Shown here one piece after another: positions 1 to 64,000 of a DNA stretch of 64,000 bases. Under the pieces are notes generated by a model. That model did no database searches and was not told the DNA's origin. It saw nothing but the letters and a program-made list of their open reading frames with translations. The DNA is from Clostridiales bacterium (GTDB lineage Bacteria > Bacillota > Clostridia > Christensenellales > DTU072), in the NCBI GenBank assembly GCA_012799455.1, contig JAAZLE010000096.1, positions 15,479 through 79,478 of the forward strand. The letters run 5' to 3'. The translations under genes and the position numbers were made by a program. Within the stretch, counting starts at the first letter, position 1; each line of letters starts with the position of its first letter.

Positions 1-1
1 T

Positions 2-121
2 ATAGAACCTGGATTGTATTTTCCAGGGGAATATGGGATTCGAATAGAGGATATAGTAATTGTTAAGAAGAGCGGTGCGCAAAACTTGACAAAATCATCA
101 AAACAATTAATAATAATCTAG
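2..121 (+). CDS. C-terminal fragment of an M24-family Xaa-Pro aminopeptidase (5' end lies outside the window)
   Basis: Frame 2 reads [39 protein letters not shown], followed by TAG at 119-121. The G-x-RIED segment is the usual C-terminus of M24 prolidase-type peptidases. Such a peptidase commonly precedes efp in Firmicutes. Confidence 0.7.
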
Positions 122-143
122 TTATTACTTAGGAGGTAAAAAC

Positions 144-710
144 ATGGCATATATTACAGCAGGTGACTTTAGGAAAGGTATCACATTTGAAATTGAAAAC
201 GGATCAGTACAGGTGATTATTGATTTTCAACATGTAAAACCTGGAAAGGGAGCGGCATTCGTAAGGGCAAAAATGAGAAATGTTATGACGGGTAGTGTCA
301 TCGAAAGAACGTTTAATCCTAATGAAAAGTTCGAGTTAGCTCATATTGAACGTAAAAAAATGGATTATAGTTATAATGATGGAGATTTATACTACTTCAT
401 GGATACAGAAACTTATGATTTGATTCCAATGAATAAAGAGTTAGTAGAAGATGCGTTACGTTTTATAAAAGAAGGCTCACAAGTAGATGTTGCTTTTTAC
501 AAAGGATCTGCTTTTTCAGTAGAGCCTGAGAACTTTGTTGAATTACAAATTGTAGAATGCGAACCTGGGTTACCTGGTGCCACTGCACAACCAGGAACTA
601 AATCTGCGGTTTTAGAAACTGGGTTTTCTATTCAAGTGCCTTTATTTGTAAACGAAGGGGAGATTGTTAGAGTAGATACACGAACTGGCGAGTACATGTC
701 AAGAGCCTAG
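144..710 (+). CDS. efp: Translation elongation factor P
   Basis: 188 aa with the [16 protein letters not shown] loop typical of EF-P. AGGAGG at 131-136 lies 7 nt before the ATG. Confidence 0.97.
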
Positions 711-801
711 TAATGTATATGATCGATTAAAAAATATTATTATAGAGCATAAGGATTTTTTATCAAATATATGGGTTTGAATTAGAAAGTTTGGTGCGAA
801 A

Positions 802-830
802 TTGTTATACGAATAGTGGTATGTTATAAT
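802..830 (+). promoter_or_regulatory. Sigma-A-type promoter ending 7 nt before the ATG at 838 (leaderless-type layout)
   Basis: TTGTTA (802-807), 17-nt spacer, TG at 822-823, TATAAT (825-830). No SD lies between the -10 box and the start codon. Confidence 0.5.
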
Positions 831-837
831 TAAAACT

Positions 838-1155
838 ATGGTTAATACATCTGAAACACATCTAGAATCAAGATTAAAAGAACTTATCGAACTGGAAGTT
901 AGTAAAGCCATTTCTATTACTGAAGGGGTGAGACTATCAAAAGCCTTTCTTGAGCGTTCTGATAATGAAAGTGCGGTAGAAATTTTTTTTCTTAACCATA
1001 TAATAGATGTTACAGTTAATGTTGATGTAAATTATGGTATTATCATTACGGATTTAAGCTGTAATTTACAAGAAAAAATAAAGTCATTAATAGAAAAAAA
1101 TACGAAATTTAATCTAAGAAAGATTAATATAATCGTACATGATATCGTTTTATGA
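838..1155 (+). CDS. Asp23/Gls24-family (alkaline shock-like) protein
   Basis: 105 aa. The C-terminal pattern VTVNVDVNYGIIITDLSCNLQEKIKSLIEKNTKFNLRKINIIVHDI matches the Asp23-family layout. It sits directly upstream of nusB as yqhY does in Bacillus, and its stop overlaps the nusB start (ATGA). Confidence 0.8.
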   Translation: MVNTSETHLESRLKELIELEVSKAISITEGVRLSKAFLERSDNESAVEIFFLNHIIDVTVNVDVNYGIIITDLSCNLQEKIKSLIEKNTKFNLRKINIIVHDIVL

Positions 1156-1565
1156 GCATTACTACAAGAAGAAAAGCGCGAGATGATGTATATAAACTAG
1201 TTTTTGAATATTTGTTTACTAAAAAAATAAATCAAAAATTATTAGCAGTTACTTGTGCCAATAATATACCAAGAGAAGATGTTGATTATATAAAAAAAGT
1301 TTATTTTGGTGTTATAGAAAAGTTCCAAGAACTAAAAATATATGTAGAAAAATATGCAGAAGGATTTGTTTTTGAAAGGGTGTATAAAACAGATTTGACT
1401 GCAATATTAATAGCAACTTATGAAATCCTTTACATGAGTGACATCCCTAATAATGTTGCTATTGCAGAAGCAATTGAACTTGTTAAAAAGTATTCTACAC
1501 CGAAAAGTAGTTCTTTTGTAAATGGCGTGTTGAGCTCTATTAATAAAGATATATCTAAGGGTTAA
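1152..1565 (+). CDS. nusB: Transcription antitermination factor NusB
   Basis: 137 aa, NusB-sized helical protein beginning RRKARDDVYKLVFEY. Conserved position between the asp23-like gene and xseA. Confidence 0.9.
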   Translation: MSITTRRKARDDVYKLVFEYLFTKKINQKLLAVTCANNIPREDVDYIKKVYFGVIEKFQELKIYVEKYAEGFVFERVYKTDLTAILIATYEILYMSDIPNNVAIAEAIELVKKYSTPKSSSFVNGVLSSINKDISKG

Positions 1566-1566
1566 T

Positions 1567-2754
1567 ATGGATTCGAATTACTTAACCGTTTCTGAACTTA
1601 ATTCATATTTAAAGTATAAAATTGAAGAAGACCCATTGTTGTGGGATGTGAATGTAAAAGGCGAGGTAGCCGGTGTTCGCGTGCACAAACGTAATTGTTA
1701 TTTTACGCTGAAAGATGAGCTAGCTCAAATTCAAATAATTTGTTTCAACGGCGCAAGTTGTAATATACCAAAAGAAGGAGACTATGTTCTAGTTGAAGGA
1801 AAAGTGTCTTTTTATGAAAAAAACGGAAATATTTCATTTATAGCACAAAAAATTGAACCATTTGGAAAAGGAAGGATTAATCAGAATATAGAGTTATTAA
1901 AGGAACGGCTGTTGAAAGAAGGGTTGTTTGATTCTGAAAGAAAGAAAGTTCCACCATTATTGCCTCGTAATATTGGTGTAGTTACAAGTAAAGATGGTGC
2001 CGTAATACAAGATATATATAGCACTATTAGAAAGTCTAATAATTTCATTAATGTTTACGCAATTAATGTATCGGTGCAAGGAGTTAACGCCGTTAGAGAA
2101 ATTACATACGCCTTGAAAAGAGCGGATGAGAGCATGATGTTTGATATAATTATATTGGCTAGAGGAGGCGGGTCTGTAGAAGATTTAATGGCGTTTAATA
2201 CGGAAGAAGTAGTCCGAGCACTAGCAGGTTTGAAAACATTTTCCATATCAGCAATTGGGCATGAAACAGATAATACTTTATGCGACTATGTTGCAGATCA
2301 GAGATGTTTAACACCTACTGCAGCAGGGGAGTTTGTCTCTGCGCTAAGTAATAACACTGTTAATTTAGTTTACTCTTCCTTAACGAGCATAGATACATAT
2401 CTTAAAAATTTGATATCCAAATACAATCATAGAGTTTATGTTCGTACAAAAGACTTAATATTTAATTATCATAACAAAATAGAAAGTTATTTAAATAGGG
2501 TAAAATTGGCTACATCTTCTATTGAAACAAAGGTTGATAAGAAGTTGCTATCAGTAGAGAAAAATTTAGCATCAATAATATCTACATTGAAAGCGATAGA
2601 TCCAAATAAGCTGTTTGAAACCGGATATTTTAAGATTATGAAAAATAATGAAAATATTAATACTATTAAATCTTTAAAATCTAATGATAATGTTAAAATT
2701 TTTGGTAAAGATGGTTTTGCTCACGCAGTCATTGAAGAAACAGTCATAAAATAA
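1567..2754 (+). CDS. xseA: Exodeoxyribonuclease VII large subunit
   Basis: 395 aa. N-terminal OB region (LTVSELNSYLKYKIEEDPLLWDVNVKGEV), a RGGGS motif (ILARGGGSVEDL) and GHETD. Followed by xseB. Confidence 0.95.
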   Translation: MDSNYLTVSELNSYLKYKIEEDPLLWDVNVKGEVAGVRVHKRNCYFTLKDELAQIQIICFNGASCNIPKEGDYVLVEGKVSFYEKNGNISFIAQKIEPFGKGRINQNIELLKERLLKEGLFDSERKKVPPLLPRNIGVVTSKDGAVIQDIYSTIRKSNNFINVYAINVSVQGVNAVREITYALKRADESMMFDIIILARGGGSVEDLMAFNTEEVVRALAGLKTFSISAIGHETDNTLCDYVADQRCLTPTAAGEFVSALSNNTVNLVYSSLTSIDTYLKNLISKYNHRVYVRTKDLIFNYHNKIESYLNRVKLATSSIETKVDKKLLSVEKNLASIISTLKAIDPNKLFETGYFKIMKNNENINTIKSLKSNDNVKIFGKDGFAHAVIEETVIK

Positions 2755-2806
2755 AATAGAACGATGGCCACATATGTTGCTATTAGTAAGGGAGGGTGTC
2801 ATTATT

Positions 2807-3010
2807 ATGATATTGGAAGATAATATTAAAAAGCTTGAGGAAATTGTAAAAAAAATAGATTCTCAAAACATCAATATTGAGGAAAGTCTTGCACTATACG
2901 AAGAGGCAATTAATTTATCGAAATTGTGTTTAAATGGTGTAAAAGAGTACAAAGGGAAACTGGTTTTATTAACTAAAGAGCTGGAAAATATTACTCAAGA
3001 TGGGGAATGA
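2807..3010 (+). CDS. xseB: Exodeoxyribonuclease VII small subunit
   Basis: LEDNIKKLEEIVKKIDSQNINIEESLALYEEAINLSKLC is a typical XseB helix pair. GGAGG at 2791-2795 precedes the ATG at 2807. The ORF-track start at 2774 has no SD, so the start is uncertain. Confidence 0.85.
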   Translation: MILEDNIKKLEEIVKKIDSQNINIEESLALYEEAINLSKLCLNGVKEYKGKLVLLTKELENITQDGE

Positions 3011-3828
3011 TGAATAATTATATTGATAATCTTATTGAAAAAATTGATTATGAACTAAAAAATGTTTTAAACTGTTATAGAGGCTTTATACCCGATGCGT
3101 TATATGATGGTATGTTTTATGCCTGTTTTGGTGGCGGGAAAAGAATTAGGCCTGTTTTAATGCTTGTAACTGTTGAATCTATGCGAAAACCTTTTACCAA
3201 AGAAGTCATGACATTAGCTGCATCTATTGAAATGATTCATAGTTACTCTCTGGTGCATGATGACTTGCCTGGTATGGACAATGATTTGTTTAGAAGAGGG
3301 AAGCCTACAGTTCATGTTAAATTTGGGCAAGGTATGGCTATACTTATTGGCGATGCGTTGTTAAACACAGCTTTTGAGATAATGAGTGTTGTAATAAAGG
3401 ATGATAATAGCTTAAAAGCATGTTCCTATATTATTAATAAAGCTGGGGTTAAGGGAATGATTGCTGGTCAAACTAAAGATATAACTTATAATAATGAGCA
3501 CTTGGAGGAAGTTTTAACAATTTACGAAAATAAAACATCTGCTTTATTTCAAGCATCTATGGTTGCCCCAGCAATATTACTTGGTTTGGATGAAAAAATC
3601 ATTGTGTCGTTAGAAGAAATTGCTAAGTATTTAGGCTTAATATTCCAACTAAAAGATGATTTATCTGATATAAACAGAAGTAATGAAAAGTTAAATACTG
3701 TCAAGATTTCAAATAAACGCATAATTGAGGGGTTGATTGCTGACTTTAGGCAGAAAGTAGAGTTAATTCTCGAATGTATTGGTTTTAAAAATACTAAGTT
3801 ACATAAAGTTATAAGAATGTACTTCTAG
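3007..3828 (+). CDS. ispA: Farnesyl/geranyl-diphosphate synthase (short-chain polyprenyl synthetase)
   Basis: First Asp-rich motif LVHDDLPGMDNDLFRRGKPT and second motif FQLKDDLSD. Conserved xseB-ispA adjacency, with an ATGA overlap onto xseB. Confidence 0.9.
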   Translation: MMNNYIDNLIEKIDYELKNVLNCYRGFIPDALYDGMFYACFGGGKRIRPVLMLVTVESMRKPFTKEVMTLAASIEMIHSYSLVHDDLPGMDNDLFRRGKPTVHVKFGQGMAILIGDALLNTAFEIMSVVIKDDNSLKACSYIINKAGVKGMIAGQTKDITYNNEHLEEVLTIYENKTSALFQASMVAPAILLGLDEKIIVSLEEIAKYLGLIFQLKDDLSDINRSNEKLNTVKISNKRIIEGLIADFRQKVELILECIGFKNTKLHKVIRMYF

Positions 3829-3927
3829 GCGCTGACTAGTGTTTTGTATTAGCATTAGTTTAGTTATCTCTCAAAAGTAGATGGAGTTTTCAGTTTCATA
3901 ATAAAAAGCGTGTAGAAGTATGTTTGT

Positions 3928-3956
3928 TTGCGTTATTTATGGTGCTGTGATATAAT
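3928..3956 (+). promoter_or_regulatory. Sigma-A-type promoter for the large ncRNA
   Basis: TTGCGT (3928-3933), 17-nt spacer, extended -10 TGaTATAAT (TATAAT 3951-3956). The predicted start near 3963 coincides with the 5' strand of the RNA closing helix. Confidence 0.5.
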
Positions 3957-3962
3957 TAAATC

Positions 3963-4535
3963 AAATGGTGGTACAGTATTCTAGTCAGATACGGTACGAG
4001 CAAAGGCGGGGTTAAAATACCGTCAAAGAGCATATCGATGAAGTTTCTTGTGTTAGCTTAGATTGCCCAAATCTGGGTTGATGCTGGGAGTTAAGATTTT
4101 TGGGCGTTCTGCAAAGGCATGTTGAAGCCGTCCCAATTATCGTGGAGACCTATTTCGGCGGGGTTCACATTCTTCTGAATAGGATTAAACCTGTATTGCG
4201 GTAACCAATATCTGTGTGCAGTGTAGCTTGCCTTGAGTGAACTAATGAGGACTAAGGTTTCGGATTTCTATTAACACGCGAGTTTTTAGAGATTTTTGCT
4301 TATGAAACTTAGTTTGCAAAAGAGGATAGTTCGTATCCATTCTGTTAAAGAAATTTTCTAGACTGTTTTAAATTAAGGATTATGGTGTGTTCTTAGTGGT
4401 GATTCGGTTATACTGTGAGCGATCCTGTGTTGTTTGATTTAAAAGGAAACTGCTTGTACGGCGACGACGAGTATCAAATAGGGAAATCCTACCGAACCTG
4501 ATGACGCAAGGTTTACTTAGTTTAAGCCACCATTT
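3963..4535 (+). ncRNA. ole: OLE (ornate, large, extremophilic) RNA candidate, about 570 nt
   Basis: 712-bp ORF-free gap that is visibly richer in G+C than its flanks. A 10-bp closing helix pairs 3963-3972 (AAATGGTGGT) with 4526-4535 (GCCACCATTT). Local helices include 3991-3996/4018-4023, 4323-4327/4334-4338 and 4495-4499/4509-4513. It sits between ispA and a small 4-TM protein inside the nusB-xseAB-ispA...nadK-argR-recN cluster, the published OLE context. No RNase P or tmRNA signature motifs were seen. Confidence 0.75.
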
Positions 4536-4540
4536 GTTAG

Positions 4541-5287
4541 TTGTATTTAAATTTATGGGGTTTTAACTTGAAAGTAAAAAAAGAGCGAAAAAATAAAATA
4601 CCATCTAATATTTGTAGACCAGATGAAGGGGCATTTTCATTAGAAATTAAAGAAGAACATTTGTCTTCGTCTCAGGAAGAAGATATACAATTTCAACAAA
4701 AACAAAAACAGAAAAGAGATAAAAAAAACCTTAAGAAGAACAACACTGTTAAATGGACTATTAAAATCACCATAATAACATTAATTTTGGCATTGATTTT
4801 TTCTTTTGCATCAGAGTATGCAGGTTTATTACATTATTCTATGTCTATTATTCTTTTAATATTGCTTATTTCCTTTAGCATTGTTGCGGATGCTATAGGT
4901 GTTGCGGTTACCTCATGCGACCCGGAACCAATATATGCAATGGCAAGTCGAAAAGAACCTGCAAGTCGCCAGGCGCTGTTACTTGTTAGAAATGCGGAAA
5001 AGGTATCTAATATCTGCTGTGACGTTATAGGTGATATTTGTAGTATTGTTAGTGGGGCTTGCTTAATAATTATTATTACGAAAATGACAGTTAATTTAGA
5101 ATCTAATATACAATTAATAATGAATATTATTTTTTCCAGTATCGTTGCTGCGATTACAGTGGGAGGTAAGGCTATAATGAAAGATATAGCTGTAAATAAG
5201 TCTAAGGACTTAGTTATGATTACGGCCAAATTTATGTCTATTTTTTATAACCCAAAAGAAAAACCTAAGAGAAAAAGGAAAAAATAA
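4541..5287 (+). CDS. oapA: OLE-associated membrane protein OapA-like
   Basis: Lys/Glu/Gln-rich N-terminus followed by about four hydrophobic helices with conserved-looking acidic motifs (SIVADAIGVAVT, CCDVIGDICSIVSGA) and a basic tail. It begins 6 nt after the RNA 3' helix. The start is uncertain: TTG at 4541, or in-frame TTG at 4568 preceded by GGGG at 4557-4560. Confidence 0.7.
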   Translation: MYLNLWGFNLKVKKERKNKIPSNICRPDEGAFSLEIKEEHLSSSQEEDIQFQQKQKQKRDKKNLKKNNTVKWTIKITIITLILALIFSFASEYAGLLHYSMSIILLILLISFSIVADAIGVAVTSCDPEPIYAMASRKEPASRQALLLVRNAEKVSNICCDVIGDICSIVSGACLIIIITKMTVNLESNIQLIMNIIFSSIVAAITVGGKAIMKDIAVNKSKDLVMITAKFMSIFYNPKEKPKRKRKK

Positions 5288-5298
5288 GATAAATAGCC

Positions 5299-5327
5299 TT
5301 GTTTAAAGCTAGCATGATATATATAAT
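5299..5327 (+). promoter_or_regulatory. Candidate sigma-A promoter upstream of nadK
   Basis: TTGTTT (5299-5304), 17-nt spacer, TATAAT (5322-5327). Confidence 0.4.
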
Positions 5328-5393
5328 TTAAACTATACTAAGTAAAAGCATTTGTTTTTAAATCAAATATGACGTTTTGGGTGTATAAAACAT

Positions 5394-6236
5394 ATGAAAA
5401 TAGGAATATATGCAAATCTTAATAAAGATATTGGTGGTGTTTCAACAAAAACTTTGTACGGATTATTTCGTAACAAGAAAAATTGTAATGTGTTTTTATC
5501 GGCGGAATTGCAACAGTTAAATCTAGATGCAGTATACCTTAGCAAAAATATCTTAGCTCAAACATGCGATGTAATCGTTGTTTTGGGTGGGGATGGTACA
5601 ATTCTTAGAATAGCAAAGGAATGCGCAATACATGGGGCGTTAATTTATGCAATTAATTTAGGTAGTAAAGGTTTCCTCACGGAGGCTGAAAATATTGAGC
5701 TGAAGGATCAAGTAGATTTTCTTTTATTAGGAGAATATTCTACTGATGAAAGACAATTGTTAGAAGTTAACTTTCATGAAAATACATTTTTTGCCCTAAA
5801 TGAAGTAGTACTAGCTCGTGGGTCGCGAGTGAAAACGATAAGATGTGAGGTTCGGCAAAACAATGAACTTATAGATAAATATGTTGCTGATGGCGTGATT
5901 GTAAGTACCCCAACGGGGACTACAGCATATAATCTATCGGTGGGTGGGCCTATAGTAGCGCCAGATGTTCCGGCTTTGATAGTCACTCCTATATCGGCTC
6001 ATTCGCTGCATTCAAAACCAGTAGTTATAAGTGATAAAAATGAAATTAACGTATGCTTATTAAACGCAGATCCCTATGCCCACTTGAGTATTGATGGAGA
6101 AGATGTAGTTAAAGTTATAGAGGGGGATGCTTTTCGTGTAAAAACATCTAATTTACAAGCTAAATTCATACGCCAAAACAATTATAGTTTTTTTGAAAGA
6201 TTATCATATAAATTTAGGAAGTGGAGTGAGTTTTGA
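5394..6236 (+). CDS. nadK: NAD kinase
   Basis: 280 aa with the GGDGT motif (VVLGGDGTILRIAKE) and the typical C-terminal beta domain. Conserved position before argR-recN. Confidence 0.93.
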   Translation: MKIGIYANLNKDIGGVSTKTLYGLFRNKKNCNVFLSAELQQLNLDAVYLSKNILAQTCDVIVVLGGDGTILRIAKECAIHGALIYAINLGSKGFLTEAENIELKDQVDFLLLGEYSTDERQLLEVNFHENTFFALNEVVLARGSRVKTIRCEVRQNNELIDKYVADGVIVSTPTGTTAYNLSVGGPIVAPDVPALIVTPISAHSLHSKPVVISDKNEINVCLLNADPYAHLSIDGEDVVKVIEGDAFRVKTSNLQAKFIRQNNYSFFERLSYKFRKWSEF

Positions 6237-6238
6237 CG

Positions 6239-6682
6239 ATGCAGAGAACTAAAAGGCAAGAAAAAATATTATATATTATTGATACTGATAACATAGAGAA
6301 TCAGCAACAATTAACAGAAGTTTTGAACAAAGAAGGGTTCAGGGTTACGCAAGCGACTGTATCGCGAGATATGAAAGAACTTGGACTATCAAAAAGAAAG
6401 GGAATAGATGGTGTTGCATATTACAAAAGACCGATAGACCCAAAGCTTAGCAAGCTTAAAACATTATTTCACCAATCGGTTACAAAAATTGACAGCACGC
6501 AAAATATAATCGTCATTAAGACATTAAGCGGTAGTGCTAATTCTGCGTGCTCATTGATAGATAAAATTAATCATCCATACATCGTTGGCACAATTGCGGG
6601 AGACGATACAATTATTATAGTTGTACGATCTTCAGAAGTTGTTCCAACCGTGCTTAAACTGTTAGAGAGTTATAGGGACTAA
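6239..6682 (+). CDS. argR: Arginine repressor
   Basis: N-terminal winged helix (QQQLTEVLNKEGFRVTQATVSRDMKELGL) and C-terminal GTIAGDDTIIIV motif. The GGAGTGAG SD ends 8 nt before the ATG at 6239; the ORF-track TTG at 6233 is less likely. Confidence 0.93.
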   Translation: MQRTKRQEKILYIIDTDNIENQQQLTEVLNKEGFRVTQATVSRDMKELGLSKRKGIDGVAYYKRPIDPKLSKLKTLFHQSVTKIDSTQNIIVIKTLSGSANSACSLIDKINHPYIVGTIAGDDTIIIVVRSSEVVPTVLKLLESYRD

Positions 6683-6686
6683 TTAC

Positions 6687-8387
6687 ATGCTTTTATCATT
6701 ACATGTTCAAAATATTGCTGTAATACGCGACTTGACAATTAATTTTAATTCGGGATTAAATGTAATATCAGGAGAAACGGGGGCTGGAAAATCCATTGTG
6801 ATTGATAGCCTTAATTTTGTTTTGGGTGAACGAGCCGATCGCTCACTAATTAGACATGGGGAAAAGATGGCTGTCGTTCAGGCCAGTTTTTATTGTGCTA
6901 GCAATGTAGCTGCCCTCGAGTTGCTTGACGAATATGGCATCGAGTTTGACGTAGGCGATGGTAGGATCTTTATTAGGAGAAGCATGACGCAGAACGGGCG
7001 TTCAGAGTGTAAAATTAATGGCTGGGCTGTAACGTTAGGTCAGTTACGCCGTTTGGTTTGCTTGTTAATTGATGTTCACTCGCAGCATCAAACGCAATCT
7101 CTAATGGATGAACAAACGCACATAAGTATTTTAGATTCATATTCAAAAAGAATTATTACTGTTTTAGAAGATTATGAGAAGCATTTTATCGAATATAAAA
7201 ACCTATTAAAAATAATGTCTGAATATCCTGATGAAAGTAGCTTGGATAGAGAGATAGATATGTTGAACTATCAAATTACCGATATTGAAACTGCACGATT
7301 AGAATGTGGAGAAGAGGAATTATTAATAGCAGAAAGAAACAGGCTTCAAAATAATGAAAGATTATTGGAATCGGCTAGAACTATTGTTTCTTTAATTGAT
7401 GGCGGTGAAAGTATGGGAATAGATACTGCGTTATCTCTCATACTAAAGCAAGTATCCTTTATGGAAAAATTTGATTTGTCCATACATGATTCGCGCGATA
7501 GGTTTGAAAGTGTTCAGATTGACATTAATGACCTCAAAGATTTATTTTTAGAATACTTGGAGACGAATGCAGATGGTATGGAGAGACTTACATATGTTGA
7601 GCAAAGGATAGACACGATAAGAAAAATTAAGAGAAAATACGGAAATGATATTACAGAAATACTTTATAAGTTAGAAGAGTATAAAAAACGTTTAGATTTT
7701 TTAAGCAATGCTGAGTCTAGCTTGTTTAAGATAAGAGATAGCATTGATAAAACGTCTAATATATTGTTAAAGACAGCTAAAAATCTTAATGAAGAGAGGG
7801 TTAAAACAGGTCGGCTGTTGTCAGCTGAAATAAAAAAACAGCTTGTTGAGCTAGGAATGAAGCATGCTGAGTTTGATGTTGAAGTGGATTTTTGCGGAGA
7901 TGTATTGAATGGTCTATCATATAATGGTGGAGACGCTGTAAAGTTTGTTATAAGTTTAAACCCAGGCGAACCTTTGAAGCCATTATCAAAAGTAGCCAGT
8001 GGTGGGGAAATGAGTCGTGTTATGTTGGCTATCAAAAACATAACTGCAGATTTGGAAGATATAGAGACATTAATTTTTGATGAGATTGATACTGGTATTT
8101 CAGGTAATGCTGCAAAAACTGTGGCAAAAAAATTATATAATATAGCAAGCACCAGACAGGTTATAGTTGTTACTCATCTTGCGCAGATAGCAGCTATGGC
8201 TGATTGTAATTTTCTCATTACCAAGAGTACATATGAATCAGAAACGGTTTCGGAGATACATCAATTAAATTCGGAAGAAACGATATATGAATTGATGAGG
8301 ATATTAGGTAGTGAGGCGAAAAGTGAAGTTGGATATGAACACGCTAAAGAATTAAAACATAATGCAGACTTATATAAGCAAATATAA
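6687..8387 (+). CDS. recN: DNA repair protein RecN
   Basis: 566 aa. Walker A GETGAGKSI, a long coiled-coil middle region and a C-terminal SGGE signature (ASGGEMSRVMLA...FDEIDTGISG). Confidence 0.96.
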   Translation: MLLSLHVQNIAVIRDLTINFNSGLNVISGETGAGKSIVIDSLNFVLGERADRSLIRHGEKMAVVQASFYCASNVAALELLDEYGIEFDVGDGRIFIRRSMTQNGRSECKINGWAVTLGQLRRLVCLLIDVHSQHQTQSLMDEQTHISILDSYSKRIITVLEDYEKHFIEYKNLLKIMSEYPDESSLDREIDMLNYQITDIETARLECGEEELLIAERNRLQNNERLLESARTIVSLIDGGESMGIDTALSLILKQVSFMEKFDLSIHDSRDRFESVQIDINDLKDLFLEYLETNADGMERLTYVEQRIDTIRKIKRKYGNDITEILYKLEEYKKRLDFLSNAESSLFKIRDSIDKTSNILLKTAKNLNEERVKTGRLLSAEIKKQLVELGMKHAEFDVEVDFCGDVLNGLSYNGGDAVKFVISLNPGEPLKPLSKVASGGEMSRVMLAIKNITADLEDIETLIFDEIDTGISGNAAKTVAKKLYNIASTRQVIVVTHLAQIAAMADCNFLITKSTYESETVSEIHQLNSEETIYELMRILGSEAKSEVGYEHAKELKHNADLYKQI

Positions 8388-8622
8388 CCTGGTAAAAAGA
8401 GGGTAAATATTAGTTAAAACCGTTAATTCCAAATAAATTGCTCTATATTTAGCCTTAAATTATAATTATTTTTTAAGAATAAAATCATTATAAAATACGA
8501 TTCCCCTAGCTATGGATGTAGAACTTTTATACTTGCAAACAATTGTATTAACAATACTTCTTTTACTTTTATAACTAATAATGTTATAATTCCTTGAATT
8601 AACATGATTGAGGTTATTATTT

Positions 8623-9642
8623 ATGATTAACAATATTGCAGAAATTAAAGATGATATTCTAATGTCAATAAAAGATATCGAGTCGGTAGAACAGTTACAA
8701 ACGATACGAGTCAAGTATTTAGGACGCTCGGGAATACTTACAAATCTTCTAAAGGATTTGAAAAATGTCAATCCCCAAGATAGACCATTGTATGGGAAAC
8801 TATTGAATGATACACAACGTTTTATTGAGCAAAATATCGATACAGTTATGGAAAAACTGCTCAGTAGAGATAAATTACTGCGTGAAAAAAGCGAATCAAT
8901 AGATGTTTCTTTCTCTAAAATTACAGCAAAAAGAGGTGCGTTGCATCCACTAACTAAAGTCAAGAACGAAATAATTAATATTTTTATTGGGCTAGGATTT
9001 TCGGTTGAAGAAGGCCCTGAAATTGAATACACAAAGTATAATTTTGAATTATTAAACATAGCTGCTGATCATCCAGCTCGAGCATTTGCCGATAGTTTTT
9101 ATATAACAAACGATATAATGTTAAGAACTCAGACATCAGGGATACAAGCTAGAGTTATGGAGAAACAAACACCTCCCATTAAAATAGTTTGTCCAGGTAA
9201 GGTTTATAGGCCGGATGCTGATGCCACACATTCGCCTATGTTTCAACAAATTGAAGGATTATATGTAGATAAATCAGTATCTTTAGCAGACTTAAAGTAT
9301 ACACTAGAGCTTTTTGCAAAGGAGTTTTTTGATAAAGATACAAAAGTTCGGTTTAGGCCTTCGTATTTTCCATTTACGGAACCAAGCGTTGAAGTAGATT
9401 TAAGTTGCGCAATGTGTCATGGTAAGGGATGCTTCCTGTGCAAAAACACGGGATGGCTAGAGTTATTAGGAGCTGGTGTAGTAAATCCAATAGTGCTAGA
9501 AAACTGTGGTATTGATTCTACTGTTTATTCTGGATATGCATTTGGGATAGGTATTGAAAGGGCTACTATGGTCAAATATGGTATTCCAGATATGAGATTG
9601 TTATTTGAAAACGATATAAGAATGCTCGAACAATTTAAATAA
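8623..9642 (+). CDS. pheS: Phenylalanine--tRNA ligase alpha subunit
   Basis: Class II motifs including FRPSYFPFTEPS and GAGVVNP...GIGIER. The ATG at 8623 is preceded by GAGG at 8609-8612. An extended -10 (TGtTATAAT) lies at 8582-8590. Confidence 0.96.
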   Translation: MINNIAEIKDDILMSIKDIESVEQLQTIRVKYLGRSGILTNLLKDLKNVNPQDRPLYGKLLNDTQRFIEQNIDTVMEKLLSRDKLLREKSESIDVSFSKITAKRGALHPLTKVKNEIINIFIGLGFSVEEGPEIEYTKYNFELLNIAADHPARAFADSFYITNDIMLRTQTSGIQARVMEKQTPPIKIVCPGKVYRPDADATHSPMFQQIEGLYVDKSVSLADLKYTLELFAKEFFDKDTKVRFRPSYFPFTEPSVEVDLSCAMCHGKGCFLCKNTGWLELLGAGVVNPIVLENCGIDSTVYSGYAFGIGIERATMVKYGIPDMRLLFENDIRMLEQFK

Positions 9643-9662
9643 TATTATATGGAGAGATAAAG

Positions 9663-12044
9663 ATGTTAGTTCCAATTAGTTGGTTAGAAGATTATGTGAA
9701 AATTACAATTACACCTGAAGAATTAAGCGAGAAACTAGTAGCTTGTGGTTTTGAGATAGAAGAAATAATTGATTTATCAAAAAAAATACAAAACGTATAT
9801 ACTGCAAAAATCCTTGAGATTAAAGAACATCCAGAAAGCAAAAAGCTTAACCTTTGCAAAATTGACGTTGCGCAGAATGGTGTTTTTAATATTGTTACTA
9901 ATGATTTATCGTTGAAAGTAGATGATATTGTGCCTGTAGCGCTAGATGGAGCTGTTTTATTTGATGGAAAAAAAGTGAAGAAATGTGCTATAAAAAATGT
10001 AGATTCATACGGAATGTTTTGTGGTGTTTCTGAGCTGGGATGTGATTTAAGTGATTTTAAAGGAGCGTCATATGATTCTGTGCTTAAACTACCATTGGAT
10101 ACTCCCATAGGTTGTGATATTAATAAATTACTAGGTAGGGATGATATTGTTTTAGATGTTTCCGTAACTGCTAACAGAGCAGATGCCAATAGTATAATTG
10201 GTATTGCGCGTGAAGTAGCTGCTATAACAAACCAAAAAATTAAAAACATACTCCCTAACAATGATATTAAAATAAAATCTCAAACTTTAACTATACAAAA
10301 TCAAGCTTCAGATCTTTGTCGTAGATATATTGGAGCAGTTATTGATAAAGTAAAAATAACCGAATCTCCATTATTAATTAAAAATAGGTTAAAAAGTGTA
10401 GGAATTAGGCCTGTTAATAACATTGTAGATATTACCAATTATGTGTTAATTGCGACAGGTCAACCTATGCATGCATTCGATGCTGATAAAGTTTCGAATA
10501 GAACTATTGTAGTAAGACAGGCGAGAGAAGGAGAAAGTATAGTAGCTCTGGATGGTAATAAATATGATCTTGATAAAAACATGCTTGCGATTTGCGATGT
10601 GAATAATCCTTTAGCGATAGCTGGTGTTATGGGGGGAGTAGAGTCTTCGATAACAAACAATACAACAGCGATTATTTTAGAAAGTGCTAATTTTGCTAGA
10701 GATAACATTAGACATACTTCTCGGAAGTTAGGCCTACAATCAGATAGTTCAATCCGCTTTGAAAAAGGTATAGATTTATATTCTCAAGAAATAGGAATGT
10801 GGTTAGCAATTCAGCTCATTGAAAAACATAAATGGGGAAATTTCAAGGAATTCGTAGATAGTTTAGCAGAGGAAATATCTCCTAAAACAATAACATTTAC
10901 AAAGGATAACATAGAGAAAATACTAGGTATTAGCCTTAAAGACTCTCAGGTGTTATCAGTACTTAATAGCCTTGAGTTTAGTGTCAACAAGGTAAAAAAT
11001 TCAGATTCTTTTAAAGTTATAGTTCCTCGATGGAGAGAAGATATAGTTGGTGTAAATGATATTGCTGAAGAAATTATTAGGATTATTGGATTTGATAGCA
11101 TCGAAACAGTATGCTATAAAGAGATGAGCCTATTACGCGGCAGTAAATCGAAAAAACAACTTACAGTAGATAAAATAAAAGAAATATTACTTGGATGGGG
11201 AGCAAGCGAAATTATTACTTATTCTTTTATAAACCCTAATTTTTCTAGTTTATTAAAAACCTTCGATAATAAATGTATAGAACTTTTAAACCCATTAAGT
11301 GAAGATTTTTCTGTTATGCGCAATAATTTAGCTTTTAGCATGCTAAAAACAATATCCTCTAATTATAATCATGGTAATAAAAGAATTCGACTTTTTGAGA
11401 TAGCTAATGTTTATATTCCTGAGGTTTTGCCGTTACAGACACTTCCTAAAGAGGAACTAGTATTATGTATTTCTGCAATAGGAGAAGACTTTTATGAGTT
11501 CAAGGCTGTTGTAGATATGCTTTTTGATGTTTTAAGAATAGATATTAACGTTGAAAAAGCTAATAATCTGCCATATATGCATCCTTATCGCCTCGCAAAA
11601 ATCAATGAGAGCATCACTGGTGGTTTTATTGGCTATTTTGGCGAAGTAAACTCATCTGTTGCCGAGGAGTTAAATATTAACTCAAAAATGTTTATTGCTG
11701 AATTAAATCTATCAAAAATACTTGAAATAGCGTCTGACTTCACTACATTTAAAATTATATCAAAATATCAATCTTCAGAGAGAGATATTGCTGTTTTAGT
11801 AAATGAAAACGTAATTGCAGCAGATCTACTTAATACAATTAAGGAATTGAATCAAAAAAATTTGGTAGATTATAAAATTTTCGATATCTATTCAGGAGCG
11901 CAAGTTAGAGAAGGCTATAAGAGCGTGGCAATTAATCTCAAATATCAAAACATGGACAAAACATTAACAGAAGATGAAATTAATACCGATGTTGTGGATA
12001 TACTAGAAGCTTTAAAAATAAAATATGATGCAATCTTACGTTAA
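9663..12044 (+). CDS. pheT: Phenylalanine--tRNA ligase beta subunit
   Basis: 793 aa. N-terminal tRNA-binding OB domain, B3/4 and B5 regions, and a C-terminal FDX-ACB-like end. Follows pheS directly. Confidence 0.96.
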   Translation: MLVPISWLEDYVKITITPEELSEKLVACGFEIEEIIDLSKKIQNVYTAKILEIKEHPESKKLNLCKIDVAQNGVFNIVTNDLSLKVDDIVPVALDGAVLFDGKKVKKCAIKNVDSYGMFCGVSELGCDLSDFKGASYDSVLKLPLDTPIGCDINKLLGRDDIVLDVSVTANRADANSIIGIAREVAAITNQKIKNILPNNDIKIKSQTLTIQNQASDLCRRYIGAVIDKVKITESPLLIKNRLKSVGIRPVNNIVDITNYVLIATGQPMHAFDADKVSNRTIVVRQAREGESIVALDGNKYDLDKNMLAICDVNNPLAIAGVMGGVESSITNNTTAIILESANFARDNIRHTSRKLGLQSDSSIRFEKGIDLYSQEIGMWLAIQLIEKHKWGNFKEFVDSLAEEISPKTITFTKDNIEKILGISLKDSQVLSVLNSLEFSVNKVKNSDSFKVIVPRWREDIVGVNDIAEEIIRIIGFDSIETVCYKEMSLLRGSKSKKQLTVDKIKEILLGWGASEIITYSFINPNFSSLLKTFDNKCIELLNPLSEDFSVMRNNLAFSMLKTISSNYNHGNKRIRLFEIANVYIPEVLPLQTLPKEELVLCISAIGEDFYEFKAVVDMLFDVLRIDINVEKANNLPYMHPYRLAKINESITGGFIGYFGEVNSSVAEELNINSKMFIAELNLSKILEIASDFTTFKIISKYQSSERDIAVLVNENVIAADLLNTIKELNQKNLVDYKIFDIYSGAQVREGYKSVAINLKYQNMDKTLTEDEINTDVVDILEALKIKYDAILR

Positions 12045-12080
12045 AAGGTAAGATGCGCAATAGCGAATACTGGGAGATAA

Positions 12081-13205
12081 ATGATTTATTTTGACAATGC
12101 GGCTACAACTAAATGTTCAGGTGAAGTATTAGATATATATAATATGTATGCAAGTGATTACTTTTATAATCCATCCACGCTATATACACAAGGTGTTAAT
12201 GTAAAAAGAGACATTAATCGAGCACGTGCTAATATCCTAAGCTTATTTAATGCGAGTCCATTAGATAATTTGATATTTACTTCCGGAGGCACAGAAAGTA
12301 ATGTAACTGCATTATTAGGGTCTAAAAAAAAGCCTCATAGTAAAATAATAATATCTGAATCGGAACATAACTCAGTCCATCAAACTGCAATGGAGTTGAA
12401 AAACCGTGGCTATGAAGTAGTGCTTGCTCCCGTTGATTCTAACGGATTAGTAGACATTGGAGCTTTTACAAAGTTGTTATCAAAAAACGTGGCGTTAGTT
12501 TCGATTATTCATGTCAATAATGAAACTGGGGGAATAAATAATATTAAAAAACTCGCCGAAATAACAAAATTAGTATCGAAAGATATTATTTTTCATTCAG
12601 ATGGGGTGCAGGCTGTAGGTAAAATTAAAGTAGATTTCACTGATTTAAACGTAGATTTCTATTCTTGTTCCGCCCATAAAATAGAAGGGCCTAAGGGCTG
12701 TGGGGCGCTCGTAATAAAGAATAACCGCCACGTAAACCCTTTGATTTTAGGTGGGGGTCAGGAGTTTAACCTTCGTTCATCCACTGAAAATGTTCCAGCG
12801 ATAATGGCATTTAACAATGCTTTAACAAGAAGAGTCAATGCTTTAGATTGTAATTTTGACAAGGTTAATTTGTTTTTCAATAAGTTATTTAATTATTTTT
12901 CGGCATATAGAGACATCCAAATATTATCGACACGGGAAGGTTCGCCATATATTCTTGCAGTAGCACTGTCAGGTATAAGAGGCGAAGTTATGCAACATGC
13001 TATGGAAATGGACAACATATTAATAGGTACAGGTAGTGCATGTACCTCAAACAAACAAACTAAACGTATCCCATCGGCATTAAAATTAAGTAAAAATTTT
13101 ATAGATGGTATAATAAGAATTAGTTTTAATCACGATAACACAATAGAAGAAATACATAAATTTACAGAATCCTTTGAAAAGTTGTATAAACAATTAAAAC
13201 GGTAG
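12081..13205 (+). CDS. Cysteine desulfurase (NifS/IscS family) paired with thiI
   Basis: 374 aa class-V aminotransferase with PLP-lysine context SCSAHKIEGPKGCGAL and active-site Cys loop GTGSACTS. Adjacent to thiI, like Bacillus nifZ. Confidence 0.9.
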   Translation: MIYFDNAATTKCSGEVLDIYNMYASDYFYNPSTLYTQGVNVKRDINRARANILSLFNASPLDNLIFTSGGTESNVTALLGSKKKPHSKIIISESEHNSVHQTAMELKNRGYEVVLAPVDSNGLVDIGAFTKLLSKNVALVSIIHVNNETGGINNIKKLAEITKLVSKDIIFHSDGVQAVGKIKVDFTDLNVDFYSCSAHKIEGPKGCGALVIKNNRHVNPLILGGGQEFNLRSSTENVPAIMAFNNALTRRVNALDCNFDKVNLFFNKLFNYFSAYRDIQILSTREGSPYILAVALSGIRGEVMQHAMEMDNILIGTGSACTSNKQTKRIPSALKLSKNFIDGIIRISFNHDNTIEEIHKFTESFEKLYKQLKR

Positions 13206-13220
13206 TGAAAGGAGCTTTAT

Positions 13221-14396
13221 ATGAATAATGAACAATATGAATATAATTGTATTCTAATCAGACAAGGAGAAATATTTTTAAAGGGTAAAAATCGTAGTAA
13301 ATTTGAGTCATTACTTTTGAAAAACATTAAACAAAAACTTAAATCATTTAAATGTGCACTGCAATTATCGAGAAATCGTATTTATGTTGAAGATTTTAAC
13401 AAAGAAGATTTACAAAAGATAATTTTTGCTCTGTCTAAAACTTTTGGTGTTATTAGCTTAAGTAAGTCTGTAAAAGTCTCAACAGATATTGACAGAATAG
13501 CTGAGATTGCTGGGGATATGATACCAAACGAGGGGACGTTTAGGGTAACGGTTAAGCGAGCCGATAAAAGTATTAACCAAACGTCTACAGAAATTGCAGC
13601 ATATGTGGGTGGAAAAATTTTGAAAAACAAAAAAGATCTTAAAGTTGATTTACATAGTTATGATTGCAATATAAATATAGATATAAGAGAAAATGGTTTT
13701 TCATATATATTCACGGAAGTTATTCCTGCAGTTGGCGGATTGCCAGTAGGATGTAGTGGAACTGCCGCTCTTTTGTTGTCTGGCGGGATAGATAGTCCGG
13801 TTGCTGGATATTATATGAGTAAAAGAGGTCTAAAATTATTCGGTATTCACTTTTATTCTTTTCCTTACACAAGCGAATCGGCACTCCAAAAAGTAAGGGA
13901 TTTATCAAATATTTTATCAGAATATAATATTGGCTTTAATTTATATATAGTTCCGTTCACGGATATTCAACTAGCAATAAAAAATGCTTGCCCTCCTGAG
14001 CTCACGATTACAATTATGAGAAGATTTATGATGAGAATTGCGCAGAGAATTGTCAAGATGAACAAAACAAATGCGATTGTTACTGGCGAAAGCCTAGGAC
14101 AAGTTGCCAGCCAAACGATAAAAGGCATGATTTCAACAGATCAGGTTTTAGATAATGATATTTTGACAATTAGGCCACTTATTGGATTTGATAAAGAAGA
14201 AACCATTAAGATATCAAAAATGCTAGGTGCCTTTAATATAAGTACTTTACCCTATGATGATTGTTGTACATTATTTATTCCCAAAAACCCATCGATCAGC
14301 CCTAATCTTAAATTTGTTATAGAAAAAGAAAGTGCTTTAGATATTGACGCTTTAGTAAATAAAGCGCTAGAGAATATAGTTATTGAGCATTTTTAA
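13221..14396 (+). CDS. thiI: tRNA 4-thiouridine synthase ThiI
   Basis: 391 aa with a THUMP-like N-terminus and PP-loop LLSGGIDSPVA. A GAAAGGAG SD lies upstream. Confidence 0.93.
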   Translation: MNNEQYEYNCILIRQGEIFLKGKNRSKFESLLLKNIKQKLKSFKCALQLSRNRIYVEDFNKEDLQKIIFALSKTFGVISLSKSVKVSTDIDRIAEIAGDMIPNEGTFRVTVKRADKSINQTSTEIAAYVGGKILKNKKDLKVDLHSYDCNINIDIRENGFSYIFTEVIPAVGGLPVGCSGTAALLLSGGIDSPVAGYYMSKRGLKLFGIHFYSFPYTSESALQKVRDLSNILSEYNIGFNLYIVPFTDIQLAIKNACPPELTITIMRRFMMRIAQRIVKMNKTNAIVTGESLGQVASQTIKGMISTDQVLDNDILTIRPLIGFDKEETIKISKMLGAFNISTLPYDDCCTLFIPKNPSISPNLKFVIEKESALDIDALVNKALENIVIEHF

Positions 14397-14413
14397 GCGC
14401 TATTCGTTAATTG

Positions 14414-14442
14414 TTGCGAACTTTTAGCTGATTTAGTATAAT
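14414..14442 (+). promoter_or_regulatory. Sigma-A-type promoter ending 6 nt before the miaB ATG (leaderless-type layout)
   Basis: TTGCGA (14414-14419), 17-nt spacer, TATAAT (14437-14442), then TTTTGT and the ATG at 14449. No SD. Confidence 0.5.
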
Positions 14443-14448
14443 TTTTGT

Positions 14449-15798
14449 ATGTGTAATTTAGCATGTTTTTTTATTGAAACATTTGGTTGTCAAATGAATG
14501 TTTATGACTCGGAAAAGTTGGCAGGGATCCTCTCGGAGCTTGGATATTTGCCAACAAATGATGTTTCTCAGGCAAGTATTGTTGTTCTTAATACATGCTG
14601 TATTCGTAATACTGCAGAAAATAAAGTTTTAGGTAGGATTGGCGAGTTAAAAAAACTTAAGGATAAAAATAGAGAGATATTAATTATTTTAGTTGGTTGC
14701 ATGATTCAACAAGAAGATAAGGCTAAGGAGCTTTTAAAAAAACATTCTTTTATTGATATTTTTATAGGAACAAAAAATTTAAATAAATTATCGGCAATAA
14801 TTAAAAACACACTTCAAGATAAAAAGAATGAAAAACATAGTGAAAAAATATTTGTTGAACCTTTTTCTATAAATAATGATTATATAGAGCAGATAACTAC
14901 TCCTGCATATAGAACATCTTTCCCAAACGCTTGGGTTAATATTATAAGCGGTTGCAATAACTTTTGTTCGTATTGTATTGTGCCGTACGTGCGTGGAAGA
15001 GAAAAAAGTATACATCCAGATATAATATATGCTGAAGTTGTAAGTTTGTTAGAAAAGGGATATAAAGAAATAACCCTTCTTGGACAAAATGTTAATAGTT
15101 ATGGTAATGATAGTTTAGAAGGCTGGAATTTCAATGAATTACTTATAAGACTTGCAAAAATTAATATGAAATACAGGCTAAGATTTATGACATCTAATCC
15201 CAAAGATTTAACTCCTGAAATAATTTCGACTGTTAGGGAATATAATAACATATCAAAACATATTCATCTTCCTTTACAGTCAGGGTCTAATAGGATTTTG
15301 CAGCTAATGAATCGAAAATACACGTACGAAGACTACTATGATTTAACTAAAAAGATTAAAAAAATTCCAGATGTAGCCATAACAACAGATATTATGGTTG
15401 GATTTCCTACAGAAACAGAAGAAGATTTTTTAGACACGCTTCGCGCCGTAGAAGATATTAAATTTCATAATGCTTTTATGTTTGTTTATTCCGCGAGAAC
15501 TGGAACGCAAGCATCGAAAATGCCCCAACTCCCCAATAAGATTAAAAAGGAAAGGATAACAAGGTTGGTAGGAATGCAAAATGGGATTTCTCAAAACATT
15601 AGTCAAAAATACATAGGCAAAACATATGAGGTATTAATTGAAGACACAATAAAGGGTTCCAACAAAGTTTGTGGCCGTACAGATAATGGTAGGCTAGTGA
15701 GTATGGCTGGAGAAAGGGAATTAATTGGCAAGTTTGTAAACGTTAATATTATAACAACTAAGGGGTCATCTTTGATAGGAGAAATTGAAAATGATTAG
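14449..15798 (+). CDS. miaB: tRNA-i6A37 methylthiotransferase MiaB
   Basis: 449 aa. N-terminal UPF0004 cysteines (TFGCQMN...NTCCIR), radical-SAM CNNFCSYCIVP and a C-terminal TRAM domain. Confidence 0.93.
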   Translation: MCNLACFFIETFGCQMNVYDSEKLAGILSELGYLPTNDVSQASIVVLNTCCIRNTAENKVLGRIGELKKLKDKNREILIILVGCMIQQEDKAKELLKKHSFIDIFIGTKNLNKLSAIIKNTLQDKKNEKHSEKIFVEPFSINNDYIEQITTPAYRTSFPNAWVNIISGCNNFCSYCIVPYVRGREKSIHPDIIYAEVVSLLEKGYKEITLLGQNVNSYGNDSLEGWNFNELLIRLAKINMKYRLRFMTSNPKDLTPEIISTVREYNNISKHIHLPLQSGSNRILQLMNRKYTYEDYYDLTKKIKKIPDVAITTDIMVGFPTETEEDFLDTLRAVEDIKFHNAFMFVYSARTGTQASKMPQLPNKIKKERITRLVGMQNGISQNISQKYIGKTYEVLIEDTIKGSNKVCGRTDNGRLVSMAGERELIGKFVNVNIITTKGSSLIGEIEND

Positions 15799-18421
15799 TA
15801 AAGCACCGGAGTTATCAGAAATGATGAAACATTATTTCTATATAAAAGAACAGTATAGTGACTGTATTATTTTTTATAGACTAGGTGATTTTTATGAGAT
15901 GTTTTTTGATGATGCACTAACTGCTAGTAAAGTTCTTAATATTACTCTTACGGGACGTGATTGCGGGCTCTCAGAAAGGGCTCCTATGTGTGGTGTCCCA
16001 TATCATGCTGCTGATACATATATTGCAAAATTAATACAAGAAGGATATAAAGTAGCAATATGTGAACAATTATCATCTCCATCTGATCAAAAAGGTATGG
16101 TTAAAAGAGATGTAGTTAGGGTTATAACCCCTGGGACAATAACAGACGATAAATCTTTGGATGCGGAGTCTAATAACTATTTATTATCTGTATATATGGC
16201 TGGGGATTTTGCGGGTTTTGCATGGGCAGATATATCCACTGGAACTGTAAATGTTTATCAGCAACAAATAGACGGCATAACTCATTTCTTAGATCAAATT
16301 TTATCAATTAACCCATCGGAAATAATATCTAATAAGGAGGCTTATACTACAATACTTTCTACCGATTATGTTGAAAATGAAATGATAGTTAAGCCTGAAC
16401 ATTTTTATGAACTGTCTTTTGAGTTTGGCAATGCTACGGACTCAATACTTAAGTTCTATAGAATACAGACAACACAAGCGCTTGGGATGGAAACCACACC
16501 GTTTTCAGTCTGTGCTTTAGGCGCATTACTTAGATATATTGAATTAACCCAAAAACAAATGTTGGAACATGTGAAAATGCCTCAAGTAATTATGCGCGAT
16601 AACAGGATGTTTCTAGATTTTACCACAAAGAGGAATTTAGAGTTAGTACAAACGTTAATTGACAATAACAAGCAAGGTAGTTTATTAGGGGTTCTTGATA
16701 AAACGTCTACTAGTATGGGTGTAAGAGAATTAAAAAATACAATACTTGAACCAACTCGAGATTATGTAGAAATTAACAATAGGTTAGATGCCGTAGAGGA
16801 GTTGATAAAACATACCAACAGGAGATTAGACATCAAAGCCTCACTGTCAGAGATACGAGATATTGAAAGGTTGTGTAATAAAATTGCATACAATACAATC
16901 AATCCGCGTGAAATTATTAGTATAATGATTTCGTTAAAAAAAGTATTTGAAATAAAAGTTTTGTTAAAAGCGAGTAAAGCACAAGTTTTAAAATCCATAT
17001 ATACAAAACTGGATGATTTACCAGAACTTGTTAGTTTAATTACAAAAGCAATAACTGATAATCCTCCTATAACATTAAGAGATGGGATGGTAATTAGAGA
17101 AGGTTACAATGCGGAATTAGATAAATTAAGGAATGCTCAAAAGAATGCAAATAAATGGTTACTTGAATATGAACAAGAACAGAAAGAAGTAACGGGATTA
17201 AAAACACTAAAAGTAGGCTATAATAAAGTATTTGGGTACTATATTGAAGTAAGCAACTCATATCTTGATAAGGTACCTGATAATTATACGAGGAAGCAAA
17301 CCTTAAAAAGTGGTGAGAGATTTATAACTGAAGAACTTAAAAATATGGAAGAGTTGATCTTAAATGCATTCGACAAATCGATAGAGTTAGAGACTAGAAT
17401 ATATGACAATATCAAGGACGAACTAAGGTCAAATATAAAAAATATTCAAGATAACGCTTCATTAATCGCGAGGCTAGACGTATTAATGTCGTTCGCAGAA
17501 GTTTCTATACAAAATAACTATGTGAGACCTGAAATTAACTTCAAAAACAACGATATTATCATTAAAAATGGAAGGCACCCAGTAGTTGAGTCTCAGAGGA
17601 AAGGTAAGGCATTTATTCCTAACGATATATCACTTAAGGATGATGCTAAAACATTAATAATTACAGGACCAAACATGGGTGGAAAGTCTACATATATGCG
17701 TCAGGTAGCATTGATTATATTGATGTGTCACATGGGCTGTTTTGTCCCTGCAGAATACGCTTTAATTAGACCTATAGATAGGGTTTTTACAAGAATAGGA
17801 GCTAGTGACAATCTTGTTGCAGGTCAATCAACATTTATGGTCGAAATGACCGAAGCGGCGAATATACTTAATAATTCCACGTCTAACAGTTTAGTTTTAT
17901 TTGATGAAATAGGCAGAGGTACTTCTACGTTAGATGGATTGGCAATAGCATGGGCAATTGTTGAGTTTATTTCGTTAAAAATTAAAGCTTATACGTTATT
18001 CGCTACGCATTATCATGAATTATCTGAATTGGAATATATAATACCCACGATTAAAAACTATCATTTATTGATAAAATATACTGGTGGCGAAATGGTTTTT
18101 TTGTACAAACTTACTAGAGGAAGTACTAACAAGAGTTTTGGAGTTGAGGTAGCCTCGATGGCAGGTATAAACGATGTTGTTATAACAAGAGCAAAAAAAA
18201 TTATGGAGTTACTCGAAAAAACTCATAAAATATATGATATTAAAGAAATTGTAACGTCTGAGCCGGGAAAAGACGCAATACCGTTAAACCAAATAAGTTT
18301 TTTTGAAGCAGATACAAAAACAAAAGAAATACTTAATATAGTTGATGCAATAGATGTAAATAATTGTACGCCTTTTGAAGCATTAACAATACTTTCAAAT
18401 CTAAAAAACCTTCGTAAATAA
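15791..18421 (+). CDS. mutS: DNA mismatch repair protein MutS
   Basis: Walker A GPNMGGKST, STFMVEM and DEIGRGTST motifs. The ATG at 15791 overlaps the miaB stop; the ORF-track TTG at 15785 is less likely. Confidence 0.96.
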   Translation: MISKAPELSEMMKHYFYIKEQYSDCIIFYRLGDFYEMFFDDALTASKVLNITLTGRDCGLSERAPMCGVPYHAADTYIAKLIQEGYKVAICEQLSSPSDQKGMVKRDVVRVITPGTITDDKSLDAESNNYLLSVYMAGDFAGFAWADISTGTVNVYQQQIDGITHFLDQILSINPSEIISNKEAYTTILSTDYVENEMIVKPEHFYELSFEFGNATDSILKFYRIQTTQALGMETTPFSVCALGALLRYIELTQKQMLEHVKMPQVIMRDNRMFLDFTTKRNLELVQTLIDNNKQGSLLGVLDKTSTSMGVRELKNTILEPTRDYVEINNRLDAVEELIKHTNRRLDIKASLSEIRDIERLCNKIAYNTINPREIISIMISLKKVFEIKVLLKASKAQVLKSIYTKLDDLPELVSLITKAITDNPPITLRDGMVIREGYNAELDKLRNAQKNANKWLLEYEQEQKEVTGLKTLKVGYNKVFGYYIEVSNSYLDKVPDNYTRKQTLKSGERFITEELKNMEELILNAFDKSIELETRIYDNIKDELRSNIKNIQDNASLIARLDVLMSFAEVSIQNNYVRPEINFKNNDIIIKNGRHPVVESQRKGKAFIPNDISLKDDAKTLIITGPNMGGKSTYMRQVALIILMCHMGCFVPAEYALIRPIDRVFTRIGASDNLVAGQSTFMVEMTEAANILNNSTSNSLVLFDEIGRGTSTLDGLAIAWAIVEFISLKIKAYTLFATHYHELSELEYIIPTIKNYHLLIKYTGGEMVFLYKLTRGSTNKSFGVEVASMAGINDVVITRAKKIMELLEKTHKIYDIKEIVTSEPGKDAIPLNQISFFEADTKTKEILNIVDAIDVNNCTPFEALTILSNLKNLRK

Positions 18422-18432
18422 AGAGGTGATAA

Positions 18433-20325
18433 ATGATTATCAATGTATTAGATAGTTCAATATATAATCGAATTGCAGCGGGAGAAGTTATAGAAAAGCC
18501 TGCTTCGGTAGTAAAAGAGCTTATTGATAACAGTATAGATTCGGGCGCAACAGAAATTAAAGTTTTTGTTGAACAGGGTGGAATTAAAAGCATAGAGGTT
18601 TCTGATAATGGGTCTGGTATTCCTAAGGCAGAACTATATAAAGCGATATTACCGCATGCAACAAGCAAGATTTCTAGTGCTGAAGATCTTTTTTCTATAT
18701 CTACACTAGGTTTTAGAGGTGAGGCGCTAGCATCTATTGCTGCAGTTAGTGAGTTTGAAATTAAAACAAAATACCATACGGAATCAAATGGTGCTAAACT
18801 TTATTTACAGGATAATGAATATGTAGTTTCGGATATAGCTTGGACAGATGGGACGACGGTCTTTGTTAAAAATTTATTTTACAATGTACCAGCTAGGTTT
18901 AAATTCTTAAACTCAAGGTTAAGCGAAGAAAATAGTATAAAAAAAGTGGTAAGTCAGTTTATACTATCCCATCCTAATATATCGTTTTACTTATATTGTA
19001 ATGATAAGTTAGTTTATGCTAGCGAAGGTTTGGGTATTGAAGAGGCGATACAGATTGTTTTTGGACGAGAAACTGCAAGTAGTTTAATACCCATAAAGGC
19101 AAAACATTTGAGCAGTAATAATTATATAATACAGGGATATATTTCTCCACCAGCAGTTTATAAAAACAACCGGTCACTACAGTTTATAATTATCAATGGA
19201 AGAGTTGTTGTTGATGCTAATATATCTGCCACTGTGCAGAATGCATATTCTGACAGATTAATGAAACACGCTTTTCCTATATTTGTTTTAGACATTGCAA
19301 TCCCTTTTGATGAAGTTGATGTAAATGTTCATCCAGCAAAACGTGAAATTAGGCTAGCATTTTCAAAAAAATTATTAGGATCTATTTATAATTCAATACA
19401 AGAGACGCTTGTGGATTTTGAGCTTTTAAAACAGGCTGAGCTTTTTAAGCATAACAGCTTATTAGAGACTAACAAACACGAATTAGTGAATAGTATTAGT
19501 AACGATGAGGATATGGTAGTTAATCTAGATAATAAAAAATTAGATTGTTTGATAGATAAAGAAGAATCTCCAATTAATAAAGACTTTTATACAAAGGATT
19601 TGTTGAAGAAGCATCAACAAGTTGAAACTAAATTGGAAGATGATGGTGTCATTCGAGCAATTATTACAGACAAAAATATACATGGTCAATCTCAAGCTGA
19701 ATACCCCCAACCAAGCTTGTTTAAACAAAATGATAATATTTCATATAGAGTTATTGGACAAGTGTTTAATACTTACTTAATTATAGAAGCATCCGATAAG
19801 GTACTATATATTGATCAACATGCCGCTCATGAAAGAATTTTATTTGATAAATATAATAATGAAATACAAAACAATATTGTGGCTTCTCAACAAATGCTTA
19901 TTCCGTTTTTGTATGAATGTACGATAAATGAACACGATGTTTTAATGAAGGAAAAAGAGAACTTAATGCAATTAGGTTTTGAAATAGAAAGTCTGGGAAT
20001 AAACACAATAAAAGTTACTTCCATTCCTTCTGTGTTCACGGAAAAAGTAAATCTAAATAAGTTGTTTAATGATATCATAAGTTTAAGTTTACATGTTTCA
20101 GGATTGGACAATTTTTCATTGAGTAAATTAATTAGAGATAAGGTTGCCTCTATTGCGTGTAAGGCTGCGATTAAAGGCAATTTAAACCTCTCGGATGAGA
20201 GTATTAAATATATAATAGAATACTTTTTTTCAGAAGGCATGCCATTACAATGTCCTCATGGTCGACCAACGGTAATATCGTTTGATAAATATGACATAGA
20301 AAAGGAATTTAAAAGAAAAACATGA
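18433..20325 (+). CDS. mutL: DNA mismatch repair protein MutL
   Basis: 630 aa GHKL ATPase N-terminus (VKELIDNSIDSGAT, DNGSGI, GFRGEAL) and a C-terminal dimerisation/endonuclease region. Confidence 0.96.
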   Translation: MIINVLDSSIYNRIAAGEVIEKPASVVKELIDNSIDSGATEIKVFVEQGGIKSIEVSDNGSGIPKAELYKAILPHATSKISSAEDLFSISTLGFRGEALASIAAVSEFEIKTKYHTESNGAKLYLQDNEYVVSDIAWTDGTTVFVKNLFYNVPARFKFLNSRLSEENSIKKVVSQFILSHPNISFYLYCNDKLVYASEGLGIEEAIQIVFGRETASSLIPIKAKHLSSNNYIIQGYISPPAVYKNNRSLQFIIINGRVVVDANISATVQNAYSDRLMKHAFPIFVLDIAIPFDEVDVNVHPAKREIRLAFSKKLLGSIYNSIQETLVDFELLKQAELFKHNSLLETNKHELVNSISNDEDMVVNLDNKKLDCLIDKEESPINKDFYTKDLLKKHQQVETKLEDDGVIRAIITDKNIHGQSQAEYPQPSLFKQNDNISYRVIGQVFNTYLIIEASDKVLYIDQHAAHERILFDKYNNEIQNNIVASQQMLIPFLYECTINEHDVLMKEKENLMQLGFEIESLGINTIKVTSIPSVFTEKVNLNKLFNDIISLSLHVSGLDNFSLSKLIRDKVASIACKAAIKGNLNLSDESIKYIIEYFFSEGMPLQCPHGRPTVISFDKYDIEKEFKRKT

Positions 20326-21263
20326 TTCATAAGGCCTCATTAAAAAACAAATTGGCAATTATTTGCGGTCCAACTGCATCCGGCAAAACATACATAGCAG
20401 AGAAAATTGCATTGGCAAATAACATGGAAATTATTTCTGCTGATTCTATGCAAATTTATATGGATATGGATATAGGAACTGCAAAAGAAAAAGCATTAAA
20501 AGTGAAACAGCATATGATTGATATCATCAAGCCAAATGAAGAATATAATGTATTCATGTATCAAAAGGCAGTAAACGAAATTCTTAATAATCCAAATAAT
20601 ACTTCCAAGAAATATGTAGTATGCGGTGGGACAGGATTATATATAGATTCATTGTATTATAAAATGAACTTTGGACACGGTTTTGAAAAAGATGATTTAG
20701 AACTAAAGTCTCGATTAGATAAAGCATTAAAAGATTTTGGCAAGCAATATGTTTATAACATGTTAGTGCAGTCAGATCCAGAGGCGGCAATGGAATTACA
20801 TCCAAATAATTCTAGGCGTGTTTTAAGGGCATTATATTTAGTGATGTTACACAATAAGCCCTTATCTCAACTGCAAAAAAAGGAAATTAATGAGGGAGTT
20901 AAAATTATAATACTACAGACAAATAGAGAAAAACTTCGTTTACGTGTGGAAAGTAGAGTTGATAAAATGTTAAAAATGGGGCTTTTAGATGAAGTTAATA
21001 TGTTGATTAATAAATATGATTTAACATTTCAATGCCAGTCATTAAATGGTATTGGTTATAAAGAATGGGAACCGTATTTTTGTGGCAAAGCCAGTGTAGA
21101 ATCTATAAGGGATGCGATAATAACAAATACAATGCGATATGCAAAACGTCAAGTAACTTGGTTTAATAATCAATACAAGGATAATGTAATTAAAGTTGAC
21201 ACAACATTAATCCATGCTAACGAGAATCAAATATTAAAACAAATTTCCGACTTTATTATGTAG
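20322..21263 (+). CDS. miaA: tRNA dimethylallyltransferase
   Basis: 313 aa with P-loop GPTASGKT and the DSMQIY motif. ATGA overlap with mutL. Confidence 0.94.
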   Translation: MIHKASLKNKLAIICGPTASGKTYIAEKIALANNMEIISADSMQIYMDMDIGTAKEKALKVKQHMIDIIKPNEEYNVFMYQKAVNEILNNPNNTSKKYVVCGGTGLYIDSLYYKMNFGHGFEKDDLELKSRLDKALKDFGKQYVYNMLVQSDPEAAMELHPNNSRRVLRALYLVMLHNKPLSQLQKKEINEGVKIIILQTNREKLRLRVESRVDKMLKMGLLDEVNMLINKYDLTFQCQSLNGIGYKEWEPYFCGKASVESIRDAIITNTMRYAKRQVTWFNNQYKDNVIKVDTTLIHANENQILKQISDFIM

Positions 21264-21341
21264 TATTATAACTAGATATAATATATGATGGAATTTAATA
21301 AAAAACATAAATTTAATTATAAACAATAAAGGGTTAAGATT

Positions 21342-22571
21342 ATGCAGGTAAATGTAGAAAAATTAGTGTTGGAAGTAGAAGCTGAATGTGTTGATTTGTT
21401 TAATCGGGTTGCTAGCAGATCTTTTCAAAATCAGAAAAAGGTATTAGACGCATTTCGTAAAAACCGTGTTGCTGCTAGGCATTTTGTGCCTTCTACAGGC
21501 TATGGCTATGGGGATGATTCTAGAGATAAACTATATAGATTATATGCTGATGTTTTTGGTGCGGAAGATGCTATTGTTTCACCACTCATTACCTCAGGAA
21601 CACATATGCTTTCTATTGTGTTTTTCGGAGCTTTATTACCGGGAGATCATATCCTTTGCATTACTGGAACTCCTTACGACACATTGCACCGTGTGATAAA
21701 AGGTAAAGGTACAGGCTCTTTAGAAGATTTTGGCATAAAATATTCCGAAATCCCATTGTTATCTAGTGGGAAACTTGATTTTGACAGTGTAAAAAATGAA
21801 ATAGGGAGAATATCGCCGAAAATGGTGTTTATAACAAGATCAAAAGGTTATTCTTGGCGCCAAGCCCTCTCTATTGCAGAAATTGAAGAAATGTGTACTT
21901 TTATAAAAAAAGAAGACCCTAATATAATCATATTTGTTGATAATTGTTATGGGGAATTTGTAGAAACTAAAGAGCCTACAGATGTTGGCGCGGATTTAAT
22001 AGCGGGATCCATGATAAAAAACCCAGGTGGAGGAATTGCTCCAACCGGAGGATATGTTGCTGGAAAATCACATTTAATTGACAGAATAGCATCCAGGTTT
22101 ACATCTCCAGCATTAAAAACCGAGCTAGGTTCTTATAACGCATCGTATATGCCGTTTTATCAAGGATTATTTTTAGCGCCAAGTGTAGTTGCTAGTGCGC
22201 TTAAGGGATCTATACTTTTTGGTCATTGTTTTGCTAAATTAGGGTATGATGTGAACCCGCAAATTAATTCTATTCCAACTGATATTATTAGAGCTATAAA
22301 ATTTAATTCAAAAGAGGAACTTATTACATTTATTCAAAAAATTCAGTATTCATCACCGGTCGATAGTTTTGTGACTCCAATTCCCGGGGCGATGCCAGGC
22401 TACCATAATAAGATAATTATGGCTGCGGGAACGTTTGTGCAAGGATCTTCAATAGAACTTAGCGCAGACTCGCCTATAAAAGAACCATATATTGCATATT
22501 TGCAAGGAGGGTTAACATACGAGCACTGTAAAGTTGCTGTCGTCGAAGCTCTAAAATCATTATTTAAGTAA
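21342..22571 (+). CDS. PLP-dependent aluminium-resistance / methionine gamma-lyase-like protein (YnbB family)
   Basis: 409 aa. STGYGYGDDSRDKLYRLYADVFGAEDAIVSPLITSGTHML...GTPYDTLHRVI matches the YnbB-family N-terminal signature. Confidence 0.85.
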   Translation: MQVNVEKLVLEVEAECVDLFNRVASRSFQNQKKVLDAFRKNRVAARHFVPSTGYGYGDDSRDKLYRLYADVFGAEDAIVSPLITSGTHMLSIVFFGALLPGDHILCITGTPYDTLHRVIKGKGTGSLEDFGIKYSEIPLLSSGKLDFDSVKNEIGRISPKMVFITRSKGYSWRQALSIAEIEEMCTFIKKEDPNIIIFVDNCYGEFVETKEPTDVGADLIAGSMIKNPGGGIAPTGGYVAGKSHLIDRIASRFTSPALKTELGSYNASYMPFYQGLFLAPSVVASALKGSILFGHCFAKLGYDVNPQINSIPTDIIRAIKFNSKEELITFIQKIQYSSPVDSFVTPIPGAMPGYHNKIIMAAGTFVQGSSIELSADSPIKEPYIAYLQGGLTYEHCKVAVVEALKSLFK

Positions 22572-22647
22572 ATCCTTATTTGTAATTAAATTGAATATTT
22601 TCTATTTATAATTTTTGAATAAAATCGAATTTCCGCGCAAATCAAGA

Positions 22648-22664
22648 GAAAACATCAAGTTTTC
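22648..22664. promoter_or_regulatory. Inverted repeat GAAAAC-N5-GTTTTC (candidate operator)
   Basis: GAAAAC (22648-22653), ATCAA, GTTTTC (22659-22664), in the intergenic region upstream of the recombinase-lexA operon. Confidence 0.25.
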
Positions 22665-22680
22665 ACCGCCCCCTCTCCGC

Positions 22681-22714
22681 ATCTATTCGTAAAATCTGTA
22701 TTTTGCGAATAGAT
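22681..22714. other. 34-bp near-perfect inverted repeat, candidate dif-like Xer recombination site
   Basis: ATCTATTCGTAAAAT CTGT ATTTTGCGAATAGAT has 15-nt arms with a single T/G position. Read as a Xer site it gives 11-bp arms TATTCGTAAAA and TTTTGCGAATA around a TCTGTA centre. It lies about 120 bp upstream of the XerS-like recombinase and 3.2 kb from the gene-strand switch. No T-run follows on either strand. Confidence 0.45.
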
Positions 22715-22822
22715 ATGAAACAATAAACCTGCACTCACCTATTGTAAAAAATTTTTAGATTTATGATGTCAAGATAAAAATTTATTAGGATTTATATAAA
22801 GTTATTAATATGATTTTAAATA

Positions 22823-22831
22823 TGTTATAAT
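22823..22831 (+). promoter_or_regulatory. Extended -10 element ending 6 nt before the recombinase ATG (leaderless-type layout)
   Basis: TGtTATAAT (TG 22823-22824, TATAAT 22826-22831), then ACAATC and the ATG at 22838. No SD, and the -35 is weak. Confidence 0.45.
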
Positions 22832-22837
22832 ACAATC

Positions 22838-23926
22838 ATGGGAAAAAATAATTATTTTGAATCGGAAAAGCTAAAACAATTATCAAAATTAAATGATATA
22901 TTGGAAAATGAGTTGCCCTATTTTTGCAACGAATTTTTTATAGGAATTTCTATGCGTGTAACACCATCAACTCAGCTTAATTATGCGAGAGATTTAGCGG
23001 TTTTTTTTGATTTCCTTGTAAAAAAAGTTAATCATTTCTATGGGAAATCTATAAATTCACTTTCACTCACAGATCTGGATGCCCTAGAAAGTCAGCATAT
23101 AGAGTTTTATTTAAGTTATCTATCTTATTACATATATAATGGCAGAATTAGAACTAATACAGAACGCGGGAAGGCGCGTAAATTAAGTGCTGTTAAGTCA
23201 ATGTTAAATTATTTTTATAAAAGAGATTTAATTCAAGAAAATGTTAGTATTAAGGTTTCATCACCTAAAATACATGATAAACCTATTATTAGACTAGATA
23301 ATGATGAAATAGATTCAGTTTTAACAGTAGTAGAGAAAAAATCAAAATTTTATTCTCAACGTCAAGATAACTATAATTCAGCCCTAATCAAGCGTGATTC
23401 AGCCCTACTAACTTTACTACTTGGGACTGGTATAAGAGTTAGTGAATGTGTTGGATTAAATGTATTAGACATAGATTTTAAAAATAATGCATTTAAGGTT
23501 ACTAGAAAAGGTGGTAACATAACGATGTTGTATTTTTCTGACGAAGTAAAACTGGCGTTAGAAGATTATCTTCATTGGCGAAATAATAGATTATTACGAG
23601 CAAATAAAATTGATACACCTGCCCTATTTATAAGTTTGCAAAATAAACGTATTACAACTAGAGCGGTTGAGAATATTGTTAAAAAATATGCTAAATTAAT
23701 TTCTCCTCTAAAATCAATTTCTCCACATAAACTGAGAAGTACTTATGGAACTGCCTTATACAGGGAAACTAAAGATATATTTGTTGTTGCTGAAGTTTTA
23801 GGACACAAAGATGTAAACACTACTAAAAAGCACTATGCAGCAATTTCAGAGGACATAAAGAGAGAAGCCTCGACGAAAGTTCAATTACGTAGACAGAATC
23901 AAGCTGACAATGACGACAGTATTTAA
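22838..23926 (+). CDS. Tyrosine recombinase, XerS-like (long single-Xer type)
   Basis: 362 aa with the full catalytic set: GIRVSE (Arg), VTRKGG (Lys), HKLRST (His-x-x-Arg) and LGHKDVNTTKKHY (His and Tyr). Length and motif spacing resemble streptococcal XerS as I recall it. No phage or ICE genes flank it. Confidence 0.85.
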   Translation: MGKNNYFESEKLKQLSKLNDILENELPYFCNEFFIGISMRVTPSTQLNYARDLAVFFDFLVKKVNHFYGKSINSLSLTDLDALESQHIEFYLSYLSYYIYNGRIRTNTERGKARKLSAVKSMLNYFYKRDLIQENVSIKVSSPKIHDKPIIRLDNDEIDSVLTVVEKKSKFYSQRQDNYNSALIKRDSALLTLLLGTGIRVSECVGLNVLDIDFKNNAFKVTRKGGNITMLYFSDEVKLALEDYLHWRNNRLLRANKIDTPALFISLQNKRITTRAVENIVKKYAKLISPLKSISPHKLRSTYGTALYRETKDIFVVAEVLGHKDVNTTKKHYAAISEDIKREASTKVQLRRQNQADNDDSI

Positions 23927-23950
23927 ATATTATTTAAAGAGAGTTATTAA

Positions 23951-24571
23951 ATGAAAAAAAACACTATAAACGAGAATATAAACAAATTAAGAGTTTTTTT
24001 AAAAGACTATTTTTTGCAAAATTCTTACCCGCCTACTGTCAGAGAAATTTGTGATTATATGGGTTTCAAATCTACATCTAGTGCCCATAAATATCTTAGA
24101 ATACTTAGTGATATTGGCGATATTTCAATTAATTCAAATATAAGTAGAGGTATTAGACTCGAAAATAAACTATTAGGCATCTCTGAATTTTATTATGTGC
24201 CACTTGTAGGAGAGATTACTGCTGGACAGCCTATTTTCGCCGAGGAATCATATTCCGCATACTTCTCAATCCCAAAATCCTTGTTTGGTTTTAATAACAC
24301 TTTTTTCATGCTTAAAGTTTCTGGTTCTAGTATGATTGATGTAGGCATTAATGATGGAGATTTTATTTTAATTAATAAACAATCATATGCCACAAATGGA
24401 GATATTATAGCTGCCCTAATAGATGATGAATATGCAACTGTAAAAAGGTATTTTCTTGAAAATAACAGGGTTAGATTACATCCTGAGAATAGAAATATGA
24501 GTGATTTTTACCCTGAAAATATTAAAATATTAGGCGTCGTAAAAGGGCTTATTCGTACAGAGGTTAAATGA
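23951..24571 (+). CDS. lexA: SOS repressor LexA
   Basis: 206 aa. N-terminal wHTH (PPTVREICDYMGFKSTSSAHKYLRIL), Ala-Gly cleavage region VGEITAGQPI, and the Ser/Lys dyad (GSSM ... TVKRY). Confidence 0.95.
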   Translation: MKKNTINENINKLRVFLKDYFLQNSYPPTVREICDYMGFKSTSSAHKYLRILSDIGDISINSNISRGIRLENKLLGISEFYYVPLVGEITAGQPIFAEESYSAYFSIPKSLFGFNNTFFMLKVSGSSMIDVGINDGDFILINKQSYATNGDIIAALIDDEYATVKRYFLENNRVRLHPENRNMSDFYPENIKILGVVKGLIRTEVK

Positions 24572-25893
24572 TGACTAAAATGAACACGATTAATACGGAC
24601 TTATTTAGAAGCCGAGTAGATATAATTGTATTGAGTACTTTGTCAGATAAAGATCGATATGGGTATGAAATTTTGGAAGTTATTGTGCAAAACTCAGTGA
24701 GTCATTATGAAATTAAACAATCAACATTATATAGTATTTTAAAAAGGTTAGATAGTTTAGAATATATTTCCTCGTACGACGGTATAGAGACTCATGGTGC
24801 ACAACGTAAATATTATACTTTAACGGATAAAGGTAGAAGTTATTTAGAAGCACAACAATATGAATGGGAATATACCAGAACGCTTTTAGATAAATTAGTT
24901 AGTGACAAACCTGTTGACTTAATTAATGCATTATCTCCCCCACCATACAATCCAAAAGACTTAAAGCCGATGACGCCAAGAAGACAAACTGAACAAACTC
25001 AAGAGGATGAGGGTTTTAATCAAACTAATAACTTAAATAGTGACTTACGCTCACTTACTGATGAAAAGACCGAATCCCCTACAAGATTAGAATTGGTAGA
25101 TCAAGAAGTTTCAGTTCAAGAAAAATTAGAAAGAGAGCGTGCAGAGAGGATTTTAGGGTTAGGTGTTTATTTACCGCTAGAAACAACAAACTTAACCAAT
25201 AGCAACAATAATGAAGTAAACAAACATGCTACACTTGCGAGCATTGGGACCGATATAGATGAAACAAGTGACTCTACACTAGATATAAACTATCGAGAAG
25301 CGTTAGGATCGTTATATACTAATACTTCTACGTCAGGCGAAGAAATAGTATGTGAAGCAAATGAAGAAGTAATGTATATTAAAGCGGAAAATATGCGATA
25401 TCCTCACTATAACGATATGAAACAGAGGTTGTTTGATGATGGATATACTGTAAAAACTTACAATAAGGCTAATTCTACGAATTTCTATTATATGAATTAT
25501 TACTATTCCAATAAACTATTTAGGGACTTATCAATAACCATATATGTGTTTTACGCTTCTTTAATTTTACTATTAAAGCTAGTTCCTATTAATTCATTAG
25601 AATTATCAACACTATCAGTGTTCATTTTATTAATAACAGGATTTTTGGTCCCAATTGTTAGATTGTTAATTTATTTTAAAAACCCCTTAAAGAGAATTAG
25701 AGCAAAATTTGACCCGTTAAAAATAAGCATCGGTTGTATCATATGGATAACTATAGCAATTTGTATTATTTTTATTTTTAATGTAATAAACGATGCGTTA
25801 TATATAACATTTGTTTTATATTTGAGTGTGCCATTTAAAATAATAATATACTACCTTTTATTCAGATCAAATAAATACCATCTAAAAAAATAA
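24568..25893 (+). CDS. PadR-family winged-helix regulator fused to a long polar linker and a C-terminal multi-TM domain
   Basis: The N-terminal ~100 aa are PadR-like (DIIVLSTLSDKDRYGYEILEVI...STLYSILKRLDSLEYISSY...RKYYTLTDKGRSYL). An acidic/polar linker of about 200 aa follows. The last ~120 aa contain about four hydrophobic helices. The start overlaps the lexA stop (ATGA). Confidence 0.8.
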   Translation: MMTKMNTINTDLFRSRVDIIVLSTLSDKDRYGYEILEVIVQNSVSHYEIKQSTLYSILKRLDSLEYISSYDGIETHGAQRKYYTLTDKGRSYLEAQQYEWEYTRTLLDKLVSDKPVDLINALSPPPYNPKDLKPMTPRRQTEQTQEDEGFNQTNNLNSDLRSLTDEKTESPTRLELVDQEVSVQEKLERERAERILGLGVYLPLETTNLTNSNNNEVNKHATLASIGTDIDETSDSTLDINYREALGSLYTNTSTSGEEIVCEANEEVMYIKAENMRYPHYNDMKQRLFDDGYTVKTYNKANSTNFYYMNYYYSNKLFRDLSITIYVFYASLILLLKLVPINSLELSTLSVFILLITGFLVPIVRLLIYFKNPLKRIRAKFDPLKISIGCIIWITIAICIIFIFNVINDALYITFVLYLSVPFKIIIYYLLFRSNKYHLKK

Positions 25894-25922
25894 TTATAAC
25901 AACTACTATCATCATTGTTCAG

Positions 25923-26360
25923 TTATTTTGTTAACGATTCACGTCTAGCGATTTCGTCACATCTGTTATTATATTGATTGTCTGAATGACCGACTACTTT
26001 AGTAAATGTAACAATATGAGACTGTGTTAAGTCCACAAGCCTTACCCATAAATCTTTATTTTTAACAGGCTTACGTGTTTTAGTTTTCCAATCATTATTC
26101 TTCCAATGAACGACCCATCCTTCTTGAAACGCATTAACTAAATAGGCACTATCAGAATATACATTTACAAAGCAAGGTTCTTTTAATGCTTCTAAACCTT
26201 TTATTGCAGCAAGCATTTCCATGCGGTTATTTGTTGTTTCTGGAACATGACCATATAGAACTTTTTCATATTGTTGATAAATTAATATAGCACACCAGCC
26301 CCCATTGCCAGGATTTCCACTACAAGCTCCATCTGTATAAATGTCGACTCTTTTTTGCAT
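25923..26360 (-). CDS. rnhA: Ribonuclease HI
   Basis: VDIYTDGACSGNPGNGGW, NNRMEMLA and HSDNQYNNRCDEIA motifs. The ATG at 26360 is preceded by GGAGGA lying in the end of proC; the ORF-track TTG at 26366 is less likely. Confidence 0.93.
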   Translation of the reverse strand: MQKRVDIYTDGACSGNPGNGGWCAILIYQQYEKVLYGHVPETTNNRMEMLAAIKGLEALKEPCFVNVYSDSAYLVNAFQEGWVVHWKNNDWKTKTRKPVKNKDLWVRLVDLTQSHIVTFTKVVGHSDNQYNNRCDEIARRESLTK

Positions 26361-26362
26361 TA

Positions 26363-27166
26363 TCAATCCTCCGAAAGTAGTTTTGATTTAGCAGCGCAGG
26401 CACTAACACCTTTATCGATAATTTCATTAAGTTTGGCTGTGTTGAATAGATTAATAGCTTCTACTGTCGTTCCGCCCTTACTTGAGACTTTTTCAATCAA
26501 TGTATCTAACGAGTCTTTTGAATTAATTGCAAATAAAGTGCTTCCTAATACAGTATTAAATACAAGTTTTTTACTGATTTCAGGAGAAAGCCCTACCTTT
26601 ACACCTGCGTCAATTAAACTTTTTAGAAAATAAAATACATATGCTGGTCCGCTTCCACTAATACTTGTAAGGGCATCAAATTGCTTTTCTTGTATTTCAA
26701 CGACCTCTCCACAAATATTAAAAATATTATTAATAAAGTTAAATTCGTTGCTTTCAATTTTTTGAGAATAATAAATTCCTATAGTTCCGTTTCCTTCCAA
26801 ACAAGGTAAATTAGGCATGGCTCTGATTACAGGACCATCAAAACTTATGGTTTTTTTAATTTTTGACACACTTACACCTGCCATAATAGATATGATATAT
26901 TGAGATAAAATGCTGTTTTTATTAAGTTTTAGTTGAAAAAATGTTTGTGGTTTAATAGCTAAAAATGTAATTCTTGCTTTATTAAATACATCATAAATAT
27001 TAGTTGTTGTATCAACTCCTATACTACTATAATAAGAAAGTTTTTCTGAATTAATATCACATATTATTATATCGTCATTATTAATACAACTTTTATGTTG
27101 TAATATATTATTTATAATAGCGCTACCCATATTTCCAGCACCTATAAATCCCAATTTATATTTCAT
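26363..27166 (-). CDS. proC: Pyrroline-5-carboxylate reductase
   Basis: MKYKLGFIGAGNMGSAI Rossmann start and a C-terminal SKGGTTVEA motif. An AAAGGAG SD precedes the ATG at 27166. The longer ORF-track start (27262) would run through the tRNA gene. Confidence 0.93.
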   Translation of the reverse strand: MKYKLGFIGAGNMGSAIINNILQHKSCINNDDIIICDINSEKLSYYSSIGVDTTTNIYDVFNKARITFLAIKPQTFFQLKLNKNSILSQYIISIMAGVSVSKIKKTISFDGPVIRAMPNLPCLEGNGTIGIYYSQKIESNEFNFINNIFNICGEVVEIQEKQFDALTSISGSGPAYVFYFLKSLIDAGVKVGLSPEISKKLVFNTVLGSTLFAINSKDSLDTLIEKVSSKGGTTVEAINLFNTAKLNEIIDKGVSACAAKSKLLSED

Positions 27167-27183
27167 AGAACACTCCTTTTTTA

Positions 27184-27213
27184 TTGACATAATATCAATT
27201 GTATATATATAAT
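27184..27213 (+). promoter_or_regulatory. Consensus sigma-A promoter for tRNA-Trp
   Basis: TTGACA (27184-27189), 18-nt spacer, TATAAT (27208-27213). The tRNA starts 13 nt downstream. Confidence 0.6.
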
Positions 27214-27225
27214 TAATTAAGTTGT

Positions 27226-27301
27226 AGGGGAGTGGCTCAATTGGTAGAGCATCGGTCTCCAAAACCGACGGTTGCGTGTTCGAGTCGCGTCTCCCCTGCC
27301 A
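27226..27301 (+). tRNA. trnW: tRNA-Trp (anticodon CCA), CCA end encoded
   Basis: Manual cloverleaf: acceptor AGGGGAG/CTCCCCT, D arm GCTC/GAGC, anticodon stem TCGGT/ACCGA with loop CTCCAAA, 5-nt variable loop, T arm GCGTG-TTCGAGT-CGCGT, discriminator G and CCA. 76 nt in total. Confidence 0.97.
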
Positions 27302-27404
27302 AGACGTTTGCTACGCAATCTTGCTGTGGACCTTTTATTTATCAAATTATAACATTTTGATATGTTAATAACAGCATATTGTAAAGGAATTAAAATTGGT
27401 TAAG

Positions 27405-27440
27405 ATAAAAAAGCGAGCAGGTATTCTGCTCGCTTCGCTT
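27405..27440. terminator. Bidirectional rho-independent terminator (ends ispH-rpsA on the - strand and tRNA-Trp on the + strand)
   Basis: A 10-bp stem, AAGCGAGCAG (27411-27420) with CTGCTCGCTT (27426-27435), and a 5-nt loop. An A-run lies upstream (a T-run on the - strand) and TTCGCTTTT lies downstream. Confidence 0.7.
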
Positions 27441-27444
27441 TTAA

Positions 27445-29730
27445 TTAATTTTTATTTTCTTTATCTTGCAGTTGTTTAATTAATTTTTGAGCCTGTTCGG
27501 TGTCACCAAATGTTGCACCAGTAGTTATGCTTGATATATAACTACTATTAGAATCATTAGAGACCTCTTTTTTCCTAGGTTTAGTCTTTGATTTAGAGTC
27601 TTCTTTATTATCCTTTATAGAATCTTTAGCAGTTTTAGCTTTTACTACTATATTTTCGTCAAATACTGGCTTTTCAATTAGTGCTTTAATACTTAAGCTA
27701 ACTTTATTATCATCATACTTCATAACCTTTGCTTTAACTGTATCGCCAACTTTAAGGAAATCATCTATGTTCTCTACCCTTTGATGTGCAATTTGAGATA
27801 TATGAACTAAACCGTCGATGTTTTCTCCCATGGATATAAACGCACCAAACGGCATAATCCTCTCTACTTTTCCTTCTACTGTAGAACCAACAGGATATTT
27901 TTCTGCAATAATGTCAATAGGTGCTTTTTGTAGTTGTCTGAAACCTAATGAAACTTTGTTTTTGGTTCTGTCTGCTTCTAATATAACGAAATCATACTCT
28001 TTACCTTTTTCAAGAACTTCAGATGGATCGGTGATGCGTTCCCAACTTAATTCAGAAATATGTGCTAAACAATCATGCCCATTAACTGAAACAAAGGCAC
28101 CAAATACGTGGTTGTCTTTAATACCATATCTAACAACGGTTCCTTTGACAACATTCCCCACAATTGCGATATCATTCCAAAAAACATCTTCTTTTTCTTG
28201 TAAAATTGCTTTTTGTCCCGCATGTAATATTTTTTTTGACTTTATACGTTTCTTTGTACCTTCTTCACCTTCAGTTTCTTCCATTGGCGGTAATAATCTT
28301 AAATTCAAAGTTTTACCAACATATTGTTTGAGGTTTTTAACCATATATAGTTGTATTTGACTTTTGGGTACAAAAACTTTATATCTTCCAACTTCGCAAA
28401 CTAATTTAGTTTCATTACGATTTATGCCTGTACACTTAATTTCAACGTCATGGCCCTGTTTGAGTAATTTAATTTTTTCTTCTTCTTTAATTATTTCTGC
28501 ACATTTAATTTGAGAAAATTCTACTTGATGTTTTTGTTCAGGGTTGATCACATACGCGAGAATATCGTCCCCTTCTTTAATATTACTATCGGGGCTAATC
28601 TCATTTTTTTCTATTATTCCAAAATCATTTTTTATGTTAGCATCACCCCAAGAAACTTGCAATCTACCTTCATCATCTATTGCCACAACATGGACTTCCA
28701 TGATGTCCCCTTTATTATTTTTTTTGGGTTTTTTAAAATCAGGCATAGAATCCATAACTTCATCCATAAATGTATTTTGTTGATCTAAAACGGTTTCTTC
28801 ACTTGTAATATCAGCGCCTACATTGTCAACATTCTTGTTTTCATCTATATCAATAACTTCGATATTTGATTTTTCTTCTTTCATTAATGCTATAACCTCC
28901 AAAACCAACTCGACAGGAGTTGATGCTCCGGTAATGATACCGATATTTTTATTATTTATTATTTTTTTCAAACTTTTAGTTAATTCTATTAAATTTGAAA
29001 TGTAATAAACTTTGTCACAATTTGCTTTTGCTGTTTTATAAAGCTCTAACGTATTGTTGCTTTCTTTATCGCCTAGTACTATCATTACATCTGATAAGGA
29101 TAAGACTTCACGACAACTATCTCTTCTTGCTAAAGTAGTATAACAAATGCTATTAAATATATCAACTAATTTATTCTCTTTTATCGCAATAGATTGCAAT
29201 TTGTTTACTATCGAAGTGAAGTTCATTGTTGAAAATGTTGTTTGAAAAACAACATAGAATTTGTCTGAATAATCTAAATACGAAAAGTCATTTATATCGT
29301 CAATCACAATGGCATTCTTCGCCATTGAAGCAATTCCTCTTACTTCTGGATGGCTCGTATCTCCGTATATAATAACTTGAAAGCCATTGTTGCTATATTG
29401 TAGTACTTTTTTACGTATTATTTTAACTGACGAACAGGTAGCATCTATAAAAAAACATTTTTTTTCTCTTAATTTTTCAATTACAGATAACTCGCAACCA
29501 TGAGCTCTTAGTAATACTTTAGAATTATTAGGTATTTCTTCTACAGTACTAACTGTTTTTAATCCTGTTTTTTCAAGTTGTGATATTACATTCTCATTAT
29601 GTATTATAGGCCCTATACTATATAGAGGTATATTATTATGATTGTTTAGAGTTGCTTTTGCAAGAGAAATTGCTTTTGCAACACCTGAACAAAACCCAAT
29701 AGATCGTCCACTAATTATAATTTTGCACAT
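27445..29730 (-). CDS. ispH: Fusion of 4-hydroxy-3-methylbut-2-enyl diphosphate reductase (IspH/LytB) with a ribosomal protein S1-like region (four S1 domains)
   Basis: The N-terminal ~285 aa are LytB-like (GFCSGVAKAI...IHNENV...GASTP). The C-terminal half has repeated S1 motifs (GTVVRYGIKDNHVFGAFVSV, GKVERIMPFGAFISM...GLVHISQI). It follows cmk, as rpsA does in Firmicutes. Confidence 0.9.
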   Translation of the reverse strand: MCKIIISGRSIGFCSGVAKAISLAKATLNNHNNIPLYSIGPIIHNENVISQLEKTGLKTVSTVEEIPNNSKVLLRAHGCELSVIEKLREKKCFFIDATCSSVKIIRKKVLQYSNNGFQVIIYGDTSHPEVRGIASMAKNAIVIDDINDFSYLDYSDKFYVVFQTTFSTMNFTSIVNKLQSIAIKENKLVDIFNSICYTTLARRDSCREVLSLSDVMIVLGDKESNNTLELYKTAKANCDKVYYISNLIELTKSLKKIINNKNIGIITGASTPVELVLEVIALMKEEKSNIEVIDIDENKNVDNVGADITSEETVLDQQNTFMDEVMDSMPDFKKPKKNNKGDIMEVHVVAIDDEGRLQVSWGDANIKNDFGIIEKNEISPDSNIKEGDDILAYVINPEQKHQVEFSQIKCAEIIKEEEKIKLLKQGHDVEIKCTGINRNETKLVCEVGRYKVFVPKSQIQLYMVKNLKQYVGKTLNLRLLPPMEETEGEEGTKKRIKSKKILHAGQKAILQEKEDVFWNDIAIVGNVVKGTVVRYGIKDNHVFGAFVSVNGHDCLAHISELSWERITDPSEVLEKGKEYDFVILEADRTKNKVSLGFRQLQKAPIDIIAEKYPVGSTVEGKVERIMPFGAFISMGENIDGLVHISQIAHQRVENIDDFLKVGDTVKAKVMKYDDNKVSLSIKALIEKPVFDENIVVKAKTAKDSIKDNKEDSKSKTKPRKKEVSNDSNSSYISSITTGATFGDTEQAQKLIKQLQDKENKN

Positions 29731-30386
29731 AATTTTTCAATCTTTGTAACGACTTCTTCTATACTTAAGTTGCTTGTATCAATTAACATAGCATCTTCAG
29801 CGCGTACTAATGGAGCGAATTCACGAGTCATATCTTGATGGTCTCGAATTATAATTTCTTTTAAAATTGTCTCAAAATTATCGGAAGCCCCACTTTCCAT
29901 AAGCTCTTTATTACGCCTATGTGCCCTAATTTCAGGGGAGGCAGTTAGATAAATTTTAATATTAGCATGCGGTAACACATAACTTCCTATATCTCTCCCA
30001 TCTAAAACACAATTGAATTTTGCGGCAATCTCACGTTGAATTGTAACAAGTTTCTTCCTCACAACAAGGTTTTTTGAAATGGTAGATGCTGCCATGCTAA
30101 TTTCATTTGTACGTATTTTCCCTGTTACATCTACTCCGTTTATATACACAAATTGTGTATGGTCAAGGTATTTAATTTCCATATTAATATCATCAATTTT
30201 TTTATTTATTTTTTCATTTTCATTTGGCTGAATGCCATGTTTTATAAAAAAGTAAGCTATTGCTCGGTACATAGCACCCGTGTCAAGATATATTAAATTC
30301 ATTTTATTTGCTAATATTTTTGCAACAGTGCTTTTGCCAGATCCCGCAGGTCCGTCTATTGCTATGTTAATAACGTTGTTTGTCAT
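29715..30386 (-). CDS. cmk: Cytidylate kinase
   Basis: IAIDGPAGSGKST P-loop and a typical CMP-binding region. The ATG at 30386 is preceded by GAGGGGG; the ORF-track start at 30404 contains that SD. Confidence 0.95.
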   Translation of the reverse strand: MTNNVINIAIDGPAGSGKSTVAKILANKMNLIYLDTGAMYRAIAYFFIKHGIQPNENEKINKKIDDINMEIKYLDHTQFVYINGVDVTGKIRTNEISMAASTISKNLVVRKKLVTIQREIAAKFNCVLDGRDIGSYVLPHANIKIYLTASPEIRAHRRNKELMESGASDNFETILKEIIIRDHQDMTREFAPLVRAEDAMLIDTSNLSIEEVVTKIEKLCAKL

Positions 30387-30387
30387 A

Positions 30388-31472
30388 TCATTTGTCCCCC
30401 TCATTAATTAAATATTTACATACACCTTTACCAGCCGCGAATCCTGAAGAAAATGCGAACTGTAAATTATATCCACCTGTAAGTGCATCAACGTCGATAA
30501 TCTCTCCTGCAAAAAATAAATTATTGATAGCTTTATATTGCATGGTTTTTGGGTTGATTTGTGTGGTTTCAACTCCGCCTGCAGTAACAACTGCTCGCTC
30601 TGTATCTAAAGACAAAATTTCATACTCAACATTTTTAAGCGTTGTAACAAGGCGAAGAATTTCATCTTTACTTAAATCAGCAATCGTTTTGGTGGGTTGA
30701 ATATTTGACTCTTTTAATATTTTACCAGTCATTCGCCTAGCTGTGAGTTTAGGTATAATAGTTTGTGCTTGTTGTCTTCCATAAAGATGCATAAAGTCTT
30801 TAATTTTATTTTTTAAAACATCCTCACTTAACGTAGGTTTTAAATCTATTGAAGCAAATAATGTTTCATTAAGTATATTACGGTTGATGCGAGAGGATAA
30901 GCTTAAAACAATTGGGCCAGAAATACCATTTGTTGTAAAAAGCATCTCGCCAAAATCAGAAACAATTATTTCACCTTTCATGTTTTTAATAGACAGCATT
31001 ACGTTTTTAAGAGACAAGCCGTTAGGAAGAGCGATATTACCACAGTTCAATAACATACTTGTTAAAGCAGGAACAGGACTAACAATTTCAACACAACGAT
31101 TAACTCATTGTAAATGACATCTATTACATCGGAACTTTTATTTGTTTTAGGAAACATCCTTCCACCCCGCTCCTCTATTATATCAAGACCATGTGATTCA
31201 AAAAAACTCACAGTATCTTTGTATGTGAACTGAGAAAATATACTATAAGTAAACTTGGGGTTTGAAACAATTTTAGATATAGGGTTATTGGTATTAGTCA
31301 AATTGCAACGGCCTTTGCCAGTAATATATAGTTTCCTTCCAATCTTATGGTTTCTTTCAATTAAGATTACTTCAATATAAGGGCAGACTTCTTTAATTGA
31401 TAAAGCGGCAAATGTTCCCGCAGCCCCCCCTCCTATAACAACGACTTTATGGATATTATTGTTATTGTGCAT
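30388..31472 (-). pseudogene. HI0933/BaiN-like FAD-dependent flavoprotein split by a single frameshift
   Basis: The N-terminal ORF (31062-31472) has VVVIGGGAAGTFAA and ITGKGRCNLTN. The C-terminal ORF (30388-31056) has GEMLFTTNGISGPIVL and FFAGEIIDVDALTGGYNLQFAFSSG. The second frame is already open from 31104 (VNRCVEIVSPVPALTS...), so one indel between 31065 and 31104 joins the halves. Confidence 0.6.
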
Positions 31473-31480
31473 AATGTCAA

Positions 31481-32236
31481 TTAGTTCCTCTTAGGCAATA
31501 ATATTTTTCGTTTTAATGATTCTAATGTTCTAAAATCGGTTGAGTTATAGCAAATAGGTGTAATTGTTGTATAACCTTTACTTAGCCAAACAACATCAGT
31601 ATCAATATCATTTTCTATCGGGATAGGATTGCCGACTAAGGTGCATGAAAACCCGTCTTGTACATTATGGTCTATTAGATAAATATCACAAAACTGACGT
31701 TTTCCTAATTTGCATATTACTTTACCAATATTACCGATAGCCTCATTATTAATGTTAATATTAAGCGCATATTTGGAGGAAGATAATGATATATAATAAT
31801 CAAAATCTTTCAAAAAGGTATCAACTACATAATCAAATTGTTCCTCACAAGCTTTAGTAGATATCGCTAAAGAAGGTATGTTATTTAAACTCCCTTCAAT
31901 TGCTGCATTTGCAGTCCCAGAGTAAAAGACATCTGTGCCAATATTAAAATCAGTGTTAATACCTGATATTATTAATTCAGGTCTTATAGTTGCAAATAGT
32001 TCTACCCCTATTTTTACGCAGTCAGAAGGAGTTCCAGTAACTGAATAGCAAAGATATGGATAACCCGTAATCTCTCTTATAAAAATAGGCTTATGAAACG
32101 TTACCGCAGCCGACATTCCACTATTACATTTATGTGGCGCTACAACTCGCACTTCATGTTTTTTTGCTAGTATGGAAGCAAGCTTAACGAGACCTGGGCA
32201 GCTATAGCCATCATCATTAACCATTAAAATTCGCAT
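31481..32236 (-). CDS. surE: 5'/3'-nucleotidase SurE
   Basis: MRILMVNDDGYSCPGL N-terminal signature plus GINTDFNIG and YSGTANAA motifs. Confidence 0.93.
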   Translation of the reverse strand: MRILMVNDDGYSCPGLVKLASILAKKHEVRVVAPHKCNSGMSAAVTFHKPIFIREITGYPYLCYSVTGTPSDCVKIGVELFATIRPELIISGINTDFNIGTDVFYSGTANAAIEGSLNNIPSLAISTKACEEQFDYVVDTFLKDFDYYISLSSSKYALNININNEAIGNIGKVICKLGKRQFCDIYLIDHNVQDGFSCTLVGNPIPIENDIDTDVVWLSKGYTTITPICYNSTDFRTLESLKRKILLPKRN

Positions 32237-32963
32237 TATTATCTCCTTTTATATAGTTGTTGAGAAGTTTAATTTCATCTTTAGTAAGACTGCGATATTT
32301 TCCTCTAGATACATTCGATAACATAAGAGGACCAAAGCTTACACGTTTCAACTGCCGAACATTCTTATTTAGTGAGTTAAACATTTTGTGAATTTGTCTG
32401 TTTTTACCTTCTTTAATTGTTATTTCTATTCTTGTATAAGCATTTGATTTGTCTATAATTTTAAAAGTAGCAGGTTTTGTTTTGTAATTGTTGTCTATGA
32501 GTACTCCATCTCGTAAAAGCTGTAATTCTTTTTCTGATATAATCCCATCAATTTTTGCTATATATTTTTTTGGAACTTCAAATGTCGGGTGAGATAACTT
32601 ATGTGTTATCTCTCCGTTATTTGTTAATATTAAAAGTCCTGAAGTATTATAATCTAGTCTGCCAATAGAAAAAAGCCTATATGGAAGATCTATAAAATCA
32701 TATATAGTCTTCCTACCTTTTTCATCATTTGCAGAACAAACACAACCTTTGGGCTTATTAAACATTAAATAAATATGTTTTTGATCTGTCGGAGTTTGTA
32801 AAACAGTATTATTAACAAGAATTATGTCGTGGTCTGCATTTACTTTAACGCCGAGTTCTAAAACCGTCTTACCGTTAACTTTTACGTTTCCATTTGTTAT
32901 TAATTCATCTGCTTTTCTACGTGAGCAATACCCGCTTGTAGAAATGTATTTATTTAATCTCAT
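32217..32963 (-). CDS. rluB: RsuA/RluB-family 23S rRNA pseudouridine synthase with S4 domain
   Basis: N-terminal S4 domain (MRLNKYISTSGYCSRRKADELI) and catalytic GRLDYNTSGLLILTN. Confidence 0.9.
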   Translation of the reverse strand: MRLNKYISTSGYCSRRKADELITNGNVKVNGKTVLELGVKVNADHDIILVNNTVLQTPTDQKHIYLMFNKPKGCVCSANDEKGRKTIYDFIDLPYRLFSIGRLDYNTSGLLILTNNGEITHKLSHPTFEVPKKYIAKIDGIISEKELQLLRDGVLIDNNYKTKPATFKIIDKSNAYTRIEITIKEGKNRQIHKMFNSLNKNVRQLKRVSFGPLMLSNVSRGKYRSLTKDEIKLLNNYIKGDNNANFNG

Positions 32964-32971
32964 TAGTGTTG

Positions 32972-35900
32972 TTATTTCCTTTTTGAATGTTTTTTCGAGA
33001 AGGCTTTTAACATAGATCTTCTACTCAGGATAGAGATTAATACAATTAAAACTATAACACCAGCAATGGACCCAATAATGATATACATCATATTGTTTTC
33101 TGTAGGACTGGTTGGTTTTTCATAGATAATTTCATACTCTTCCGTAATATATTCGTATTCATAATTAGAGTCAATACCCCCGCTAGGTTGAGCTATATTT
33201 GTACCTACTTGCGAGTTTGATAAACTGAGCGAAGGAAGCCCTAATAAATCTTCTTCTGAGTCACCAGGTAAAAAACCTTCATAATGTAATGTATAAGCAG
33301 GTTTTTGTCCTGCAGGTGTAGATTTGTCGATAACTGGGATAACTTTCAAAACAGCTTTTTTTACTCTAATAGATATTGAACTAGTTCCAGCAATATAATA
33401 ACTATCGTTGGATACGCCAACATTTATAAAGTATTGCGCAGCATCAATTATTTGGGTTTGTGTAAATGGTTGATTATCTTTTCGTATTTGTAATATGGGG
33501 TAACAAGTATCATTGGGGGCAATTCCTTGTATAGATATGCCTAGTTCTGGAATTTTATCTCTCCCATTATATATAAACTCTTCCACTATGTTTCCTTCGG
33601 TATCTTTTGGTTTTAGGTCAAAAACTATACGTACCTGTTTTTGTGAAATTTTAATTTCTCTTGTAACTTCTGTAGAGATATAATTACTGAACGGATTTAA
33701 TTCTGTTTGTGCCGGAGCCTGATATTTAGCAATTACCGTATGGTAGCCAGCCTTCGGATATAATGGCAACAATCCGTTTTCTTCAGCGAACGAATAAGAA
33801 ACTTCTAAAGCTTCATCTAAACCTTCTGCAATTGCTCGTGCTGTAAATTCCTGAAAACAAGTTCCATATTCTTGATAAGAATTACCATCTAAAACTATAG
33901 TTGGTTTTACTTTTTTAATCTCTAGTTCTGTAGTAGGTCCTCTTAAAGTATATCCAGAATCATTTGTTATTTCAGAAGATACTATATAGATACCTGCATT
34001 TTTAGGTGGTGTGCTTGATTTTGCGTAAAAAACACCTTCTTTTCCTTGGTAGTATACTTTAATGTTTACGGTAGTATTGTAACCATCTAGATCGCTGTTT
34101 GTGCTACCTGGAACGATAATTTCATTATTAAGTTTTAAAGTTGCGCCTGGTATATAATATTCTACTTCAGGAGACACTACGACAGGATTATTATTAAAAT
34201 GTGTAGGGTTAGGTTTGTTAAATTTAATTCTTGCTAATGACAAGATTCGCGCTTCTATTTCAAAACTCTCATTTGCAAGAATATAATTAGAACTTTGCGA
34301 TCCTCCAGATATAGATATGTTCTTAACTATAACTTTTGCATTTGGATCATCTGGCAGGAATGTGTTTAGTTCAGCTGCATATGAAATATTGACAAGCCCT
34401 ATGTCCTTTTCCAGCAGTCCATATAAAATAAAATGTTCATTGGTTATATGTGCTAATGTAGTACTATCTGCAGGTTTTCTAAAAACAACACCACTCGGAA
34501 TTATCTCAATAGTTTTTTGCTTGATGATGAAAGAAGAAGTAAAACTGTCGGCATCGTTGAACACGACATCTTCTTCATTTGAATGATAAATAATATCGTA
34601 GTTCTTTATATTTGCGTTTTCGTTTAGAGCTAGCTTAACTACATAGTTGCCAGCATCTTTAATATTTGAATTACAAACAATAGATTCACTCGAGTCACTA
34701 TACACAACACGAAGAGACAAATTAAGTAATGTAGGAGAGTCAGAGCCAACAAATGAGTACTCGGTATTTTTATATTTGCCGTAATTTATATGAAATTGAA
34801 CATTTGTATTGCCTTGATATAGAACGGTTTCAGTACCATGATAATTTGATATTATTGTAGGACTTTCGCCATAATAAATTGAAGGTTCAGTTTCTGTTGT
34901 TATGCGGGATAGTGTAATTGGCATTTTAACCTTATCAATTCTACCATTTTCACATATAACAAAGGGATCTGGGAGCGTGAAATTATTTACAGAGTCGGCA
35001 TTTACACTAAAATAAACTTTAATTTTTTTGTTAATACCTGCATCTGAATCTGCCTCTCCTTCTGTTGTTGAAATAAACATGCCAGACACATTAAATCCTC
35101 TATTAAATAGCTCTTGGTTTTTAGATGATAGCAGAGCTCTGCTTTCAGGTTTTAGAGAAATTTTCCTTTGGTCAATTCTATTATTACCGTCATATATTTT
35201 GCTATTACTATAAGCAATGTCTATATCAGCAATATCGACCACATATTTTTCAATCATTAAAACTGCAGAGGTTTTTAATACAGTTATATCATTAAATTCG
35301 TATAATTGTAAGCGATAGTTTTTGGCTTCTTCGCCTATAAAGGTATATGTAATTTGATATCCTCCAGGAATATAGTTCTCACCTAATTGCCTAGTACACT
35401 TAATTAAGTCGCTCCATACAAAATTCTCAGGATTAGCATTATAAGCGTTTTGAAGAGTCGTTGGTAAATCAGAAATTTTAACCTTAAAATTACTATCGCT
35501 ATAAAAATCCGGATCAGCTTCTCCGTATACTTTAATAAAATCTTTAATTTGTAAGGTTACAGGTCTGCCTACTATTATATATTTATTTTTCCCACCAGAA
35601 TTGTTCGTTCCACTAATTTTAAATGAAATGTTTTCATTTGTTTCATAAATCCCAATTATGTCGTATATTCCTGCATCTGGAGATTCTCCACCAGTTCTTG
35701 AGTAAGTAAGATCTACAGATACTGTTGTTAATGGCATGACAACATTGATTGTTTCTGTAGGAGTTAGCGGTTGAATTCCTTCTGTCCACTCATCCCACTG
35801 AATTGTAAACTGTTTCGGTGTTATGTTATAAATGCGCTCGATAATTTCAAATCTAAAAACTGCCCCAACATCATCTGTCGCGCTTAAGTTTACTGAAACA

Positions 35901-38900
35901 TTATAGTTTAAACTTCCAGTATAACTATGTCCAGTATAGTAGTAAGTACCAACATTTTCTCCGGGAGTGCGAATAAGAACTGTACTAATATAACCATCTT
36001 CTCCTAGCCCTGTTGTTTTAACAGTAAGGTCACTTACCTCATCAAGTTCGCCATATGTTTTTGTTATGTTTATGGGAACTAAGGTTATATAATACGGTGT
36101 TACATTAAAAATCTTGGTATCAAGCACGTTTTCACTCGTATATATGTAATAATTGCTATTATTAGATATGGTTGCTTTTACTTTATACTGCCCGCAGTTT
36201 TTATAACTGGTTTGTGAGCCTGGGGTGTAGTATGTAACTTCTGTATTGTCTAGACTAATGCTTTTATCTAGGTACGATTCGACATGGGCTAACAAATTAA
36301 TCGTTTCTCCTTCTATTATGCCTGAAGGCTCAGAAGATAATTCAGAAACATAACCATCTCCTCCGGTTAGTGCTACGGGTATCTCGCTACTCGATGCGCC
36401 CGTGTACTGAATGTTCTCGCTTAAATTAAAGGTGATTTGAACTGGTCTCGGTTTAATTTTGAAGTGTCTTTCTAAGACACTATCAAATTCAGGATTTTCT
36501 ACTTCTGTGATTAAAACATAATTTTTTTCTGTATTTGCGAGATTTATTGTAATTCTATAGTTGTCAGATACAGTGTAAGCTGTATCTACTTTTTGTAGTC
36601 CATTATATACTTGCTTGTCAACTCGAGGTTCATCTCCAGTAATGTATGAAAATCCTGGTCTATAGGAATATCTTATTGCGTCTGCAATGTTTTGATTTGC
36701 ACCTCCATACGTAAATTCTTTATTGTTCTCCAATGGAAGTTCATTATATGTTAAGTACAATTTTAAAGGTTTTGGCGTGATTTCAAATCTCACAATATTA
36801 GGTTCTGTGCTCAATATTTTATAGTTGTTATTGTTCGAATGGGCGGTTACGGTGTAAACTCCAGCTTGCGATACAGAAGTTGTATTTATACCAGTGGTGC
36901 TAGTATATTGCAATCTAGTAATGTTTTCAATGGTATCTGTACCTAATGGCCCATATCCCGGCTTAGCTGAATATTGAATATGTTGAGCAGATTTATTATA
37001 TATTCTTGTATTGTCTTGGCTAAATGAGATAATTAAGTCCTTTGGTTTAACAATGTAGTTTAGTATGTTACAGTTTTGGGCAGTTGTATTTGGTAGGTTA
37101 CTGCTGGTAATTAAGTAATTTGTAAAACTTTCGGAACCACTATTCCCTGTAAGAGTTACAGTTGTTTGATAAGTTCCAGCATTAAATATTTGCCCAGTAG
37201 GAATCCTGTTTGTTGGAGGTCCATACAAATGATCTTGTTTTAAAGATACTAATCCGGAATCAGGTTCCGCTAGAGGTTTGTTTGTATCAAACTGCACACC
37301 GATAGAAAGAGGCTCATTAATGAAAGTTAGGTTTGAATATGAAGAAAACAGTATGCCTAATTCGCGTTTTAGAATATTGAATGTCCTTGTTCTGTTTGCT
37401 TCAATGGGCATTCTATAGTTTTCTTCTGTGAATTTTATGATAACTTTATAGTTTCCAGCTGCCTTAGGGTCTAAACAAAGAGAAGATGTTGTAGTGTCAT
37501 AAAAATCATAATAAATTGTAGGAGATTGATCTCCACTTATTACCCCAGATAAAGTAGCACTGATGTCAGTTTTCTTAGACTGAGCATTATAAATCAAGGT
37601 CTGGGGAATGGATATATTTACATTAAGTAATTTTTTTGTAATTGTAAAGGTTGTAGTAATGTTGTCTTTAAAATTACCTTTACCAACAATTTGCACGCTG
37701 GCAGCTGCATTGCCAGCATTAATATTGTTTGAGTATGTCAGTGAATAGTCCCTATCTTTTATTAATAAGACTCCTCTATATCTAATGCTTGGAAGTGGTT
37801 CTTTCGCAGAAAAACTATATTCTTGATCAGGAATTGCGTCAATGGTTAAATGCTGCTCCCCGTTAATACTACGTGCAGTAATGCTAACAGTTCTTTGCTC
37901 AAAAGTAGTTTTAACTTTGTATGAAGGATTAGATACACCACAGATTAATGTGTATGAACCGACATTTATAACAGCAGAATCTCCCCAGTTTTTAGTTACA
38001 TTAACCGTATCGCCCGAGACAATCTCAGAAGTTGTAACATTTACAATGACACTATCTTTTTTGCTATATGAGTCATATATGAATGATAGCGTCCCATAAG
38101 TTAGGGAAACTTCTTTGGGTATGACTTCTATTTCTTGAGAGTTCGTGTTAGTATTTATTGTGTAGTTAGTTGTTAAATATCGATAGTTTCCTTCTGTTCC
38201 ATTTTTGATAAATGCAGTTGCGTCGTATTTTCCAACGGTTCGAACTTCCGTGATAGGAGTGTTGTTTTTGTCTTTGTAACTTAGTCCAAGATATTCTGAG
38301 GTGAGTTCCGTGTTGAGTGTTGAAACATTGACTTTTAGTCCATCGGCGGAGCCAATGTAATTCCCGCCATTGTATGTAAGAGGTTGAACCGAGGAATTTG
38401 TTCCTGTCGTAAAAAACACATCAACGTTCCACGGGTTTATGATAATTCCTGTGATGGTAATTTGTGAAGTATTATAAATGTAATAATTGTTTCTTCCTTC
38501 CGTTTCTGTTTTGATTGCGGTTGCAGAATAAGTTCCAGCATTTCTTAATTCAGAAACAATAACATTATTAGCATTTTTGTATTCAGCGGTAATGGAAACT
38601 GTGTCTCTCGCGTATATTTCAGACTGTGCATTTTCAATTGAACATTGGAATGCATGAGGGTTTTTATCAAAGGTAAAGATCTTATTTGAAGGCCAAAGAA
38701 CTTTTATGGCTTTTGGCGTTATGCCGAAACTGATACTATAGCTATTTATAATATTTTGGTCTTCGGGAAGTCTATAATTAGCGACGTCTTCTCCTGATAG
38801 TGAGCCAACTCTAGTATGGTAAGTACCTACATCTATGCACTCAAAAGGATCGTTTGAGGTGCTGTTCTTAAACGTTAGAGAAGAAACATTAACGATGTCG

Positions 38901-41362
38901 TCCCCTACTGGGTTTGTTACGCGCAAATTAGGTAATATTCGCTGCCCTTGATACACAAAAATATATTCATCATCTAAACCTTGCGTGTGTCCATCAAAGG
39001 TAAGCCATTCCATTTCTACAGTACGCTTGGTAATTTGACAATTATTTAAGATAATATCTACAGTTTCACTTCCTATAGGTGGGTCAATTTTATAATTGAT
39101 ATTATTTACGCTACAATTTACCAGCTCAACATTTATGTAACCTGAAGTGGTAACATTACTGACAGGATTGCCACTCGTATCGACAAAATTGCTCTCAGAT
39201 TCATTAAAAATTATATAAGTATTACTTGCATCTCCTGGAAGTAATCCATCGAGCAGATAATGTTCGCCTAAACGCAATCCAGTGACGCTGGATGTTCCAT
39301 CATATTCCTTAGTATAAGGGAACGGAGCGTCTTCCGTTTTAACTTCAATAGATTTTTGTTCTATAGTCACTGTCAATGGTGACCCTGGTGCGGTATATAC
39401 ATATACTTCACTTGGATTATCTGGAGAATTTCCAGCAATGATTTCCCCGTCCTGTAATAGAACTTCTTCGTTTAGATTGGTCGTCCTATAAGGAGAGACG
39501 GTATATGTGCCTACCCTAAAATGAGTAGTAACCGTTCTGCTTCCAGAAATGCCTACAGTGTCATACGCAGTATTAGGATTTCCGGCTAAATCTCTATACT
39601 CACTAACCCATTTTATTCCAGGAAATAACGTAGGACTACCAGCTGGTCCACCTGTAAATGTGATGCCTGCTCTGTCATATGTTTTTTTCCCACTTTCTAC
39701 ATTAAAGGACGTTTCCATTGGAGATGAGTTTATTGTGAAGAAATAAACCATATGATTTTTTGAGGTTTTCGGGAAATTAAATGTTACGGAACCTAATTCG
39801 GACAAGGAGTAGTCATCATACACGGTGTTATATTGTTTTTGATTGTATCTATCATCATATGATGCAGCAGATATATAATATGCACTACTTTGGGCTGCAT
39901 TTGCAACAAGAGTTACTTCGCCTAATAATGTCATTCCAGTGTAGTCAACATTTCCATAAGTAATTCCCCACAAATCTTTATACCGGGTTGCTGTTTCAGG
40001 ATCTAGTTCATTAATGTTAGATTCGGAAGTATGACTTCCGGTTCCCCAACCAAGTTCAAAAACACCACCATCTTTACCAGTCTCTTCTTTATTATTTTCT
40101 CCAATAGATGTTTTGGTAATGGGGCTATTACCTGTGAAATCATATAAATGATGTATGGTTAATTTGCCTCTATTGTTTGAAATATCCCCATCCGACTTAA
40201 TTCTAAATACGTTAGATATGACCAAATTCATCCCCGCTCTTCCAGCCCAAGTGCCAGCATTATTAATTGTTCCTGTTGGAGAAGTGGTTGGAGAAGTGGC
40301 AGATTTATTGGCGGATTTATATAACAATCCATCAATTGTAAAATTAGATGCTCTGTTAGAACCAAAAACATTCCCTGCATATGCGGTAGTAAGGGCATTA
40401 TTATTTGATGGCTTGAGGTTTGATGCCACAACTCCATTTCCTTTAATTACTAAATTAACCAAAGACGGACTTGTAGTCATGAGTTCACCCACAATACCGC
40501 CTGAAATGGAACGACAAGGGTTATTAATTGCGGTTATTTCAATGGCGCTAGCAATTTGGCTATTATTACCCCAGTCAATACGTTGCCCTGCGTTTAGATT
40601 TTGCGCAAGCGCGAATATAAACCCATTATTGTTTAACGTAGAATTCCTAACAGTACCAGTTCCTTGCATGGTTCCAGCAAACCCACCCGCTATTCCACCT
40701 GAGCCTCCTAAATTACCTGAGCCTTCTGAATAATTAATATTGTCTGAACCATCGATACCCAGTGCGGAAAAGGCGGCGTTATTACTAATATTTAATTGGA
40801 CATTCTCTATTTTCCCGTTTGTATCTAATAATCCTGTTATTATACCGGCGCTAATAAAATATGAGTTTTCATCTACAACCTCTTTTCTAGAATAACCTGT
40901 CGAAATATTGTTTGTTAATGCAAAATGTAAATTTGCATCATAATTAATCACCACATTTTTGAAAGTTCCAGTTAGCTTGCCAGAAAAAAGACCAGCATAT
41001 ACATTATTTGCTTCATCTGTAAAATCATGCTTTCTGTAACCTGTTATGGTTATTGTATAGCCTTGCCCGTCAAAAGTGCCGTTATATACATTATTTTTTC
41101 CATATTTGCTAGTTGACCCAACATCTATTGTAATATCTTGAGTTAATTCTATATTTTCTGAAGTTGAGGCGTTGAGAATGTCCAGGAGAGCGGTTCCTGT
41201 ACTAACAGCTGTTGCTTCAGCAGATGTTGGATTATTGTTAAGTTTTGCAGCTCTAGTGTTAGACAAAAACACTACAAGTAAGAGGCTTGTTAAAACAAAT
41301 AACAGCAAGCCAATTTTAAAACATTTTTTCATTAAAGTTAAAACCGAATTATCTTTTTTCAA
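32972..41362 (-). CDS. Giant (2796 aa) secreted, tail-anchored surface protein with GLUG-type beta-helix and many MBG/YGX-type repeats (putative adhesin)
   Basis: N-terminal signal-like segment KKCFKIGLLLFVLTSLLLVVFLSNTRA. Gly-rich GLUG-like motifs (AGLFSGKL, SAGIITGLL, GGSGGIAGGFAG, SGGIVGEL). More than 20 divergent modules of about 75-90 aa carry Y-[DNG]-G or YGE motifs (KEYDGTSSV, LTYNGGNYIG, FTYGGANQNI, KIYDGNNRI, TKTYGELDEV, KVYGEADPDF). There is a C-terminal TM helix (IIIGSIAGVIVLIVLISIL) with a basic tail and no LPXTG. The start is TTG at 41362 (GAGG 7 nt upstream) or ATG at 41332. Confidence 0.85.
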   Translation of the reverse strand: MKKDNSVLTLMKKCFKIGLLLFVLTSLLLVVFLSNTRAAKLNNNPTSAEATAVSTGTALLDILNASTSENIELTQDITIDVGSTSKYGKNNVYNGTFDGQGYTITITGYRKHDFTDEANNVYAGLFSGKLTGTFKNVVINYDANLHFALTNNISTGYSRKEVVDENSYFISAGIITGLLDTNGKIENVQLNISNNAAFSALGIDGSDNINYSEGSGNLGGSGGIAGGFAGTMQGTGTVRNSTLNNNGFIFALAQNLNAGQRIDWGNNSQIASAIEITAINNPCRSISGGIVGELMTTSPSLVNLVIKGNGVVASNLKPSNNNALTTAYAGNVFGSNRASNFTIDGLLYKSANKSATSPTTSPTGTINNAGTWAGRAGMNLVISNVFRIKSDGDISNNRGKLTIHHLYDFTGNSPITKTSIGENNKEETGKDGGVFELGWGTGSHTSESNINELDPETATRYKDLWGITYGNVDYTGMTLLGEVTLVANAAQSSAYYISAASYDDRYNQKQYNTVYDDYSLSELGSVTFNFPKTSKNHMVYFFTINSSPMETSFNVESGKKTYDRAGITFTGGPAGSPTLFPGIKWVSEYRDLAGNPNTAYDTVGISGSRTVTTHFRVGTYTVSPYRTTNLNEEVLLQDGEIIAGNSPDNPSEVYVYTAPGSPLTVTIEQKSIEVKTEDAPFPYTKEYDGTSSVTGLRLGEHYLLDGLLPGDASNTYIIFNESESNFVDTSGNPVSNVTTSGYINVELVNCSVNNINYKIDPPIGSETVDIILNNCQITKRTVEMEWLTFDGHTQGLDDEYIFVYQGQRILPNLRVTNPVGDDIVNVSSLTFKNSTSNDPFECIDVGTYHTRVGSLSGEDVANYRLPEDQNIINSYSISFGITPKAIKVLWPSNKIFTFDKNPHAFQCSIENAQSEIYARDTVSITAEYKNANNVIVSELRNAGTYSATAIKTETEGRNNYYIYNTSQITITGIIINPWNVDVFFTTGTNSSVQPLTYNGGNYIGSADGLKVNVSTLNTELTSEYLGLSYKDKNNTPITEVRTVGKYDATAFIKNGTEGNYRYLTTNYTINTNTNSQEIEVIPKEVSLTYGTLSFIYDSYSKKDSVIVNVTTSEIVSGDTVNVTKNWGDSAVINVGSYTLICGVSNPSYKVKTTFEQRTVSITARSINGEQHLTIDAIPDQEYSFSAKEPLPSIRYRGVLLIKDRDYSLTYSNNINAGNAAASVQIVGKGNFKDNITTTFTITKKLLNVNISIPQTLIYNAQSKKTDISATLSGVISGDQSPTIYYDFYDTTTSSLCLDPKAAGNYKVIIKFTEENYRMPIEANRTRTFNILKRELGILFSSYSNLTFINEPLSIGVQFDTNKPLAEPDSGLVSLKQDHLYGPPTNRIPTGQIFNAGTYQTTVTLTGNSGSESFTNYLITSSNLPNTTAQNCNILNYIVKPKDLIISFSQDNTRIYNKSAQHIQYSAKPGYGPLGTDTIENITRLQYTSTTGINTTSVSQAGVYTVTAHSNNNNYKILSTEPNIVRFEITPKPLKLYLTYNELPLENNKEFTYGGANQNIADAIRYSYRPGFSYITGDEPRVDKQVYNGLQKVDTAYTVSDNYRITINLANTEKNYVLITEVENPEFDSVLERHFKIKPRPVQITFNLSENIQYTGASSSEIPVALTGGDGYVSELSSEPSGIIEGETINLLAHVESYLDKSISLDNTEVTYYTPGSQTSYKNCGQYKVKATISNNSNYYIYTSENVLDTKIFNVTPYYITLVPINITKTYGELDEVSDLTVKTTGLGEDGYISTVLIRTPGENVGTYYYTGHSYTGSLNYNVSVNLSATDDVGAVFRFEIIERIYNITPKQFTIQWDEWTEGIQPLTPTETINVVMPLTTVSVDLTYSRTGGESPDAGIYDIIGIYETNENISFKISGTNNSGGKNKYIIVGRPVTLQIKDFIKVYGEADPDFYSDSNFKVKISDLPTTLQNAYNANPENFVWSDLIKCTRQLGENYIPGGYQITYTFIGEEAKNYRLQLYEFNDITVLKTSAVLMIEKYVVDIADIDIAYSNSKIYDGNNRIDQRKISLKPESRALLSSKNQELFNRGFNVSGMFISTTEGEADSDAGINKKIKVYFSVNADSVNNFTLPDPFVICENGRIDKVKMPITLSRITTETEPSIYYGESPTIISNYHGTETVLYQGNTNVQFHINYGKYKNTEYSFVGSDSPTLLNLSLRVVYSDSSESIVCNSNIKDAGNYVVKLALNENANIKNYDIIYHSNEEDVVFNDADSFTSSFIIKQKTIEIIPSGVVFRKPADSTTLAHITNEHFILYGLLEKDIGLVNISYAAELNTFLPDDPNAKVIVKNISISGGSQSSNYILANESFEIEARILSLARIKFNKPNPTHFNNNPVVVSPEVEYYIPGATLKLNNEIIVPGSTNSDLDGYNTTVNIKVYYQGKEGVFYAKSSTPPKNAGIYIVSSEITNDSGYTLRGPTTELEIKKVKPTIVLDGNSYQEYGTCFQEFTARAIAEGLDEALEVSYSFAEENGLLPLYPKAGYHTVIAKYQAPAQTELNPFSNYISTEVTREIKISQKQVRIVFDLKPKDTEGNIVEEFIYNGRDKIPELGISIQGIAPNDTCYPILQIRKDNQPFTQTQIIDAAQYFINVGVSNDSYYIAGTSSISIRVKKAVLKVIPVIDKSTPAGQKPAYTLHYEGFLPGDSEEDLLGLPSLSLSNSQVGTNIAQPSGGIDSNYEYEYITEEYEIIYEKPTSPTENNMMYIIIGSIAGVIVLIVLISILSRRSMLKAFSKKHSKRK

Positions 41363-41571
41363 AAGCTAGCCTCGCTAATTTTAAGGGACTTCTCATTGTT
41401 GAGAAAGCCTTAAATAATTAAAGTTATGTTTTTATAATTATATACTATGCGCACGCGTATGTCGATAGTTACCCTAAGATTTCATAATATTTTCACTAAT
41501 CATTTAGGTGTAACATGGTTCTTATGCATATATTTTTAACAACTTATCAAAACTATGGTTTGAAGCAATAT

Positions 41572-42237
41572 TTATTCAACTTCAATTATATCTTCGTCTT
41601 TTAAAAAGTCTGGGATATCAGATGAATCGTCTTTAAGGCTTTTTTGTTCCTTTACAACATTTGCTGCTGTATCTCGATAAAGATCTTCTGATTTTGCATA
41701 GTATTTGTCAAAATTGTTCTTAATTTCAGTCATCAATTCTTCGTAATCTGGCAGATCGGATATAGATGAGATGCCAAACTTGCGTAAAAATTCAATTGTT
41801 GTGCCATAGATAATAGGCCGCCCTACGGTTTCCTTTCTGCCAATACCATCGATTAGTCCAATATTTAGCAGTGCTGACACGGCATAGTCTGAATTAACTC
41901 CGCCACGTATATCTTCAATTTCAGCTTTTGTAACAGGTTGCTTATATGCAATTATCGCTAGAACTTGGAGTAGGGTTTTACTAAGTTCGCGCTCCCTAGT
42001 TTCAATTAAAATACCAGATAATGTTTCACCATATTGGGGGTTAGACTGAAATTGTAAAACGTTTGCGGCTTCAATGAGTATAACTCCACTATCTCCTGAA
42101 TATATATTCTTCAGTTCAGATATTGCTTCCAGAATATCTTTTTCTAGAAAATCATCTTTCAAGCCATTAATTATTTTTTCTGTATGCATTCCATGTCCGC
42201 TAGCAAAAATAAGTGCTTCAATTATATTCTTCAACAT
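41572..42237 (-). CDS. scpB: Segregation and condensation protein B
   Basis: 221 aa. NIIEALIFASG start and two winged-helix repeats (LQVLAIIAYKQPVTKAEIEDIRG). Overlaps the end of scpA. Confidence 0.93.
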   Translation of the reverse strand: MLKNIIEALIFASGHGMHTEKIINGLKDDFLEKDILEAISELKNIYSGDSGVILIEAANVLQFQSNPQYGETLSGILIETRERELSKTLLQVLAIIAYKQPVTKAEIEDIRGGVNSDYAVSALLNIGLIDGIGRKETVGRPIIYGTTIEFLRKFGISSISDLPDYEELMTEIKNNFDKYYAKSEDLYRDTAANVVKEQKSLKDDSSDIPDFLKDEDIIEVE

Positions 42238-43045
42238 TTTTTAACAAAATCTCCTTTAAATTATTAACATTATACGTATCCCTATTTTTATTTAAATGTA
42301 ACCAGATTGACTCCACTTTATCATCGATATCTTGCGAAACTGATAAAAATTGCTCTTTGCAAAGTTCTAATATTGCTAAAAATGTATTTATGACTTCCAA
42401 TTTTGAAAAATCCGAATCTATGAAATCTATATACCTAGCAACTTTATATACTTCCATATAATCCATGATGTACCTAATTCTGTCCGCTACTTTAAATCGC
42501 TCAGTCGGTATTTTTTTTACAACATTTGAATCTTCTGTAAACTCTACATCTTCTAACAATGTGGAAAAAGCAGTAATCATTTTGTTCAAATCAAAATTCT
42601 TTATCACAAGATTATATTCTTTTTCATTGTATTCAGGCTCTCTGTAAAACCTATGTAAAATTTCAATTTTTTCAAGCTTCTCTGCAGCTTTTCTATAAAT
42701 GGCGTATTCAGCAGTTCGATACTTGAATTCATCCTCTTCTGAAAGAATTAATTCATCACTAAGCTCGTCAAACTCTATTCTTGGCAATAACCTAGATGAT
42801 TTTAGCTCAAGTAATGTTGCGGCTAGAAGTAAAAAACCAGATATTTCTTCATAATTTTTATCTTCCATTGAACTAACATAATCAACAAATTGCCTAGTGA
42901 TATCGGACACTAGAATATCTTCAATTGCTATTTCTTGTTTGGAGCACATTGACAATAATACATCAAGAGGGACTTCTTGATTATAAAGATGATAATTTAA
43001 TGGAGAGGATGGCTTGTTCGTTGTCGAATTATTACTGGATTCCAA
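42218..43045 (-). CDS. scpA: Segregation and condensation protein A (kleisin)
   Basis: 275 aa. EVPLDVLLSMCSKQEIAIEDILVSDITRQFVDYV is the ScpA N-terminal signature. Confidence 0.93.
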   Translation of the reverse strand: MESSNNSTTNKPSSPLNYHLYNQEVPLDVLLSMCSKQEIAIEDILVSDITRQFVDYVSSMEDKNYEEISGFLLLAATLLELKSSRLLPRIEFDELSDELILSEEDEFKYRTAEYAIYRKAAEKLEKIEILHRFYREPEYNEKEYNLVIKNFDLNKMITAFSTLLEDVEFTEDSNVVKKIPTERFKVADRIRYIMDYMEVYKVARYIDFIDSDFSKLEVINTFLAILELCKEQFLSVSQDIDDKVESIWLHLNKNRDTYNVNNLKEILLKNVEEYN

Positions 43046-43052
43046 TTATGAT

Positions 43053-43778
43053 TTACCCTCCAAAATGATAAATAATACTTTTAATTTCTACGTAATCTAG
43101 GAGTTTGGTTATCAAATTGTTGAAACTTCCAAACAAATCCAACCATGGAATGCTTGCGTATCGTCCAATTATTCCTAGAAAAACGATGGTAAATATAATT
43201 ACCTGCCCCCATTTTATCATAAAACTTTGATAAAGGGTATTTTTAGGTAATAGTATATTAACTAAATTATAACCGTCAAGAGGGTATATGGGTAATGAAT
43301 TAAAAAGCGCTAGCATGATGTTGATTCTAATCCCCGCTGTAATGAATGTATTCAACATAATCTTTAAAAAACTTAAAAAAACGCTATCATTTGACTTATA
43401 AAATAAAGGTACCATTAAAAAATACAGAAGCAAAAATATGCCTGCTAATATGCAATTCGTAATTATTCCTGCCAATGAAACTGTTATCATTCCGCTTTTG
43501 TATTTTTTAAAGTTCGAAGGATTTATTGGGACAGGTTTTGCCCAACCGAACCCGGTCAGAAAAATAAGTATTGTTCCAACCGGCTCGAAATGAGTTGAAG
43601 GATTAAAAGTTAAACGCCCTCTATTCTTCGCTGTGTTATCGCCGTTAAGCAAGGCAACATAACCGTGGCTAACTTCATGAGAAATTATTGAAATGATAGC
43701 AACAAGTACAAATCCAATTAATACAGCTATTTTGTTGAAAAAAGTTCCTGGACCTAAGAGGAGGTTGATTGCAAACAT
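43053..43778 (-). CDS. Site-2 protease family (M50) membrane metalloprotease
   Basis: HEVSHG zinc motif in a TM helix, NSLPIYPLDG second motif and multiple TM helices. An AGGAGGG SD lies upstream. Confidence 0.8.
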   Translation of the reverse strand: MFAINLLLGPGTFFNKIAVLIGFVLVAIISIISHEVSHGYVALLNGDNTAKNRGRLTFNPSTHFEPVGTILIFLTGFGWAKPVPINPSNFKKYKSGMITVSLAGIITNCILAGIFLLLYFLMVPLFYKSNDSVFLSFLKIMLNTFITAGIRINIMLALFNSLPIYPLDGYNLVNILLPKNTLYQSFMIKWGQVIIFTIVFLGIIGRYASIPWLDLFGSFNNLITKLLDYVEIKSIIYHFGG

Positions 43779-43817
43779 TAAATGAACCCTCCTGTTTAAA
43801 TAGTTATTTTATATATT

Positions 43818-44708
43818 TTACAATAATGGATATTTTTGCTCAAGTGAACCATCTAGTATTTTGTAATTACTTAAATAGTACCTTTTCATCGTGATCGTAT
43901 CTTCAGCTTGTGTCCCGTCACTTTCGCAAATTATCAATGGTTTTAGTTTCAAATTAATAAGCTCGTCTATTAGAGGTTCAAAATCGGGTCCATATTTTGA
44001 GTCGGCAAACGTAAGGTGTCTAATTTCTCCGCGAATGCCATATTCGATTTTACTGAAGTGAGCATGCATGTTTACAACCTTGTTAAAACCAAGATTAATT
44101 ATTAATTTTTGAAGCAAAGTATTATAGTTTTTAGCGTTATTTAGAATACCTTGCTCTCTTGCATTAATGTGGCCGAAGTCGACACAAGGAATAAATCTAT
44201 CATCTAGTTTGCATATTTTTATAATTTCATCAACAGTTCCCATTTGACCAACCTTACCCATTGTCTCCCAACATAACAGAACGTTTGTAATATTATTTAT
44301 ATCTAAAATTTCTATTAATTTTTTTATGTTATCAAGCATAATCTCTTCGGCAACATTTCTTTGTAATTTACCTTGTGATGCTGGATGAATAATAATACGA
44401 TTGGCACCAAGTTCTGATGCTTTGTTAATTGAATTAATAATGTAACCAAACGACTTACGAATCATCTCATCATCAGTGTTTGAAAGATTGATGTAGTATG
44501 GAGCGTGTACAGTTAGTTCGACTCCCTCATGCTGAAATGCATCCTTTATTTCATTAGCGGAAGACGTTGATAAATTAACGCCTCGCCCAAAAGAATATTC
44601 AAAAACATCAATACTTCTGTCTTTGCACCATTTTGCAGCATCCACGGTTTTATTAAAGCCTTCTTCATAAAAACTATTTGAATTGCCTGCAACTCCGAAT
44701 TTAATCAT
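43818..44708 (-). CDS. Endonuclease IV-family (AP endonuclease 2, TIM-barrel) protein
   Basis: Metal-ligand pattern consistent with Nfo: VHAPYYINL, IIIHPAS, CWETMG, CVDFGHINA, NMHAHFS, ICESDG. An AAGGAG SD lies upstream. Confidence 0.8.
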   Translation of the reverse strand: MIKFGVAGNSNSFYEEGFNKTVDAAKWCKDRSIDVFEYSFGRGVNLSTSSANEIKDAFQHEGVELTVHAPYYINLSNTDDEMIRKSFGYIINSINKASELGANRIIIHPASQGKLQRNVAEEIMLDNIKKLIEILDINNITNVLLCWETMGKVGQMGTVDEIIKICKLDDRFIPCVDFGHINAREQGILNNAKNYNTLLQKLIINLGFNKVVNMHAHFSKIEYGIRGEIRHLTFADSKYGPDFEPLIDELINLKLKPLIICESDGTQAEDTITMKRYYLSNYKILDGSLEQKYPLL

Positions 44709-44731
44709 ATTATACTCCTTAATTTAACTTA

Positions 44732-45607
44732 TTAATTCAAATTTATTATATGTTTTAAATCTTCTTCAATTTGTTTTTTTAACTCCATTTTATTTTCAAA
44801 CTTTATGTTTTCTCTAATTTTTTTAATAAACTCAATTCTAATGGTTTTGCCATATATATCTTTATTAAAATTAGTTATGAATGTTTCAATCGTATGCTTA
44901 TAATAATTAAATGTAGGACATGGGCCTATATGTGTTAGTGAATTCATAGTTTGGTCATTGTTAATATATGTTTTGGTTAAATAAACGCCAGGAGATGGTA
45001 AAACTTTCTCATAAGATACCTCTATATTTGCTGTCTTTATTCCATATTTTCGTCCTTCTCCACGTCCTTTTATAACTGTTCCATTAATAGAATATTTACG
45101 GTATAACAATTGATTAGCTTCTTCTATTTTACCATTATTAATTAGAGTTCTAATTGTTTCAGAGGATACTTTGGCATTATTAATTTTAAATAATGGTTCT
45201 ATGAAAGTAGTTATATTTTTCAAGGATAAGAAATCCGCTAATTCATTAGCACTGTTTTGTGCATTTTTTCCATATCTAAAGTCAGATCCCACGACTACTC
45301 CCGCAAGGTTAAAATGTGTTAAAAGAAAATTATGAAAATCATTTACAGTCATATTTAAAAAACTTACGGTTGGGCTTGCAAAATAGACATAATCAATTCC
45401 GATGTTTTTTAGTTTTTCTTCTTTTTCAAAAGAAAGATCAATTAGTTTTGTTGGGATGTTTCTTGTTCGGAAAAAGTCATCATTAAATGTAAAAACAGCG
45501 GTTTTGCAATTTATTAGACGAGCTTCGGACATCGCTTTATATAGTAATCTCAAATGTCCTTTATGTACTCCATCAAAAAAACCTATTGCTAAAAATACTT
45601 TTTCCAT
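44732..45607 (-). CDS. ribF: Bifunctional riboflavin kinase / FAD synthetase
   Basis: GFFDGVHKGH nucleotidyltransferase motif and a C-terminal riboflavin kinase domain (GRGEGRKYGIKTANI). Confidence 0.93.
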   Translation of the reverse strand: MEKVFLAIGFFDGVHKGHLRLLYKAMSEARLINCKTAVFTFNDDFFRTRNIPTKLIDLSFEKEEKLKNIGIDYVYFASPTVSFLNMTVNDFHNFLLTHFNLAGVVVGSDFRYGKNAQNSANELADFLSLKNITTFIEPLFKINNAKVSSETIRTLINNGKIEEANQLLYRKYSINGTVIKGRGEGRKYGIKTANIEVSYEKVLPSPGVYLTKTYINNDQTMNSLTHIGPCPTFNYYKHTIETFITNFNKDIYGKTIRIEFIKKIRENIKFENKMELKKQIEEDLKHIINLN

Positions 45608-45648
45608 TTAATATTTCCTTATGTCAATTAATATTTTATTTATAGTAA

Positions 45649-46545
45649 CTATATGAGCCAGGTTTCTACTTCTAATATGTTATTTGAAACAAAAGCAATC
45701 CCGACAATTTTATTATTTAGTGTTAAAGAAAAAGGTGTTCTTGTGTTAGTGATTATTGTATTGACCTTAAAACTCAAGCCATTTCTAATTTGATTAAACT
45801 GACTTTCTGTAATTTGTATCTTAGGGAATAAAATGATTTTTTCAATAGGAATAATGTGTTTTTCGGGTTCTTTTTCAAATTCTTCTACAGATATTGCATT
45901 TTCTATATTAAAGTTTCCGCTACTTTCTCGTTTTAGAAAGGACATTGTTCCTTTTGTCCCTACCAGGTTTGCCATGTCTCTTACAATTGATCTAATATAT
46001 GTTCCCGCAGAACATATGATGCGGAATGCGAATTCGCTATCATTGCCTATATCTTCTTCTGAGCTTAAAAGTTGTATTTTATCAATAAATATTCTTTTTG
46101 GTTTTAGTTCAAATTCTAGACCTTTGCGTGCTAGTAAATATGCTCTTTGACCATTTATAAACTTAGCTGAGTATTTAGGTGGAAATTGTAAACTTTCCCC
46201 CTCTAACTGTATACAAGCTTTTTCAATATCATTAAAAGACGGGATTGTTTTAGTAGTTTCAATTATTCTGCCAGTGAGATCTAAGGTGTCTGTAGTAAAA
46301 CCAAAAATAAATTTAGTATAATATGTTTTTTTATCATCTAAATGATAGTTGAATAAACGGGTAGCTCTACCTATAGCAATCGGCAACACTCCTTCTGCTT
46401 CAGGGTCTAAAGTTCCAAAATGCCCTACTTTTAATGGCTTATTGTGTGGCAATCCCGAGTTAAGCACAATTCGTTTGATTTTAGAAACAATTTGAGCAGA
46501 AGAGTTTCCTTTGGGTTTATTGATAATAACAACACCATTAATCAT
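45649..46545 (-). CDS. truB: tRNA pseudouridine-55 synthase
   Basis: NKPKGNSS and HFGTLDPEAEGVLPIAIG catalytic motif. Lies in the conserved rbfA-truB-ribF order. Confidence 0.95.
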   Translation of the reverse strand: MINGVVIINKPKGNSSAQIVSKIKRIVLNSGLPHNKPLKVGHFGTLDPEAEGVLPIAIGRATRLFNYHLDDKKTYYTKFIFGFTTDTLDLTGRIIETTKTIPSFNDIEKACIQLEGESLQFPPKYSAKFINGQRAYLLARKGLEFELKPKRIFIDKIQLLSSEEDIGNDSEFAFRIICSAGTYIRSIVRDMANLVGTKGTMSFLKRESSGNFNIENAISVEEFEKEPEKHIIPIEKIILFPKIQITESQFNQIRNGLSFKVNTIITNTRTPFSLTLNNKIVGIAFVSNNILEVETWLI

Positions 46546-46611
46546 ATTTAAACTCTCTTATAATACAAAATTTAACAATATCATGGATATGGGTTTATAC
46601 TTTCTAACGAA

Positions 46612-47607
46612 CTATTCGAGACTGCTTTTTTGTAAGAAAGCCTCAGAATAATTTAAAATGTTATCTATTACTTGTTCGTATGGCTTGTTGATTTTACATC
46701 CACTTGCATGTTTGTGCCCACCCCCGCCAAAATATTTTGCAAACTCACTTGCATTAATATTTTGTTTTGATCGGATACTAATTTTAAAAGCATCCTTTGT
46801 ATTTTCTTCAGCAATTGCAATTGCTAACATAACTTCATCTATTTCGATTAGCGAGTTAATAATACCTTCAGTACTCGTTATTTTTGTACTTGTTTTATCA
46901 AAGTCACTTTGTTTAAATGTAATGATTCCTAGTTTATTATTAAAATAAAATTTTGCATTGTTTAGCACAGAGGCCATCAATTTAAATTCGCCTATAGTGC
47001 GTTCTTTATAAACCTTCAATATAATCTCAGGGCCGTTAATATTATAAGTTAATAATTTTGATGCAATAGTTAAGGTTTCATTTGTTGTTGTACTAAATGA
47101 AAAAACACCCGTATCAGCAGCAATTGCTCCATAAAGACATATTGCAATATCATTATCTATTGCCAATTTGTCGAAGTTTTCAAAAAGTTTAAATAATATT
47201 TGAGCAGTTGCTCCCGCATGGGATTCGATAATAGAATCTTTTTTAGGAGGTTTGTCAATGTATTCATGATGATCAATCCATAATTTTTCATCGCAATTGT
47301 TAAGGAATATATTAGCTGATTTTTTCCCCATTCTATCAATAGTTGCGCAATCTAAGCAAATCCCCAAATCAAAAACTGTTTTAGAACAATTATTACTTAT
47401 TTGGATAATATTAGCATTAGGAAAGAATTCTAAATTTTTACGTAATAAATTCTCCGGCTCAAGGAAGACAGTTGCACTTTTCCCTAAGTTAGTTAAAAAC
47501 TTATACATTGCAAGAGAACTTCCGATGCAATCAGCATCTGGATTAATATGCATAAAGATTGCAATATTTTCTGCAGGGAGGATTTTATTGGTAAATATTT
47601 TATACAT
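46612..47607 (-). CDS. nrnA: DHH/DHHA1 phosphoesterase, NrnA-like oligoribonuclease / pAp phosphatase
   Basis: HINPDADCIGS, DHH motif (WIDHHE) and GGGH motif (FGGGGHKHASG). Confidence 0.85.
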   Translation of the reverse strand: MYKIFTNKILPAENIAIFMHINPDADCIGSSLAMYKFLTNLGKSATVFLEPENLLRKNLEFFPNANIIQISNNCSKTVFDLGICLDCATIDRMGKKSANIFLNNCDEKLWIDHHEYIDKPPKKDSIIESHAGATAQILFKLFENFDKLAIDNDIAICLYGAIAADTGVFSFSTTTNETLTIASKLLTYNINGPEIILKVYKERTIGEFKLMASVLNNAKFYFNNKLGIITFKQSDFDKTSTKITSTEGIINSLIEIDEVMLAIAIAEENTKDAFKISIRSKQNINASEFAKYFGGGGHKHASGCKINKPYEQVIDNILNYSEAFLQKSSLE

Positions 47608-47610
47608 TAG

Positions 47611-47973
47611 TTAGTCATCCTTTTTTGTAGCGTTAATATTTGTTTGTTCTAGTAACACATCTATATGTGATGCGTATTCTAAACTTTCGTCTAATATGAA
47701 TATTAAATTGGGAACTTTTCTGATTTTAAGTTTGGTATATAATAGTTTTTTGATAAAACCTGATGCAGTTTGAACAATGGCAATTGCATCTTTTCCAGAA
47801 ACTTCGCTATCGTAAAAACTTAAGTAAACTCTACATACATCTAAATCTTTAGTTGTACTTACTCCCATTACTGTAATTATTCCTAAATTATTAAATCTAG
47901 GGTCCTTAATTTCGTTATGAAGGATTTCAGTAATTTTCTTTTTTAACTCAGAGTTTACACGTTCAATATTCAT
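47611..47973 (-). CDS. rbfA: Ribosome-binding factor A
   Basis: 120 aa KH-like protein (RVNSELKKKITEILHNEIKDPR). Immediately downstream of infB. Confidence 0.93.
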   Translation of the reverse strand: MNIERVNSELKKKITEILHNEIKDPRFNNLGIITVMGVSTTKDLDVCRVYLSFYDSEVSGKDAIAIVQTASGFIKKLLYTKLKIRKVPNLIFILDESLEYASHIDVLLEQTNINATKKDD

Positions 47974-48023
47974 AATCTTTCCTCTATTACTTTGATCTTC
48001 CAGTGATTACTGCAACATAAATG

Positions 48024-50354
48024 TTAGCTTACGACTAGTTTAAAAGACTCAATTATATCTCCTTCTATAAAATCATGGAAATCTTTCAATCCAATACCGC
48101 ATTCGAAACCTGCTATAACTTCTTTAACATCATCCTTTAGGCGTTTTAGTGAGGAAATAGTTGTGTCTGAAATAACTATATTGTTTCTAATTACTCTAAC
48201 ATTTGCATTTCTAACTATTTTTCCATCTTTTACCATCGATCCTGCAATTTGTCCTAGATTAGGTATTTTATAAACAACTCGAACCTCAGCTTTTCCAAGA
48301 TATTCTTCTCTATACACGGGTTTGAGCATTCCTTTGATTGCATTTGTAATATCATCTATAGCATCATATATAATCCTATACAATCTAATGTCTACATTTC
48401 TGCTATCAGCAGCCACTCTGGCTTTTGCGTCTGGTCTGACATTAAAGCCAATGATAGCAGCGTCGACAGTATTTGCTAACAAAACATCGCTTTCACTAAT
48501 TGCACCAGGGACAGCTGAAATAATATTAACCTTTACTTCATCATTAGATAATTGCTCTAAACTTTCTTTCAGTGCTTCTACAGATCCTTGAACATCGCCT
48601 TTGATAATTAAATTTAATGATTTAATTTCCCCTTGTTGTAAGTTCTTATGGAAATCATCTAATGTAAAAGTTTTTTTGGAAATCATGCTTAATTTTTCTT
48701 TTGCAATTCGCTCTTCAGCTACTTCTTTTGTTAGTTTTTCATCGTCAGTTGCTAGCAAGTTATCACCTGTATTTGGGACCTCTTTTAAACCTAAAATTGT
48801 AACTGCAGATGAGGGCCCAGCTTTAGTGACAAGTTTTCCTTTCTCATCTTCCATCGCACGTATTCTACCCACAGCGGTTCCTGCCACAATAAAATCACTA
48901 ACTTTAAGCGTTCCATTTTGAACTATAACTGTCGCTATAGGGCCGCGTTGCGGATCTAGTCGCGATTCTAAAATAGTACCTCTGCCTTTTCTGTTGGGAT
49001 TTGCTTTTAGCTCCATTATTTCGGAAGTAACAATGATTGTTTCTAATAAACTGTCAATGCCCTCTCCAGTTTTTGCAGAAACTCTTATACAAGGAATATC
49101 TCCGCCCCATTCCTCGGGGATAAGCCCTTGTTCAGAAATCTGAGTTAATGTTCTGTCTATGTCAATATCTCTCTTATCTATTTTGTTAATCGCTACTATC
49201 ATAGTAACACCCGCTGCTTTACTGTGATTAATAGCTTCTATAGTTTGAGGCATTATTCCATCATCTGCTGCCACTACAATTATGACAATATCCGTTAAAT
49301 TTGCACCTCTTTCTCTCATAGCAGTGAATGCAGCATGCCCAGGCGTATCAATAAATGTTATTTTGCCAGTTTTTGTTTTGACAGAATACCCACCAATATG
49401 TTGTGTAATTCCACCAGCCTCTCCTTTAGCCACATGTGCTTTCCTAATATAATCTAATATTGATGTTTTGCCATGATCAACATGTCCCATTATTGTTACG
49501 ATCGGAGGTCTGGGTTGCAAATCCTTTTCATTATCTTCTTCTAGATCATGAAATGCTTCCATTTTTTCCTCGGATGTTTGGGCTGTTTGTAATTCTAAAG
49601 TGACACCTAATTCTCCAGCTACTAGTTCAGCAACATCAAAGTCAATCGTCTCATTAATAGTTTTTTGAACGCCTAGAACTAACAATTGTTTCATTATCTC
49701 AGTACTTGTTATTCCAATTTTTTCGGAGAGCTCTCTAATCGATAATATGGGCTTATCTATAATTGCGTGATCAATAATTTTAACTTCAGATATATTGAAC
49801 TTATTCTTCTTTTTAGGACCAGTTTTTTTGGTTTTTATTTTAACAAAATCATCTTCTTGATCGTAATCAAAATGTTTTACTCGATAAGTATTAGTTTTAG
49901 CTTTAGGTTTGGAAATCTGGACCTCATCGTCTATATCCCCTTTGCGCATCTTGGGTTTTGGTGTTGGTTTTCCGGGTTTAGGAAGTGGCGATGGTGGTGG
50001 GTTTATTATGAACACATCCTGAGGTATAGGATCTGGATTTTGAGTTTTATATGATGGTTTTGGCTCTGGGGTGGAAATATAAATTATTTCTTCAGAAGCG
50101 AGCGGCTCATTTTGTTCAGTTTCGGTATTAATTATAGTAGTGTCTATAGGTGCTGTATCAACAGATATAATTGTTTCATCAGCAATTGTCGCTGCAAGTT
50201 TTTCTTCTAAACTGGCACGCTTACTGTAAAAAGATTTTCTGATTATTTCTATTTGTTCTTTTAAGTTTTGAATACTATCATGCATTCTGATGGAAATTTG
50301 GTGAATTTCATCAATCGTTAATTTTTTCTCTTGTGTTTTCTTTTCTGTGTTCAT
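48024..50354 (-). CDS. infB: Translation initiation factor IF-2
   Basis: G domain GHVDHGKTS, DTPGH and NKID motifs. Pro-rich N-terminal region. The ATG at 50354 is preceded by GAAGGAG; the ORF-track TTG at 50369 is part of that SD. Confidence 0.96.
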   Translation of the reverse strand: MNTEKKTQEKKLTIDEIHQISIRMHDSIQNLKEQIEIIRKSFYSKRASLEEKLAATIADETIISVDTAPIDTTIINTETEQNEPLASEEIIYISTPEPKPSYKTQNPDPIPQDVFIINPPPSPLPKPGKPTPKPKMRKGDIDDEVQISKPKAKTNTYRVKHFDYDQEDDFVKIKTKKTGPKKKNKFNISEVKIIDHAIIDKPILSIRELSEKIGITSTEIMKQLLVLGVQKTINETIDFDVAELVAGELGVTLELQTAQTSEEKMEAFHDLEEDNEKDLQPRPPIVTIMGHVDHGKTSILDYIRKAHVAKGEAGGITQHIGGYSVKTKTGKITFIDTPGHAAFTAMRERGANLTDIVIIVVAADDGIMPQTIEAINHSKAAGVTMIVAINKIDKRDIDIDRTLTQISEQGLIPEEWGGDIPCIRVSAKTGEGIDSLLETIIVTSEIMELKANPNRKGRGTILESRLDPQRGPIATVIVQNGTLKVSDFIVAGTAVGRIRAMEDEKGKLVTKAGPSSAVTILGLKEVPNTGDNLLATDDEKLTKEVAEERIAKEKLSMISKKTFTLDDFHKNLQQGEIKSLNLIIKGDVQGSVEALKESLEQLSNDEVKVNIISAVPGAISESDVLLANTVDAAIIGFNVRPDAKARVAADSRNVDIRLYRIIYDAIDDITNAIKGMLKPVYREEYLGKAEVRVVYKIPNLGQIAGSMVKDGKIVRNANVRVIRNNIVISDTTISSLKRLKDDVKEVIAGFECGIGLKDFHDFIEGDIIESFKLVVS

Positions 50355-50685
50355 TAACTTCTCCTTCAAAATTAGATATTAAATAAATAATTCTCTTTGT
50401 CATTTCTGAATTTGTGACTCCTAAAACATTTATATTCGCTTTTAACATTAACATTTTAAAATTATCGATGAGGAATAAAACGTATTTTTTTGATTCACTT
50501 AGCTTTTTTAATTTATTAATTGTTCGTTCAGATAAAGACGCATTAGCAAGTATTAATAATTCATGTTTTTTATAATTTAAAACGCTATCGTATCCAATAA
50601 CTGTTGCTCTTGATCGGATTGCAAAACCGATAATTTTACAAATTTCTAACGAGCTCGTTTCTGATAGTTTTACAGTTTTCATCAT
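50311..50685 (-). CDS. ylxQ: L7Ae-family K-turn-binding protein YlxQ
   Basis: KIIGFAIRSRATVIGYDSV matches the YlxQ/L7Ae N-terminal pattern. Conserved nusA-ylxR-ylxQ-infB order. It overlaps both the ylxR 3' end and the infB 5' end. Confidence 0.8.
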   Translation of the reverse strand: MMKTVKLSETSSLEICKIIGFAIRSRATVIGYDSVLNYKKHELLILANASLSERTINKLKKLSESKKYVLFLIDNFKMLMLKANINVLGVTNSEMTKRIIYLISNFEGEVNEHRKENTREKIND

Positions 50686-50893
50686 CAATCTTACACTTGA
50701 ATGCTTTTTGGAGACATATAGATTCAGTCCCTTTGCTTATGCATTGAGCATTATTACATAAATATGCACCTCTACCTGGTTTAATTTTATCTTTATCTAT
50801 TTCAATTACATTATTTTTATTCTTCACAAGCTTAATTAGTTTTAGTTTGTCTAGTTTAATTCTACAAGCTATACACATTCTCGTATTCTTCAT
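50636..50893 (-). CDS. ylxR: YlxR (DUF448) RNA-binding protein
   Basis: 85 aa with the MCIACR...GRGAYLC motif pair typical of YlxR. Downstream of nusA. Confidence 0.85.
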   Translation of the reverse strand: MKNTRMCIACRIKLDKLKLIKLVKNKNNVIEIDKDKIKPGRGAYLCNNAQCISKGTESICLQKAFKCKIDDENCKTIRNELVRNL

Positions 50894-50931
50894 TGCTTTA
50901 TTCTTTTACAAATCATTTCGTGTTATTACTA

Positions 50932-52041
50932 TCAATTAAATTTGTTGTGAACATTTAGCTCTTTATCAAGTTCAATTTTTTCTTCTAGATTAGCAACTAT
51001 ATCGCTATATGCTTTAACATCAATTTTATAGCCAGTTAATTGCATTGCAAGTTTTGCGTTTTGTCCACGTTTACCAATGGCTAGAGATAGTTTATCATCC
51101 GGCACCACAACTTTAGCAGTGTTTTCTACTTGATTAAGTTTTACCATAATAACTTTTACATGACCTAATGCTCGGGTTATATATTCTGTTGGATCGTTTG
51201 AATACAATATTACGTCTACCTTTTCACCATTTAACTCAGATACTATAGCATTAACCCTAACTCCTTTTTGACCAATGCAAGCTCCTGTGCTGTCTACGTT
51301 AGGATCATCGCTATAAACCGCGATTTTAGTTCTTGTGCCAGCATCTCTCACTATGTTTTTGATTTTTACTAAATTTGAACGAATTTCGGGGACTTCAATT
51401 TCAAAAAGTTTTCTAACAAAACCAGCATCACTTCTACTCACAATTACTTGTTGTTGGCCTCTATTGTTAATTTTAACCTTTTTTACATAAACTTTAATTT
51501 TATCACCTACAGAAAGCTTCTCACCATAGACTTGATCGCGTTTAGGCATTATTGCCTCAGTTTGCGTTCCAACAATTTCGACAAAAGCAGCAGTTGATTC
51601 GACTCGTCTTACAATCGCTTGGACTAACTCTCCTTCTCTTTTACTCATTTCCTCATGAGCTAATTCTTTTCTTGCATCATTTAATCTTTGTAAAACTACT
51701 TGAGTTGCAGTTTGAGCCGCGATTCTAGAAACATCCCCAGCAGGGACATCTTCTCCGATAATATCACCTACCTTTGCATCGTTTTTGATTTTAAGTGCAT
51801 CTTCTAAGGAAATTTCATATTTATCGATTTCTGCCTCATCTTCTACGACAGTTTTATATGCAAAATATCTAAGCTCACCTTTTTCTGGATTCATTTTAAT
51901 TGCTATTGCGCGACTTTCACCAGTTTCTTTTTTTAAAGCAGCAGCTATTCCTGCTTCTATAGATGAGATTATTAGCTCTTTATCTAATTTAGATGATTTT
52001 TCTAATTCTTCAAGCGCTAAGAAAAAGTCAAAGTTATTCAT
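50932..52041 (-). CDS. nusA: Transcription termination/antitermination factor NusA
   Basis: 369 aa. N-terminal domain, S1 domain (GELVQAIVRRVESTAAFVEI) and two KH domains (ACIGQKGVRV, AIGKRGQNAKLA). Confidence 0.96.
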   Translation of the reverse strand: MNNFDFFLALEELEKSSKLDKELIISSIEAGIAAALKKETGESRAIAIKMNPEKGELRYFAYKTVVEDEAEIDKYEISLEDALKIKNDAKVGDIIGEDVPAGDVSRIAAQTATQVVLQRLNDARKELAHEEMSKREGELVQAIVRRVESTAAFVEIVGTQTEAIMPKRDQVYGEKLSVGDKIKVYVKKVKINNRGQQQVIVSRSDAGFVRKLFEIEVPEIRSNLVKIKNIVRDAGTRTKIAVYSDDPNVDSTGACIGQKGVRVNAIVSELNGEKVDVILYSNDPTEYITRALGHVKVIMVKLNQVENTAKVVVPDDKLSLAIGKRGQNAKLAMQLTGYKIDVKAYSDIVANLEEKIELDKELNVHNKFN

Positions 52042-52056
52042 TTTATTCCTCCGATT

Positions 52057-52530
52057 TTATTTAAATTTAATATGTTTTAGTAGAGAAGTTACATTATCTC
52101 TATATATTTCTATAGTTTTACCGTTGCGTAATAGTTCTAAATTAAAAGCATTTTTGGAATAAGAAATAATTTTACCAGTAAAAAAATTGCCTTTTAATCC
52201 TTTTTGAGCAACTTTTACATCTACTACTTCATTAATATTGCGCCTATAATCATCGTCAGTAACAATTTGTCGATCTAATCCAGGTGAAGAAATATTTAAA
52301 ACATACGATTTTCCGTTTGAAATATCAACCTCATCTAATAAAGGACCCACTAAGTCATTAACTTTTACGCAGTCATCAAGTGTTATGCCGTTAAAAGAGA
52401 AAATATATATTGTTAAATGTGTTTCATTAGTGTTTTGGGTGTTGCAATTAACTTCAACAACCTCGTAACCTAAGTTTTCTATAGGTTCTCTAACTATATC
52501 CATAACGAGTTCAGCCATTTTTTTATGCAT
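52057..52530 (-). CDS. rimP: Ribosome maturation factor RimP
   Basis: LGYEVVEV...LNISSPGLDR motifs. The ATG at 52530 (MHKKMAEL) is preceded by AAGGGA; the longer ORF-track start runs through the upstream hairpin. Confidence 0.9.
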   Translation of the reverse strand: MHKKMAELVMDIVREPIENLGYEVVEVNCNTQNTNETHLTIYIFSFNGITLDDCVKVNDLVGPLLDEVDISNGKSYVLNISSPGLDRQIVTDDDYRRNINEVVDVKVAQKGLKGNFFTGKIISYSKNAFNLELLRNGKTIEIYRDNVTSLLKHIKFK

Positions 52531-52551
52531 AATATTTCCCTTATAATGATA

Positions 52552-52573
52552 AGAGTGGTCCTTGGACCACTCT
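52552..52573 (-). promoter_or_regulatory. GC-rich hairpin in the rimP-nusA-infB leader (candidate attenuator/terminator)
   Basis: AGAGTGGTCC (52552-52561), TT, GGACCACTCT (52564-52573). On the - strand it is followed by TATCATTAT and then the rimP SD. Confidence 0.35.
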
Positions 52574-52679
52574 AACAAGCAAAAATAATTCTAAGTCTAT
52601 GTTAGCACCTTTTTTAGGTTTATGCAAGCATTTAGATGTGTGTTACACAATACATGAATATTGTATTACAACGTTATAT

Positions 52680-53618
52680 TTAACAAGATATTTTCTTAAT
52701 GAAATCCTTAAAATCCTGTGGTATGTCAGAGTTAAAAGATATTGTTTTATTTGTTGTTGGATGTATAAACTCTAAAAAAGAAGCATGGAGTAACTGTCCT
52801 GATAGTTTAGAAGCATTAGAGCCCCCGTATTGTTTATCGCCAACAATAGGATGATGCATATAACTTGCATGTACTCTAATTTGGTGGGTTCTACCAGTAA
52901 TTAGAGTAAATTCAACGAGCGAAAACCTATTAAATTTATCAATTACTTTAAATTGAGTTTTAGCAATTTTACCATTATGAACTACTGTCATTTTTTTTCT
53001 ATTTTTTGGACATCTACCAATCGGCGCAACTATTTCTCCCTCATCTTCTTTCAAAACTCCATCAAGAAGTGCAATGTATTTCTTTTTAACAATACGCTTA
53101 GAAAACTGGTTAGCTATCTTTATGTGTGCATTATTGTTTTTTGCAACAACCATAAGACCTGTTGTGTTTTTGTCTAACCTATGAACTATTCCTGGTCTAA
53201 TCTCTCCATTAATTGAGGAAAGATCTTTGAGGTGATACATTAAAGCATTAACTATTGTGCCTGAATAATTGCCTGCAGCAGGATGCGTTGCGATACCTCT
53301 GTGTTTATTAATGACTGCAATGTCAGAATCCTGATAAACGATATTTAAGGGAATTTCCTGAGGTTCTGTAGACATAACCTGTGCTGGGGGAATCTTTATA
53401 TTTATAACATCACTTTCTCTTAATAGAGTGGATGGTTTATAAATCTCCTTGCCGTTTTTAAAAACATTTCCACTAGATATAAGTTTTTGTATGGCACTTC
53501 GTGTATATGGAATGTTATCTAACTCCTTATATTCAAGAGTCGACAGAGCGCGACTAATATATATATCAGCCCTTTCGCTCTTTATACCTTCTTCTATAAT
53601 TAAGTCTATCTTTTTCAT
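52680..53618 (-). CDS. rluD: RluA-family 23S rRNA pseudouridine synthase RluD
   Basis: S4-like N-terminus and catalytic HRLDKNTTGLMVVAK. Conserved lspA-rluD pairing. ATG at 53618. Confidence 0.9.
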   Translation of the reverse strand: MKKIDLIIEEGIKSERADIYISRALSTLEYKELDNIPYTRSAIQKLISSGNVFKNGKEIYKPSTLLRESDVINIKIPPAQVMSTEPQEIPLNIVYQDSDIAVINKHRGIATHPAAGNYSGTIVNALMYHLKDLSSINGEIRPGIVHRLDKNTTGLMVVAKNNNAHIKIANQFSKRIVKKKYIALLDGVLKEDEGEIVAPIGRCPKNRKKMTVVHNGKIAKTQFKVIDKFNRFSLVEFTLITGRTHQIRVHASYMHHPIVGDKQYGGSNASKLSGQLLHASFLEFIHPTTNKTISFNSDIPQDFKDFIKKISC

Positions 53619-53648
53619 AAAAAACAAAAATTATAAATTAAGTTGATA

Positions 53649-54146
53649 CTATTTATTCTTTTTACAATCTTTTACATAATAAATAATAACATATATGATT
53701 ATGAGAACACAGCCAATAGTCAAACAAGAATCTGCAATATTAAAAACTGGAAAATCAATTAGTTCAAAATAAATAAAATCCCTAACATGTCCAAGTAAAA
53801 ACCTATCTACGATATTTCCAATCCCTCCAGCTACAATTAAAATTAATCCAAACCTAAAAGTCTTATCTTTAAGTTTTGTTAGACTAAACATTTGAATAAT
53901 GAACACTACTATTATTATTATTAGCGATATTATTGCTAAAATTATTGCATTTCCTTTAAAAATGCCAAAAGATGCACCTGTATTCTGAACTGCAGTAAAC
54001 TTCAGAATATTATTAATTAATACAATATCTGGCGCTCCTGCGTTAATGGGTTCGTAGATAAAGGTTTTTGTTAATAGATCAACAGAGACAAAAACTAATA
54101 TCAATAAAACTTCAACAATTATGGTTAAAATAGTTTTTCTTTTCAT
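53649..54146 (-). CDS. lspA: Lipoprotein signal peptidase (signal peptidase II)
   Basis: 165 aa with four TM helices. NTGASFG and IVDR...DFIYF...FNIAD motifs. Confidence 0.93.
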   Translation of the reverse strand: MKRKTILTIIVEVLLILVFVSVDLLTKTFIYEPINAGAPDIVLINNILKFTAVQNTGASFGIFKGNAIILAIISLIIIIVVFIIQMFSLTKLKDKTFRFGLILIVAGGIGNIVDRFLLGHVRDFIYFELIDFPVFNIADSCLTIGCVLIIIYVIIYYVKDCKKNK

Positions 54147-54183
54147 AATTATTCGCGTAACTACCTTGCAATTTTTCTAAATG

Positions 54184-54849
54184 CTATTCTTCAAATATCA
54201 CTCTTCCTAATCTTATCATGTTTGCACCCTCTAATATAGCATCTAAATAGTCATTCGACATACCCATAGATAAATGTTCTATGTTAAAATCTACTTGACG
54301 AAGGGTATCATATAAAATTTTAGCCTCTTTAAAATACTCTCTTCGTATATTGGTAAGAAGAGGAGTAACTAGCATGAGACCTTTTACAGTAATGTGTGAA
54401 TAATTTTTGACTCTGGAGTAAAAATCATAAACATTATCGAAATTAAGACCCGCCTTATTGTCTTCCTGCCCTGCATTAATTTGCAAAAGTATTTCTTGTT
54501 TCGTCGAGTTTATTATACAAAGACGTTCTATCTCATCACAAATTTTAATGTCGCATACGCTTTGAATAGTTTTTGCCTTGCCTACTAAATATTTAACTTT
54601 ATTCCGTTGTATTTGACCAATAAAATCCCATATTTCATCATTAGTGAATTTATCTCTAAAGCTTTGTGCTCTATTTTCAGCGAGTCTTACATTTTCAAAA
54701 AGGGACGCAGCATATTTAGCTTCATCAACAGAGCGGTTTTTTGTGGCTAAAACTACTGTAATGCTAGATGGATCATTACAATTATTTTCAATATTTTTAA
54801 TGACTGCTTGGGCATTTCTAGTAATTATCTTTTTGTACATAAGTTCCAT
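54184..54849 (-). CDS. yggS: YggS-family pyridoxal-phosphate homeostasis protein
   Basis: 221 aa alanine-racemase-N-type fold: VVLATKNRS (PLP Lys), IGQIQRNKVKY and HLSMGMSNDY motifs. Confidence 0.88.
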   Translation of the reverse strand: MELMYKKIITRNAQAVIKNIENNCNDPSSITVVLATKNRSVDEAKYAASLFENVRLAENRAQSFRDKFTNDEIWDFIGQIQRNKVKYLVGKAKTIQSVCDIKICDEIERLCIINSTKQEILLQINAGQEDNKAGLNFDNVYDFYSRVKNYSHITVKGLMLVTPLLTNIRREYFKEAKILYDTLRQVDFNIEHLSMGMSNDYLDAILEGANMIRLGRVIFEE

Positions 54850-54913
54850 TAGTATATTATATTGTTCTATTGCTAATTTATCTAGTATTTATAAGGGAAT
54901 TAGTATATAGATT

Positions 54914-57900
54914 TTAATTAGATAAATAAAGCTTCCAAATATTATGATTTGTATAATAATCTTTTTTGTCTCTAGATATTAAAATATTTAACTTGCGGTA
55001 ATCGCACCCAGTTAACGAACAACCATTAAAAACGTGGTTGTAGACTTTAACTTCGTTTATGTTGTCATATAAGTTAATTGTAATGTTAGATTCACCATCC
55101 CAATACAAGGAATTATTACCAAGTTCTTTGAGCGAAGTAAACATATAATTTACAATATTTTTCGTATTGTCAAAGGCACAATCTTCGATAAATAATCCTG
55201 ATAATGAATTGATATTAGTAAAATTAGCGGTATTATCCATTGGTCTATCAGTTTCAGCATAAATTCTTGTAAGATTTATCATAGAGGCAAATGAAAACTT
55301 TCCTATTTTAACTAACTTACCTCTTCCTTTAAACATAATTTCGTTTAAAAAAGGTACATCATAGAAGGCAAAATCATCAATTTTTATAACAGTTATTGGT
55401 ACTTCGTATAAACTTGAATTAACTGCTCCTGCAGGATATGAAACTAGCGTTTGCTTGTTTTTATCAAATAAAACACCGTTGTCTTGACTAAATACAGGAT
55501 TCTCATTGGACACGATATATAATTCATTTTTATTGAGACCTAATAATGCAGTTGAGTTTAAATATGTTACCGAACTTAAATCAAGCGATGTTATTTGTAA
55601 GTTGGAAAGAGAGTATGGAGCAAGTTCTTTAATGTTAGCTAAATCAATACCTTTAATTATGTCTTGTTTATTTATAAACGAATTTTTACCCAAATAATCA
55701 ACGATTCTGTAATTAACCCCATCTTCACTATGATCTTTAGGAATGCTTATATAAACATCGTTGGAGGTCCAGTTATATACACCATATGTGCCAGTAGGTT
55801 GCTTAAATAATATACATTTATTTTTATTATCTTTGAAAAGGCCATATTTAAAAAGGTAATAATCCTCACTTGGAATACCATCTATTGAAACTATGATATA
55901 GTTATCTATTATGTCAGTTTTTATATATTTATTTGAATAGCGGTATTTAAAATATTTATCTAAGACTTGAGCTGTATTGTTTAACAAATTAAGCTTATTT
56001 AAGTTAATTATATAAAACTTGTTTCCCCAGTTTGTTTGTCCATATATCACAATTTCCATGTGTTTAAATAAAGGACTAATTTCAATGTTTTCTACTTCTT
56101 CAAAATGTTCAGTTAGTGCTAAATAATTATTTAAATAGCTTAAAAATACACCATATTCAGTATACAACTCTTTAGCACATTTTAAGTACCTATTAATCAA
56201 TGAGAAGCTTGTAAATACTATTGGAACAAATTCCGGAATTATTGTAACATCATAATTTTTCATAATAAAATTATCCGAAATATATTCTCCATCGTCATTT
56301 AGCGAAGATGTCTTATGCAGTTTTAAACTTTTAAGTTTAAATCCTTTATTTTCAGATATTTTTAATTTAACTAACTTGCCTGGACTGTACGAGGTTGAGA
56401 TTACACTAACTTCTCCATAGTTGTTATCATTATTTATATTAATTCTGTATAAAATCGCATTTGATTTATTAGGAATTTTATCGTAGTAAAGATTGATAAT
56501 TGGCATGTTCTCGGGTATTACAAATTCCTGATTAATAATTTCTGTATCATTGTATCGTAATTGTGATACTGTGTACATGTTAGACTCGCCCCTATTGATT
56601 ATATTAATTTTTATACTTTCTCCTTCAAATGTAATTGCTTTATCTGGATATATAGAAAAATAACTATCTTCATGAGCATTAATAATTACTATTGGTTTAA
56701 AAAATGCATCAATAATTATATTACTGTTTTTCATTAAAAAACTAATATTAGTTTGAGTAAAATACTTATTAATATTTTTGTCCTTTTCATAAGATATCAA
56801 AACATCTTCTTCATAATTGGGTCCATGTTTAATTATCAAACTGAATAAACCAAAACCTTCTGCAGGGATAATTTCCAATTTAATTACTTCATTTAGCCGT
56901 GCTGTTTTAATATTTGATTCTATATAACCATCACCAATTTGATTGATTGTAATACTATACTCATTTGTAGACGTAATATGTTTTGGCATTGCTCTAATTT
57001 CTATATCAAAATTAGGCATATAAAATGAACTGGAAAAATCACTTATTCCATCTAATTCAATATCATACTCCTCATATAACTCACTACATAAATTAATATA
57101 TTTAAATTCTACACTATCTGGCGCTAGTGACCCTATGTTTTCTAATTGTAGTTTAATTAATTCCCCTTCCGTTGCATAGCTATGTGAAACTGAAGGTTTT
57201 GGAGAGTATGTGTCTGACACAGTTATTGTATATATACGAGGAGAAAGTGTTATAGTTAAAACAGAGTCTTGTTTAGGCATAACTAAACTATCCCCCGATA
57301 CAAAAACACCATTTAATAACATGTTGTTAATTGTAACCTTATTTAGTGAGGAAAGGTTTAAATTTATAATCTCTCCTTCATAAAACGTAGATTCTTTTTT
57401 TGACGTGGGAATTATTATATCTGTTATAAGCCCTGTTGAGTCTTTTACTTGAATAATTAAGTTAAATAATTTATCTTTATTTATGGGGTTTACAATAGGC
57501 TTTAATATAACGTCTTCCTCGGGCATTACAAAACCTTCTTTTTCTGTACAAATACAGTTATTAATCATTATTTGATCACATATGAACCCTTCGTCACATA
57601 TAACTTCTATGGGTACATATTCACCTGCACTTGCTTGAGTAAATGCAGTTTTTAATTGAGCATTTATTACTTCATCAATAGTAATATCATATTTAATATT
57701 ATAATTAATCTTTATAACTTCAGCGGCCAAAACAACGGGGTTTGCGGGCATTATAAAAAAATCTAAAATATTTTCATCTGGTTTCGATAGGTCATAAATC
57801 TTTTTTACGTAATAACCTAAAGTTGGCAAAGCATCAATATAAATCTGTTCACCTTTTCTAGCAGATTCTTTGCTAATATTTATAGCAACATTTTCTTGTT

Positions 57901-58522
57901 CATAAACTGTAATATTATAAGGCATTAGTTCAAATACAGCAGTTATAACAACCGGACAAGGTAGCATTGTAAAAGAATAGTTTGTTCCATCTTCTTCAAT
58001 AATAATATCATTAGCACGTAATGAATCTGGTTTTAACATGTAACCCGGTTTAGGTGAGACTGAAACTATTATATTTCTACCTTTTGAAGCTTCTATTTTT
58101 TTATTGTCATCTGCTTGTATATTGATTACATTTATTGTGCCTTCGTCATATGAAACAATAGAAATAGTGTGGGGATAGGTTTCTACACTTTCCCATTTAG
58201 CAAAAACAGTTCGGCTTTCAACGGCTTTAAATAGTGCTATATTTAACTTGTCTGCTTCTTTGAAATTTAAATCTAAATACCATCCAATGAAGACATATCC
58301 ATCTTTAGTTGGTTCTTGTGATGGCAGTTTAATTTTATCATTTTGGTTTAATGTTATACTGACTGCAGAAACATTTCCAGGGAAAACTCCGCCGTTGGCA
58401 TTAAATGAAATTACAACCGCTTTAGAGAGGTGATTATTATTGTCGCACCCACCTATAAAGACAGCAAAACATATAATAAATGATACTAAAATGACTAAGA
58501 ATATTTTTTTATTTTTATCCAT
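54914..58522 (-). CDS. Large (1202 aa) surface lipoprotein with Listeria-Bacteroides/InlB-B-type repeats and C-terminal BspA-type leucine-rich repeats
   Basis: Lipobox VFIGGC after a signal helix. One Flg_new-type repeat (VISFNANGGVF...KDGYVFIGWYLD...VFAKWE). About eight divergent modules of ~80 aa end in xFxMPxxxVxIxAxF-like strands. The C-terminal repeats (FAFYDVPFLNEIMF, IGKFSFASMINLTRIY, IEDCAFDNTKNI) are BspA/LRR_5-like. Confidence 0.8.
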   Translation of the reverse strand: MDKNKKIFLVILVSFIICFAVFIGGCDNNNHLSKAVVISFNANGGVFPGNVSAVSITLNQNDKIKLPSQEPTKDGYVFIGWYLDLNFKEADKLNIALFKAVESRTVFAKWESVETYPHTISIVSYDEGTINVINIQADDNKKIEASKGRNIIVSVSPKPGYMLKPDSLRANDIIIEEDGTNYSFTMLPCPVVITAVFELMPYNITVYEQENVAINISKESARKGEQIYIDALPTLGYYVKKIYDLSKPDENILDFFIMPANPVVLAAEVIKINYNIKYDITIDEVINAQLKTAFTQASAGEYVPIEVICDEGFICDQIMINNCICTEKEGFVMPEEDVILKPIVNPINKDKLFNLIIQVKDSTGLITDIIIPTSKKESTFYEGEIINLNLSSLNKVTINNMLLNGVFVSGDSLVMPKQDSVLTITLSPRIYTITVSDTYSPKPSVSHSYATEGELIKLQLENIGSLAPDSVEFKYINLCSELYEEYDIELDGISDFSSSFYMPNFDIEIRAMPKHITSTNEYSITINQIGDGYIESNIKTARLNEVIKLEIIPAEGFGLFSLIIKHGPNYEEDVLISYEKDKNINKYFTQTNISFLMKNSNIIIDAFFKPIVIINAHEDSYFSIYPDKAITFEGESIKINIINRGESNMYTVSQLRYNDTEIINQEFVIPENMPIINLYYDKIPNKSNAILYRININNDNNYGEVSVISTSYSPGKLVKLKISENKGFKLKSLKLHKTSSLNDDGEYISDNFIMKNYDVTIIPEFVPIVFTSFSLINRYLKCAKELYTEYGVFLSYLNNYLALTEHFEEVENIEISPLFKHMEIVIYGQTNWGNKFYIINLNKLNLLNNTAQVLDKYFKYRYSNKYIKTDIIDNYIIVSIDGIPSEDYYLFKYGLFKDNKNKCILFKQPTGTYGVYNWTSNDVYISIPKDHSEDGVNYRIVDYLGKNSFINKQDIIKGIDLANIKELAPYSLSNLQITSLDLSSVTYLNSTALLGLNKNELYIVSNENPVFSQDNGVLFDKNKQTLVSYPAGAVNSSLYEVPITVIKIDDFAFYDVPFLNEIMFKGRGKLVKIGKFSFASMINLTRIYAETDRPMDNTANFTNINSLSGLFIEDCAFDNTKNIVNYMFTSLKELGNNSLYWDGESNITINLYDNINEVKVYNHVFNGCSLTGCDYRKLNILISRDKKDYYTNHNIWKLYLSN

Positions 58523-58530
58523 ATAATATG

Positions 58531-58540
58531 ATTATAACAA
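58531..58540 (-). promoter_or_regulatory. Extended -10 element ending 8 nt before the lipoprotein ATG (leaderless-type layout)
   Basis: The - strand reads TTGTTATAAT (TATAAT = 58536-58531), then CATATTAT and the ATG at 58522. No SD. Confidence 0.4.
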
Positions 58541-58567
58541 ATAATAAGTAATAATACATAAATAAGA

Positions 58568-60106
58568 TTAGTTTGGCATGCTTATAAGCTTTTGAAAAAG
58601 TTTTGCAGTAGCTAAGGCATCACTTAATGCTCTATGTGCATCATTGTTGGAAATATCAAATCTTTTACATAAACTTTCTAGGCTTACACCTTTAGTAATG
58701 TTTAATTTACGACGGGCTAAAAGCATAGTATCTTCAAAGGGATGATTAAAGTTATATGAATATTTTTTTGCATGGAAAGTAAGCATACCTAAATCAAAAC
58801 TTGCATTATGTGCAACAAGTATACAGCCATAACAAAATTTATAAAAGTCAGAAATCACATCACTAAAAGCAGGAGCGTTTTCTAACATGCTATCTACAAT
58901 ATTATTTACTTTACTAGCCTCTTCTGGCATGGGTATTTTCGGTTTTATAAGAGTCTCAAAAGATTCAATAATCAATCCCTTTTTAATTTTTACGGCACCT
59001 ATTTCTACTATTTCATCTTTTGTTTGATCTAATCCTGTAGTTTCTAAATCAAAAACAACATATATATTTGAATCATTAGTCATTTCTTGCATTTGGAAAA
59101 AATTACTCTGCACAGAATCTATGTAGGGCTGTGGAAAAACAATCGAATAATCAGTTGCAACTTTTTTATATGGAATCTCTGTAGATATACTCCCATAGTC
59201 TATCGTACAAAGGGCCATCCCTATTACTCTTAAAGAATTTCTATTATTAAACGCTTTTGAAAGTTTCCCTGTAATGACTATAGTTGGATCTTTTTCTAGA
59301 AATACATTCAATGAATCTTGTTGTTCTTTTGAATTTGAGAACCGAGTACAGTTCAGTGAATCTGTGCTATCATTTATAACAAATTCCGTTATGAATATCT
59401 CTTTTTCATTTTTAGAAATTTGTTTATTAATTATATTTGAAACTTTACCACATACAACAACATTGTTATCAAAATTAATATTATTGATATCCGATATATA
59501 AATTGGCTGGCGAGTAACATTTCCAAAGATTGCCTGTCCTTGCTGTATGTTTATTAGTCGAATTAACTTTTCAGCTTTAGAGCCAATGGATATTATTCTA
59601 TTTTGACTAGTTCTATGCTTCTTTGTGCCTATTACAATAACTTTGATATGTTCGATTATACTTTTTTCAAGCTCCTTTGGTAAGTGCTTATCTATTTCTG
59701 CTTCAAGTAATAATTGTTGTATATTCGGTGTTGTTTCTATTTTAATTTCTATATAGTCAGGATTTATAGACACCTGTATGTCTTGATTTTTAATTTGAGT
59801 GGCATATAGTTGGTGTCGCGAGTATAAATATCTGCTGACTTCTCCAATAATGAAACTTTCATCTGATATGGTCTTTTTAAACCTAACTTCAACGTGAGGT
59901 AAAAAACTAAATGTTTCAGAAGAAAAATTTTCTATATCTTTTATAAGTCCCTCATTTAATTTATCATCAAAATCTTTTGCCTTTACTAATAAAATTATCG
60001 TTATTCCTCCTTCTCTCGTATTAAATACTTCTGAACAAGCAAAAATATGATATTTATCAGGTAATGTTTTATTTAATAATTGTATAAACTTTGTTTCTTC
60101 TCTCAT
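58568..60106 (-). CDS. PolC-derived protein: PolC N-terminal domain, OB fold and DEDDh 3'-5' exonuclease, lacking PHP and polymerase domains
   Basis: 512 aa. Residues ~215-300 are PolC-OB-like (VVVCGKVSNIINKQISKNEKEIFITEFVINDSTDSLNCTRF...IVITGKL). Residues ~347-505 are the exonuclease (YVVFDLETTGL, VAHNASFD, HRALSDALAT), very close to the PolC proofreading domain. It lies directly after ispG, where polC sits in Clostridia. Confidence 0.75.
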   Translation of the reverse strand: MREETKFIQLLNKTLPDKYHIFACSEVFNTREGGITIILLVKAKDFDDKLNEGLIKDIENFSSETFSFLPHVEVRFKKTISDESFIIGEVSRYLYSRHQLYATQIKNQDIQVSINPDYIEIKIETTPNIQQLLLEAEIDKHLPKELEKSIIEHIKVIVIGTKKHRTSQNRIISIGSKAEKLIRLINIQQGQAIFGNVTRQPIYISDINNINFDNNVVVCGKVSNIINKQISKNEKEIFITEFVINDSTDSLNCTRFSNSKEQQDSLNVFLEKDPTIVITGKLSKAFNNRNSLRVIGMALCTIDYGSISTEIPYKKVATDYSIVFPQPYIDSVQSNFFQMQEMTNDSNIYVVFDLETTGLDQTKDEIVEIGAVKIKKGLIIESFETLIKPKIPMPEEASKVNNIVDSMLENAPAFSDVISDFYKFCYGCILVAHNASFDLGMLTFHAKKYSYNFNHPFEDTMLLARRKLNITKGVSLESLCKRFDISNNDAHRALSDALATAKLFQKLISMPN

Positions 60107-60121
60107 TTAAATCCTATTAAC

Positions 60122-61153
60122 TTATTTATCTTGAATAAATTGTTGTATTAAATTCTTTAATTCTCCAATTATAGAATCATTATCTATTGTCTTATAACGT
60201 TTTCCATCAATAAATAATAAAGATTTATTTTCCCCTGCACATATTCCAAAATCAGCATCCCCTGCCTCACCTATTCCATTTACAACACACCCCATAATAG
60301 CGATTTTTAGTGGTTTTTGTATATGTGAAACATAATTGTTAATTTCTTTCACAATGTTAATAATATTAATCTCTGTTCTTGCACATGTAGGACAAGAGAT
60401 TATGTCAACAAAATTTTTTCTTTTGCCTGTTGCTTTCAAAATATCTTTTGCTAGATCAACTTCCTTGATAGGATTGCCTGTTAGCGAAACTCTAATAGTG
60501 TCTCCAATATTGTCTGACAAAAGAGAACCAATTGCAATAGATGATTTAACCTCTGCGAGCTTACCGTATCCGGCTTCAGTTAAACCAATGTGTATAGGAT
60601 AAGGCATTTCATTATGTAATAATCTATTAGCCATTATTGTCGATTTAACATCCGATGCTTTTATTGAAACGACAATGTTATAAAACCGTTCTTTTTCTAA
60701 TAAATCTATGTTTTCTTTAGTATATGTTACTAAATCTTCTATAGCCATACTTTTATGAAAGGATCCTCGATTTACTCCGATGCGTATAACAGTCCCTCTA
60801 TCTCTAGCTTCACCAACAATGTTTGATAATGCCTTCCTAGGCATATTTGATGGATTTAGTCTAATTTTTGAAGCCCCTGCCAAAATCGCGCCTAAAGCCA
60901 TTTGTTCATCAAAATGTATGTCTGCAATTATGGGAATATTTTCACATAGGGAAATTATTTTCTTAAATTGAGTAAGTGATTCTTTATCAGGTATAGAAAC
61001 TCTAACCAAATCACAACCTGCTTTTGATAGTGCAAATATTTGCCGTAGCGTTGCGTCAATATCTTTCGTTTTCGTATTTGTCATAGACTGAATTCTAACA
61101 GGGTAATTATTCCCTAAAAAAACTTTTCCTATTTTAACAATTTTTCTATCCAT
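60122..61153 (-). CDS. ispG: 4-hydroxy-3-methylbut-2-en-1-yl diphosphate synthase
   Basis: 343 aa. TIM-barrel N-terminus (VRIQSMTNT, VRVSIP) and C-terminal 4Fe-4S cysteines (SCPTCART...GCVVNGIGE). Confidence 0.94.
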   Translation of the reverse strand: MDRKIVKIGKVFLGNNYPVRIQSMTNTKTKDIDATLRQIFALSKAGCDLVRVSIPDKESLTQFKKIISLCENIPIIADIHFDEQMALGAILAGASKIRLNPSNMPRKALSNIVGEARDRGTVIRIGVNRGSFHKSMAIEDLVTYTKENIDLLEKERFYNIVVSIKASDVKSTIMANRLLHNEMPYPIHIGLTEAGYGKLAEVKSSIAIGSLLSDNIGDTIRVSLTGNPIKEVDLAKDILKATGKRKNFVDIISCPTCARTEINIINIVKEINNYVSHIQKPLKIAIMGCVVNGIGEAGDADFGICAGENKSLLFIDGKRYKTIDNDSIIGELKNLIQQFIQDK

Positions 61154-61176
61154 AAAAATGCCCTATCATAAAGTAT

Positions 61177-62274
61177 CTAAATAAATTTTAACACATCTAT
61201 TAATATTGCCAATAATATAATAGCAAAAAATCCTATAGTATGTATTATCGCTTGCAGTTTTTTACTTACTGGTTTTTTTCTTATTATTTCAATGAAACAA
61301 AAAAGGATTCTTGCTCCGTCTAATGCAGGTATAGGTAATAAATTCATCACTGCAATATTCGCTGAGATTATTGCTATCGCATATAGTAATGTGGATATGC
61401 CAGCCCTACTGGCTTCAGTAATAACTTGTATTGTTGTAACTGGTCCTCCTAAGGCATTTAATCCGATTCCTCCGGTAAAAAGTCTACCTAAAATTTCAAA
61501 CACTTTATAGACCACGAAAAATATAAACGGAAAAGCACGTTCTAAACTTAATCCAAAAGAAATTTTTTGGATACTAACTGAGCCTACAAATCCAAAACCA
61601 TAATTAGTTTGTTCCTCTCCGTCTACTAATGTTGGGATAAACTGACCGTCTTCATCGAACTCACCTACCGTATAGTAATATTTATTTATGGTAATACGTT
61701 CTTTTTTACCATTTCTTAAAATTATCACGTCGGCAGTATCTTGAGATTTTTTTAGTAATGAAAAGGCATCATTTGCTTCTAAAATATTTAAGGTTCTTCC
61801 ATTAATCTTTAAAAAAACATCTCCTTTTCGAAGGGGGTTCGGTGAATCTGGGTTAATATGCTCTACTTTAAGCATTACTTGTCCAAAAATTGAAAAAAAT
61901 ATTGTAACTATAATCAAAGCTGATACTAGGTTCGATAAAGCTCCCGCAGATAATACAACAATTCGCTTCCAAGCAGGTTTATTATCAAAAGCTGTGGGGC
62001 TATCAGATTCTTCATCTTCACTTTCAAATTTACAAAATCCCCCAAGGGGAATTGGCCTAATAGAAAATAATTCACCATTTTTTTTGTTAACTCGTTTAAA
62101 AATAGGAGGTCCAAAACCTATTCCAAATTCTAAAATTTTGAACCCTAGAGCTTTTCCTGCTAAATAATGACCTAGCTCATGGATAACAATCATAAATGTA
62201 AGCGAGAGCAAGCCAAGAAGAATAAACCCTACTGTTTCTAATACATTTTTGAACTGTGAAAGAATAAAAACCAT
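61177..62274 (-). CDS. rseP: RIP metalloprotease RseP (M50 with PDZ domain)
   Basis: HELGHY zinc motif in TM1, a central PDZ-like segment (GDVFLKINGRTL) and NLLPIPALDG. Confidence 0.92.
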   Translation of the reverse strand: MVFILSQFKNVLETVGFILLGLLSLTFMIVIHELGHYLAGKALGFKILEFGIGFGPPIFKRVNKKNGELFSIRPIPLGGFCKFESEDEESDSPTAFDNKPAWKRIVVLSAGALSNLVSALIIVTIFFSIFGQVMLKVEHINPDSPNPLRKGDVFLKINGRTLNILEANDAFSLLKKSQDTADVIILRNGKKERITINKYYYTVGEFDEDGQFIPTLVDGEEQTNYGFGFVGSVSIQKISFGLSLERAFPFIFFVVYKVFEILGRLFTGGIGLNALGGPVTTIQVITEASRAGISTLLYAIAIISANIAVMNLLPIPALDGARILFCFIEIIRKKPVSKKLQAIIHTIGFFAIILLAILIDVLKFI

Positions 62275-62284
62275 AACAAAACTA

Positions 62285-63373
62285 TTAGCACCTCATATAA
62301 CTCTTAGATTCTATATACCTCTTTACATTATTAGCAATAGCATTAATATCTGAAACATCTGTTATAACCCCGCCTTGAAACTCATTTAAACATTTTTCAA
62401 TAATATCAGGTATATCGTAGAATCCAATTTTATTATTAAAAAAAAGTTCAACCGCAATTTCATCTGCAACGGCCATCACTGTGCCTTCTAAATCCCCCAT
62501 GTTTAAAACTTTTAATGCTAGTCCTAAACAAGGAAATCTTTCAAAATCGGGCTTCCCAAAAGTTAAAATCCCCAAATTAGAAAGATCTAAAGGTTTTGCC
62601 ATGCTTTCCACTCGTTTAGGAAATGTTAATGCATATTGTATTGGTATTGTCATGTCCGGATTAGACAACATGGCTTTCATAGAACCGTCTTTAAATTCAA
62701 CAAGCGAGTGTACAACACTTTCTTTATGAATTAATATATCTATATCATTCACTCCAAAAAGATGTTTTGCTTCAATCAATTCCATCCCTTTATTCATTAA
62801 TGTTGCACTATCTATAGTCACTTTTAATCCCATATTCCACGTTGGATGCTTAATTGCTTCATTCGAAGTCACTATTTCTAATTGCTCCGTCGTATAGCCT
62901 CTAAAGGGTCCTCCTGATGCAGTTAAAATTAGCTTTTTAATATTTGATAAGTCTTCTAAACATTGAAATATTGCCGAGTGTTCGCTGTCAACTGGAATGA
63001 TTGTTTTATTATTACGTGAGGCTATTTCCATTATTTTGGAACCATATGAAACTAAGCTTTCCTTGTTAGCCGTTGCGAGTTTTGCAGGGCTTTCCAAAAC
63101 TGCTATTGTTGGCAATAAACCGGCAAGTCCACTAATTCCATTTATAACAATATCACAACTAGTATATGTTTCAGAATAATTTAACATGGTAGTATCACCA
63201 TGTATGACCTGAGTAGGATTAAAATGAGATATTTGCTCGCTTAGTAATTTAATATTTCGTTTACACGCTAATAAGGTTACCTCGAATAAGTCCTCATGCG
63301 CTTTAATAACTTGAAGCGTTTGCGTTCCAATAGAACCAGTAGATCCAATTACTCCAACTCTAATTTTTCTCAT
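62285..63373 (-). CDS. dxr: 1-deoxy-D-xylulose 5-phosphate reductoisomerase
   Basis: GSTGSIGTQTL NADPH motif, ANKESLV, DSEHSAIFQC and LTASGGPFR motifs. Confidence 0.95.
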   Translation of the reverse strand: MRKIRVGVIGSTGSIGTQTLQVIKAHEDLFEVTLLACKRNIKLLSEQISHFNPTQVIHGDTTMLNYSETYTSCDIVINGISGLAGLLPTIAVLESPAKLATANKESLVSYGSKIMEIASRNNKTIIPVDSEHSAIFQCLEDLSNIKKLILTASGGPFRGYTTEQLEIVTSNEAIKHPTWNMGLKVTIDSATLMNKGMELIEAKHLFGVNDIDILIHKESVVHSLVEFKDGSMKAMLSNPDMTIPIQYALTFPKRVESMAKPLDLSNLGILTFGKPDFERFPCLGLALKVLNMGDLEGTVMAVADEIAVELFFNNKIGFYDIPDIIEKCLNEFQGGVITDVSDINAIANNVKRYIESKSYMRC

Positions 63374-63431
63374 AATATCCTCTAAACTTAAGCTTTAAAA
63401 ACTTTACAATTGATAGCAAAAAACAAATCCG

Positions 63432-64000
63432 TTAGCCAAAACTAGTAAAACTCATAAAGCATGCCATAAAAACAACTGCAACCATTAAACTATCCAATCT
63501 ATCAATTATACCACCGTGAGATCCTAAGACTTTACCAAAATCTTTAATGTTCATACATCTTTTGATTCTACTGGCTATTAAGTCACCAATTTCTCCAATG
63601 AGTCCTAAAGCAACACCAATTAATGGGAAAAATAGCCAAGGTTCGTATAGGTCACTAAATATTGCTACTCTATTCAATGGTATAGGTGCTAATTCAAACA
63701 TGGCATATACGATTATAGCACCAACAGCGCCACCTAATAGTCCCATAAAAAAACCGCTATAAGTTTTATTAGGACTAATTTTAGGAAAGATTTTAGGACC
63801 TTTAATTAAACTGCCGAAATAATAAGCAAAAGCATCAGCCATCATTGCCGAACCTACCGCTAGTAGTAATGGGATCATTCCAAATTGATTAATTAGCTGG
63901 AATGCTACTACTAACGGTAAAATTGGATAAAATAACAAAAACAATGATACAAGAAAATTATTAAATGTTACTCTTGTATCAAAAACATAAAATAAAAATA
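63432..64000 (-). CDS. cdsA: Phosphatidate cytidylyltransferase (5' end outside the window)
   Basis: Multi-TM protein with the C-terminal signature SRIKRCMNIKDFGKVLGSHGGIIDRLDS. The frame stays open to the window edge. Conserved cdsA-dxr-rseP order. Confidence 0.88.
   Translation of the reverse strand, partial: FLFYVFDTRVTFNNFLVSLFLLFYPILPLVVAFQLINQFGMIPLLLAVGSAMMADAFAYYFGSLIKGPKIFPKISPNKTYSGFFMGLLGGAVGAIIVYAMFELAPIPLNRVAIFSDLYEPWLFFPLIGVALGLIGEIGDLIASRIKRCMNIKDFGKVLGSHGGIIDRLDSLMVAVVFMACFMSFTSFG

Follow-up and report, generated by a model that had tools for sequence, protein, structure and literature searches.

A candidate Xer/dif-like module of a 34-bp palindromic site and a XerS-like recombinase gene, linked to lexA in Clostridia

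Introduction

Among the described single-recombinase systems, the locus analyzed here is best compared to XerS/difSL, which is found in streptococci and lactococci (Le Bourgeois 2007, PMC1914069; Nolivos 2010, PMC2965235). The difSL arms read TTTCCGAAAA and TTTTCTTGAAA. In most Clostridia, chromosome dimer resolution is poorly established. A large dif survey failed for Clostridium perfringens and C. beijerinckii, and placed the "dif" of C. botulinum E3 174 degrees from the skew shift.

We analyzed a 64-kb stretch of Clostridia DNA (hereafter the window), for which a XerS-type module, a kind not known to be described in a Clostridia-like lineage, had been proposed from the sequence. We searched the literature for XerS-like or single-recombinase systems of Clostridia without a relevant result, which is not proof of absence, and the module reported here is apparently a variant of the single-recombinase Xer/dif kind that publications have not described.

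Results

A 34-bp palindrome, unique in the window, precedes a XerS-like recombinase gene

The features of the locus, in window coordinates, are as follows.

22681 to 22694, unstranded: left arm ATCTATTCGTAAAA of the 34-bp dif-like recombination core site
22695 to 22700, unstranded: centre TCTGTA, 6 bp between the arms
22701 to 22714, unstranded: right arm TTTTGCGAATAGAT of the 34-bp dif-like recombination core site
22823 to 22831, plus strand: extended −10-like element TGTTATAAT, 6 nt ahead of the ATG
22838 to 23926, plus strand: XerS-like tyrosine recombinase of 362 aa (PF00589, 1.7e-30), its 5′ end facing the site
23951 to 24571, plus strand: lexA (TIGR00498, 173 bits against a cutoff of 111)
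24568 to 25893, plus strand: 441-aa protein with an N-terminal PadR domain (PF03551, 4e-17)
25400 to 25930, unstranded: GC-skew maximum and convergent gene-strand switch, terminus-like (from skew and ORF strands)

Read directly from the sequence, positions 22681 to 22714 are ATCTATTCGTAAAATCTGTATTTTGCGAATAGAT, a 34-bp palindrome. Its 15-nt arms are 93% complementary, are separated by 4 nt, and depart from Watson-Crick pairing at a single position, T22690 against G22705, exactly as the original prediction had described the inverted repeat. The prediction further read the element as two arms around a centre in an 11-6-11 arrangement; the layout stood, with conserved arms and a variable centre, but comparison of relatives refined its dimensions to 14-6-14.

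The palindrome is unique within the window even when 3 mismatches are allowed, and as a control for this search, 0 of 100 dinucleotide shuffles gave a match. Neither the B. subtilis nor the E. coli canonical dif was found within 8 mismatches in the window. The 31-bp difSL consensus used in our scan was ATTTTTCCGAAAAACTATAATTTTCTTGAAA; its best match in the window has 8 mismatches and lies at 6171, away from the site, and the symmetric 14-6-14 site differs from this 31-bp, unequal-arm consensus.

The recombinase ORF starts 123 bp from the palindrome, close to the predicted 120 bp. The protein belongs to the tyrosine recombinase superfamily (PF00589, 106.5 bits against a cutoff of 27.1), and its predicted R-K-HxxR-H-Y catalytic set proved to be complete, with R200, K224, H297, R300, H323, and Y333 invariant in 118 family members. 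Homologues of 345 to 360 aa number in the thousands across Clostridia.

The best NCBIfam model is XerS (NF003462, 168.3 bits), followed by XerC (154.3), XerA (152), and XerD (141.6). The window protein matches positions 8 to 357 of the 360 in the XerS HMM in one stretch, and by BLASTP its residues 10 to 359 align with residues 12 to 375 of a bona fide XerS (locus L056) at 29% identity (E 2e-34). At 362 aa, it is thus colinear with XerS (about 356 aa), the long N-terminal domain included. The predicted resemblance to XerS therefore holds for the best model and over the full length, but the score stays below the XerS equivalog cutoff of 267 bits, so we call the protein XerS-like rather than XerS. 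Its relatives at loci L022, L030, L090, and L040 score 142 to 181 bits against the same model, and the bona fide XerS scores 431 bits. The XerC and XerD scores likewise fall below their cutoffs (TIGR02224, 335 bits; TIGR02225, 330 bits), and among solved structures the best match is E. coli XerD, at 79 bits.

Clustering with phage integrases, named beforehand as an outcome that would speak against a Xer role, was not seen with the integrases of cultured phages, whose identity to the window recombinase is at most 29%. Closer phage-labelled matches (46 to 50%) come only from unannotated gut "Bacteriophage sp." contigs. Together with this low phage similarity, flanks made up of core genes in conserved synteny set the protein apart from phage or ICE integrases. 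No second tyrosine recombinase was found within the 64-kb window.

The site lies near a terminus-like switch

All long ORFs of the window are on the plus strand up to 25893 and on the minus strand from 25923. GC skew is +0.19 over 1 to 22680, +0.09 over 22715 to 25893, and −0.085 over 25894 to 64000, with the cumulative G−C maximum at about 25.4 kb. The site is 2.7 to 3.2 kb from where the skew changes sign and the gene strands converge, in agreement with the 3.2 kb originally given for the gene-strand switch. As the two switches coincide, the terminus is placed only within about 3 kb; the gene-strand switch confounds the skew and limits the resolution of this position. Within that limit, the site is where single-recombinase Xer/dif modules have theirs. 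The skew also changes sign across the site in relatives L133, L001, L005, L011, and L004. These data place the site between two convergent gene blocks of the predicted replichores.

The arms are conserved and the centre varies

Conservation of the site-plus-gene pair had been proposed as a check, and we found the pair in numerous genomes of Clostridia, each locus having one site. The gene is preceded by the site in all 12 orthologous loci, where the arms are invariant and the centre varies. In relatives whose recombinases are only 42 to 83% identical, both 14-bp arms are kept while the centre and the flanking DNA vary, and the intergenic DNA around the arms cannot be aligned between relatives. 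Flank positions −4 to 0 and +25 to +29 are likewise conserved. Across lineages, the centres read TCTGTA, TCGGTA, TTGGTA, GACAGA, CACAAC, or CAAGGG.

A scan of a genome collection for the site gave at least 120 loci, all in different assemblies and with a single site apiece. The site is also present near 2.27 Mb in Christensenella sp. Marseille-P2438 (LT700187.1). On the concern that the repeat might be REP-like, we saw a single copy in the 64-kb window and in each locus, with copy number assessed over 8 to 64 kb per locus. A family homologue is near the site in 54 of the matches listed (species-level loci), usually at a distance of 30 to 300 bp, and in every case with a computed orientation its 5′ end points toward the site. 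One variable arm position carries a non-pairable C/A in 11 of these 54 sites, so what is constrained is half-site recognition, not a hairpin.

The expected placement of the site beside the gene is not universal: some lineages keep the site at the convergent gene junction without the gene. L066 and L042 have it at such a junction and show no recombinase less than 5 kb away, and in 21 metagenome contigs and several genome loci none lies near the site. In L373, the site is 3.5 kb from the recombinase gene, behind serS; ftsK and recA are found within 3 to 8 kb of the recombinase gene at that locus.

In either orientation of the recombinase gene, the site stays between a mutS-mutL-miaA-MGL block and an RNaseH-P5CR block. 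Automatic orientation by flanking ORFs was too noisy (ORFs over-extend across the site), and we used synteny probes instead. Oriented by the mutS and P5CR blocks, the centre mostly reads nYKGTr whichever way the recombinase gene points; this polarity is only suggestive because few ancestral events probably account for the two gene arrangements.

Two plasmid homologues, on pNP144 and pCY186, each have a palindrome of their own at the same position, and such plasmid-borne pairs fit a resolution role with one module per replicon. On small virus-like contigs, XerC/D-like recombinases of about 320 aa abut sites with the same arms, which means that mobile-element integrases use the arm sequence too. 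Taken together, the comparisons establish the site as a conserved element, single-copy within each locus, of the type recognized by proteins, as judged from its pattern of variation, and linked to the recombinase family.

Elements without an integrase are inserted exactly at the site

Six assemblies of one species share an identical recombinase (P0079). L133 has an empty site, and L134 to L138 carry inserts exactly at the site, of 1.6, 4.9, 7.7, and >9.5 kb. In this species, attL has the chromosomal arm before the centre and a degenerate element arm after it; in attR, the element arm precedes the centre and the chromosomal arm follows it. The attP takes the form TACTATTCGCAAAA-CACAAC-ATTGAGAAATGA. 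The inserts carry genes for a Cro/CI repressor and a rolling-circle Rep but none for an integrase. In a second lineage (L255), a 6.5-kb prophage with Rep and a Zot-like gene is bracketed by a perfect site and a degenerate copy, and these differ in their centres, a difference not expected from a simple two-strand exchange. Arrays and remnants of elements accumulate at the site. The insertions were seen in relatives with 50 to 56% protein identity, outside the window's own clade.

Because integrase-less elements are inserted with hybrid junctions, recombination occurs at the site in nature. Integrase-less inserts, hybrid attL and attR, and an empty allele in the same species are what targets of Xer-exploiting elements (IMEXs) display, and hybrid junctions of this kind are a sequence signature of elements exploiting a host Xer system. 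By the same comparisons, the 34-bp site is a DNA crossover site well beyond chance.

An exact search of IMG/VR for the L134-type attP gave 0 matches. We considered small IMG/VR contigs as free phage genomes with attP but rejected this reading for L190. At its right end, this contig matches host contig L285 beside the recombinase at 99% identity and is therefore a prophage-host junction. Matches on viral contigs accordingly count only as elements adjoining the site.

The insertions could also be read as the whole purpose of the locus, namely a domesticated int/att landing pad for the integration and excision of elements, with a conventional XerCD/dif elsewhere resolving dimers. The demonstrable use of the site in integration speaks for this, as do the same-arm relatives on virus-like contigs beside their own recombinases, the XerS-annotated genes and homologues on plasmids, and the canonical dif predicted near the terminus of some Clostridia, such as Desulfotomaculum. 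However, the module sits at the skew switch among core genes, in synteny conserved across lineages of 42 to 83% protein identity, and its flanks in the window are free of mobile-element genes. The inserts lack an integrase of their own, as Xer-exploiting elements do, and the 64 kb around the switch hold neither a canonical dif nor another recombinase. We consider a landing pad unlikely.

The recombinase gene is linked to lexA

The recombinase stop codon is 24 bp from the start of lexA, and the PadR-domain gene, the last before the strand switch, overlaps lexA by 4 nt. From this gap and overlap, a recombinase-lexA-PadR operon is plausible, in line with the original prediction that recombinase and lexA share an operon. 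The recombinase-lexA order is kept in many relatives, and the PadR-domain gene next to the module is also conserved.

No Shine-Dalgarno sequence is present between the −10-like element and the recombinase ATG, and the arrangement of TGnTATAAT, 6 nt, and ATG recurs in L001 and L005, which suggests a leaderless operon transcript. A simple promoter scan of the window did not call the TGnTATAAT element. We found no GAAC-N4-GTTC (Cheo) LexA box near the operon; the only match in the window, at 6992, is expected by chance. Co-transcription with lexA would couple recombinase supply to DNA damage.

With two DNA-binding regulators encoded downstream of a conserved inverted repeat, and conserved arms around a variable spacer that would suit a dimeric regulator, the palindrome could be only an operator through which LexA, the PadR-domain protein, or the recombinase controls the operon. 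Yet it is about 110 bp upstream of the sole −10-like element, has no LexA box within it, and is retained at loci that lack the operon or have it kilobases away, and element insertions break exactly at it to create hybrid sites. This explanation is very improbable, and the site may have an extra autoregulatory role alongside recombination.

Least credible of all is a REP-like repeat, or a hairpin that terminates or stabilizes the transcript of the methionine-gamma-lyase-family gene upstream: the 121-nt context does fold as RNA at −22.7 kcal/mol (z-score −4.6) and the sole arm difference in the window is a G-U-compatible T/G, but a T-run is lacking on both strands, as first pointed out, the terminator scan makes no call, the Rfam gathering scan of the window finds just OLE RNA and a tRNA, both away from the site, and the element is single-copy in each locus examined rather than dispersed, keeps its position regardless of the upstream gene, and has the non-pairing C/A described above.

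Discussion

Proposed mechanism

In our view, a chromosomal site-specific recombination module of the Xer/dif kind is likely to have this palindrome as its core site, with a mechanism and a dimer-resolution role that we infer. The product of the neighbouring gene would be the acting enzyme. Two monomers of this XerS-like recombinase would bind the two identical 14-bp arms, and two sites on a dimeric chromosome would synapse. Tyr333 would cleave at the borders between arm and centre, with strand exchange across the 6-bp centre via a Holliday junction, and one added crossover at the terminus would turn the chromosome dimer into monomers. The reaction may be coupled to division or to FtsK, for which the nearness of ftsK and recA to the gene in L373 is the only hint. 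The job of the module would most likely be chromosome dimer resolution at the replication terminus. As our search covered the 64-kb window, we use the terms "single recombinase" and "dimer resolution" by inference.

A broader proposal, which we hold tentatively and as a whole think somewhat doubtful, is that the lexA-linked module is the main, possibly the only, dimer-resolution system in a large part of Clostridia (Christensenellales together with numerous uncultured lineages from gut and rumen) and kin to XerS/difSL, that co-transcription with lexA ties recombinase supply to the SOS regulon, that the polarity of the centre is fixed relative to the replichores and not to the gene, and that the site is the attachment site of unrecognized Gram-positive inovirus-like elements that exploit Xer.

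Significance

A conserved gene-plus-site module at the terminus is a concrete candidate for dimer resolution in medically and ecologically important gut anaerobes. If the proposal is true, it would add a bacterial single-recombinase Xer lineage to XerS, XerH, and XerL and offer a clue to the origin of XerS/difSL. A known integration site would give a way to find integrase-less prophages of the filamentous type in Gram-positive anaerobes, and one protein with a 34-bp site would make a compact tool for recombination in Clostridia that are hard to manipulate genetically. Given the link to lexA, the capacity for dimer resolution may be coupled to the DNA-damage response.

Comparison with known systems

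Like the module described here, XerS/difSL has one recombinase (about 356 aa) longer than XerC/D, and a site immediately ahead of its gene, located at the skew switch. Its site has inner arms of the AAAA ... TTTT layout and a TTC-G/C-rich outer part; the inner-arm layout named in the original prediction is indeed common to difSL and the window site. The differences lie in the protein, which shares only 29% identity with XerS and scores 168 bits against the cutoff of 267, and in the site, since the 31-bp difSL has arms that are unequal and imperfect and a centre described as up to 11 bp (PMC5357621), whereas identical 14-mers flank a 6-bp centre here. The hosts of XerS/difSL are Streptococcaceae; here they are Clostridia, with the gene linked to lexA.

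XerH/difH of Helicobacter and Campylobacter also combines a single recombinase, of about 355 to 362 aa, with a site beside its gene. It belongs to another phylum, and the window protein scores 33 bits to XerH (chain 5jjv_A), versus 79 bits to E. coli XerD.

In XerL/dif of Legionellales (PMC9765430), dif was recognized through an integrated mobile element, and here too elements are integrated at the site; a single recombinase, a dif with long uninterrupted inverted repeats, and a plasmid homologue are further shared traits (PMC9765430). Unlike the present gene, which usually abuts its site, xerL is more than 400 kb from dif in L. pneumophila (PMC9765430), and XerL is an unrelated protein family of a proteobacterial lineage.

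The inserted elements resemble the IMEXs CTX-phi, TLC-phi, and VGJ-phi (PMC5357621, PMC4246890), which likewise have no integrase, encode a rolling-circle Rep and in some cases a Zot-like gene, and leave behind a good site together with a degenerate hybrid. XerCD, finally, uses two different recombinases at an asymmetric 28-bp dif, whereas the module described here pairs one recombinase gene with a symmetric site.

The palindrome and its gene neighbourhood

The palindrome originally noted at 22681-22714 was recovered with the sequence ATCTATTCGTAAAATCTGTATTTTGCGAATAGAT, and a repeat finder gave it 15-nt arms, 93% complementary, with 4 nt between them. It is single-copy in the 64-kb window with up to 3 mismatches allowed, and shuffled sequences yielded none. 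The expectation that it would be a poor terminator was borne out, as no T-run follows it and the terminator scan made no call there. An Rfam scan of the window placed no family over it. The neighbouring tyrosine recombinase does carry the full catalytic set claimed for it: R200, K224, H297, R300, H323 and Y333 are invariant among 118 homologues. The features of the locus are as follows.

Upstream of the palindrome: mutS, mutL, miaA and a methionine-gamma-lyase-family gene (MGL, PF06838)
22681-22714: palindrome (the site), read as 14-bp arms around the 6-bp centre TCTGTA
22823-22831: −10-like element TGTTATAAT, 6 nt before the recombinase ATG, no Shine-Dalgarno
22838-23926 (+): recombinase ORF, 362 aa, starting 123 bp downstream of the palindrome, PF00589 catalytic domain
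23951-24571: lexA, directly after the recombinase gene, TIGR00498 at 173 bits
Overlapping lexA by 4 nt: gene for a 441-aa PadR-domain protein

The loci L001 and L005 from relatives share the layout of −10-like element, 6 nt and recombinase ATG. This common layout suggests that the rec-lexA-padR mRNA may be leaderless. Elsewhere, the window holds a full-length OLE (ornate large extremophilic) RNA at 3952-4546 (+) (RF01071, 402.8 bits, model positions 1-616) and an ORF of 2796 aa at 32972-41362 (−).

Conservation of the site and the recombinase in relatives

Thousands of recombinase homologues of 345-360 aa were found in Clostridia assemblies, with 55-83% identity among the best 120 listed, and the gene neighbourhood is kept in contigs whose homologues are 83, 72, 65, 60, 58 and 56% identical. 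The proposed pairing of site and gene recurs in relatives: 12 of 12 loci have exactly one TTCGNAAAA-N6-TTTTNCGAA upstream of the gene, with identical arms, though the surrounding intergenic DNA is unalignable. The 6-bp centres vary by lineage (TCTGTA, TCGGTA, TTGGTA, GACAGA, CACAAC, CAAGGG and CTCGGG).

Scanning one genome per species for TTCGYAAAA-N6-TTTTRCGAA gave at least 120 loci from 120 different assemblies, with one site per locus. A family member, defined by an HMM score of at least 200, lies near the site in 54 of them, and its 5′ end faces the site in 52/52 loci with computed orientation (those with at least 40% identity). Across the 54 loci, arm conservation spans 14 bp, A-(A/T)-C-T-A-T-T-C-G-Y-A-A-A-A, and then ends; the first base of the centre is never A and the last never T. 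The variable arm position shows the combinations T/A (18), C/G (18), C/A (11) and T/G (7). Since the non-pairing C/A is frequent, the pattern argues for arms that would be recognised as half-sites by protein, rather than for a hairpin.

In a Clostridiaceae MAG, in a Mageeibacillus MAG and in Halanaerobiales (L017:440, L109:765, L077:1958, L088:4348), lexA is preceded at 0.8-2.6 kb by a site matching the core, and no tyrosine recombinase was detectable in the locus. The Planococcus/Peribacillus loci L079, L113, L116, L120 and L034 carry TTCGTAAAA-GTGTAC-TTTTACGAA with a fixed centre (GTACGC in L034) and no recombinase nearby; this palindrome probably represents another kind of element, for instance an operator or a hairpin.

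Integrase-less elements are inserted at the site

An identical recombinase, P0079, 56% identical to the window protein, is present in six assemblies. The site is empty in L133 (...TTTTGA AACTATTCGCAAAA CACAAC TTTTGCGAAATT AATGTGG...), and inserts are found in L134 (7.7 kb), L135 (4.9 kb), L136 and L138 (1.6 kb) and L137 (>9.5 kb), whose homology to L133 ends precisely at the site. At the left junction (attL), the left arm of the chromosome is joined through the centre to a degenerate arm, ATTGAGAAATGA. At the right junction (attR), the centre lies between the element's good arm, TACTATTCGCAAAA, and the right arm of the chromosome. The two junctions of L135 differ in the last base of the centre, which goes with the right arm (CACAAG at attL, CACAAC at attR), so the crossover falls inside the centre or at its left edge. 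The inserted elements of the P0079 species encode a repressor of the Cro/CI type together with a rolling-circle Rep (PF23343, phrog_3419), and no integrase.

A second, independent lineage (L255), with a recombinase 50% identical to the window protein and ATCTA...TAGAT arms like those of the window, has a 6.5-kb prophage (Rep and a Zot-like gene) flanked on one side by the perfect site (12081) and on the other by a degenerate copy of it (5512). Five further loci, from other species (L097, L072, L059, L035 and L045), have a full site and a lone half-site beside the gene, 0.6-1.7 kb apart, which look like remnants of element insertions. The pattern matches that of integrative elements exploiting Xer at dif (PMC5357621, PMC4246890), and the Legionella dif was found by the same logic of mobile-element integration (PMC9765430). 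Read from their junctions, these insertions, from relatives and not from the window's own clade, are direct evidence that recombination occurs at the site in nature.

The IMG/VR contig L190 (6958 bp, Rep and a Zot-like gene) was rejected as a viral genome: over its final 1.4 kb it matches, at 99% identity, the host DNA that separates site and recombinase gene in L285, a 479-kb gut contig, making it a prophage-host junction. Recombinases of ~320 aa resembling XerC/D (208-258 bits, below cutoffs) also lie directly beside sites with TTCGYAAAA/TTTTRCGAA arms and AT-rich centres, in genomes (L029, L032, L036, L050, L078) and IMG/VR contigs (L140, L142, L180), accompanied by rolling-circle Rep where the contig is small and virus-like. 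These recombinases seem to be integrases carried by mobile elements and sharing the arm sequence.

In the window, a small palindrome, GAAAAC-ATCAA-GTTTTC, and then a C-rich patch CACCGCCCCCTCTCCGC touching the site occupy 22648-22680, in a genome of 31% GC. L001 and L004 have patches like it (CGCCCC), ATTCCC(T/C) stands 8-12 nt from the opposite arm in other clades, and the inserted elements have GGGGAGAGCC ~8 nt from their good arm. These could be accessory sequence.

The site lies at a convergent, terminus-like junction

The long ORFs of the window switch strand between 25893 and 25923: all before this gap read on +, all after it on −. GC skew drops from +0.19 to the left of the site to +0.09 over the recombinase, lexA and PadR-domain genes and then to −0.085, and its cumulative maximum falls at ~25.4 kb. 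Given this strand switch, skew change and maximum, the locus looks like a replication terminus, placed to within about 3 kb. The P5CR ORF (26363-27262, −), extended mechanically at its 5′ end, runs into a tRNA gene at 27226-27298 (+), and its true start is probably further downstream.

With synteny probes, the site was always found between the mutS-mutL-miaA-MGL and RNaseH-P5CR blocks, which converge on it irrespective of recombinase gene direction. In L066 and L042, it follows MGL and precedes oppositely oriented housekeeping genes (Lon/ClpX, TruB/RibF), with no recombinase within 5 kb. In lineage L373, it lies 3.5 kb from the recombinase gene, past serS, again at a convergent junction; the recombinase there has recA at 3 kb and ftsK at 7 kb (L373:13244-19056). 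A separate 162-aa ORF adjoining ftsK in L374-L380 (L374:16565-17053) is an FtsK-gamma domain and is absent in L373. When loci are placed in the orientation of the chromosome blocks on either side, nYKGTr is the reading of most centres whichever way the gene points; few independent rearrangements lie behind this pattern, which would fit a centre polarity tied to the replichores.

The recombinase is closest to XerS

Among NCBIfam models, XerS ranked first (168 bits, positions 8-357 of 360), followed by XerC (154), XerA (152) and XerD (142). The predicted likeness to XerS thus held as the best-scoring model with near-full-length alignment, but membership did not, as all these scores are under the family cutoffs. 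Residues 10-359 align with Bacillus sp. ISL-34 XerS (L056, 431 bits) at 29% identity. Among solved structures, E. coli XerD and archaeal XerA come nearest, with XerH far weaker. Cultured-phage integrases are at most 29% identical, and two closer "phage" matches are unannotated gut contigs. By sequence, the protein is a Xer-type enzyme closest to XerS and outside the XerS, XerC and XerD equivalog families.

The XerS gene of L056 (L056:3866-4993, −) is 1.2 kb from a site of the same core, TTCGTAAAA-TACTCA-TTTTACGAA (L056:6170-6193), and plasmids of Metabacillus, Paenibacillus and Peribacillus carry xerS-annotated genes too. Homologues on the large plasmids pNP144 of Butyrivibrio hungatei and pCY186 of B. 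proteoclasticus each come with a palindrome of their own, ~90 bp ahead of the gene (L252:2350-2385; L251:2349-2384), diverged and of similar layout (e.g. ATTATTGCGTTAAA-CATATC-TTTAGCGCAATAAT), with TGnTATAAT after it. These pairs would fit a multimer-resolution role per replicon.

Proposed mechanism and alternatives

Comparison of the genomes shows that a symmetric core site, conserved and found once per locus, is linked to a Xer-like recombinase, lies between convergent replichore blocks and serves as a crossover point in nature. We propose that the adjacent recombinase would bind both arms as a homodimer, that two sites would synapse on a dimeric chromosome, and that Tyr333 would cleave at the arm/centre borders, so that strand exchange across the 6-bp centre could resolve the dimer. 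With two identical arms, only the centre or an outside factor can dictate any order of strand exchange. Shared transcription with lexA hints that the supply of the enzyme may be linked to DNA damage; a LexA box search found none.

The serious rival sees here an integration module that has been domesticated, and puts a separate XerCD/dif elsewhere in the genome; we regard it as unlikely though worth weighing. Within the 64 kb surrounding the skew switch, the recombinase is the only tyrosine recombinase we found, and nothing comes within 8 mismatches of the dif of B. subtilis or E. coli. That the palindrome is an operator only is highly improbable: element junctions break at the site, which lies ~110 bp upstream of TGTTATAAT, the sole −10-like element there, and which keeps the convergent junction without or away from the recombinase gene (L066, L042, L373), independent of the rec-lexA operon. 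A hairpin or terminator hardly deserves consideration, given the junction data, the non-pairing C/A arms, the single copy per locus and the site's independence of the upstream gene.

Comparison with known systems

Known single-recombinase systems are XerS/difSL, XerH/difH, archaeal XerA and XerL (PMC5357621, PMC9765430). Clostridium dif predictions in print are missing or implausible. For Desulfotomaculum and Desulforudis, predictions put a canonical dif at the terminus. We found no description of this module in the searched literature; on comparative evidence throughout, it is apparently a previously undescribed variant of the Xer/dif kind. By analogy, the preferred dimer-resolution module would work like the known single-recombinase systems, XerS/difSL being nearest. 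It differs from them in its protein family (under the XerS cutoff), in its 34-bp site with perfect 14-bp arms and a 6-bp centre, and in its host range and linkage to lexA.
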